Below are positions 1 to 64,000 of a DNA stretch of 64,000 nt, piece by piece. This stretch comes from Eledone cirrhosa (taxonomy: Eukaryota): the NCBI GenBank assembly GCA_964016885.1, contig OZ024741.1, positions 160,332,001 to 160,396,000 of the forward strand, written 5' to 3'. Under the pieces are notes generated by a model. The model had not been told where the DNA came from, made no database searches, and saw only the letters and a program-made list of their open reading frames with translations. Each line of letters starts with the position of its first letter. Positions within the stretch are counted from its first letter, which is position 1. The position numbers were made by a program, and so were the translations under genes.

Positions 1-1
1 T

Positions 2-1231
2 CTGCTCAAACAGTCGCGCAAAGTGCCGCTGAAAGGCCGCGCACATTTGCTTGGGGTCAAGTAGCACGCTTCCGTTTTGGTCTTTCAAAGACCGAATCGT
101 GGACTTGTTGCCACTTTTTGCCTCCGCCACTCGGGCCCAGCTGACAGCTTTCGCTCCTTCGTTTCCTAGAGCACGTGTTTTGCTTCTGACCACGCAGCCT
201 TCGTGTTTCGCATCGAAGAACTGGTCCAGTGCCGTTCTCGACGCTAACACTCTAGCCGCGTTGCCACTTCTAAGTGCCTCCTCTACCTTGGCTACTAGTT
301 CTCTTTCTATTCTGTTTTTCTCTAAGGCTAACTCTCTGCTATACCCTATCGATTCTATTCTAATTGCTTTCTTGAGAGAGTACCACCATCTATTGTTGAC
401 GATGGCTCCCGTTAACTGTTGCTTGACTAGTTTACTTATCCGTTCACTGTAAGCTTTACGTGCCGGCAACGACACGTTCAGCTTCCAGTATCCGGGACCC
501 TGTCTATGTATTCTATCACGGTTGACTAAGCAGACGACTAACTTGTGATCTGAATAGGCAACCATGTGCATTCGTGGACAGCTTAACATATCCTTGTCCC
601 TTTCTCTAATGAAGAACCTATCTAAATACGATCTAGATGTCCCACTGCGGTTTACCCACGTCCACTGTGGTGCAGTCGGGAAATCCAGTCGATACCTATC
701 GGCCAGTTGGAATTGGCCGATTAAAGTTTTGAGGCTGTTGCACCCCGCTCTACTGGGACATGCTCCCACATAGTCCCATCGTGCATCTAGGATACCATTC
801 CAGTCCCCCACTAAAAGTAAGGAGCGAGACGTTCCCAGAAAAGACTCTAGACGCTTAAAGAAGTCTGGCCGTGATTGCGATTGCCCGGTCGGGGCATAAA
901 CGGCCACCAGTCTGAAGGCTCCACCTCCGATACTGTTCACGTCTAGGACTACCAGTCTACCCTCCGGGTCCAAGTGTACTTGCTGTACTCCGACGTCCAG
1001 GTTCTTCCGAAACATAATAGCCACTCCACCTCCACCTCCTGGCTGACAGAGAGATGCGTAGATCTCAAAGTCGTCGAAGATGGGGGTTAGTTGCTGCCTG
1101 TTGTGGATTCTGGACTCGGTGATGGCTATCACATCCATACTGTGTGACCTAAGGTCGTTTAAAAGTTGGCCCTGTTTCCAGGGCATCCCTAGGCCACGCA
1201 CATTCACGGTTCCAACTCGTAAACCAGCCAT
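2..1231 (-). CDS. LINE ORF2, N-terminal apurinic-like endonuclease domain (partial, open to window edge; absent from ORF track)
   Basis: Manual translation from ATG at 1231: MAGLRVGTVNVRGLG...DVIAITES...VAVYAP...LLVGDWN...SYLDRFF...YSDHKLV...GPGYWKLN, canonical APE motifs plus the L1/Tx1 WKLN motif. Confidence 0.9.
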   Translation of the reverse strand, partial: MAGLRVGTVNVRGLGMPWKQGQLLNDLRSHSMDVIAITESRIHNRQQLTPIFDDFEIYASLCQPGGGGGVAIMFRKNLDVGVQQVHLDPEGRLVVLDVNSIGGGAFRLVAVYAPTGQSQSRPDFFKRLESFLGTSRSLLLVGDWNGILDARWDYVGACPSRAGCNSLKTLIGQFQLADRYRLDFPTAPQWTWVNRSGTSRSYLDRFFIRERDKDMLSCPRMHMVAYSDHKLVVCLVNRDRIHRQGPGYWKLNVSLPARKAYSERISKLVKQQLTGAIVNNRWWYSLKKAIRIESIGYSRELALEKNRIERELVAKVEEALRSGNAARVLASRTALDQFFDAKHEGCVVRSKTRALGNEGAKAVSWARVAEAKSGNKSTIRSLKDQNGSVLLDPKQMCAAFQRHFARLFEQ

Positions 1232-1272
1232 GTTGGTGAAGAAAAGTTGGAGAAAAAGGACGAAAGGTGCAC

Positions 1273-3143
1273 TTACCTTTTCGTTTCCTGGAGATCGGGT
1301 TGTTCAATCTCCATTTGGGTGCTGGATGGGGTGTTGGGTGGGGTGGGGAAACATTTCAACAGGACGCGGTTGATGGGTTTGTGGCAGGGGTTGCCCACGT
1401 CCTGTGAACATTTAATTTTCAGGTCTTTATAGGTTTCTATAGAAACCCTTATAAGTTTAAGGTGTGGAGACGATTCTGCCTTGACGAAAGTTTTGCCCTC
1501 CGTCTCCACCTTGGGGTTTTGGGAGATGACCTCCATCAAACTCTTGTTGTTTGTGTTGATGTATGCGTATTGTTGTTTGTGTTTTTGTTGTATTGTTTTA
1601 GTTTGTTGTTCATCTGGGAGTTTTCTTTTTATGGTGGGTGCTTGTGTTTGGGGTGGTGTTGGTGCTGGTTTTGCTGATAGGGGGGTGTTTGACTGTGGTG
1701 TTGTTTGTGTTGTTGTTTGTGTCTGTGGTTGTGTGTTGGTGTTGGTGATTGGAGTTTTGGGGGTTTTGTGGTGTCTCTTTTTTTGTTTTTTGGATTTCCG
1801 CGGTTCTCCCTCTTCTTCACTTAAAGAAGGAGAAGCAGCTTCATCCGTCGATGAATAATCATCGTCAGGTGTGTGGGGTAAGGGTATGTTGTGTGGTGGT
1901 GGAGGTGTTTCGGTATGTGTGTTTGTAGTAGTGTTTGATGGAGTGGGATGGAGTGGGGATGTATTCTTCAGGGGTGTTGTCTCTGTTTTTTCTGTTGTTG
2001 TTGGTTGAGTGTGTGTTTGTTTTGGTGTAGTTGCTCGTTTCGTCTGTCGTTGTACTTGTGGTGGTGGTGGTGGTTGTTTTGGTGTTGGTAATAGCGTTTT
2101 TGTTATGATGTTGCTGTTGTGTGTTTGTGGACAAGAGGCTTTTAGGTGAGATGTGCTACCACAGCGAAAGCAGTGAAATTTTCGTCCTTCTACCGAAATG
2201 TTTATTTTGTTGTTATTATCAATAACGACTCTTTCGGGTATTTTGGAGATTCTCTCCGGTTTCATTTGCAACAGAATCTCCAAATCGGTGCCCGCCCACC
2301 TTTGTCGAATGGATTTTCGTATCGAAAGTATTATGTCTGTTTCTGGCTCTACGAAGCCAGCCAAGATCCACCAGATGTTAATGCTTGGAGGTATGTTTTT
2401 TATTTTTATTTTTTGTGTCCTTTTCCCCATCTATGTAGGGAAAAAGGTGTATGCTTTTGACACTATTGGTGTCACAGAGTTTTTTTGGGCCAGTGTCTCG
2501 CTTTTAAACAGTACGGAAACACTTCCGTACTGTTTTCCTCGCTGGAGAAAATCGACATTTCCTAGAATCTCCTTGAAAGAATCTTCTATATCTGACTGAT
2601 TAACAAATGTCGGTTTTCTTGACGAATTTGACACAGTCCTAAAAGTGACTGATCGGCGGTTTGTGTCTTCCTTTATTTCAAGGGGTGAGTTAATTCTAAA
2701 CCCACCTCTTTCTTCGAAAGTTACAAATTTTCTCCCTTGCTGGAGCATATCTCTTGCGTTGGAGATATCAAGATTTATAAAATCTTGTTTCTTGTTGACT
2801 GTGTCAGCAAAAGACATTTTCTTTTTTTGTGTGATGTTGTTGTTAATAATGATGTCATCGTTGTTGGAAATTTTATGTGTAGATGTATCTGTAGAGTTGT
2901 TGATGTCTTTTTCATGTGTATGTATGTCAATGGGTTTTTTTGCCGTGTTTTCCCGTGTGTTATTGTCATTTTTCTCCGCTTCGGCGGTAGAAATTGTAAC
3001 ATTTTCAAATGTTGATATATTTTTTCTTTTGTGACAGTATCTATGGCAACGTCCATAGCAGCAGAAGCAGATATAACGTTAATATCTGCCTCTTTCTCTC
3101 TCTTTTCACTATTAACGTTCTCCAGCGTTCTAGTGTTGCTCAA
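1273..3143 (-). pseudogene. LINE ORF1 (gag-like, zinc knuckle, Pro/Thr-rich tail), disrupted
   Basis: ORFs 2431-2817 and 1273-2430 are in one frame separated by a single TAG (FFPT*MGKR); that frame is open upstream to ~3025, where an A-run frameshift probably joins ORF 2775-3143. Confidence 0.75.
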
Positions 3144-3407
3144 GTTTTTTTTACTTTGTAAAATTGGATATTTTAAGACAAACTTTTAAATAAAATTTTC
3201 GCCCCTACAGGGGCGAAAAATGGGATTACCACCCAGCTGACAATTCAGCTTGGGGGATTAATCTACAAAGTGTTGTATTTTTTTCAAACAATTAGATCGG
3301 TTTTTTGCATAGAAATTAACAAAAAACTTACCGGCGATATTCCACACGTTAGACAGAAAGAGAGATAGATATATTTCTTTATTAGCCACAGGGGCACAAA
3401 AGAAGGG

Positions 3408-3485
<78 letters not shown>

Positions 3486-3490
3486 GGATG
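3408..3490. repeat. (GATA)n microsatellite
   Basis: Direct reading. Confidence 0.95.
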
Positions 3491-3773
3491 GAACAGGAGA
3501 GAGGGAGTAAATTGTTCAAAGAAAGATAAAGAGAGAAAGGTTGATAGAGAGATAAAGAGAAAAAGATTGATAGAGAGACATGGAGAGAGTGAGAGACAGA
3601 AAGAGAAAGAGTAAAGATAAATGATGGTGGCGAAGAAGCAAACCAAAAGATAAATGGCCGAAAGGAGAAATAAGGCTGAGTTAGTGATTTTCCGTAGTAC
3701 ATATTTATGTGAATACGTACATGTCTATGTGTGGTTTACACGCGCACACACACACACACATACATATATATAA

Positions 3774-3804
<31 letters not shown>

Positions 3805-3854
3805 AACACACACACACGAGCACACACGCACACACACACACATACATATATACA

Positions 3855-3945
<91 letters not shown>

Positions 3946-3952
3946 GTATATA

Positions 3953-3992
<40 letters not shown>

Positions 3993-4334
3993 TATATACA
4001 TATATATAAAGATATATATATATATATACACCTCTCCAAGACAATGTCACTGGACCGAGACCTTTGGCGGTACTCAGTAATAGAGAAGACCCGCCTTACC
4101 TAAATACAAAGTAAAACCTACTACAGGCAGTAGGCATCTCTAACAAAATACACCCCCGTCCCACCTCCCCCACCCCAACCACACCGCCCCTTTCAATGTA
4201 AAGTTTTGTTGGTGCCACAACATCCAGGCCGAAACAAATGAGATCGTGTAGGTGTCACGACAAAAAACACACAGTCCACGCTGTAATGTGGCCGTGTAGG
4301 CAACACGGTAAAAACCTCCCAGCCCCACACTGTA

Positions 4335-4487
4335 AATGTGGTTGGTGTTAGGAAGGGCATCCAGCTGTAGAAAACCCTCCAGACAGTCCTATGCGAGCAA
4401 TGACAACCACTCTTGTCTCAAGTGGGAAAACTCCCGTCCAAACCCATGCAAGCGTGGAACATGGACGTTAAACGATGATGATGATAT
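4335..4487 (+). mobile_element. SINE/RTE-type 3' end ending in (GAT)n
   Basis: ttaggaagggcatccagctgtagaaa...ccaacccatgcaagcgtggaa...ggacgttaaacgatgatgat, resembles RTE-related tails recalled from octopus repeats. Confidence 0.55.
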
Positions 4488-4490
4488 ATG

Positions 4491-4540
<50 letters not shown>

Positions 4541-4624
4541 GAGGTTATATTTAATTTGTTGGGATTCAACAAGCTTAACATTTTTTATAACTGATATAAG
4601 GCACTTAACAGATTAGTGGAGTAA

Positions 4625-4867
4625 ATATACAATATATTAACAAATGGAAACTATATTTATAAAACCATATTTATTTTATTATACATATTTCAAGGGCCAC
4701 CAAGGCAAATTATGGTGCGCTTTCATCATATAAAATACAATACCTTTATAAAACTAATCTGTATTGTATTTTATCTGATGAAAGCGCACCATAATTTGCC
4801 TTGGTGACCCTTGAAATATGTATAATAAAATAAATATGGTTTTATAAATATAGTTTCCATTTATTAG

Positions 4868-4873
<6 letters not shown>
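4625..4873. mobile_element. Fold-back (inverted) pair of PLE 3'-terminal fragments, same family as 37345-42056
   Basis: 4625-4740 is the reverse complement of ~4763-4873; both match 41935-42055. Confidence 0.85.
4768..4831 (+). ncRNA. Type I hammerhead ribozyme (PLE terminus)
   Basis: attttat-CTGATGA-aagcgcacc..ggtgaccctt-GAAA-tatgta-TA-ataaaat; stem I attttat/ataaaat. Confidence 0.75.
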
Positions 4874-6849
<1,976 letters not shown>

Positions 6850-6860
6850 TATGTATATAT

Positions 6861-6965
<105 letters not shown>

Positions 6966-7086
6966 TATATGAATGTGTGTGAAAGAAAAGGAGAGAGAGT
7001 ACACGCGTGATTAGGGTCAGGGTTAAAGTCCCTAACTCCAACACCACCATTCATCTTCACCACTTTTCTCTCTCTCTCTCTCTTTT

Positions 7087-7500
<414 letters not shown>

Positions 7501-8471
7501 CTTGTCTCTGTATCTGTTTGGTTAATTTGTATTTGTGTGGATTGAATATGCTAACGAAATGTGAAACAGCCTACCAAATAGTTTATCTGAACATAGTTGA
7601 TGGAGTTAAATAACATAAGTATCCAGATGGTGAATCAACGAGTATGGGTCAAGTTTCCAAGAATTCACGGAGTAATTTAGTGTAAATAGAGTATTTAGAA
7701 AAACTAGACCAAGCGAGGAAAATATTGAAAAAAAATTAATTACGCTACATTACCTAAAACTTGTTTCATGACTATTACGTAATCATCTACGAAATCTGAA
7801 TAGGAATATTTTATCTCTGATGATTCGCTGAACACAGACATAATGGGAGTGAGTGAATAACAAAATAATACACCAATTCAGCTCTCGTATATGATTGCGT
7901 AACAGTGATGAAACCCATGTGATGAAACCAGTGATGAAATAATGTAATAAATCTTTCTTCATATCTCACATCTCTTCTTGCCTACTTTTTTTCCTAATAC
8001 ATTATCTATACTGGTCCTGTTTTTGTTTCTTCCTGTTTTGTTGTCTCCCGATATGCAATGGAATGAAAAGTATCAACTTAAAAACCGAAACCTTTGTGCT
8101 TTCCAGAGGTTGAATTCATATCTCCCTTCTTTTGCAATTGATGCACATGGGATAATTTGAGGTCCGTGTAATTCGCCGAAAGGCATAACTTATCCTGTCT
8201 TTGTGTAAGTTTTTTCTTTATAATTTGCGTCCCACTGTGCACTGGAATGACAAGTAATAAATATAATGATCCGAAACTGTAGGGATTTCCAGAGGTTGGC
8301 TTAGAAGATGGGACTGTACGTTTTACCGTTGTTTTTGTCCAGTACGCCATATTGATTTGAAACCTATGTAACTTCTTTCTATAAAGAAAAATTGGCTTCT
8401 AGGAAAAACGCAGCAAACACACATACACACTCAAACTCTCTTTCTCTTTCTCTCTCTCACACACACACATT

Positions 8472-8502
<31 letters not shown>

Positions 8503-8503
<1 letters not shown>

Positions 8504-8895
8504 AATGGAAAAAATGAAACGAAATTTCATTTTTCATTCTTAGTACGGCAGTTACTTAAATATAAGTATGTATACGTACATACATATATGTATACAGACG
8601 TACAGTAGTATGTATATATATATACATACATACACACATATATATATGTACGTATGGATTTACCGAACATTTATTATAATGCTCGGTTTGTTTGTAAACA
8701 AACATCCCGAATTAAGCCGTACAGTGTTTAGCAACCATCGTTGCTCTTTTGTTCAACACTGACAAAGGAACGATGTACTAGTTTCAAGCTTATTAGTTAT
8801 CGTCAGCACCGTATACCTTCCTGCCAGATGATTGAACGTCTGAAAGTATATACTTTCCTTATGCATATTAACGGCTGAGCAGCCTAATTTGCATA
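8503..8895 (-). mobile_element. ~430-bp HHR-containing non-coding unit (retrozyme-like), single near-complete copy; HHR core 8771-8811
   Basis: Similar to units at 26662-28022 and 35587-36441; minus strand CTGACGA..GAAA-CTAG-TA. Confidence 0.8.
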
Positions 8896-8925
8896 TATAT
8901 ATAAAGTTGAAAAATAAGGGTCACC

Positions 8926-8961
<36 letters not shown>

Positions 8962-9143
8962 GGTGGCCCTTATTTTTCAACTTTCTAAAAGTTTTACTCC
9001 CACCCGCCTTTCAATTAATAAAAACCCAATCTATGCAAAACTTTAGCTCAAGTAGACAACTGCAAGGCGACCTTCATCGACCGTGAACATTTTTTACCCG
9101 GAAAGTCATTTTTTTTTTCGGATAAAAAAATGTTATCTCTTAC

Positions 9144-9378
9144 ATAATTTTCTCTTAAATTAATAACTTGTTCAAACCTATTCTTGGTATTAGAAGGATA
9201 AGTGACAATAAATATAATGACGAAGACAACTTGCAAAGCTGGGGACAGAGTGCAGGTATAGGGCAAAGACCTATTTTTTGCTGTGGGAGCAACAAAATTT
9301 TAACTTTCGAAAAATTGCCTAATGCTAAGGGCCACCTGACAGCTGAGAGAAATGAGTACTCGGTATTCAGTTATATAT

Positions 9379-9465
<87 letters not shown>

Positions 9466-9690
9466 CTGAATACCGAGTACTCATTTCTCTCAGCTGTCAG
9501 GTGGCCCTTAGCATTAGGCAATTTTTCGAAAGTTAAAATTTTGTTGCTCCCACAGCAAAAAAATAGGTCTTTGCCCTATACCTGCACTCTGTCCCCAGCT
9601 TTGCAAGTTGTCTTCCTCATTATATTTATTGTCACTTATCCTTCTAATACCAAGAATAGGTTTGAACAAGTTATTAATTTAAGAGAAAAT

Positions 9691-9693
<3 letters not shown>
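9144..9693. repeat. ~235-bp near-perfect inverted repeat centred on a (TA)n tract
   Basis: 9144-9378 is the reverse complement of 9459-9693. Confidence 0.9.
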
Positions 9694-9721
<28 letters not shown>

Positions 9722-9930
9722 ATATATATATCCCACCCGTCCCCTCAATCTATCTTATTTCTCATTCTTTCTTCTGATAAAGGATTAGCGTCCGAAACGT
9801 TAAGACCCTCTTCTTGCTATATCAAGCGTTAACCCAATATATCCCTTCCATATACTGTCCCGATTGTGTTGTTATTTCTGTTTACCTTTTATATACATAT
9901 ATTTTTTTACATACATATATTTTTACATAC

Positions 9931-10001
<71 letters not shown>

Positions 10002-10134
10002 TGATAATAAGGGCGCTGCGGAGTTGCAAATAGGTTGCATATGAAAAAAGTTTGTCCTTCATCAGTGATCTTCCAACTATCATAGGCATTTCATCGCTTT
10101 AAAGACCATATACCTCCGGTTGGTGCGAGCAAGG

Positions 10135-10545
10135 ATAAAAGGAGAACAAGGAGAACAAAGATAAAAGGAGAGCAAGAAGAAAAGGAGAGCAAAGATAAAA
10201 TGAGAACAAAGAGATGATGGAGAAAAGGAGAGCAAGGAAAGCAAGGATAAAGGGGGAGCAAGGAGAGAAAGGATAAAAGGAGAGCAAGGACAGCAAGGAT
10301 AAAAGGAGAGAAAGGAGAGCAAGGAGAGCAATGAGAAAAGGAGAGCAAGGAGAGTAAGGAGAGCAAGGAGAGCAAGGAGAAAAGGAGAGCAAAGATAAAA
10401 GGAGAACAAGGAGATGATGGAGAAAAGGAGAGCAAGGAGAACAATGAGAAAAGGAGAGCAAGGAGAAAAGGAGAAAAGGAGGGCAAGGAGAAAAGGAGAG
10501 CAAGGAGAGCAAGAAGAGCAAGGAAAGCAAAGACAGCAAGGAGAG
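10135..10545. repeat. Degenerate purine-rich minisatellite (aaggagagc/aaggagaa-like units)
   Basis: Direct reading. Confidence 0.85.
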
Positions 10546-10925
10546 GTTAGGGCAAATATTGCTCAAGTTATGCTGGAAGCAGGCCAAGGTGAAGAAAAAA
10601 ATTTTTAATGACTTTTCTTCCTTTACAAACATCGAGTTTTCGTCTTTCGTAACTCCTGGTACAAAAACTTTCTTCACGAGATGTTCTATCAGCACCGATT
10701 TCCTCGACAAAGACCCTTCAACGTAGAAAGATGATCTGGTTACAAAAGTGGACTTGAAAAACTTGAGAAGACAGATGTTGTGAATGATGTTGCAGAAACT
10801 CATCGTGTCAAACTCATTCAATAACATTCTCAGAAAAGATAAAACTGAGAAACAATTTGTTTTACAGATCGTTACCGAAAACCGTAAAACATACCCAACT
10901 GCCACTAAATCCTCTCTTATGCAAA

Positions 10926-11080
10926 AATAATTGTTTCTACTTTTGGCACAAGGCCAGCAAATATTCCAGTGTATTACTGGTACTTTATTTTATCGACCCC
11001 GTAAGGATGAAAGACAAAGTTAACCTCGGCGGGATTTGAAAGTATGGCGTCCGACCCTCTACCGATACTGCCAATCCACA
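10926..11080 (-). mobile_element. tRNA-derived SINE (octopus-like family)
   Basis: ggtactttattttatcgacccc..ggatgaaagacaaagttaacctcggcgggatttgaa; reverse complement of 11912-12100. Confidence 0.75.
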
Positions 11081-11911
11081 ATGTTCAATATTCAGTGTTC
11101 AGTGTTCACATTATGTTTCTATAGAAATTATTGTTGTAAATAAAAATGCGTTTCTCTTTTAGAAGTTGTGTGTTTTATTAAGAAAACCTAATATTTCTTA
11201 AGTTTTTCATGTTATTTCAGGAATTTTTCAAATTAACTATTGGTAAATTTGATTCAGAACGTTTTTAAACAGTTGCTGGGGTTGCCTGGATGTATCCACA
11301 TAAATTTATCTAAGAAGAAAAAAGAAAATTGTAGAGATAGAGAACAATATACCGCTTTTGAACAGAATTAATCGTTGAGTATACTATGTTCCAACTTCAA
11401 TGCATTTGAGGGTCGCCTAACAGTTGTCCGATTGAGCTGAAATTTTGTACATCCCGTGTTTTTGTTAATTGAAACAGGACTAGGGGGTGGGAGCCTTTCG
11501 AAAATTTCGGAGAATTACCTGTTGCTAAGGGTGACTCTAATATATATACATATATATAGGTGTATGGCTGCAAGAAAAATTGCATCCGTAGGCGGTATGC
11601 CGGTTGAGCACTCGATGCTCGCGCAGAGCAGAGTATAATGCTATAAGAATAAAGGAACAAAGATTCAGTGTTGCATCATAACATATTTAACAACATATTA
11701 CATATATTTCACTATCGATCAGCTCGAGGACCTATTATTGATCGAACCTGACTCGGTAATCGAAAGATCGTCAGATATGTATTTCCTATGTGATCTCGTC
11801 TCCGATTCTATGCCTGAAGATCTCTAGCTATTAGATATATAGAGCGCATTATAACAACGTGGTATTCTCCGTTCGCTCATTGGTTCATTATCTCATCGTC
11901 ATTATTAAGGG

Positions 11912-12100
11912 CAGTGGATTGGCAGTATCGGTAGAGGGTCGGACGCCATGCTTTGACGCTTAGAGTTATTGCCCTTGCTATTCTGAGTTCAAATCCCGCC
12001 GAGGTTAACTTTGCCTTTCATCCTTACGGGGTCGATAAAATAAAGTACCTGTAATGTACTGAGTGATTGCTGGCCTTGTGTTAAAAGTAAAAACAATTAT
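11912..12100 (+). mobile_element. tRNA-derived SINE
   Basis: A-box-like tggcagtatcggtag and B-box-like gagttcaaatcc, then the conserved body; other copies in window. Confidence 0.8.
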
Positions 12101-12335
12101 TAGTCTATCCCCGAAGTAACGTCTGTCTCTCATCCGGCCAAGCTATCGTGTGCGTTCATGCATGGAGACCGTCGGCCTGCCTCTCGCTGCTAGATTTGGC
12201 CAGACGCGCTCGTAGGCAACAGATCAGACTTAGGCGCCGGTTTCCCTGGCAAGCAGGGAGGAGGTGGGCGGCAAAAGTACGGACATGAAAGACAAGACAT
12301 AGCGCCTGACGTATACATACACATAAACATATCCA

Positions 12336-12387
<52 letters not shown>

Positions 12388-12754
12388 TATATATGTAATG
12401 CGAGGAAATACCTATGATGCCTAGTAGACAACTGATGATGATGGATATTTCTAACTTCTATTTCTAATTCTTCATTTTTTATACCTGCAACAACACAGCT
12501 CGCCATTTTTGATTTATATATATATATATATATATATATTTTTCGTTTCTGAATTTGTTTAGCAAGATTCTTTATCTGAAAACGTGTGTTAAAACCGATA
12601 TTGTTATACTTTGGGAGGGTCATGTTGCCAATAAGAAACACACGCACCAGATACTTTCACTTCAATTTATTATAATAAATTTATAAATTTAGGAATTTAT
12701 AAATTTCCGGTTGGTTGGTTGGTTGGTTCCACAACCAGATGGTTGTTTATATAT

Positions 12755-12800
12755 TGTCAAAGTTCTTTCGTCACACATTCTGTGACCTCTTCAGTGACTG
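12755..12800 (-). ncRNA. Minimal type I hammerhead ribozyme
   Basis: gtca-CTGAAGA-g-gtcac.agaatgt.gtgac-GAAA-gaac-TT-tgac. Confidence 0.7.
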
Positions 12801-13029
12801 GGGATTCTTTTCTTTGTTTTTGAGCCTCTCCTTTGTTCTGTCCTACGCCATCTTGTTTCTGTGTGTGTGTTGTGTGCTCAGTCTGCGCATGCGTCACATC
12901 CGGGTGTTTGTGTGTGTGTTTATATTCGTTTATTTATTTGTTTATTTACATGTTACTGGTTGGTTGTTTGTTCTAGTGCGTGAGTGTTTTCATTTTGTCC
13001 TTATTTGTAAGTTGTGATGCTGCTGTTCC

Positions 13030-15300
13030 ACTCATGTTTTCTATTTAATTTTGGTTGTAATTCTTTTATGTTTATTGCCTCTGTGATTTGTCTAAACATT
13101 GCGTCTTTTCTGTGTGTAGATTCTATTTTTATTTCTATGTTCTCTAATTTACCCTGTGTTCTATTTTAGCATGTTGGTAGAGTACAGATGATTCTTTACT
13201 ATCTTGAAGGTCTCGCCAGTGTTCATTTATCCGTTCCCCTACACTACGAGCTGTCTCACTATATTATTATCTCTACATTGTCCTTCAGTACATCTTACGC
13301 TATATACTACATTTCTAGTTTTACAGTTAATATGGGGGCTTAATCTACAGGTCATACATTTCTTATCTATACAGGGGGTCTTTGAAAAGGGTATGTCTTG
13401 CTAATAAGTGTTTTTATGGAGGTACCTGGTCTTTCTACTATCTTAATATTGAGTTTATGTTTATCTAGGGCCTTTCTAAATGTGTAAGCTAATTCACCTC
13501 TAGGGGTTGTATCGATGAACATTACACTCTGGTATTTATTGCTATCATACCATGAGTTTATTCTATTAGCCTTATTCCTAGTTCTTTCTATTCTATTCCA
13601 AAATTTGCTCCTATACAAGGGGTAGGTCCCATTTGTGTCATTATTTACCATTTTTTCCCATTTGGTTCTGGCTCCTCTATATACTCTGATTTTATCTCTC
13701 TGATTGTAACCAGAGAACTGCAAACGGTGGATGAAGTGTTGTATGTGTCGCTCTAGTTCTTCGGGGTTGCACATGCGGGACACGTTTCTCATCACCCATA
13801 CCAAATCCGCAATCAGTATGTTGATTTTGGTATGGTCCGTAACAGCTGAGTTTCGGTGGATCAGATATTTGGAAGTCATGGGTTTGGCATAATGGGAATG
13901 GAGGTTTTGTTTTTTGTTATTAATAGTATCTAACCAGAGCTCTGTGTCTAGTACAGGTAATCGATGGTTGGGATGTTTGCTTGGGTAGTCTATAGTAACT
14001 CTAATACTCTGGTGGATGGAGTTAGCTATTTGCTGGATGCTTTCCGTTGTGTTTTTCCCTAATTCCTGACTGTTCTCTAGTAGGGGTGTTTTAACTACGA
14101 CGTTTATATTATCAACGTAGCGGGAGTACATTATCAGGGTTAAGGGTCTTCTAATTGTTATTTAAGTTTAAGTTTAAGTCTACTGTCCCACCATACCATG
14201 AATAGGTTAGCTATGTCGCCTGCAATGCTACCACCAATGGCTGCTCCCTAATCTTGGGCATATGTTTTCCATTAAATTTGAACATATGTTCTTAAGGGTT
14301 AATTTTATGCTGCTCCCCACCGCATGTGCAATCATTTTCTTTAGTTCATCGTGGTTTTCGGGGGTCCGTATGGCTCTGGTCCACCCGTTCCATCTATCTG
14401 TGTGGGTTTTCTTGGCCATTGAGGTAATGGTAGGTGGTCTGCCTCTTGCTGGTCTTGTAGGGCACAGGTTGCTAAGGTCATATTTGTCTAGATAATTATT
14501 ACTATAGGTAAGTTTAAGTAGGAGTCCCAGCTCACTGGTATAAATCCCACGGAACTCAACATTGCTCTCACTGATCATTTCTACGCATTTCTCCACAGCA
14601 AAATCCACGTCAATAGATGGATACAGGGACACAACAACCATACTACCTATTATGCAGTTTGTTAGGTCCCTAGATCGGTTACTCTCGCCGATTCTGCTGA
14701 GGAGGTCCTCCGTGCTATCACATACATCTGGGGACATTTCAATGATGGGGCGTATGATCAGGGAGAGGAAGTAGGACAGTCTGTAGTTACTAGCAATGTT
14801 AGCTCCACAGACTGGCCGTGTTGGTGGTCCCGTGACAGGGTCACTGCCCGTTTTCTGGTCTTTTCGAAGCCCATACAACGCTGGCACATCATTGTTCCAG
14901 GCCTGGAAGTTGTTGGCAGTCCTTTTGTTGGGCTGCATTATATTCGTCCACATCACCATATGGGCATTGAGGGCTTTTTCTCTATCCTCATGCTCTTGTG
15001 GTGTTACTTCTCTTGAGTTACTGATGTGGGGTTGCATTGCCTGGATGTGGTTTGGCAGACTGTCAACCGACATTCTGCCAGACTTGTCTGTTGGAAAGCA
15101 TGCTATCTCTCCATTACGCGAGCGCTGCGTGAGCTTACGCAAGCCATTTGCAGATTTTTCTCCCAGTTGCTGGGCCTCCATTCTATTGTGCTTCTTGCTA
15201 TACTGTTCTATAATATTTCTAAGTTTAGATCTAGCTATAATAAATTGTGCTTCTGTTTGTTCATCGACCTTCGACGGCAATTGCGTGCGTTTGTTAAAAG
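13030..15300 (-). pseudogene. PLE RT-GIY-YIG polyprotein, frameshifted (ORFs 14228-15280 and 13367-14131); YIG codons deleted
   Basis: ORF track fragments plus manual reading; ~10-bp deletion at ~13258 relative to the copy at 21335. Confidence 0.85.
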
Positions 15301-15579
15301 CTAAAGTCGCAGGTCGAACGACTTATCGGAGGGATTATAAAAAGTAAAGTTCCAGGCTGCTGCTTTATGTGTACTAGTGCTATTGTTATTGTTAGTTGTG
15401 TTGTTTCTATTTCTATTTCCACCAACAGCCTCATGGTTGTTTCTATGTCTCTCATTATTACTCCTGTCTCTTTCCTCTTTCCTCATTGTTATTATCTACT
15501 CTATTTTGTGTGTCTGTGTGTTCGTCTTGGTTATTTTCTCTGTCCATAGTCTCCCTTCTCCTTTCAATCCTATTACCTT

Positions 15580-15622
<43 letters not shown>

Positions 15623-16029
15623 TTACCGCTGCGTAATTATTCTCTACATTGCTAAATATGTATTTTCTTTGTTCGTGACAGTAAGGAATTATTTGATGAA
15701 GATTTTACATCTATTTCTAGCAGAACAAACATGTGGAGGCTCACTCTTTGGCTCATGCATCATTTTAAATTTTCTGGGGTTCTTTTTATATTTTATTGCC
15801 TCATATTTTGGTCTAATAACGTTTTCATTCTTCTTCATTGATATGTGACAATAAGACGGCGAATTGACAGAGTCGTTAGAACATCTGTAGATGAGTACTT
15901 TACGCTATTCGTTCCATCTTTCTGCACTCTAAGCTCAAAAGCCGCCGAGGTCGGAGGCATTTTAAAACTAGTGTAGCTCATCCCACTCCAGTTTTAAATA
16001 CATCCGATTTTTTCAAGAGAAGAAGAGGC

Positions 16030-19000
16030 TGAGCGTGATAGAGAGGAAGTGAGAAAAGGATATGAGGGAAGAGTGTGATAGAGAGGAAAATGTATAGGGA
16101 TATAGGGGCAGAGTGTGATAGAGAGGAAGTGGTACAGGGATATAGGGGCAGAGTGTGAGAGAGAGGAAGTGGTACAGGGATATAGGGGAAGAGTGGGAGA
16201 GAGAAGAGGTGGTACAGGGATATAGGGGCAGAGTGTGATAGAGAGGAAATAGTACAGTTATATAGGGGCAGAGTGTGATAGAGAAGAAGTGGTACAGGGA
16301 TATAGGGGCAGAGTGTGATAGAGAGGAAGTGGTACAGGGATATAGGGGAAGAGTGGGAGAGAGAAGAGGTGGTACAGGGATATAGGGGCAGAGTGTGAGA
16401 GAGAGGAAGTGGTACAGGGATATAGGGGCAGAGTGTGAGAGAGAGGAAGTGGTACAGGGATATAGGGGTAGAGTGTGATAGAGAGGAAGTGTTACAGTTA
16501 TATAGGGGCAGAGTGTGATAGAGAGGAAGTGGTACAGGGATATAGGGGCCGAGTGTGTTAGAGAAGAAGTGGTACAGGGATATAGGGGCAGAGTGTGATA
16601 GAGAGGAAGTGGTACAGGGATATAGGGGCCGAGTGTGTTAGAGAAGAAGTGGTACAGGGATATAGGGGCCGAGTGTTATAGAGAGGAAGTGTAGAGTGTG
16701 ATAGAGAGGAAGTGGTACAGGGATATAGGGGCCGAGTGTGAGAGAGATGAAGTGGTACAGGGATATAGGGGCAGAGTGGGAGAGAGAGGAAGTGGTACAG
16801 GGATATAGGGGCAGAGTGGGAGAGAGAGGAAGTGGTACAGGGATATAGGGGCCGAGTGGGAGAGAGAGGAAGTGGTACAGGGATATAGGGGCCGAGTGTG
16901 ATAGAGAGGAAGTGTAGAGTGTGATAGAGAGGAAGTGGTACAGGGATATAGGGGAAGAGTGGGAGAGAGAGGAAGTGGTACAGGGATATAGGGGAAGAGT
17001 GGGAGAGAGAGGAAGTGGTACAGGGATATAGGGGCAGAGTGTGTTAGAGAGGAAGTGGTACAGGGATATAGGGGCAGAGTGTGTTAGAGAAGAAGTGGTA
17101 CAGGGATATAGGGGAAGAGTGGGAGAGAGAGGAAGTGGTACAGGGATATAGGGGAAGAGTGGGAGAGAGAGGAAGTGGTACAGGGATATAGGGGCAGAGT
17201 GTGATAGAGAGGAAGTGGTACAGGGATATAGGGGCAGAGTGTGTTAGAGAGGAAGTGGTACAGGGATATAGGGGCCGAGTGTGATAGAGAGGAAGTGTAG
17301 AGTGTGATAGAGAGGAAGTGGTACAGGGATATAGGGGAAGAGTGGGAGAGAGAGGAAGTGGTACAGGGATATAGGGGAAGAGTGGGAGAGAGAGGAAGTG
17401 GTACAGGGATATAGGGGAAGAGTGGGAGAGAGAGGAAGTGGTACAGGGATATAGGGGCCGAGTGTGATAGAGAGGAAGTGGTACAGGGATATAGGGGCAG
17501 AGTGTGATAGAGAGGAAGTGTAGAGTGTGAGAGAGAGGAAGTGGTACAGTTATATAGGGGCAGAGTGTGATAGAGAGGAAGTGTAGAGTGTGATAGAGAG
17601 GAAGTGGTACAGTTATATAGGGGCAGAGTGTGATAGAGAGGAAGTGGTACAGGGATATAGGGGCAGAGTGTGATAGAGAGGAAGTGTAGAGTGTGATAGA
17701 GAGGAAGTGGTACAGGGATATAGGGGCCGAGTGTGATAGAGAGGAAGTGGTACAGGGATATAGGGGAAGAGTGGGAGAGAGAGGAAGTGGTACTGGGATA
17801 TAGGGGCAGAGTGTGATAGAGAGGAAGTGGTACAGGGATATAGGGGCAGAGTGTGATAGAGAGGAAGTGGTACAGGGATATAGGGGCAGAGTGTGAGAGA
17901 GAGGAAGTGGTACTGGGATATAGGGGCAGAGTGTGATAGAGAGGAAGTGGTACAGGGATATAGGGGCAGAGTGTGAGAGAGGAAGTGGTACAGGGATATA
18001 GGGGCAGAGTGGGAGAGAGAGGAAGTGGTACAGGGATATAGGGGCAGGGTGTGTTATAGAGGAAGTGGTACAGGGATATAGGGGCAGAGTGTGAGAGAGA
18101 GGAAGTGGTACAGGGATATAGGGGCAGAGTGTGAGAGAGAGGAAGTGGTACAGTTATATAGGGGAAGAGTGGGAGAGAGAGGAAGTGGTACAGGGATATA
18201 GGGGCAGGGTGTGTTATAGAGGAAGTGGTACAGGGATATAGGGGCAGAGTGTGAGAGAGAGGAAGTGGTACAGGGATATAGGGGCAGAGTGTGTTAGAGA
18301 GGAAGTGGTACAGTTATATAGGGGAAGAGTGGGAGAGAGAGGAAGTGGTACAGGGATATAGGGGCAGGGTGTGTTATAGAGGAAGTGGTACAGGGATATA
18401 GGGGCAGAGTGTGAGAGAGAGGAAGTGGTACAGGGATATAGGGGCAGAGTGTGAGAGAGAGGAAGTGGTACAGGGATATAGGGGCAGAGTGTGTTAGAGA
18501 GGAAGTGGTACAGTTATATAGGGGAAGAGTGGGAGAGAGAGGAAGTGGTACAGGGATATAGGGGCAGGGTGTGTTATAGAGGAAGTGGTACAGGGATATA
18601 GGGGAAGAGTGGGAGAGAGAGGAAGTGGTACAGGGATATAGGGGAAGAGTGTGAGAGAGAGGAAGTGGTACAGGGATATAGGGGCAGAGTGTGATAGAGA
18701 GGAAGTGTAGAGTGTGATAGAGAGGAAGTGGTACAGTTATATAGGGGAAGAGTGGGAGAGAGAGGAAGTGGTACAGGGATATAGGGGCAGAGTGTGATAG
18801 AGAGGAAGTGGTACAGGGATATAGGGGCAGAGTGTGATAGAGAGGAAGTGGTACAGGGATATAGGGGCAGAGTGTGATAGAGAGGAAGTGTAGAGTGTGA
18901 TAGAGAGGAAGTGGTACAGTTATATAGGGGAAGAGTGGGAGAGAGAGGAAGTGGTACAGTTATATAGGGGAAGAGTGGGAGAGAGAGGAAGTGGTACAGG

Positions 19001-19598
19001 GATATAGGGGCAGAGTGTGATAGAGAGGAAGTGTAGAGTGTGATAGAGAGGAAGTGGTACAGTTATATAGGGGCAGAGTGTGATAGAGAGGAAGTGGTAC
19101 AGTTATATAGGGGCAGAGTGTGATAGAGAGGAAGTGGTACAGGGATATAGGGGCAGAGTGTGATAGAGAGGAAGTGGTACAGGGATATAGGGGCAGAGTG
19201 TGATAGAGAGGAAGTGGTACAGGGATATAGGGGCAGAGTGTGATAGAGAGGAAGTGGTACAGGGATATAGGGGAAGAGTGTGAGAGAGAGGAAGTGGTAC
19301 AGGGATATAGGGGCAGAGTGTGATAGAGAGGAAGTGGTACAGGGATATAGGGGCAGAGTGTGATAGAGAGGAAGTGGTACAGGGATATAGGGGAAGAGTG
19401 TGAGAGAGAGGAAGTGGTACAGGGATATAGGGGCAGAGTGTGAGAGAGAGGAAGTGGTACAGGGATATAGGGGCAGAGTGTGATAGAGAGGAAGTGTAGA
19501 GTGTGATAGAGAGGAAGTGGTACAGGGATATAGGGGCAGAGTGTGATAGAGAGGAAGTGGTACAGGGATATAGGGGCAGAGTGTGATAGAGAAGAAGT
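16030..19598. repeat. 40-bp minisatellite array (~90 units) with interspersed 23-bp short variant
   Basis: Unit gagtgtgatagagaggaagtggtacagggatataggggca; variant gagtgtgatagagaggaagtgta. Confidence 0.98.
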
Positions 19599-19614
19599 GC
19601 GAAAGTCATATAGA

Positions 19615-19770
19615 GGAATTATCGACCCCAATATTGGACTGGTACTGTTTTTTATCGACCTGGAAAGAAGTTGACCCCAGCAGCATTTAAAATCAAGGGG
19701 CGCCGACGGCTGGAACGAATACGGCAAAGCGTTCTATCGAACTTTCTAGAGACTCTACCAATTGGCCGCC
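19615..19770 (-). mobile_element. Degenerate SINE
   Basis: atcgacccca..ctggtactg..tttatcgacc..gttgacc matches the SINE body seen at 10926 and 24015. Confidence 0.55.
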
Positions 19771-20198
19771 TATGGTGTAAACTAGATCAATGTGAAATGC
19801 CTTGAACTAGACCAATGTGAAAGTAACATGTATCTGGGGATAGGACCTATGACCTTTTGATCGTAAGCATAACACCCTAACCACTAGGCCACGCACCTCC
19901 CTTTAAATAGGAATTTTCTGCAGTATCTGTCCATCTTGAACTCTTCATAAAAACGACCTTTATTCAGCAGAGAAAATATTACTGCGTATGTATTGTATCG
20001 TTTTTTGAAATCTAATTTTATGGAATTTGGGTCGTCATGATTAATTTCCTATCTTATTTAGAGAAACACTCTCGATTTTTTTTTTTTCTTCTCCACTTAT
20101 AATGCTTTTTTCTAAAACATTATATAATATATTATATTTTTCAAGTCTTCCATTTATTTTCTCTTTACCACATATACTAAACCATCTGCCTACTTTCC

Positions 20199-20284
<86 letters not shown>

Positions 20285-20367
20285 AGAAAGAAGGTGTGGT
20301 AAGATACCAGGTGTATCTAGCTGTCGAAACGGCCGGAGCTCAGTCGTCCGGGTCTTGACTCTCTTCT

Positions 20368-20402
<35 letters not shown>

Positions 20403-20671
20403 AAAATGAGGGGTTTTTTTAATGAAAAAAAAACGAGATGTCCTACACGAGTGAAAGTATAAGGAAAAGAAATCGAAAATGCAACTGGAGTCTTTTTTCT
20501 ATTTCTTTTCCTTATATATATATGAAGCTCATAGTAAATGTAGGAAATTAAGATGCTGAAATACCTCCAAATGCAGTCGATTGCTATAAATAATAGCTTA
20601 GAAAATATGGTACAATATCCCTATAGACGGAAAAAAGTGGTCAGGGGCTCCTTCGGAGAATCGAAGTCTGT

Positions 20672-21305
20672 AGCTTTACACGATTTACTTGTCCCAATAG
20701 CTTTATTTAGCTATTGCTCGCACCAACCGGAGGTATATGATTTTTAAAGCGATGAAATACCAATGAAGGTTGGAAAATCACTGACGAAGGACTATTTTTA
20801 TCATATGTAACCCATGTGCAACCACGCAGTATTCTTTCTTCTCATGTTTTTTTATATATATTTACCTCAGCTGCTTCTCTCTTACTGCTTCCCCGCTCTC
20901 TCTGTTTCTCTCACCTTCTTTCGCCCCCTCTGTCAGTTACACTTTCTCTCGACTGGCCACTTCCACTCACTCACTCTTTGTTTCTCCCCTTCTCACTTCC
21001 TCCCGTTTGGCCTGTGTGGGTTCTCTTCTTGCTTACATCTCACTCACGTCGGATGGTCTGTATCTCGCTCGCTCGCTCATGAAATCCACCCAGCTAAAGC
21101 TGACCGGATAACCATGCTGCTTGTTTTTTCCTATCTTTGCGTTGCTATCAATCCTTCCATGTTTGTTTACTTGTCTCGCCCGCTTTACGCGATTTACTTG
21201 TCCCAATAGCTTTATTTAGCTATTGCTCGCACCAACCGGACGAAGGACTATTTTTATCATATGTAATCCATGTGCAACCACGCATTATTCTTTCTTCTCG
21301 TGTTT
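20672..21305 (+). repeat. ~510-bp unit, 1.25 tandem copies
   Basis: gcttta(c/g)cgatttacttgtcccaatagc recurs at 20672 and 21182; homologous to 4898-5450 with different end points. Confidence 0.85.
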
Positions 21306-21328
21306 TTTTTATATATATATATATATAT

Positions 21329-21998
21329 AAAAATATAGTGTACATAGGTGAGACAGCTCGTAGTGTAGGGGAACGGATAAATGAACACTAGCGAGACCTT
21401 CAAGATAGTAAAGAATCATCTGTACTCTACCAACATGCTAAAATAGAACATAAGGGTAAATTAGAGAACATAGAAATAAAAATAGAATCTACACACAGAA
21501 AAGACGCAATGTTTAGACAAATCACAGAGGCAATAAACATAAAAGAATTACAACCAAATAGAAAATAGAAAACATGAGTGGAACAGCAACATCACAACTT
21601 ACAAATTAAGGACAAAATGAAAACACACACGCACATAGAACAAACAACCAACCAGTAACATGTAAATAAACAAATAAATAAACGAATATAAACACATACA
21701 GACACCCGGATGTGGCGCATGCGCACACTGAGCACACAACACATACACAGAAACAAGATGGCGTAGGACAGAACAAAGGAGAGGCACAAAAACAAAGAAA
21801 AGAATCCCAGTCACTGAAGAGGTCACAGAATGTGTGACGAAAGAAGTTTGACAATATATAAACCACCATCTGGTTGTGGAACCAACCAACCAACCGGAAA
21901 TTTATAAATTCCTAAATTTATAAATTTATTATAATAAATTGAAGTGAAAGCAACTGGTGCGTGTGTTTCTTATTGGCAACATGACCCTCCCAAAGTAT

Positions 21999-22004
<6 letters not shown>
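21329..22004 (+). mobile_element. 5'-truncated PLE 3' end (GIY-YIG C-terminus + UTR + HHR at 21810-21852), inverted relative to 12598-13270
   Basis: NIVYIGETARSVGERINEH; near-identical reverse complement of 12598-13270; (TA)n on both sides. Confidence 0.9.
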
Positions 22005-22065
<61 letters not shown>

Positions 22066-22182
22066 CAAACTAATGTGTGTGTTTTCCTAGGCACTAATCA
22101 TACACACATGCATACACACACACACAAATAGTATAAAGGCAGGTTAGTGTGTGTGTGTGGTGAATAGAATATATACATATAT

Positions 22183-22223
<41 letters not shown>

Positions 22224-23114
22224 CACAATTACTCGATGTTATTTTTTTCGTATTTTTTTCCACTGTCTTCACTTTTTATAGATGAACCTTTTTGTTTAAA
22301 CTCCTAATTTCTTTGCTACATAAATTTCTACTAATATTTGCTAGATTGTTCGTTGATGTCGGTGTTGTTATATTCTATCAGTTCTTCTGTTAACTCTGTC
22401 CCTGATTATTACATTCAATCTTCGCCCTGTGTACAGTTTTAGTTCTTCCTTATTCCTCTAATTTCTCCTTGTCTAAGGATATCATCTATTCCTGTCTAAT
22501 TTTTCAATGATTAATTCATCTCTTTTCCTAATTGCTTCTTTCAATATATATTCTATACCTTCCTATAGTATAGTTTTATCCCACTACCTTCCATGATTAA
22601 CTGTTGTGTTTCCCTATTATTAAGTTTACGAGCCGAGCGGATTTCATCTTTAGATTCCTGGTTTTATTTTTCTATTTTCTCTTCTGCGATTTATCTTGAT
22701 GTCTATTTTAATAAATTATGTTTCCTAATTACTCGAGCTTGGTCAGCTATTCTTTGCTCTTTTGCGTTGAAGAGTCCTTTTATTTTTATTATTATCATTA
22801 TTATTATGGAATGTTAATATTCTACGTCCTTCCAACTGGAATGATATTTTAATCCATAGTTATAGTTTTACGCAGAGCATAGAATTCTATTGCTGCTGCT
22901 AATGTGCTGATGCCCTAATTACCCTGTATTTTTGGTAGTTATATATAAAGTGACAGCATAATATACCATGCCTTTCCACAAAGTCTCTCACAGTGATATT
23001 TCGATGAGAAGTCTCAGAGCTATACATATGGTTTTAAATATTTATTTTATTTTTTATGGTCAAGGGGTTAATAATTTTCCAACTTGTTGGGGCGGGGGGT
23101 ATAGAATAGACCTT

Positions 23115-23440
23115 CGTTGGTTTCGACGATTTATGTTCTAGTTGTTGGATCAATTGAACAATTTACTCGTGAAATTAACGTGTGATTGAACATTACAGAG
23201 ACACATCAACTCATAATGCAATTCTCAGAGATTCGGCGGGATACAGTTGTATGACAAGGCTGGCCTCAATAAATTACTGGTAGAGTCCAACCGACGAACT
23301 TCGAAACAGATTCTGTCAACCAAATTTCACTCCTACGGCATGGGTCAGTCCGAGGTTATGGTAAATGACATTTGCCCAAGATGCCACGCAGTAGGATAGA
23401 TCCCGGGTCGTATCGCAAAACGAACTTCTTAACCATTCAG
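23115..23440. mobile_element. Two degenerate SINE fragments
   Basis: ctcgtgaaattaacgtg...tgacaaggctggcc and ttgcccaagatgccacgcagt resemble octopus SINE families from memory. Confidence 0.45.
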
Positions 23441-24014
23441 GGATGCTCCATCCACAGGGAGTGTATCGTAGGATTTTACAACCCATAAGTGAAGCAACTA
23501 AAAAGAACTTCTTTCACCAAACCAAATATCTAACATTCCCTACCTGCCTCACAGTGGGTAGTTTAACCTTTTTTTTTACCAACTCACAAACCGCTCCTGG
23601 TTCTATGAAACAAAGCCATCCACTTTAAAGGGTTCCTATTTAAAAGAAAATCTTCCGACATAATTTATATAAGAAACATATATTAAGTTAATATCTTAAT
23701 ATTTTTAGTAAATACCTCCAAATTCTTATTAATAATTGAAATAGAATGTTATGGTTACGAAAGGGTTAGACAGCTTACCGAACATTACTTTCTAAAAATG
23801 TTCGCATAATGTTGTGAAAAATATCTTCCATGTAAATATATAACTTTATAAAATCTTCTGCCAAATTTGTGTATAAACAATAGTTAATATAATGTAGAGA
23901 TTCCAAGACACTATAAAACCATTTGAAACAACTTATGGTTTTGTAATTAATCTGTGTGAAAATATAAATTATGCTCAGACGTGTAAAAAAGTTATTGTTA
24001 TACCAAATTGATTT

Positions 24015-24435
24015 CTAATTTAGGCACAAAGCCAGCAAATTTGGAGGAAGGGCAAAATTGATTAAATCAACACCAGTCATTGACTGGTACTTTATTTTAT
24101 CGAACCTGGAAGGACAAAAGGCAAAATTGACGTCAGTGGGATTTGAACTCAGAATGTAAAGAACCAAAATAAATCGTGATGGCATTTTATCCGACATTCT
24201 ACCAATTCTGCCAATCCACCGCTCTTATAACAATAAGTCAACCAATAGCTTAATGTCATAATGTCATCATTATATTGGCAGTATCGGCAGAGAGTCGGAC
24301 AGCATGCTTTTCAGTCTGAGTTCAAATCCCGCTGAGGTTAACTTTGCCTTTCATCCTTACCGGGTCGATAAAATAAAGTACCAGTAATACACTGGGATAA
24401 TTGCTGGCCTTGTGCCAAAAGTAAAAACAATTATT
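24015..24435. mobile_element. Head-to-head pair of tRNA-derived SINEs (24015-24225 minus, 24276-24435 plus)
   Basis: Same body as 11912-12100. Confidence 0.75.
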
Positions 24436-25358
24436 TATTCAAAGTAATCCAACATATTTTACTAACGGGATAAAAAATATATTCGGGACGCAGTCCCACA
24501 CTCCTCCCTTTATTATAGTTATGATATTTGTGTGTGTGCAAGTGCGTATATATAAATATATATATGGGGGAGGTGGTTATTACAGACATACAGACGTACA
24601 TACATGCACACATATATATATATACACATATTCTATATATGTGTGTTTTTATCCGAAGACGCATATGTGTGTGTGTGTGTCCAAAAATTAAATGGAAACA
24701 ACGAAACAAACGACACAGTACAGTGAAAGAATTTATTAGTTTAAAGCTTGATACAGTAGAAAAAGAGTTCAGTAACTGCGTAATACGACAGTTGCAGCTT
24801 GATAGCATCTGTCTTTCCTATTTTGTGGGTGGTAAAGGCCATGGTTGGTTTACATATTTCGGAGTGCAGGTTGGGGGGGGTCGTTTTAGCGGGGCTTATA
24901 AGTGTAGGTTTACAATGTTCTCTGAGTGTTTTGTTTATAGGCTAGAGCAATCAATGTTCTTATTTACACACACACACATGATGGCTGCAAACTCTGCTAA
25001 GAGTATTGCAATCGCTTGTCAGATACAGATGTGTGATGCTCGGATATGGCTTTTCCAGCCTGCTAGAGACTTGCACTCCTTCGCACACTGAGGTCTTGCA
25101 TCAGGTTGCCTGTGAACCCCCACAATACCGTGGAGATCATAGTTCACTGGTTCTCTTTGAACATGGCTACGACTGTGGCTCCTGGGTGTTACTGGTAACA
25201 TGTAACCCAGTACAACCTGTCTCATGGTCGGGTCGTCGGTGACTAAACCGGCAACCCCACCAAGCTTGTTTGGAGAGGAGGGTGATATTTGGACACCCTG
25301 CGGGATGAAATACAAGACCCGGCAAAGGGCGGAGTAACTCAGCAGAGTCAACGGCCAT

Positions 25359-25418
<60 letters not shown>

Positions 25419-26064
25419 AAGTTGGTGGTTCACCGCTGGATAGAACTGGTCATTCCGTATATTTAATCGTGATGCATTAGTATGGAAAGCACTCAACGCA
25501 TCGCAACTCATTCATCTTTGATGTAAGATTCTGTTGGTGGTGCGTCTCAGAGACAGCCCATCCATCATCTTCTAGCCCTCCCAGCGGCACTAAATAAGCT
25601 GAGTCATAACAATCTGACTGCTCCTTGACAATGACACTAACCCTAGTGCAGTGAATTATACTCTCCATGGTTCTTTTCAATGGCTGTTAATATCCTACCG
25701 GCCCACCTGAGTAAGGTAATTATTTAACGCATCAATATGGGGCCCTAACAGGTACTAATGCCCCGGGCCAGAGCAGATCTGGGAGTGATAACAACTAGGG
25801 GTTAACTCCACATTCCCCACATCTCCTGAACTCCTGAACTAGAGCTTTAAAAACATCATCTTTGTCTTTTCCCTTGTCGTTCTAGTTTGGATTGCCTCGG
25901 AAACGTAAGTTTATTATGTAATGAAGCTGTCTATGAGATCATTGCACTGGTTATGCGAAATCGCGTGGCCACTATCGTCATTGAAATATGTATCACAGTC
26001 TTATTAATAAAGAATTTAATATCTGCAACTTCGCATTTTCTTATTCTATATATATGGTGTGCGC

Positions 26065-26135
<71 letters not shown>

Positions 26136-26479
26136 CAATGGGGTAACCACAGTAAGTGGTCAATGCATAGCAGAGTTTAAATCTTTAATATAGAAATGTC
26201 TTCTACTGGACTAGAATTGTTTCATTCGAAGGAAATCATGAGGAAAGAGCTTTCATTGGTTGTTAGAGAATTGGATTCGCAATCATGAAGTTGTAAGTTC
26301 GATACCCAGACCAGGTAATGCGTTATGTCCTTGAGCAAGACACTTTATTTCACGTTGCTTCTTCTACCTGGAGTTGCGACCGATAGATAGTATTAGCATT
26401 AGGAAAGACAAATGGAAATAGTGTTTCTTCGGTCCGATTGGACGAAAGTCGATCGACTGTCGATATATATATATATTAT

Positions 26480-26648
26480 ACGAAAAGAGTCAGGACCCCG
26501 ACGGCAGAGCTCCGGCCGTTTCGACAGCAAGATCCGAACGCAGAGCTCAGCCTTTGGGGTCCTGACTCTTTTCCTATTACCAACTCTACTACTCTAAGTA
26601 TCGAGTGCTCTGGTGCTTTATGGTCCACCTGGTTCCTTACCACACTTT
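26480..26648. mobile_element. Short fold-back element carrying the 3' half of an HHR (family also 20285-20370, 37252-37311, 61021-61210)
   Basis: gtc-GAAA-cggc..gagctc..gccg-TC-ggggtc motif, inverted arms, TA flanks. Confidence 0.7.
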
Positions 26649-26661
26649 ATATATATACATA

Positions 26662-28022
26662 TATAAGTATGTATACGTACATACATATATGTATACAGAC
26701 GTACAGTAGTATGTATATATATATATATATACATGCACACATATATATATATGTACGTATGGATTCACCGAACATTTATTATAATGCTCGGTGTGTTTGT
26801 AAACAAACATCCCGTATTAAGCCGTAATGTCTAGCAACCATCGTTGCTCGTTTGTTCAATACTGACAAAGGAACGCTGTACTAGTTTCAAGCTTATTAGC
26901 TATCGTCAGCAACGTATACCTTCCTGCCAGATGATTGAACGTCTGAAAGTATATACTTTCCTTATGCATATTAACGGCTGAGCAGCCTAATTTGGATATC
27001 GAGTGGGTTAATCGGCCGGGTGCACCGAAAATGATAAACGGAAAAAATGAAACGAAATTTCATTTCCCACTCTTAGAACGGCTGATACTTAAATATAAGT
27101 ATGTATACGTACATACATATATGTATACAGACGTACAGTAGTATGTATATATATATACATACATGCACACATATATATATGTACGTATGGATTCACCGAA
27201 CATTTATTATAATGCTCGGTGTGTTTGTAAACAAACATCCCGTATTAAACCGTAGTGTCTAGCAACCAACGTTGCTCGTTTGTTCAACACTGACAAAGGA
27301 ACGCTGTACTAGTTTCAAGTTTATTAGCTATCGTCAGCAACGTATACCTTCCTGCTAGATGATTGAACGTCTATCGAGTGGGTTAATTGGCCGGGTGCAC
27401 CGAAAACGATAAATGTACGTATACATACTTATATTTAAGTAACAGCCGTACTAAGAGTGGGAAATGAAATTTCGTTTCATTTTTTCCGTTTATCGTTTTC
27501 GGTGTACCGGGCCGATTAACCCAGTCGATATGCAAATTAGGCTGCTCAACCGTTAATATGCATAAGTATATACTTTCAGACGTCCAATCATCTGGCAGGA
27601 AGGTATACGTTGCTGACGATAGCTAATAAGCTTGAAACTAGTACATCGTTCCTTTGTCAGTGTTGAACAAACGAGCAACGATGGTTGCTAGACACTACGG
27701 CTTAATACGGGACGTTTGTTTACAAACACACCGAGCATTATAATAAATGTTCGGTGAATCCATACGTACATATAAATATGTGTGCATGTATGTATATATA
27801 TATATATACATACTACTTTACGTCTCTATACATATATGTATGTAAGTATACATACTTATATTTAAGTAACAGCCGTACTAAGGGTGGGAAATGAAATTTC
27901 GTTTCATTTTTTCCATTTATCGTTTTCGGGGCACCTGGCCGATTAATCCACTCGATATGCAAATTAGGCTGCTCAGCCGTTAATATGCATAAGGAAAGTA
28001 TATACTTTCAGATGTTCAATCA
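26662..28022. mobile_element. Retrozyme-like array: ~1.75 tandem ~430-bp units on minus (26662-27412) joined head-to-head to ~1.4 units on plus (27413-28022)
   Basis: HHR cores at 26903-26909 and 27331-27337 (minus, 428 bp apart) and 27613-27619 (plus). Confidence 0.85.
27608..27648 (+). ncRNA. Minimal type I hammerhead ribozyme of the ~430-bp unit
   Basis: cgttg-CTGACGA-t-agct.aata.agct-t-GAAA-ctag-TA-catcg (cagcg in other copies); palindromic stem III ACTAGT. Confidence 0.8.
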
Positions 28023-28043
28023 TCATAGGCGAATGAATTCAGT

Positions 28044-28088
<45 letters not shown>

Positions 28089-28289
28089 TCATTAGTTCAG
28101 CAAAACAAGACCACAAATTTCACAAGGAAGACATTATTAAAAGATTGTCAACATATTTTAGTTTGATGTAAGGAATGTAGAGAATAATAATAATAATATT
28201 AATAATAATAATGTCCGTTTACAATTGTATCGCTACTCCATATAATATTTCTGGATCAGATGACTATATATCATAATTGATCTGGTTCA

Positions 28290-28408
28290 GTTGAAAATAA
28301 TTAACATATTTAAAAAACAGAGTGGCTCATCGGAACTTCAAAGGAATATGTTGAAAATAATTAACATACTTAAAAAACAGAGTGGCTCATCGGAACTTCA
28401 AAGGAATA
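28290..28408. repeat. 60-bp tandem duplication
   Basis: gttgaaaataattaacata..aaaaaacagagtggctcatcggaacttcaaaggaata twice. Confidence 0.9.
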
Positions 28409-28471
28409 TAAATTAAAATAATGGGATAATATTACTCTTGAACTGTGTATATATATATACATATATTTATA

Positions 28472-28584
<113 letters not shown>

Positions 28585-28597
28585 ATATATATATATA

Positions 28598-28717
<120 letters not shown>

Positions 28718-29469
28718 ATTCTCATATTTCTTTCTGGAATAGTTTTCCATATTCCTTTCTTTAGATTTTTATTTAATAAATTATTTAAAAGAAATACGAA
28801 CTTTTTCCATCTAACTTAGGAAACTGCTCTATGCAATCCTGTAGTAGGGAAGGTTATAGAGGTCAGAAGGTCCATCATTTAGCAACAACACTATCAGGCT
28901 GATTTCGAGAAGACGTGTCGACAAAGGTGCGATCTCATCAATGATTTCTAAAGCGTGAGTAGATGTAGTTGCCGTTTGTCAGGTACGAATTTCCGCATCT
29001 CGTCTATTGTGCTCCTGTTGGGTAATGCAGTTGGCTAAAGGCCAACCATTGTATTCTATTGAGAGATAGTTGTAGACATGTCACAAATTCAGTTAGGAAA
29101 GAGTCGCGGGTAGTCTTCCTGTGAAGTTTTTCGGGTGAACGGTGTAGTTAGATGTAAATGTTTGAAAAGACTGCGGATAGGTTTTCCGCTTGAGCCAGGC
29201 CTTCATCAGGGTTTAACTAAAGAGGCTTAGTCTCAATATGTTTATAGATGAAAGATAGAGAGAGAGAGAGGAGGGGGGAGAAAGGTAGAGAGGAACAAAG
29301 AAGAAGACGAAGAAGAAGAAGAAGAAGAAGAAGAAGAAGAAGAAGAAGAAGAAGAAGAAGAAGAAGAAGAAGAAGAAGAAATATGCATGCTATTCCTATC
29401 ATCCCGCCGATGACCAGATAATTGTTAAGAGAGCGAACAAAGGTGAATCCAATAGTGGATTTTCCTCCA

Positions 29470-30330
29470 CCATCACCACCACAACAAACCCTATGACGAC
29501 CACCGACACTACAACCAGCACTAATACCGCCACCACCACCACAACAACAATCACAACCACCACTATAAACACCACGACGACCACCACCACAAAACCCACG
29601 ACCATCACCAACACTACAATCAGCACCAACACCACCACCGCCACCACAACAACAATCACAACCACCACCATAAACACCACGACGACCACCACCACAAAAC
29701 CCACGACCATCACCAACACTACAACCAGCACCAACACCGCCACCACCACCACAACAACAATCACAACCACCACCATAAACACCACGACGACCACCACCAC
29801 AAAACCCACGACCATCACCAACACTACAACCAGCACCAACACCACCACCGCCACCACAACAACAATCACAACCACCACCATAAACACCACGACGACCACC
29901 ACCACAAAACCCACGACCATCACCAACACTACAACCAGCACCAACACCGCCACCACCACCACAACAACAATCACAACCTCCACCATAAACACCACGACGA
30001 CCACCACCACAAAACCCACGACCATCACCAGCACCAACACCGCCACCACCACCACAACTGCAACTACCACAATCACCACCACTACTACGACAGCCACAAA
30101 CCCTATGACGACCACCAATACTACAACCAGCACCAACACCGCCAACACCACAACTGCAACTACCACAATCACCACCACTACTACGACAACCACGACCACT
30201 ACCATAAACCCTATGACGACCGCCAACACTACAACCAGCACCAGCACCGCCACCACTACAACTACAACTACCACAATCAACACCACTACTACGACCACCA
30301 CCAACTACAACAACACAACCAACACCACCA
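29470..30330. repeat. ACN-rich minisatellite, 105-bp unit with alternating variants (210-bp higher order); reads as Thr-rich ORF
   Basis: taaacaccacgacgacc recurs at 105-bp spacing; ORF 29493-30359. Confidence 0.85.
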
Positions 30331-30869
30331 TATTACATTTCTGTTCTCATACAACGTAAATATTTGACAATTTACTCTGTAGTAAATTCAATTATCACAT
30401 TTTTTTAAAACCACCCACAAAAAATACCCACAAGAAACAAATGTTAAATTATTATGTATAATTTATGTATGTGTTTATTTATTCAATTATATGTGTGCGT
30501 TTTTCAGTATCTTTCAATAACTTTTGCCACCACCTCCACCCTCTTTCTCCCTCAAAAAGAAACAATGAATATTAAAATAAAAATAGAAAATAAATATTAA
30601 CAAAAATGAAATTGAATTAAATGCAAAGTAAGTCTAACTAATATAGGATTAGTTTTAAGCTAGTCACCAGTTCAATTTCACTTAACACCATAGAATTATT
30701 TTGTTGTCAATGTCCTTTTTAATTATGTATGAAGTTGGTAGCTTCCTTTCTTTCTACAGTGGAGTAAGGTCTACGGTGTTTAATTCTTCTGTTTTTGCCT
30801 TGTACATATGTCTGTATTATGCATATATATAGAGAGAGAGGGAGAGAGAGAGAGAGAGATACATACATT

Positions 30870-30942
<73 letters not shown>

Positions 30943-31677
30943 GTATGTATATATATATATACATATACACTATATATATATTTATATATATATATGTGTG
31001 TGTGTCAATATATATATATGTGTGTCAATATATGTATATATATATAGTGCAAACAACTTAATTGAATGAATGAATAAATAAGTAAATAACTTCCTACCGA
31101 TCGTTTCAACACACTTTATTTCTGAGTATGCCGTGTGAGTTAGTGTTTGTGTGTGTGCGAGCGGGTGTATATGTATGTGTGTGTGTGAGAGAGAGTGTGT
31201 GTGTGTGTATGTATGTGCTTGTGTTTGTGTGTGTTTTTTGTGTACTTTTGTATGTTTGTGTCTGTGTGTGTTTTTGTATGTTTGTGTGGTGTGTGTGTGT
31301 TTTAGTATGTTTGTGTGTGTGTTTGGTGTGTATATATATATATGTGGGGGTGTATGTGTGTGTGTGTGTGTGTTTGTATGTCTTTGTATGTGTGTTTGTG
31401 TTTTTATTCGTTTTTGTGTGTTTTTTTTAGTGTGTTTGGTGTGTATATATATATATATGGGGGGGTATATGTGTGTGGGTGTATGCGTGTGGGTGTGTGT
31501 GTGTGTGTGTGTGTGAGTGTGTAAGGCGGGTGGGTGTCAGTGATAGGGGTGTTGAGGTGAACAACAGCTAATCTTTAAAGCTGTTGAATTCTTCCGCCTA
31601 CACGCCTTCCTAGATCCCTGAAACATTATGTGGATTTTTAATTAGCAGCCAGTTAATCAGGCGAAAACATTGTAAAT

Positions 31678-31781
31678 ATGACAACAACAACAACAACAAC
31701 GAAGACGAAGACTACAACAACGACAACAACAACGAAGACGACAACAACAGCAACAACGACGACAATAACAACAACAGCGAC

Positions 31782-31815
<34 letters not shown>

Positions 31816-32230
31816 ACAACAGCAACAACGAAGACGAAGACTACAACAACAACAACAAAAACGAAGACGAAGACGAAGACAACAACACTGACAATAGCCC
31901 TTAAAGTTATAACAATAATAAGAAGGATTTTTGCTTATAATGATAATAATAATCTAAACAAGGTGATGATGATGGTGGTGGTGGTGGTGATGGAGGTGGT
32001 GATGTGGGTGGTAGTGATGGGGGTGGTGGGGGTGGTGATGGGGATGGTGGTGGTAGTGATGGTGGTGTGTGGTGGTGATGATGGTTGTGGTAATGTCGAT
32101 GATGATGGTGATTATTATGATAATGATGATGGTGGTGGTGGTGGTAATGATGATGATGATGATGGAGGTGGTGGTGAGGATGTTGGTGATGGTGATGGTG
32201 GTGGTGGTGGTGGTGGTGGTGGTGGATGAT
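31678..32230. repeat. Mixed trinucleotide tracts (ACA/ACG then GGT/GAT)
   Basis: Direct reading. Confidence 0.9.
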
Positions 32231-33239
32231 GTATATGAGGATGTTGAAGGGTGAATAAAGAAAGAGAATAATAAAAGAGGAAAAAAGTAGAGCATCAAGA
32301 AGAAGAAGAAGAAGAAGAAGAAGAGCCGACCCAACATAACCAGGTAGATATAAGGAGATACAGTGAAAAGGTCATAAGAAGATAAAGCAGTAAAAGTAGT
32401 CACTATTGTATTAAACTGTTGTTGTTTATCACTTAAAACAATATTTTTATAAAACCCATAAAAACTCATTATTCTATGACAAAAATTTAAGTGAACTTTT
32501 CCTTATTATCATATTTGTTCTGTTTTGTTAGTTTGTGGTGAATCATTTTTTTAACGAAAGACGAACTTGTTGGTTTTGTACCTAACTTTATTATTATTGA
32601 TTAATTATTTTTTAGAATGGTGAATTAGCACAATTTTTATAGCGTCGGACGAATGCTTTTTACGTTCTGAGTTCGAATCCCACTGAAGTCAACTTTGCTT
32701 TTCATCTTTCCGAGCTCGATAAAAATAAAGTACCAATCAAGCAAGTAATGGAATCATGGAGTTAATTTCATCGATATATACTGCAATGGCATTTTATCCG
32801 GAGGTCTACCAATTCTGTCAATCTACCAACCTTAAGTTTATTGTTTTTTGATTGACACAGTAGTCAGAGTATCGTAAAATATGGCCTACGATATTTGTTA
32901 TGCTGTTTTTTTACGTCCTTAATTCAAATCTTACTATTGTCCTTCAGGCTCGATAAAATCAAGTATTAAAGTTGATTTAATCAATTTCTACATCCACTAA
33001 AAATATTTCTAGCCTTATGTTCATGTATTTGCTAATAACATGGTAGATCTTTACCGCCAATGGTAACAGACTTGGATCATATCCAGTTGTGTGAGACGGA
33101 TTTTGACACTACTGAGAAAAGACTTGAACAAGGCTGGGCTTTAAGTCCGTAATTCTGCTGAATAGAGAACTAAAGGATATAGCAAAGGGGATTTCTAAGA
33201 GGTTGGTTTGTGTCGGCGGTAGCATAGTCGAAAATGCAC

Positions 33240-33690
33240 AAACCAGCCTGAAATCAAGGTGAGCGGCAGGTGGCATCATGCCGAAGAAATACTAGAATGT
33301 AACAGATGCACACACCGACGAAAAGTTGGTGGGTTTGCCTCTCGGCAACTAAATAAGCAAGTCCATGTGGAAGAACAACTTCTATCGCTGGACCGAAAGT
33401 CCAGATAAATTGCTTGTGGTCTGGTTTCGTCTCCTCTTCTAAGAGAATAAAAATTAAAATGGAGTCGTGAGCAAGATGACTAGTTTCATTCGGAAATGAC
33501 TTGAGAGGAAGCTGTCCCGGAATGTTCGGGCAAAGGTAGTTTACACCTACAGCTATTTAGTAATCTCTTACTACCTGATCGTTGTGCCTTGTTCCGGTAA
33601 ACATTTAACAAGATTGGAACCTATGCTCTTTCACTTCTGAGGCAAAGGTCAGTTTTTGTGGTCAACAAGTCCATCTGTGGTGTATGACCG
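33240..33690 (+). pseudogene. Degenerate Tx1/L1 ORF2 (RT thumb region) fragment
   Basis: WTESPDKLLVVWF...KN*...RKLSRNVRAKV...YYLIVVPC resembles the L1/Tx1 K.LG.WF...LS..GR motif; many stops. Confidence 0.5.
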
Positions 33691-34683
33691 ACTAGTTATA
33701 ATATCGGGGAATGAAAACTCTTCATTATGTTTTAGCCACGGATCTTTACGTTCTGAGTATGAACCTCACTAAAGTGGACTTCACCATTCAAGCCTTTCCG
33801 GGGACATTGAAATAAGATAAAGTAAAATAACAAGGGTTAATATAATCTGACATATACATCCCTCCCTCTAATCTTTCTAGAATATATATGTGACTTTCTG
33901 TGAGGAAATATTGTTATTCTTATAATCTTGACTCTGGGATTTCGTGTTGTTTCGTTTCGTTTTCTGTTTATCATCTTCCATGTTTTATTTTTGTTTTTTG
34001 GTGTTCAGCATGTCTCTAGCAGGTGTTTAGGAGTGGAGGCAGGGAGGTTGGTTTCGATATTCTTTCTGGGGTGTTGTTGTTTTTTTATTAATTTATTCAC
34101 GTATCTATTTGTTTTGCATTATTTTGTTTTGTATTTTTCTTATTACTTTGTACTTGTTTATCTATCTGTTGTCAAATTAGTCATCTGGTTGAATAGTGAA
34201 GGTAATTATTGATCGAGAGGGAGGGGAAGGAGGAAGAGAAGCAAGATAATGGGTAGGCAGAGAGAGGGGGAAATAGGAGTAAAAAAAGAGCAGAGAGAGG
34301 AGAGAGAGTGGGAGAGCGAAGAGAGAGAGAGTTTTTGTTGTTGTTTTTTAAGACGCAATAAAAAAGGCAAAACAGACTTTAAAAACATACATAGGAAATT
34401 GTGTGGAATTTGTTTAAAGACTTCTTTTAACCTCTTAATCTAATAAAACAAAACTTAACAAAGTTTCCAGTTAATCATGTCATCATCATCATCATTATCA
34501 TCATTATCATCATCATCAACAACATTAACATCAACAGCGACAGCGACGAGTCCAGAACTACCCCCCACGGCATCGTCTTCACCATCAGCACCACCACCAT
34601 GCGCTTCATCATCATCACCATCATCGTCATCATAACCACCACCATAATCCGCTTCTTCCTCCTCCTCTCCTTCATCATCATCC

Positions 34684-34722
<39 letters not shown>

Positions 34723-35052
34723 CCACCACCACCACCACCATCGCCATTATCGTCATATTTACCGTTGTCATCACCGTTTTATTATTGCTTTTTTTTACAC
34801 AATATGATTGTTTTCTCATAGAAATTTCAACATGGTATACTTTAGAATACAACTAACACCTCACACAACTGCATCCAACGACACAACAGACAATAATAAG
34901 AAAACATTCATTATCGTTCTCATTGTTATCGTCATCATCAGCATCATTATCAACATCACCATCATAAAGAACGCATGCCGTCCGATCAAGGAATCGAACG
35001 CACGGACTGATTATTGTGAATCCAACACCCTAGCCACTAGGCTATGTGCCTT

Positions 35053-35380
<328 letters not shown>

Positions 35381-35532
35381 TCTATCCCGGGTTCAATCTA
35401 GGATAACCACAGTAAGTAAGGTACTCAATACATAGCAGAGTATAAATATTTAATATATAATATTTAATATAGAAATGGCTTCTACAGGACTAGAACTGTT
35501 TCATTCGGGAGAAATCATCAGGAAGCTTCCTG

Positions 35533-36547
<1,015 letters not shown>

Positions 36548-36868
36548 TAGATTGGGTTAGAAACTCAAAATAGTCCTTTACAATTAAATAGCTCAAAGAA
36601 GAGAATCTTTCCGAGCCGTGTAATATAATTGGATATATGAGAGGGATGAACACAGATATAACTATACATGTGTTCCAATTGCAAATGACCAAGTTGGCTA
36701 GGTTGAAAAATACTAATTTAAAACAATATGGCTTTCCTGGCTCGAATTATCATAATAAATCAATAAAAATAACAAACCTATATCGGGCGAATAGCCTATG
36801 ATGCCCGGACAGACATAAATCTGTTTCGCAATAATTATTAAGCGAAAGCTAGAATTCCTATATATATA

Positions 36869-36951
<83 letters not shown>

Positions 36952-37154
36952 TAATAAATTTGAAGACTAAAATCCAAAGAGGGCTCGATAAGGATAAATA
37001 TATATCAAATATATAAGAACCGTAGAGCAAATATTTATTAAAGTAACAGATTAAAGTTTAAGCAAAGAATCTCTGCTTTAACCCTTAACGGGATCTTCAG
37101 AAGATCCCGTTAAGGGTGAAAGCAGCGATTCTTTGCTTAAACTTTAATCTGTTA

Positions 37155-37253
<99 letters not shown>

Positions 37254-37309
37254 CGAAGGGAATTAGCCGTCGAAACGGCTTGAGCTCAGCCGTCGGGGTC
37301 TTACTTGTT

Positions 37310-37344
<35 letters not shown>

Positions 37345-37353
<9 letters not shown>

Positions 37354-40300
37354 ATATTAATAAATGGAAACAATATTTATAAAACCATATTTATTTTATT
37401 ATATATATTTCAAGGGCAACCAAGGCAAATTATGGTGCGCTTTCATCAGATAAAATACAGATTTGTTTTATAAATAAATATTGACATACCCGGAAAAAAA
37501 GACAACCTTAACGGTTGGGGCTTCCTAGATAGTGGAAATATTAAATTTATTGAGGGTGATACAAAATTATGAGTGAGTATGCAAATGAGTGTCCGAAAGG
37601 TTGAAAAGATAACGGTTTATTTAAACTAAACTGTTGGAAGAAGGTGATATGTAAGGGAGAGAGAAAAAAGAAAAAAAGAAAAAAGAAAAAAAGAAAAAAA
37701 GAAAAAAGAAAAGAAAAAAAAGAAAGGAGAAAGATAGAAGAGGAAAGAAAGAATGATTATATATATTGATAGTGAAAATAGAGTGCATGAAGAGATGAAT
37801 TTCAAAGGATAAATATACACAGCGTAAGTATATCTAAGTGAAAGAAGAAATGAGAATAACGTGGAAGACTAATATTTATAATGCAGGATTCATTACGTTT
37901 TGATTATAATATTTATAATGATAGGTTGAAAAATTAGATTAAAATTAAATTAAAATTAAAAAATTAGAAATCAAAATTAAAGATTAAAATTTACCTTAAT
38001 ATTAAAGATTTAATTTAATAATTTAATATTAATAATTAGTTTAAATGTGTATGTTAAGGATTATAAATTATTTAAATAAATATATAGTATTTTACATTAG
38101 AGCAAATCTAGTATAGTTTATTTTATTAAAAGTTGTAAGTCAAAAATTTAAACATCCAAATAATTCTAAATTTATGAAAAATTTTTCGAGAGTTTACAAA
38201 GGAATAACTACTTAGTTATATTATAAAAACAATAAGGAAGTGTAAAGGAAGTTAGAAGTGATTTTTTAAGAACTCAGATGATTCTAAGGATTAAATGTTA
38301 TAAAGTTAAAAAGTTAAACAATTTTTATATTAAGAATATAATTAAAACATGAACGATATATTATTTTATACGAAGTCATAAATTTACTTGCTATAAAGTT
38401 AAAACATTTAAAAAATTTATCTTAAGAATATATTTAAAGCATAAACATTAGGTTATTCCACATATATATAAAAAATCTATATATAAAAATCATATGTTTT
38501 TCCACATATATATAACCATTTGGATATATATATTAAAACCTTTTGAAGATATAAAAATATAAAAATATAACAATATATTGGAAGGTATGAAAATAATGGT
38601 TTTTCTATATCTTTCAAAGGAATTTTCAAAAGATTTTCTTAAAACCTTCCGTAAGTTTTACAAGAAAAAATTTTCCTTAAAGGAGTTTCAAGCAGTCATT
38701 TAAGGAAATCTTAGGTCTAATAATATAAAGTATATAGTATATATATGTGAAGTAGAGATAATAGAAAGTAAATTAAATATATGAATCATATATAGATATA
38801 GAAGACATTATGTAAAAGAGATAAATCATATATTACAAAAGAGCAACCAATGATGACCTTGAAAAACTAAATACTGAAGCTTCTTATATAATGCAGGAAT
38901 TAGGCATTGAAAATAGGACTCAACCCTTCACACCTAGGAAACCAAAAATTAATCTGAAGGACCATAAAAGAAATTTTGAAATTGAATTACCAGTTAGATT
39001 GATTGCACCATCTAAATCGCACCTTGGCATACTCAGCAAGAATATTTTAGATAGAATCATACCACAACTTAAGGAAATATCTTATTTAAAATTATAGAAT
39101 GGGACTAATGAAGTTATTGACTGGTTTAAGGACATTAAATATAAACATAACAATAAATTCATTCAATTGGTTATTGCTAATTATTACTCCTCTAGCACTC
39201 CTAATCTACTTAATAAAGCCCTTACATATGCATTTAAATATACAGATTTAACTAGCAATGAAATGCACATTATCTTAACTACACGTAAAACATTAATTAA
39301 ATTTAGCAACCACCTTTGGACTAGAGCAGACAGAGATAACAGTTTCGATATCACTATGGGATCATCGGACTCGGGGCAATTAATGGATCTTGTGGGGCTT
39401 TTTATTAACAATACTTTACATAGGAAAATACCGGAGATGACCGGTGGTTTATATCGTGACGATATGTTATTACTTATTGAAAATAATAATAATTGTGAAA
39501 TAAATAGGAAAAGAAAAGAAATTATACAACTTTTTAATAGCGTTAATCTTAAAGTAGAAGTAGAGAATAATTATAAAAAAGTTAATTTTTTAGATGTAAC
39601 TTTAAACCTTAACACTGGTCTTTATTATCCATTTCATAAAATAAACGAGAATTTAAACTATGTTAACTTTAATTCCAATCACCCCAGATCCGTTAAAAAC
39701 ACTATTGTAAATTCTGTGCAGCAACATATTTCTAGAATTTCAGCGAATTAAAATATCTATGAATATAAGACACAATATTATAACGAAGCGTTAGGTAGAG
39801 CAGGCTATAGTAATAAAATTAAATACATTAATAAGGATGTTCCAATTAACCATAACTATAATTATAATAGAAAACCTTACACTAACTCGAAAACCAAAAG
39901 AAAAAATAGAACTAGAAATATATTATGGTTCGCTCCCCCTTTCTCATTAAGTATTAAAACTCCTATTGCTAAATTATTCTTTAAAGCTCTAGATAGGTGC
40001 TTTCCTAGGACACACAGGTATTACTCAATCTTTAATAGACATACTATTAAACTCTCATATTCCACCACTATGAATTTAGCGCAGAATATTAATAGAATTA
40101 ATAATAGAAACTTAAAACCTAACCAGAATAGCATTAATACCCCTAGCAATATCCAATATAATGTTACGGCTCCCAAAAATATAAATTTAGATAAATGTAA
40201 TTGTAGAAATAAATCTAACTGTCCTCTAAATAATAATTGTTTAGTTTAAAATATAGTATACAATTGTAATGTCAAAACTCCTTTAACTATGTCGGCTCTA

Positions 40301-42049
40301 CTTCCACAGACTTCAAATCTCGTTTTAATAACTATAAATGTTCCTTTACGAATATTAGTTAAAAAAATCTTCAACTTCTCTATCTAACTTATTATGGGAC
40401 TTGAAATCCAAGAATATTAACTATTCTTTACTTTGGAAAATTATTTCAAAAGCTCCTTCATACACTGCTTTATCCCAAATTGCTCTCTTTGGGCTGAAGA
40501 AATATTCTTCATACTAAAAAGTAAGAACTCTATTAATTTGCGAAATAATTTATTCAGTTCCTGCAAACATCGTTTAAACTCAACTTTTAAATATATATAT
40601 AAAATGGAATATATGATTTATCTCTTTTACATAATGTCATCTATATCTATATTTGATTCATATATTTAATTTACTTTCTATTATCTCTACTTCACATATA
40701 TATACTATATACTTCATATTATTACGCCTATCGATAGATTATAAAATTTCCTTATATGACTGCTTGAAACTCCTTAAGGAAAGTTTTTTCTTGTAAAACT
40801 TACGGAAGGTTTAAGAAAATCTTTTAAGAATTCTTTTGAAAGATATAGAAAAACCATTATTTTATACCTTCAAATACTTTTATATTGTTATATTTTTATA
40901 TTTTTATATCTTCAAACGTTTTAAATATATATAGGTTTTTTATATATATGTGGAATAACCTAATGTTTATGCTTTAAATATATTCTTAAGATAAATTTTT
41001 TAAATGTTTTAACTTTATAGCAAGTAAATTTATGACTTCGTATAAAATAACATATGGTTCATGTTTTAATTATATTCTTAAGATAAAAAATGTTTAACTT
41101 TTTAACTTTATAACATTTAATCCTTAGAGTCATCTGAGATCTTAAAAAGTCACTTCTAACTTCCTTTACACTTCCTTACTGTTTTTATAATATAACTAAG
41201 TAGTTATTCCTTTGTAAACTCTCGAAAAAATTTTCATAAATTTAGAATTATTTGGATGTTTAAATTTTTGACTTACAACTTTTAATAAAATAAACTATAC
41301 TAGATTTGCTCTAATGTAAATTAAATCTTTAATATTAAGGTAAATTTTAATCTTTAATTTTGATTTCTAATTTTTTAATTTTTCAACCTATCATTATAAA
41401 TATTATAATCAAAACGTAATGAATCCTGCATTATAAATATTATTCTTCCACGTTATTCTCATTTCTTCTCTCACTTAGATATACTTACGCTGTGTATATT
41501 TATCCTTTGAAATTCATCTCTTCATGCACTCTATTTTCACTATCAATATATATATAATCATTCTTTCTTTACTCTTCTATCTTTATCCCTTTGTTTTTTC
41601 TTTTTTCTTTTTTTTTCTTTTTTTCTTTTTTTTCTTTTTTTTCTTTTTTTTTTCTTTTTTTTCTTTTTTTTCTTTTTTCTTTTTTTTCTTTTTTCTTTTT
41701 TCTTTTTTTTCTTTTTTCTTTTTTCTTTTTTCTCTCTCCCTTACATATCACCGTCTTCCAACAGTTTGATTTAAATAAACCGTTATCTTTTCAACCTTTC
41801 GGACACTCATTTGCATGTTCACTCATAATTTTGTATCACCCTCAATAAATGTAATATCTCCACTATCCAGGAAGCCCCAACCGTTAAGGTTGTCTTTTTT
41901 TCCGGGTATGTCAATATTTATTTATAAAACAAATCTGTATTTTATCTGATGAAAGCGCACCATAATTTGCCTTGGTTGCCCTTGAAATATGTATAATAAA
42001 ATAAATATGGTTTTATAAATATAGAAATATAGTTTCCATTTATTAATAT

Positions 42050-42056
<7 letters not shown>
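37345..42056 (+). mobile_element. Naiad-like Penelope element, 5'-truncated, with inverted 3'UTR copy on its left
   Basis: RT motifs NLKDHK, FDITMGSSD, GLYRDD, VNFLDVT; CNCR..CPL..CL GIY-YIG region; HHRs at 37393-37456 (minus) and 41939-42002 (plus). Confidence 0.9.
38830..40610 (+). pseudogene. PLE RT-GIY-YIG pseudogene
   Basis: ORFs 38891-39097 and 39167-39751 in frame, interrupted by TAG/TAA; homologous to 53496-55446. Confidence 0.85.
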
Positions 42057-42093
<37 letters not shown>

Positions 42094-42296
42094 TAACAGA
42101 TTAAAATTTAAGCAAAGAATCGCTGCTCTCACCCTTAACGGGATCTTCTGAAGATCCCGTTAAGGGTGAAAGCAGCGATTCTTTGCTTAAACTTTAATCT
42201 GTTATTTTAATAAATATTTGCTCTACGGTTCTTACATATTTGATATATATTTATCCTTATCGAGCCCTCTTTGGATTTTAGTCTTCAAATTTATTA

Positions 42297-42373
<77 letters not shown>

Positions 42374-42681
42374 AATTCTAGCTTTCACTTAATAATTATT
42401 GCGAACAGATTTATGTCTGTCCGGGCATCATAGGCTATTTTCCCGATATAGGTTTCTTATTTTTATTGATTTATTATGATAAATCGAACCAGGAATGCCA
42501 TATTGTTTTAAATTAGTATTTTTCAACCTAGCTAACTTGGTCATTTGCAATTGGAACACATGTATAGTTATATCTGAGTTCATCCCTCTCATATATCCAA
42601 TTATATTACACGGCTCGGAAAGATTCCCTTCTTTGAGCTATTTAATTGTAAAGGACTATTTTGAGTTTCTAACCCAATCTA

Positions 42682-42756
<75 letters not shown>

Positions 42757-42761
<5 letters not shown>

Positions 42762-44197
42762 AAAAAAACGGACGTAATGTTGAGCATAAAAGGTCAATGT
42801 GAAAGAAAAAATAATGTTATTTACAGGCAAAGTTCTTGAAGTTAAGCAGATCAAAATGTGTTAATATAGCAAGAGTGCTTAGTTGATCCATGATTCCATG
42901 ATGGAGGCAAATGGTGGACTAAGGTTTGATATGATTTCCCTTTTTAGAGAGTTAATATGCAGAGGGAAGCAATTCTTGCTGGATGATATTTAATTTATTT
43001 AAGAAAAAGGTTTAGGTAGGGTGTGAGGGAGGTAACTCTTGTAAATGTTTCATTGTTTGTTAGTTTGGTCCGAGATTTAGTGCATTAAATCGAGGCTGGA
43101 ATTTGTTAATGAAATGTGTTTTCTTATTGGTACGATCGATGAAAGTAGTGTTGTCTATGAATTTGTAAATGGGGAAAATTTTAAAGTTTGGATGTTGGTT
43201 GTGTGCACAATTGGCGATATGTTCACTAAATGCAATCTTTCTGTATTTCTGTATTTTAATTTGTGATTTATGGACGGTCATACGTTGACGGAGGTTGTTT
43301 TTTTATCTGCCCTATGTAGTGCTCTTGACAACCTGAGCAGGTCAAAACATAGAGTAGGTGTTCAGATGCACATGTAAAGTTGTGTTTAACTGTGAAACGT
43401 TGTCCTTGTTTAAAATGGAATGTTGAACCTTCTATTAGATTTATGCATATGCCACAGTTGGGCCTTCCGCATTTTGTTACTGTAGGGTTCATTGTGAGTG
43501 TTTGTTGGATTTTGGCTTGTGTGAGGATGTTTTTTATGAAGTTGTCATTTGCTCTCTATGACGTTGTGTGTTTGGAGGATTTTGTTCATTCTTGGGTCTC
43601 TTTTTAGTAATGGAATGTTCTGGAGGATGGTGTCGAATGCCTCATTGTTGAGGGGGCTGTGTGTTGAGATGTATGGTAGAGTTTTTTGTTGCGGTTCATT
43701 CCTGGGTTTGGGGTGTCTGAGTTCCTGGATGTCTAGTTTTAGGGCACGTTGGAATCCATTGTTGATTAGGGATGGTGGGTAGTTTCTGCTGATAAGTGTG
43801 TTTTTTTAATTCTTCTAGTCGTGTGTAGCATGTGTATTTATCTGAAACTATTGTGCAGATCCTTCTGGCTAGGTTATAGGGAATTGCCATTTTGGTGTGT
43901 CTAGGGTGGCACGAGTTGAATGGTAGGTATTGTTTGGAGTCTGTGGGTTTGTAGTATATGTCTGTTTCTATTTTGTTGCTTGTTTTCTTGATGAGGATGT
44001 CGAGGAAAGGGAGTTGTTCGTGGCTGTAATCCATTGTGAATCGTAAGTTTGTGTTGAGTCCATTTAGAAGGGTTTTTAACTTAAACAGTTTATCTATACT
44101 TTCATGCCAGAGGTTGAAGCAGTCGTCCAGATATCTCTTCTAGTTATTGTCTATGTGTTGGTAGAAGTGGTTGCCGTATTTGTCTAGAACTTTACGG

Positions 44198-44198
<1 letters not shown>
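42757..44198 (-). mobile_element. Neptune-type PLE, 5'-truncated, frameshifted
   Basis: RYLDD, LPFLDI, YYKPTD..QYL.F.SCHP, CGRPNCGIC linker, YVLTC..C..HYIGQ. Confidence 0.9.
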
Positions 44199-44273
<75 letters not shown>

Positions 44274-45064
44274 AAGATATATATATATATACACACATGG
44301 CAATAGCAATATGCACAATGCTGAGAAGTAAGGTATAATAATGTACCAGTCACATATTAGTGGTCGATTTTGATTTAATAATCCTATGAGGCATATTTAG
44401 CTATAATAAAAGACTCAGATTGAAATAAAACAAATTTACCTGTCGTGCACAGGGGTATACTTAACATTCCTATAAAGCACTCGAGATGTCAGAGAAATTA
44501 TAATAGAACTATCAAAGTAAAATGAATTACTGGGACAAAATAATCTCAAGGAATTTCACCAATTAATCAATCACCTATGTAGTAACTTGAATTCTTACAA
44601 GTATTTTACTTCAATTTCCAACAGATAAAAATCTAAAGTTGAAACAATAACGAACTCTATGATCACTATGGAAGGTATAAGTTAATACATTTTTTGTTGT
44701 ATTAAAGAAATCATACATTTTCGTTGCAAAAAGTAATGATACTTGCTTGTGTGTGGTGTGACAGGTAACAAAGAAAACTTTTGACACACACACACATATA
44801 TATAGGAATGCATATATATATATATACATCTCCTATATATATATATGTAAGCAAAGAGATATGTTGGTAATTCAATACATTTTCATTTATAACAGGTTCG
44901 AAGCACTCAACAGCTTTCCTGTTGTATAATCTCAATGATATTAATAAATGGAAACTATATTTATAAAACCATATTTATTTTATTATATATATTTCAAGGG
45001 TACCAAAAACTATGGTACGCTCTTATATATATATATGTGTGTGTGTGTGTGTATGTATATATAC

Positions 45065-45123
<59 letters not shown>

Positions 45124-45207
45124 GAAAATTGAACAGGGACAGAACAGAGAGGCAGTACGATAAATGTTTATTAAATTCACGCTCAGAGAGTGGGGGGTAG
45201 GTGGGGG

Positions 45208-45240
45208 ACGACGTTTCGGGCATAAGCCCTTCTTCAGGTG
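45208..45240 (-). ncRNA. Minimal PLE-type hammerhead in a ~280-bp TA-flanked PLE terminus (45121-45398)
   Basis: CTGAAGA-a-gggc.ttat.gccc-GAAA-cg-TC; stem I only ~2 bp. Confidence 0.65.
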
Positions 45241-45393
45241 AGAAGTGTGTGGGAACAGAGTTCAAAAGGTGTGTAGGGGAGTGGTGGAGAGACATATAGC
45301 GAAAGGAAACGGTGCGAATGAAAAATTAACAAATAAAGACAAAAAATATAATAAATAAAAATAAAGCATGATCAAAATACAAGGAATGAGAAA

Positions 45394-45433
<40 letters not shown>

Positions 45434-45468
45434 GATAGCATTCTATATGTAGGCGGGCCTCGTTCATA

Positions 45469-46677
<1,209 letters not shown>

Positions 46678-47094
46678 AAATTAAATTGAGGGCGTCATGT
46701 CAGAGAGACATGCGCCATATCCACTGTAGAATATGCTCCAAGATTCCAATGAAGAGATCCGAGCATTTTATATCAACTAGAAGTTGATTGACATATATAT
46801 ATATATCTAAAATAAACATATGAAACAATCACAGGGAATAATTTGTAAAAGTGCGTAAGCACACATAGTTAGGTAGGTAACTAATTAAAGTTTAACTAAA
46901 ACCTTAAATATAGATATCTTATAAATTGATTAATCTTCCTTGTATATATTTCATCAAATAAATATATTTCAGCATCAATCGATCGGTAAACCACAGTAGC
47001 CAAATCCCAGATTTTCAACAAGGGAGAAAATGTAACTATCTGTGTTTACACAGTAAATCCAAATCTACATATACATATATACATCAGCATATAT

Positions 47095-47163
<69 letters not shown>

Positions 47164-47348
47164 GATAAATCTACCAAGAGTTTACGGTAGTGTCCAATCC
47201 GTATGAAGAACTCAATGTATTCCGGATATCATGGAAAGAAGAGATGTAATGAAAAATCACTTTCGGTGAAAGATAAACGGTATACAGAGTCAAGATAAAA
47301 TATTAAACAAATAATGAATAAACAATTCCTTATATTAAACAAAAAAAG

Positions 47349-47502
47349 TTCATTATTTAACGATCGTTTCTAGGATATATATGTGTTATAATTGGTATGC
47401 ATATTCAACAGATCTATGTACAAAATTATACAAAATTATACAAATTATCAAGATTAAATATACATACCAACACATATATACGCCGTCTTCAGAAATAATG
47501 AA
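47349..47502 (-). ncRNA. Type I hammerhead with extended stem II (left arm)
   Basis: Reverse complement of 59561-59714. Confidence 0.75.
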
Positions 47503-48137
47503 GTATATTTATTGATAATAACAACAATTCAAAATTTCAGGTCCGTTTGGGAACAAAATTGACCAATGAAAACACAAAGGGTTAAATGCAGTTCGGTGTG
47601 TGTATATACATGTAAAACCCTTACACATATTTTACAAAAATGTATGTATAATTTGTATACGCATACTAAAAGGATGGATGCAAATACAAAATTTCAAGGT
47701 TAATGTCTCTGTAAGTTTATAATGCACCGATAAGATGCGTATTGACACAAGTATGAAATTAAGTATATAAATATATTTTTTCATACTCACACTTATCCGT
47801 ACAATCACACATACACGCCCGTATATGCATAAATATACACATAACCACGAACATACAAACACACACACACCCCCACTCACATTTATATATGTGGATATAA
47901 AATCATAAGCACATGGATATTAATTCACTCCCATAAAACATTGGCACACACATTTTTAGATCAAGATACAGAAATTAGGTGGGAGGGGGGGGGGAGAGGT
48001 CAGTATTCAACGGTCTGAGCAGACTGCCTAATATAGATGTATCTATAAACTAAGAAAATAAAAAATAAATAAACATTAAAGAGGAAAGAATAGAAAGAAA
48101 AAAGAAAAAAGAAAAAAGAAAAAAGAAATATATCAAG

Positions 48138-48175
<38 letters not shown>

Positions 48176-48394
48176 TATACACATACATATATATATATAT
48201 ATATACACACACACATATATATAAATATACATATATATACACATAGACACACACACACACATACATAAATATACACACATATACAAACACATACATACAT
48301 ATACACACATCCACACTAAGAACATACATACACACACATATATAAACATATACACATACACACATACATATATATACACATATACATACAAATA

Positions 48395-48444
<50 letters not shown>

Positions 48445-49076
48445 CATATATATGTATATACACGTACATATACACACACATATACATATAATCACACATA
48501 CTATATAGACACACATATATATAACCACACACATACATGCACATATACAACACTTACATACTAATATACATACAGATATACACATACATAGCTATATATA
48601 CACACAAATATATACAGACTTACATATATACATACAGACAAATACTTACGCATCTATATATCGGTATATACATACAAACACCACTACACTATCACACAAC
48701 TTAGAAATACAAAGAGAAAGGTATATACCTATATACACATACATATACAAATAGAAAAACATATAGATATATATATATATATATATATACACACAGATAT
48801 ATATATACATATATATATATAACATATATATATATATATACACATACATATACACATACACACACATACACATACACACACATACATACATGTACACACA
48901 CATAGAAATATATACGCATACACACATACACACATACATATAAAGTCATACACACACAAACACCTACACGAATATACACATACACATATATAAAGATATA
49001 TATACACACACACACACACACAACACATACACACATACACATATATATAAAAAAAATAAATAATAAAGATATATAC

Positions 49077-49131
<55 letters not shown>

Positions 49132-49480
49132 TACATATATATATACATACACATACATACACACATACATAGACATACATGTACATACATACACGTACAT
49201 CGATATACATACACATATATATACACACATAGACATATACATACATACACACACAACTTACATACACACATATATATACATGTATATTCATACATAGAAT
49301 TAGATATATAATCATACATACATATGCACTTACTTATACTCATATATACAAATACATACGCATCCATATATGCGTATATACATAAAAACGCCACTACAAC
49401 CTCACCTAACTCAGACATACAAATAAAATTAAAAAGGCATATGTATATACATATATACACGCATTAATAGAGACATATAT

Positions 49481-49530
<50 letters not shown>

Positions 49531-49620
49531 ATTCATATATATATATATATAGATACCCACACACACATACCACCATAAATACACATACAAACACCCACAT
49601 ATAGATATATATACACACGC

Positions 49621-49651
<31 letters not shown>

Positions 49652-49779
49652 TAAAAAACAGACATGCACATATATATATATTTTTTTACACTTATATATA
49701 CACATATTATATACACATACACAACCTCACATATACACACATACACATAAGTTATATTATAATAATAAAAAAATAAAAA

Positions 49780-49818
<39 letters not shown>

Positions 49819-49905
49819 CATATATATATATATATATACATATAGACATATACATACATATATACACACATACGAATATAGACATATAATCACACATAGA
49901 CACCC

Positions 49906-49940
<35 letters not shown>

Positions 49941-51588
49941 TACATATACACAGACACATATACACACTCACATATATATGTGTGTGCACACACACATATA
50001 TACACACATACACATATATACACATAAACACATATATGTGCATACATGCACACACACACACATATATCACATAGATACGAAGATAGACATATAAATAGAG
50101 AGACATACATATATATACAACACACATACACACACATACATACACACACATATACACATACATATATATATATATATATATATTTCTATATATACACATA
50201 TACATATATATATACATATATACATATATATATATACATACACATATACATACACACATTCACATACACATACATATATACATGCATATATACACATATA
50301 TACATACATACACACACTCATATATACACACACAATCTTACATTCATATTTGCATGCGCATATATGTATTTTTATATTCAGATATAAATACCCAAACCTA
50401 TATAGACACCTACCTACATATATATTCATACATACACGCTTACAAATACAGATGATAATAGTATGGGGGAAAGGGGGGGTTTGGAGAAGGGGATCATAGT
50501 AAATATATGTTTCAAGAAACATAGAATATTTTCCGTATCTTGATCCAATGTATGTTTTTACATAGTTTCAGTGTTAGGAAATACAATAAACAAGAACTAA
50601 GGCAAAATCTATGCATCTCAAAATAAACAAGTATACCATTAATTATATGTTAACTAAACCAAAGATAGTTAACATATTGATTTCTAAGGTGTAAATTAGT
50701 TAGGTTTATAATATTTGAAGCAGAATTTTGAAGTTAAATAGTAGTAGAGTATTAACTATAGTATAACTAAATTAAAGTTAATAACGTTATGGTATCAATA
50801 TTAGGAAATGAATTTAGTAAAAGGGAAAAAACAAATAAAATAAAGTATTACATCGGTAGTAGAATATAAATTATAGGTTAACTAAATTAAAAATTATATA
50901 TTTATTTCTATAGTATATGTTAATTAGGTATATAATACATAAAACAGATATTGTATTTTATCAATAGCATAATATAATTATATGCAAATAGACATCAAAA
51001 TTAATACACATACATATACATATACATACACATACATATATACATATATATACACATATATATATATATACATATATACACATATACATACACACACACA
51101 TACACATACACATATACATATACATATCTTTTTCAAAAAATTGCATAGAATATATTAACTAGGTATATATCCAAAACACATCCCATTCTATGATTACATG
51201 ACTTTCTGCAATTCGTCTGTATAAGGATACTAATTTTAAGCAAATTAAAATTAAATTTTTAGGTTGATTAAAATTAAAACCAAATTATAAATATATTTCT
51301 AAAATGTATATTAATTAGGTCTATAATACTAAAAATTATTTCTCTGTCATTGGATACACGATATTATTTTGTTATATTTTATCTGTAAAAGAATTATAAT
51401 AAAAGGTTTAAATAAATTAAAATTAATCTATAAATTAAATTACTAAGTATATATTAGTAATATTTAAAGGTTTTTCACAATTTATGATTACATAATATTT
51501 TATATTCTCATCTGTAATAAAATTTTAATTAAATTAAATTTATAGGTTAAATAACATTTAAATTAAATTAATTTCTAAAATAATGTTA

Positions 51589-53545
51589 TTAATTAGGTTT
51601 ATAATATTTAAATGTTTTTTTTAGTTTATGATTACACGATATAATTAATTCCTGTCGTTTATTTAATAAGATATCCTTAGACTTCATTATTTCAAATAGT
51701 TCTTGGGAACATAATCTACATTCATTTCTATTATTTTGATAAGGGGTGGCTCTTTTGAGCACACTCCAGGTCAAATCATATTCTATATTCTTATTTTTAT
51801 AACTATTGATTTTTTCTGCTAGAGATGTTGTATTAGCCAGTGCGGCATTTTTAAAAACTATGCTTGTGGGTATTAAACCTTGTCTTAAAATTGTTAGAGG
51901 TAGCTCCTATATATGAGCAAATAGAATCTTTAGTTTTAACATTACATTTATAGACTATGTTGTTAACAAGACAATTTCCTTTTAATGGGCAGTTTGCTTT
52001 GTTTCTACAGTTACATCCTTTCGTTAATTCTGTATTTGAGGAGATATTATGGTTAATTTGATGTACTGGTGGTATACTTATGGTTTTCTTACATTTATAT
52101 GCATTATAGGCACTTATATTTTGTTTTATGTTATTTGTTGTAGAGTATGAGAATTTAACTGTAGACCTATTTAAGATTTGATGGTATTTGTGGTTTGGCG
52201 GGAAGTTTTTCTCAAGGATATAAAAAAATTTTTTAGCAATATTATCCTTAACTTGTAAATTAAAAGGAGCATTATACCAAGTAACCCGTCTATTACGGTT
52301 TCTATGTTGTTTATTATTTTTATTATTTTTATAGGTTGTATCGTGATTTTTACTAGGAGGATTAATGTTAATGATCTCACCACAACTATTTTTAGTTATA
52401 TTTGTAGATTTAGGTGTTTTATCCTTTTTATTAGGAGTTTTATTATTAATATTTATTAGAGTTGTATGATGAGTAGTTTTTTGAGAGTTACTATACTTTA
52501 TATTAGAAGATTTGGTATTTTGGGGTATAGTGTGGGTGGCATTTAGGTGTGTACTTTTCATTTGGTGTTTGTTGGTAATATTATGTTGTATGCTTTCAGT
52601 ATTTTTAGTAGAAGGTATATACTCTAATCTATTTTTGTGGCCACTTCTATCTAGAGCTTCGTTATAGAAGGTCGCATTTTTATCAAATACATCTTGGTTA
52701 GAAGAAAGGTTAGAAATTCTAAGTGATATATTATATGCAAGGTTTTTAAGGATAGATTTAGGGTGATTAGATTGTGAGTGTATGTAATGTAAGTTTTGGT
52801 TAGGTTTATGGTAAGGTTGGTAGATACCCGTAGCTAAATCTAAAGTTATATCTAGGAAATTTACTACTTTACTTGTTTTTTCAAAAGTAATATTAAGATT
52901 ATAATAGTCTTTAAGGAAAGTTCTAATATGTTTTTTGTTTTTTTCAATTTCTGAAAGGCTAAGGTTGTTAGAAAGAAGAAGACAGTCATCACGATATAAA
53001 CCACCTTTGAGGTGGGGAAAAGAGGCATTTATGTTGAAAAGGAGAAAGAGGCCCACAAGATCAGTAATTTGGGCGGAATCGCTTGAACCCATAGTAATAT
53101 CAAAAAGATTACTATATGTGTTTCTGGTCCAGTATTCATTCTGAAATTCAATAAGTGTTAGTCTAGCATGTGTAATAATATTAATGTCATCCAAAGTTAA
53201 GTTAGATCTATTTTTAGCAAATATCAATGCTTTGTTCAGGAGTATAGGTGATATAGAAGAATAGTAATTATCTATATCAAATTGTAGGAATGAAGCAGAA
53301 GATTTACACCTAATATTTTTAAACCAGTTAATTACCTGGGAGGTGTTTTCCCAGAGTGGTAAAATAACGTGTTTTCTTATTTGTGGGATGACTCTATCTA
53401 AAAATTTTTTGCTAATTATTCCAATATCTGATTTGGAGGGACATATAAGTCTAATAGAAGGATTTGAGTTAAAGTTAGATTTGTGATCCTTCAGGTTGAA
53501 GTGTGGTCTTTTCAATGCCAAGGAGTGTGGTCTTTTCAATGCCAA
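51589..53545 (-). pseudogene. PLE RT-GIY-YIG, left arm (5'-truncated; +1 frameshift at ~51853)
   Basis: ORFs 51851-53545 and 51589-51774. Confidence 0.9.
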
Positions 53546-55446
53546 GGATCACAAATCTAACTTTAACTCAAATCCTTCTATTAGACTTATATGTCCCTCC
53601 AAATCAGATATTGGAATAATTAGCAAACAAATTTTAGATAGAGTCATCCCACAAATAAGAAAACACGTTATTTTACCACTCTGGGAAAACACCTCCCAGG
53701 TAATTAACTGGTTTAAAAATATTAGGTGTAAATCTTCTGCTTCATTCCTACAATTTGATATAGATAATTACTATTCTTCTATATCACCTATACTCCTGAA
53801 CAAAGCATTGATATTTGCTAAAAATAGATCTAACTTAACTTTGGATGACATTAATATTATTACACATGCTAGACTAACACTTATTGAATTTCAGAATGAA
53901 TACTGGACCAGAAACACATATAGTAATCTTTTTGATATTACTATGGGTTCAAGCGATTCCGCCCAAATTACTGATCTTGTGGGCCTCTTTCTCCTTTTCA
54001 ACATAAATGCCTCTTTTCCCCACCTCAAAGGTGGTTTATATCGTGATGACTGTCTTCTTCTTTCTAACAACCTTAGCCTTTCAGAAATTGAAAAAAACAA
54101 AAAACATATTAGAACTTTCCTTAAAGACTATTATAATCTTAATATTACTTTTGAAAAAACAAGTAAAGTAGTAAATTTCCTAGATATAACTTTAGATTTA
54201 GCTACGGGTATCTACCAACCTTACCATAAACCTAACCAAAACTTACATTACATACACTCACAATCTAATCACCCTAAATCTATCCTTAAAAACCTTGCAT
54301 ATAATATATCACTTAGAATTTCTAACCTTTCTTCTAACCAAGATGTATTTGATAAAAATGCGACCTTCTATAACGAAGCTCTAGATAGAAGTGGCCACAA
54401 AAATAGATTAGAGTATATACCTTCTACTAAAAATACTGAAAGCATACAACATAATATTACCAACAAACACCAAATGAAAAGTACACACCTAAATGCCACC
54501 CACACTATACCCCAAAATACCAAATCTTCTAATATAAAGTATAGTAACTCTCAAAAAACTACTCATCATACAACTCTAATAAATATTAATAATAAAACTC
54601 CTAATAAAAAGGATAAAACACCTAAATCTACAAATATAACTAAAAATAGTTGTGGTGAGATCATTAACATTAATCCTCCTAGTAAAAATCACGATACAAC
54701 CTATAAAAATAATAAAAATAATAAACAACATAGAAACCGTAATAGACGGGTTACTTGGTATAATGCTCCTTTTAATTTACAAGTTAAGGATAATATTGCT
54801 AAAAAATTTTTTTATATCCTTGAGAAAAACTTCCCGCCAAACCACAAATACCATCAAATCTTAAATAGGTCTACAGTTAAATTCTCATACTCTACAACAA
54901 ATAACATAAAACAAAATATAAGTGCCTATAATGCATATAAATGTAAGAAAACCATAAGTATACCACCAGTACATCAAATTAACCATAATATCTCCTCAAA
55001 TACAGAATTAACGAAAGGATGTAACTGTAGAAACAAAGCAAACTGCCCATTAAAAGGAAATTGTCTTGTTAACAACATAGTCTATAAATGTAATGTTAAA
55101 ACTAAAGATTCTATTTGCTCATATATAGGAGCTACCTCTAACAATTTTAAGACAAGGTTTAATACCCACAAGCATAGTTTTTAAAAATGCCGCACTGGCT
55201 AATACAACATCTCTAGCAGAAAAAATCAATAGTTATAAAAATAAGAATATAGAATATGATTTGACCTGGAGTGTGCTCAAAAGAGCCACCCCTTATCAAA
55301 ATAATAGAAATGAATGTAGATTATGTTCCCAAGAACTATTTGAAATAATGAAGTCTAAGGATATCTTATTAAATAAACGACAGGAATTAATTATATCGTG
55401 TAATCATAAACTAAAAAAAACATTTAAATATTATAAACCTAATTAA
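53544..55446 (+). pseudogene. PLE RT-GIY-YIG, right arm (5'-truncated; +1 frameshift at ~55182)
   Basis: LQFDIDNYYSSI, GLYRDD, VNFLDIT, CNCR..CPL.GNCL..IVY...YIGAT...FKTRF..H, then W.VL...C.LC..E...LLNKRQE...CNH. Confidence 0.92.
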
Positions 55447-57094
55447 TAACATTATTTTAGAAATTAATTTAATTTAAATGTTATTTAACCTATAAATTTA
55501 ATTTAATTAAAATTTTATTACAGATGAGAATATAAAATATTATGTAATCATAAATTGTGAAAAACCTTTAAATATTACTAATATATACTTAGTAATTTAA
55601 TTTATAGATTAATTTTAATTTATTTAAACCTTTTATTATAATTCTTTTACAGATAAAATATAACAAAATAATATCGTGTATCCAATGACAGAGAAATAAT
55701 TTTTAGTATTATAGACCTAATTAATATACATTTTAGAAATATATTTATAATTTGGTTTTAATTTTAATCAACCTAAAAATTTAATTTTAATTTGCTTAAA
55801 ATTAGTATCCTTATACAGACGAATTGCAGAAAGTCATGTAATCATAGAATGGGATGTGTTTTGGATATATACCTAGTTAATATATTCTATGCAATTTTTT
55901 GAAAAAGATATGTATATGTATATGTGTATGTGTATGTGTGTGTGTATGTATATGTGTATATATGTATATATATATATATGTGTATATATATGTATATATG
56001 TATGTGTATGTATATGTATATGTATGTGTATTAATTTTGATGTCTATTTGCATATAATTATATTATGCTATTGATAAAATACAATATCTGTTTTATGTAT
56101 TATATACCTAATTAACATATACTATAGAAATAAATATATAATTTTTAATTTAGTTAACCTATAATTTATATTCTACTACCGATGTAATACTTTATTTTAT
56201 TTGTTTTTTCCCTTTTACTAAATTCATTTCCTAATATTGATACCATAACGTTATTAACTTTAATTTAGTTATACTATAGTTAATACTCTACTACTATTTA
56301 ACTTCAAAATTCTGCTTCAAATATTATAAACCTAACTAATTTACACCTTAGAAATCAATATGTTAACTATCTTTGGTTTAGTTAACATATAATTAATGGT
56401 ATACTTGTTTATTTTGAGATGCATAGATTTTGCCTTAGTTCTTGTTTATTGTATTTCCTAACACTGAAACTATGTAAAAACATACATTGGATCAAGATAC
56501 GGAAAATATTCTATGTTTCTTGAAACATATATTTACTATGATCCCCTTCTCCAAACCCCCCCTTTCCCCCATACTATTATCATCTGTATTTGTAAGCGTG
56601 TATGTATGAATATATATGTAGGTAGGTGTCTATATAGGTTTGGGTATTTATATCTGAATATAAAAATACATATATGCGCATGCAAATATGAATGTAAGAT
56701 TGTGTGTGTATATATGAGTGTGTGTATGTATGTATATATGTGTATATATGCATGTATATATGTATGTGTATGTGAATGTGTGTATGTATATGTGTATGTA
56801 TATATATATATGTATATATGTATATATATATGTATATGTGTATATATAGAAATATATATATATATATATATATGTATGTGTATATGTGTGTGTATGTATG
56901 TGTGTGTATGTGTGTTGTATATATATGTATGTCTCTCTATTTATATGTCTATCTTCGTATCTATGTGATATATGTGTGTGTGTGTGCATGTATGCACATA
57001 TATGTGTTTATGTGTATATATGTGTATGTGTGTATATATGTGTGTGTGCACACACATATATATGTGAGTGTGTATATGTGTCTGTGTATATGTA

Positions 57095-57129
<35 letters not shown>

Positions 57130-57212
57130 GGGTGTCTATGTGTGATTATATGTCTATATTCGTATGTGTGTATATATGTATGTATATGTCTATATGTATA
57201 TATATATATATG

Positions 57213-57249
<37 letters not shown>

Positions 57250-57494
57250 TTTTTATTTTTTTATTATTATAATATAACTTATGTGTATGTGTGTATATGT
57301 GAGGTTGTGTATGTGTATATAATATGTGTATATATAAGTGTAAAAATATATATATATATGTGCATGTCTGTTTTTTATGTGTGTGTATATATATATATAT
57401 ATATGCGTGTGTATATATATCTATATGTGGGTGTTTGTATGTGTATTTATGGTGGTATGTGTGTGTGGGTATCTATATATATGTATATATGAAT

Positions 57495-57554
<60 letters not shown>

Positions 57555-57903
57555 ATATATGTCTCTATTAATGCGTGTATATATGTATATACATATGCCT
57601 TTTTAATTTTATTTGTATGTCTGAGTTAGGTGAGGTTGTAGTGGCGTTTTTATGTATATACGCATATATGGATGCGTATGTATTTGTATATATGAGTATA
57701 AGTAAGTGCATATGTATGTATGATTATATATCTAATTCTATGTATGAATATACATGTATATATATGTGTGTATGTAAGTTGTGTGTGTATGTATATGTCT
57801 ATGTGTGTATATATATGTGTATGTATATCGATGTACGTGTATGTATGTACATGTATGTCTATGTATGTGTGTATGTATGTGTATGTATATATATATGTAT
57901 GTC

Positions 57904-57946
<43 letters not shown>

Positions 57947-58231
57947 GTATATATCTTTATTATTTATTTTTTTTATATATATGTGTATGTGTGTATGTGT
58001 TGTGTGTGTGTGTGTGTGTATATATATCTTTATATATGTGTATGTGTATATTCGTGTAGGTGTTTGTGTGTGTATGACTTTATATGTATGTGTGTATGTG
58101 TGTATGCGTATATATTTCTATGTGTGTGTACATGTATGTATGTGTGTGTATGTGTATGTGTGTGTATGTGTATATGTATGTGTATATATATATATATATA
58201 TATGTTATATATATATATGTATATATATATC

Positions 58232-58275
<44 letters not shown>

Positions 58276-58588
58276 TTTCTATTTGTATATGTATGTGTAT
58301 ATAGGTATATACCTTTCTCTTTGTATTTCTAAGTTGTGTGATAGTGTAGTGGTGTTTGTATGTATATACCGATATATAGATGCGTAAGTATTTGTCTGTA
58401 TGTATATATGTAAGTCTGTATATATTTGTGTGTATATATAGCTATGTATGTGTATATCTGTATGTATATTAGTATGTAAGTGTTGTATATGTGCATGTAT
58501 GTGTGTGGTTATATATATGTGTGTCTATATAGTATGTGTGATTATATGTATATGTGTGTGTATATGTACGTGTATATACATATATATG

Positions 58589-58630
<42 letters not shown>

Positions 58631-58857
58631 TATGTGTGTATTTGTATGTATATGTGTATATGTATGTATGTGTGTATGTGTATATGTTTATATATGTGTG
58701 TGTATGTATGTTCTTAGTGTGGATGTGTGTATATGTATGTATGTGTTTGTATATGTGTGTATATTTATGTATGTGTGTGTGTGTGTCTATGTGTATATAT
58801 ATGTATATTTATATATATGTGTGTGTGTATATATATATATATATATGTATGTGTATA

Positions 58858-58888
<31 letters not shown>

Positions 58889-59560
58889 TTTCTTGATATA
58901 TTTCTTTTTTCTTTTTTCTTTTTTCTTTTTTCTTTTTTCTTTTTTCTTTTTTCTTTTTTCTTTTTTCTTTCTATTCTTTCCTCTTTAATGTTTATTTATT
59001 TTTTATTTTCTTAGTTTATAGATACATCTATATTAGGCAGTCTGCTCAGACCGTTGAATACTGACCTCTCCCCCCCCCTCCCACCTAATTTCTGTATCTT
59101 GATCTAAAAATGTGTGTGCCAATGTTTTATGGGAGTGAATTAATATCCATGTGCTTATGATTTTATATCCACATATATAAATGTGAGTGGGGGTGTGTGT
59201 GTGTTTGTATGTTCGTGGTTATGTGTATATTTATGCATATACGGGCGTGTATGTGTGATTGTACGGATAAGTGTGAGTATGAAAAAATATATTTATATAC
59301 TTAATTTCATACTTGTGTCAATACGCATCTTATCGGTGCATTATAAACTTACAGAGACATTAACCTTGAAATTTTGTATTTGCATCCATCCTTTTAGTAT
59401 GCGTATACAAATTATACATACATTTTTGTAAAATATGTGTAAGGGTTTTACATGTATATACACACACCGAACTGCATTTAACCCTTTGTGTTTTCATTGG
59501 TCAATTTTGTTCCCAAACGGACCTGAAATTTTGAATTGTTGTTATTATCAATAAATATAC

Positions 59561-59714
59561 TTCATTATTTCTGAAGACGGCGTATATATGTGTTGGTATG
59601 TATATTTAATCTTGATAATTTGTATAATTTTGTATAATTTTGTACATAGATCTGTTGAATATGCATACCAATTATAACACATATATATCCTAGAAACGAT
59701 CGTTAAATAATGAA
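59561..59714 (+). ncRNA. Type I hammerhead with extended stem II (right arm)
   Basis: ttcattattt-CTGAAGA-[115-nt hairpin]-GAAA-cgatcg-TT-aaataatgaa; perfect 10-bp stem I. Confidence 0.8.
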
Positions 59715-59759
59715 CTCTTTTTGTTTAATATAAGGAATTGTTTATTCATTATTTGTTTA

Positions 59760-59820
<61 letters not shown>

Positions 59821-59828
59821 GCATATAT

Positions 59829-59861
<33 letters not shown>

Positions 59862-60078
59862 AGTACTGAAGTTTCCGTTGAAAATTGAAAAAGTCATAGG
59901 AGTGAAGAGTGCTCTATGTAAGTTACAGAGCTAAATTTAATGTATAATAAACAATACAATATAATTACCTCATTACCAGAGGTTTCCCGAATAAGACGAA
60001 TACAAGAAACGTCCGCGGGCGTTTGTATATACCATAATTTTGATTTAGATTAAATTCATTTTGATTTATCTTAATTTT

Positions 60079-60165
<87 letters not shown>

Positions 60166-60329
60166 CCTGGACTGGGCGAGCAAGACACTTTATTTCACGT
60201 TGCTCATTTTACCTGGAGTTGCGACCGATAGATAGTATTACCAATTGAAAAAACCAACGGAAACATTGTTTCCTCGGTCCGATTTGACGAAAGTCGATCG
60301 ACTGTCGATATATATATATTTCTCTATCT

Positions 60330-60900
60330 CTATCTCTTCTTCTCGCAGTCGGTGAAATAGTGATTGGTTAGTTTAAATTCTTTACCTATAACCCGCGATA
60401 GTCCTATCCATTCTCACAATTTTTGCTAATTTCACTCAATGTACTGGAAGAAAGCACTATCTTCTCCGCCCCTTCCTTTCCAAGAGGAACTTGAAACGTC
60501 ACTGAGAGCTTTACTGAAGAGGGATCTGTCTGTTTTCAGGTCTTTTAGTCTGTTCAACCCCACAACCTCTTTTGCCATAGCCACTAGACATAGGAAAATT
60601 GTTCTTCCTTCCCTGTTAAAAGCAATCAATAGTTGGATCCTTCCTACACGTGACAAACTTTTCAACATGACTCCACGGGTGCGTACGGAACTGTTTCATT
60701 GCTGTGCACGCATCTCGGACAGGCCAGTCTGACAGCACTTCCATGCCTATAGAGTTTATTTCGAACCGGATGTGCCCTAAGAGATTTCTTGAAATCTTCC
60801 ATTGGCAGGATGTTTTTCAAAAACATATTCATCAAAGGTCATTTATTGAAATGGGGCCAGCAGGAGGGCACTTTTACAACCCCTTTCTTAAACACTCCTT
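60330..60900 (-). pseudogene. Tx1/L1 ORF2 C-terminal fragment
   Basis: LACPRCVHSNETV zinc-finger remnant followed by REG..IFLCLVAMAKEVV...RLK.LKTD. Confidence 0.6.
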
Positions 60901-60964
60901 AAACACCCCAACACCTCTCAACTCCACTCCCAATCAATTATCTTGCTGTTACCATTCACTATTT

Positions 60965-61020
<56 letters not shown>

Positions 61021-61021
<1 letters not shown>

Positions 61022-61208
61022 CGAAGGAAATGTGGTAAGGAACCAGGTGGACCATAACGCACCAAAGTACTCAATACTTAGGGTAGTAGAGTGGGTAATA
61101 GGAACGAGTAGGACCCCGACGGCTGAGCTCAAGCCGTTTCGACGGCTAATTCATAGTCCAGAATTATCCGTCGAAACGGCTTGAGCTCAGCCGTCGGGGT
61201 CCTACTCG

Positions 61209-61210
<2 letters not shown>
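61021..61210. mobile_element. Short fold-back element (HHR 3'-half family)
   Basis: Inverted arms 61105-61152 / 61161-61208, TA flanks. Confidence 0.75.
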
Positions 61211-61281
<71 letters not shown>

Positions 61282-61373
61282 TAAAACGTGTCTATAGAAT
61301 CAATCATATATATATATATATATATATAGTGACAAAACATAAGTCAATTGCAAGAACTCATAATCCTTTATTT

Positions 61374-61430
61374 ACTGCTATATATATTTCGATGATAGCC
61401 ATTGAGTGGCTATGACCTCATCAGGCAGTT
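61374..61430 (-). ncRNA. Type I hammerhead ribozyme, orphan
   Basis: actgc-CTGATGA-ggt.c.atagcca-ctcaa-tggctat.c.atc-GAAA-tatata-TA-gcagt. Confidence 0.8.
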
Positions 61431-61712
61431 AGTCAGTTCTTAGATATGCCAGCTCTGTGTTTATGGTGTTGATTGTATCAGAGCCTTGGGACATATATAT
61501 AATTACAAGAAAAGAAGCTGGCTGTATTTTTGATATAGAAATGGCTTCTACAGGACTAGAACTATTTCCTTCGAAAGAAATTATCAGGGCTATTCTTGTA
61601 GAAGCCGTTTCTATATTTAAAATGTATACTCTGCAGTGTATTCAAAACCTTACTTACTGTGGTTATCCCCGATTGAACCCGGGATAAACTTATATATATA
61701 TATATATATATA

Positions 61713-62900
61713 TCAGCAGAAACTACACACCATCCCTAATCACCAATGGATTCCAACGTGCCCTAAAACTAGACATGCAGGAACTCAGACACCCCAAACA
61801 CAGGAGTGAACCGCAACAAAAAACTCTACCATACATCTCCACACACAACCCCCTCAACAATGAGGCATTCGATACCATCCTCCAGAACATTCCTTTACTA
61901 AAAAGAGACCCAAGAATGAACAATATCCTCCAAACACACAACATCATAAAGAGCAAAAGACAACCCAAATCCATAAAAAACATCCTCACACAAGCCAAAA
62001 TCCATCAAACCCTCACAATAAACCCTAGAGTAACAAAATGCGGAAGGCCCAACTGTGGCATATGCATAAATCTAATAGAAGGTTCAACATTCCATTTTAA
62101 ACAAGGACAACGTTTCACAGTTAAACACAACTTTACATGTGCATCTGAAAACCTTATCTATGTTTTGACTTGCTCAGGTTGTCTAGAGCACTACATAGGA
62201 CAGACAAAATAAACAGCCTCCGTCAACGTATGACCGTCCATAAATCACAAATTAAAATACAGGAATACAGAAAGATTGCATTTAGTGAACATATCGCCAA
62301 CTGTGCTCTCAACCAACTTCCAAACTTTACAATTTTCCCCATTTATAAATTCATAGACAACGCTACTTTCATCCAACGCACCAATAAGGAAACACATTTC
62401 ATTAATAAATTTCAACCAGTACTCAACGCCCTAAAATTCGAACCTTTCTAAAACTGCAACAAACCATGAAACATTTACAAGAGTTACCTCCCTCACACCC
62501 TAACTAATCCTTTTTCTTAAATAAATTAAATATCACCCAACATGAATTGCTCCCCCCTGCATATTAACTCTCTAAAAAGGGAAATCATATCAAACCTCAG
62601 TCCACCATTTGCCTCCTTCACCGAACCATGGTTCAACTAAGCACTCTTACGATATTAACACATTTTGAACTGCTTAACTTCAATGACTGTGCTTGTAAAT
62701 AACATTAACTTTTCTTCCACATTGACTTTTTACGTTCCACAATATGCACCTTTTTTTTTCCTTTTTCTTTTTTCTTTTCACTTCTTAAACCTTGTTTGTA
62801 TATAACATTATTCTTTCTGCACCTTCTGTTTAACATGTGCGACACCACACTAATACATTTCACTATCATTTGATAATGCATATAAATGCAGAAACCGGTA
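61713..62900 (+). mobile_element. Neptune-type PLE 3' fragment (GIY-YIG + UTR), same family as 42757-44198
   Basis: ORFs 61775-62212 and 62170-62451; CGRPNCGIC, IYVLTC..C..HYIGQT; right boundary approximate. Confidence 0.85.
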
Positions 62901-63157
62901 ATAGACAATAATTAAATATATAAATAGATAAATAAATGCCATTGTTAAATAATAAATAAATCAACGAACACCTTAACACTTCACACAAAGTAAAACATTT
63001 TGTTTTAATCATTTTCTAACCCAGAAAAAAGAGACAGAGAGACACAAAAAAAAGGAAAAAAATATATTTTTCTTCCTCAAAATCGTCTCTTTCTCCCTGT
63101 TTTCATATATATATATATATATATCTTAACTCGTGTGCCTCCTCTCCACATTTTATT

Positions 63158-63237
<80 letters not shown>

Positions 63238-63693
63238 TATGGGCATGTGTGTGTGCGTGACTGTCGGAGAGGAAACAGGTCCAACAACAACATGGTACAT
63301 ACTTTGTTATAGCAGAATATTACTGAAATCTTAATTGAATTTCTGTGTTTCTCTTGCAGATAGGGTAGATATGAGATCAAAGAGGGAAATGAGATACTTA
63401 AAGTGTAAATAGACAACGTGTGAAACACACAAACATGACAAATACATTTGGTGAATCCAAGGAAGCAATCACTTAGAAACAAAGATCTGTTATTTCACGA
63501 TTCGTCAAGCTATTTAATTAAACATCCTACTTATATAGTCACACACACACACACACACAGATATATATATATATATACATCAATGGATATATATAAATAT
63601 ATATGCATATATACATATATGCATATCTTTTCCTCCCGACCCCTATCTGACTCTCTCTCTGTCTATATATATACACATATATACATATATGCA

Positions 63694-63727
<34 letters not shown>

Positions 63728-63780
63728 TCTCTCTCTCTCTCTATTTCTCTCTTTATCTCTATCTCTCCCTCTCTCTCTCA

Positions 63781-63811
<31 letters not shown>

Positions 63812-64000
63812 TCTCTCTCTCTCTCTGTATATATATATATATATACCGTTGTTTCGTTCTGACTTGAAATGTAATTGTGTCGTGTTTTACATGGTTTTGT
63901 TGTAGTCAATTTCACACAACACCTTTGCTACTGATACACCATGTCACACACCCAAGTGCATGCATATGTATTTATGAATGACGCATGCATGTATGTTTGC

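Follow-up and report, generated by a model that had tools for sequence, protein, structure and literature searches.

Mirror-image arms and a one-tail pattern in a Hydra-clade Penelope-like family of Eledone cirrhosa

How do two copies of one retrotransposon come to lie head to head, as the mirror-image arms of what appears to be a single insertion? The question is raised by a 12.6-kb insertion of a Penelope-type element in the window, a stretch of 64,000 nucleotides of the Eledone cirrhosa genome (contig OZ024741.1, positions 160,332,001–160,396,000, forward strand). The first-pass annotation of the window described the insertion as a palindrome of two slightly different arms, flanked by a direct repeat and with an extra ~135 bp on the left side. 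All of these features are present in the sequence, as seen by self-BLAST of the window and by global alignment of the arms. The annotation also made claims about the identity of the element, the origin of the repeat, and the priming of the two arms, some of which had to be changed.

The palindrome is the only inverted self-match reported in the window (47295–59768, 12,556 columns, 98.3% identity). The left arm (47295–53521, minus strand) corresponds to unit positions ~800–7081 of the element, and the right arm (53544–59768, plus strand) to positions 830 to 7081; their 5′ ends lie ~6.2 kb into the element and 30 nt apart. Alignment of the arms shows 12 substitution events and 12 gap events; leaving aside the two terminal overhangs, almost all of them are located in microsatellites or homopolymers. 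Only three substitutions fall outside such tracts, namely those at a site that reads SKKFL in the left arm and SKQIL in the right, and one in a T-run of the pLTR. The family has SKKIL at this site, and each arm thus carries its own change. The palindrome had been called nearly spacerless, but the centre holds 52 unpaired base pairs (53492–53543). The central region (53492–53547) includes a 24-bp direct tandem (53500–53523 and 53524–53547) and 2-nt microhomology, and it is there that the arms join, through microhomology and a short templated insertion.

Each arm contains an open reading frame remnant with reverse transcriptase, an N/K/T-rich linker, and GIY-YIG endonuclease (51592–53521 on the minus strand, 53544–55443 on the plus strand). 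Both remnants lack the first ~170 codons and have a common +1 frameshift in the endonuclease, which occurs at one other of the 30 loci from a reverse transcriptase-based search. To judge from these 5′-truncated and frameshifted frames, the insertion is a dead palindrome, and it is likely to be recent. The reading frame of the right arm is followed by a ~4.1-kb AT- and microsatellite-rich 3′ UTR (55444–59560, plus strand), mirrored in the left arm at 47503–51591, and by a pLTR that folds as a type I hammerhead ribozyme (59561–59714, plus strand; z = −5.7, with 0/200 shuffles folding as well). The predicted ribozyme is composed of stem I, CUGAAGA, a long stem II, GAAAC, and a short stem III, and is mirrored at 47349–47502 on the minus strand. 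An Rfam search detected no hammerhead, only microsatellite-driven microRNA matches below threshold. The left arm alone continues into a segment of ~135 bp (47160–47294, minus strand) that matches bases 1–137 of a natural full-length copy with 100% identity. Since these are the first 137 bp of the unit, the segment is a PLE tail, formed by the first ~135 bp (5′ UTR) of the next tandem unit. The tail region folds no better than its shuffles (z = −0.89).

By its motifs, the element is a Hydra-clade Penelope-like retrotransposon. Natural full-length copies elsewhere in the genome contain an ORF of ~810 residues with RVRWR, SDKTG, GLYRDD, the N/K/T-rich linker, CNCRNKANC, a C-terminal GIY-YIG, CRLC, and CNH. 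The Hydra clade is described as having a C-terminal GIY-YIG, RW[KR], DKT, a CxCX5C linker, a canonical hammerhead, and (TA)n targets (PMC8557442, Craig et al. 2021). The family from the window resembles it in these features and in the CxxC and CxH motifs around the catalytic E and N, as described in the same paper. RVRWR is a conservative variant of the N-terminal RWK motif; SDKTG at 115 contains the change from DKG to DKT; CNCRNKANC at 673 precedes the endonuclease; and the GIY-YIG is recognised, by motif only, as IVYKC...YIG at 693–709. The core of the endonuclease is without an internal CxxC (its two cysteines are nine residues apart), and CRLC and CNH are found at 771 and 799. Insertion ends are accompanied by a median of 12 TA units. 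The earlier label ‘Naiad-like’ could not be retained. In Naiad elements the GIY-YIG is N-terminal, whereas here YRDD is at 346 and YIG at 707 of 813 residues, and the GIY-YIG is C-terminal to the reverse transcriptase in 66/66 homologues in which both motifs were found; moreover, the DKT motif in place of the Naiad DKA and the canonical hammerhead contradict the Naiad definition. A Pfam search of the ORF gave no significant match.

The family differs from described Hydra-clade elements in its dimensions. The unit is 7,081 bp long, compared to the ‘generally <3 kb’ that PMC8557442 gives as a descriptive, non-defining feature, and the difference is due to the ~4-kb microsatellite-rich 3′ UTR. 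The tail of ~135 bp exceeds the 30–40 bp given for the clade in that account. The same source lists Hydra-1_Obim from octopus, and its supplement records a 966-nt inverted copy at the 5′ end of Penelope-13_HM, a Repbase entry for a Hydra element. The hammerhead stems of the family are unlike those of Hydra-1_oBim, and its arms reach 8.8 kb.

The family is young, with 6,716 exact matches to a hammerhead 27-mer in the genome and many near-intact copies, including at least eight with long open frames. We sampled all 61 clusters from the first 100 listed hammerhead matches (C1, 0.4–70.2 Mb). These correspond to 64 insertions, 44 of which are head to head, a share that is inflated because two-armed insertions were doubly likely to be sampled; the remaining 20 are single-armed or have no partner in range. 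Both ends could be resolved in 41 of the head-to-head cases, and three were set aside because of an assembly gap, an interrupted end, or, at C1:30.69 Mb, inverted flanks. Together with 11 loci from the reverse transcriptase-based search, which include the window and from which two with an unresolved end had been dropped, this gave 52 resolved two-armed insertions. The pairs were delimited by hand, after the termini had been seen.

In 52 of 52 resolved insertions, the tail is present at exactly one end; two of the ends without a tail fall a little short of the usual terminal base. If each end chose its site independently, the pattern would have a chance of at most 50% per insertion, and thus p ≤ 0.5^52. 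The two arms lie head to head, and each starts at its own fixed site: the tail end for one and, ~135 nt further 5′, the pLTR end for its partner. The untailed arm extends further 5′ in 27/52 insertions, and in 20 of those 27 it does so without a tail, so that at these 20 loci neither arm is a copy of, or contained in, the other. Fold-back of a single cDNA is excluded by this arrangement. In eight of these 20 insertions, the tailed arm lies wholly within the tail and the arms have no common sequence, which is the classical geometry of twin priming. The junctions have microhomology of 1–9 nt in 32 insertions, are blunt in three, and contain short inserts in 17. Of the 104 arms, 34 (16 tailed and 18 untailed) terminate no more than a few bases from the pLTR 5′ end, at unit position ~6877, where the stop is at the sequence TCATT, which we take to resemble an initiator. 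The lengths of the two arms are not significantly coupled (4/21 pairs within 600 bp versus 2.5 expected, p = 0.23); therefore, we treat the 30-nt agreement between the 5′ ends of the arms in the window as chance, and nothing shows that two polymerases track each other.

Both arms of the window insertion derive from one source sequence. Among 48 aligned copies, a private substitution that is absent from the ~45 others is common to both arms in 10 of 12 inverted pairs, and private variants are also shared by the units of both direct tandems that were compared (2/2). At segregating sites outside microsatellites, no more than one of the 12 inverted pairs shows a difference between its arms.

We lean towards a single event as the origin of the palindrome, in which the element entered a (TA)n tract and one RNA was twin-primed at two fixed sites. 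The GIY-YIG endonuclease would nick both strands of the TA tract, and the two 3′-OH groups would prime cDNA synthesis on the same RNA, one from the tail end and its counterpart from the pLTR end. Displacement of the leading cDNA by the trailing reverse transcriptase would allow both to copy kilobases of one template; the two cDNA 3′ ends may then be end-joined and the gaps filled. In the window, both cDNAs would by chance have ended after ~6.2 kb, with 30 nt between their stops. The single insertion with joined cDNAs primed by both target strands, as proposed in the first-pass annotation, is supported by the arrangement of ends at 52/52 loci. Its placement of both starts at the RNA 3′ end is not, as ~135 nt separate the two sites at which the arms begin, and the additional ~135 bp represent the tail known from other Penelope elements. 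A wider version, which is possible but to our minds somewhat doubtful, makes twin priming the default route of the family, with one RNP acting on both strands and at two fixed sites of one RNA, so that every two-armed insertion would have one tailed and one untailed end. Priming at the 5′ pLTR/tail junction would produce strong-stop cDNA at the RNA 5′ end, where the 34/104 arms terminate. Such cDNA could be either sealed as a mini-palindrome of ~550 bp or moved to the 3′ pLTR in the manner of retroviruses, and the transfer, the most speculative step, would give rise to long arms and partial tandems. The ~20/64 sampled insertions that are single-armed or without a partner are a counterpoint to the twin-priming reading. 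The copying of whole mini-palindromes as units is rejected as the principal route, since most junctions are distinct and the small number that recur do so across subfamilies.

Other origins of the mirror-image arms have to be weighed against twin priming. A cDNA, or an antisense template, could fold back and copy itself, as proposed for the Penelope elements of Adineta in the Discussion of PMC3846280. The window alone fits such self-priming, as its left arm is both tailed and 5′-longer and holds the whole right arm, and so do the perfect palindromic centre of a locus at C1:421.19 Mb and the inverted flanks at C1:30.69 Mb. As a general route, self-priming predicts nested arms and fails at the 20/52 loci with reciprocal unique sequence, as well as at the eight with non-overlapping arms; it also gives no reason for the second arm to end invariably at the other of the two fixed sites, and folding does not support a stable hairpin at the window centre that could have served as a fold-back primer (z = −0.09). 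We consider it improbable. A fold-back chimera of the assembly or the library, which the first-pass annotation had argued against, would make near-identical arms as well, and the palindrome is known here from the assembly sequence alone. However, the flanks are direct, with inverted matches in 0/53 flank pairs, the ends fall exactly on the two termini of the family, each arm has its own substitutions, and the same arrangement recurs at 52 loci; thus, an artefact is very unlikely. The contigs available from public short reads of one sample do not cover 53524–53551, and the gap there proves nothing, whereas the few RAD-seq reads at the centre are consistent with native family sequence. In the mapping of reads at the left junction, 47052–47240 was skipped as repeat.

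The strands of the target could also prime on two RNAs from one locus held in an asymmetric dimer, or the arms could come from different loci and have been homogenised later. Priming on two RNAs accounts equally well for the 52/52 rule and makes strand displacement unnecessary. Gene conversion between the arms of palindromes is established, and the shared private variants could reflect either two RNAs of one locus or later arm-to-arm conversion. With many near-intact copies in the genome, though, pairs of mixed source would be expected, and at most one site in 12 pairs hints at one; direct tandem units share private variants too. A dimer was predicted for the Anolis PLE, together with extension of both strands, in PMC11167929, but on balance we regard an origin from two RNAs or two loci as unlikely.

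The flanks of the insertion bear on the nature of the target. A 27-nt sequence is repeated in direct orientation at 47075–47101 and 59809–59835 and continues on the right for two more bases, CA, to 59837. It lies outside a (TA)29 tract at the tailed end (47102–47159) and a (TA)25 tract at the untailed end (59766–59815), and its right copy is followed by (TA)12 and unrelated flank. The 22-mer core of the repeat occurs four times in the 3.0-Gb genome, twice at this insertion. The repeat is probably a target-site duplication, as had been claimed, although longer than the 13–14 bp usual for the family. Duplications of ~13–14 bp were read by eye at targets with imperfections (L093, L055, L071, and L090), and the one at L093, a non-TA target, is clean at ~13 bp. 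For the window, the duplication would require the cut to be staggered by at least 21 nt and ~17–21 TA units to be added on each side. The repeat may instead have been present in the microsatellite before the insertion, which would leave the palindrome and its origin by twin priming as described. The flank pair in the window is the only one of 53 with a long non-satellite direct repeat, and motifs are duplicated on the same side of other insertions (L065 and L080). In contrast, a non-satellite motif of at least 15 nt was repeated across the tract in 0/498 background TA tracts, where all six hits were minisatellite-like. A pre-existing repeat is therefore rather unlikely, and a duplication made by the insertion is favoured, short of proof. 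The left flank of the insertion belongs to an older repeat family, at ~92% identity.

LINE-1 twin priming likewise starts cDNA on both strands of the target and leaves an inverted junction with microhomology. Its second primer, however, lands at variable internal positions, with hardly any overlap between the segments, whereas the family described here has a fixed second site and overlaps of up to kilobases. The Poseidon element PAc of Anolis, as characterised in vitro in PMC11167929, cleaves and extends both strands, and its reverse transcription starts at two internal positions of the RNA, one on either side of the tail. The family from Eledone is similar in its proposed use of both strands, its two tail-bounding starts, and its AT-rich target. 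In the account of PAc drawn on here (PMC11167929), no link is made between the two sites and either inverted insertions or the two strands of a single event, and the steps after priming are left unvalidated. Inverted 5′ copies, and an inverted pLTR with a one-sided tail, are known for Penelope elements (PMC3846280, PMC8557442), and PMC8557442 names the complex tandem and inverted structures as unexplained. Compared to the one-sided tails of these descriptions, the tail here follows a strict rule (52/52), and the geometry of the arms speaks against the explanation by self-priming in PMC3846280. The family-wide rule that two-armed insertions have a tail at exactly one end is what is new. A literature search, which did not extend to Evgen’ev and Arkhipova 2005 or Arkhipova 2006, where such a model may be found, yielded no paper that gives the rule as two-site twin priming. 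The end pattern chosen for trying the rule in a second family was present only in this window. Thousands of young copies provide quantitative constraints, namely one tail per insertion, non-nested arms, one source template, and a fixed stop at the pLTR 5′ end, which separate twin priming from self-priming and make the question of PLE integration testable. If twin priming is the default route, tails, pLTRs, and inverted copies would result from one mechanism.

The size of the palindrome, which had been called unusual, is not unique. Both arms are at least 4.5 kb long in 9/52 resolved loci, and the palindrome at C1:421.19 Mb is 17.7 kb long and has no spacer. The two or three loci with both arms of at least 4.5 kb within 2.3% of the genome suggest, by rough extrapolation, that palindromes with both arms longer than 4.5 kb number on the order of a hundred genome-wide. 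The insertion in the window is an upper-tail example of an already known architecture, real-looking but dead, from a new Hydra-clade family. Many multi-kilobase palindromes, if real, are a candidate source of hairpin RNA and fragile sites.

Two palindromes depart from the one-tail pattern. One, at C1:30.69 Mb, is ~17 kb long; neither family end carries a tail there, and 3.5 kb from a second Hydra family lies inverted on both sides. The other is an older related pair in the window (36546–42683) whose arms terminate flush within sequence unique to the locus. Such exceptional palindromes may have been generated by a second route, for example 3′ transduction or fold-back. An apparent tail/tail pair (L103) is a single-armed copy located beside an older pair with one tail.

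The ~17-kb palindrome at C1:30690876-30708056, on the sampled chromosome (loci L105, L040, and L041), contains the main Hydra-clade family arranged head to head, with two ends that lack the tail. A 3.5-kb stretch of a second Hydra family is inverted on either side of the main-family pair, and beyond it there is a partial pLTR with a tail. This palindrome may have arisen by 3' transduction or by fold-back. The 17.7-kb palindrome at C1:421190745-421208464 (L133 and L134) has a perfect centre, and each of its arms is formed by one full unit and a partial upstream unit, which is cut at nearly the same base in both arms.

Mini-palindromes of ~550 bp, built of the pLTR and tail, are abundant (L055-L071). 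Both of their arms stop at the pLTR 5' end, and they are non-autonomous and retrozyme-like. In the ORF of locus L006 (positions 960-3398), the RT is separated from the endonuclease by an N/K/T-rich insert of ~130 amino acids, which is missing in most homologues and recalls the inserts, rich in Asn, that Adineta Penelopes carry.

The window contains an inverted pair older than the main palindrome (36546-42683), with matched blocks 93-99% alike and a related Hydra-type ORF of 46% identity inside (38834-40594). Its arms have flush ends in locus-unique sequence, like captured flank copied into both arms. The whole main palindrome is bracketed by an inverted pair of another element (42775-43794 and 61711-62744, 91%), with RT-thumb-like and GIY-YIG-like open frames read by eye; the two members of this pair may be independent copies. 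The repeat family of the left flank (46690-47066) is an older one, associated with TA; it has ~2,400 candidates at ~92% identity, and short inverted pairs also occur in it.

Another Penelope-like clade is represented by broken RT-like frames with a DKS motif (13367-15181), which are flanked by an inverted pair (12598-13259 and 21348-22006). The window additionally contains a 3.6-kb minisatellite array (16024-19618) and, on the minus strand, fragments of a LINE-like ORF1 that include a zinc knuckle (1273-2817).
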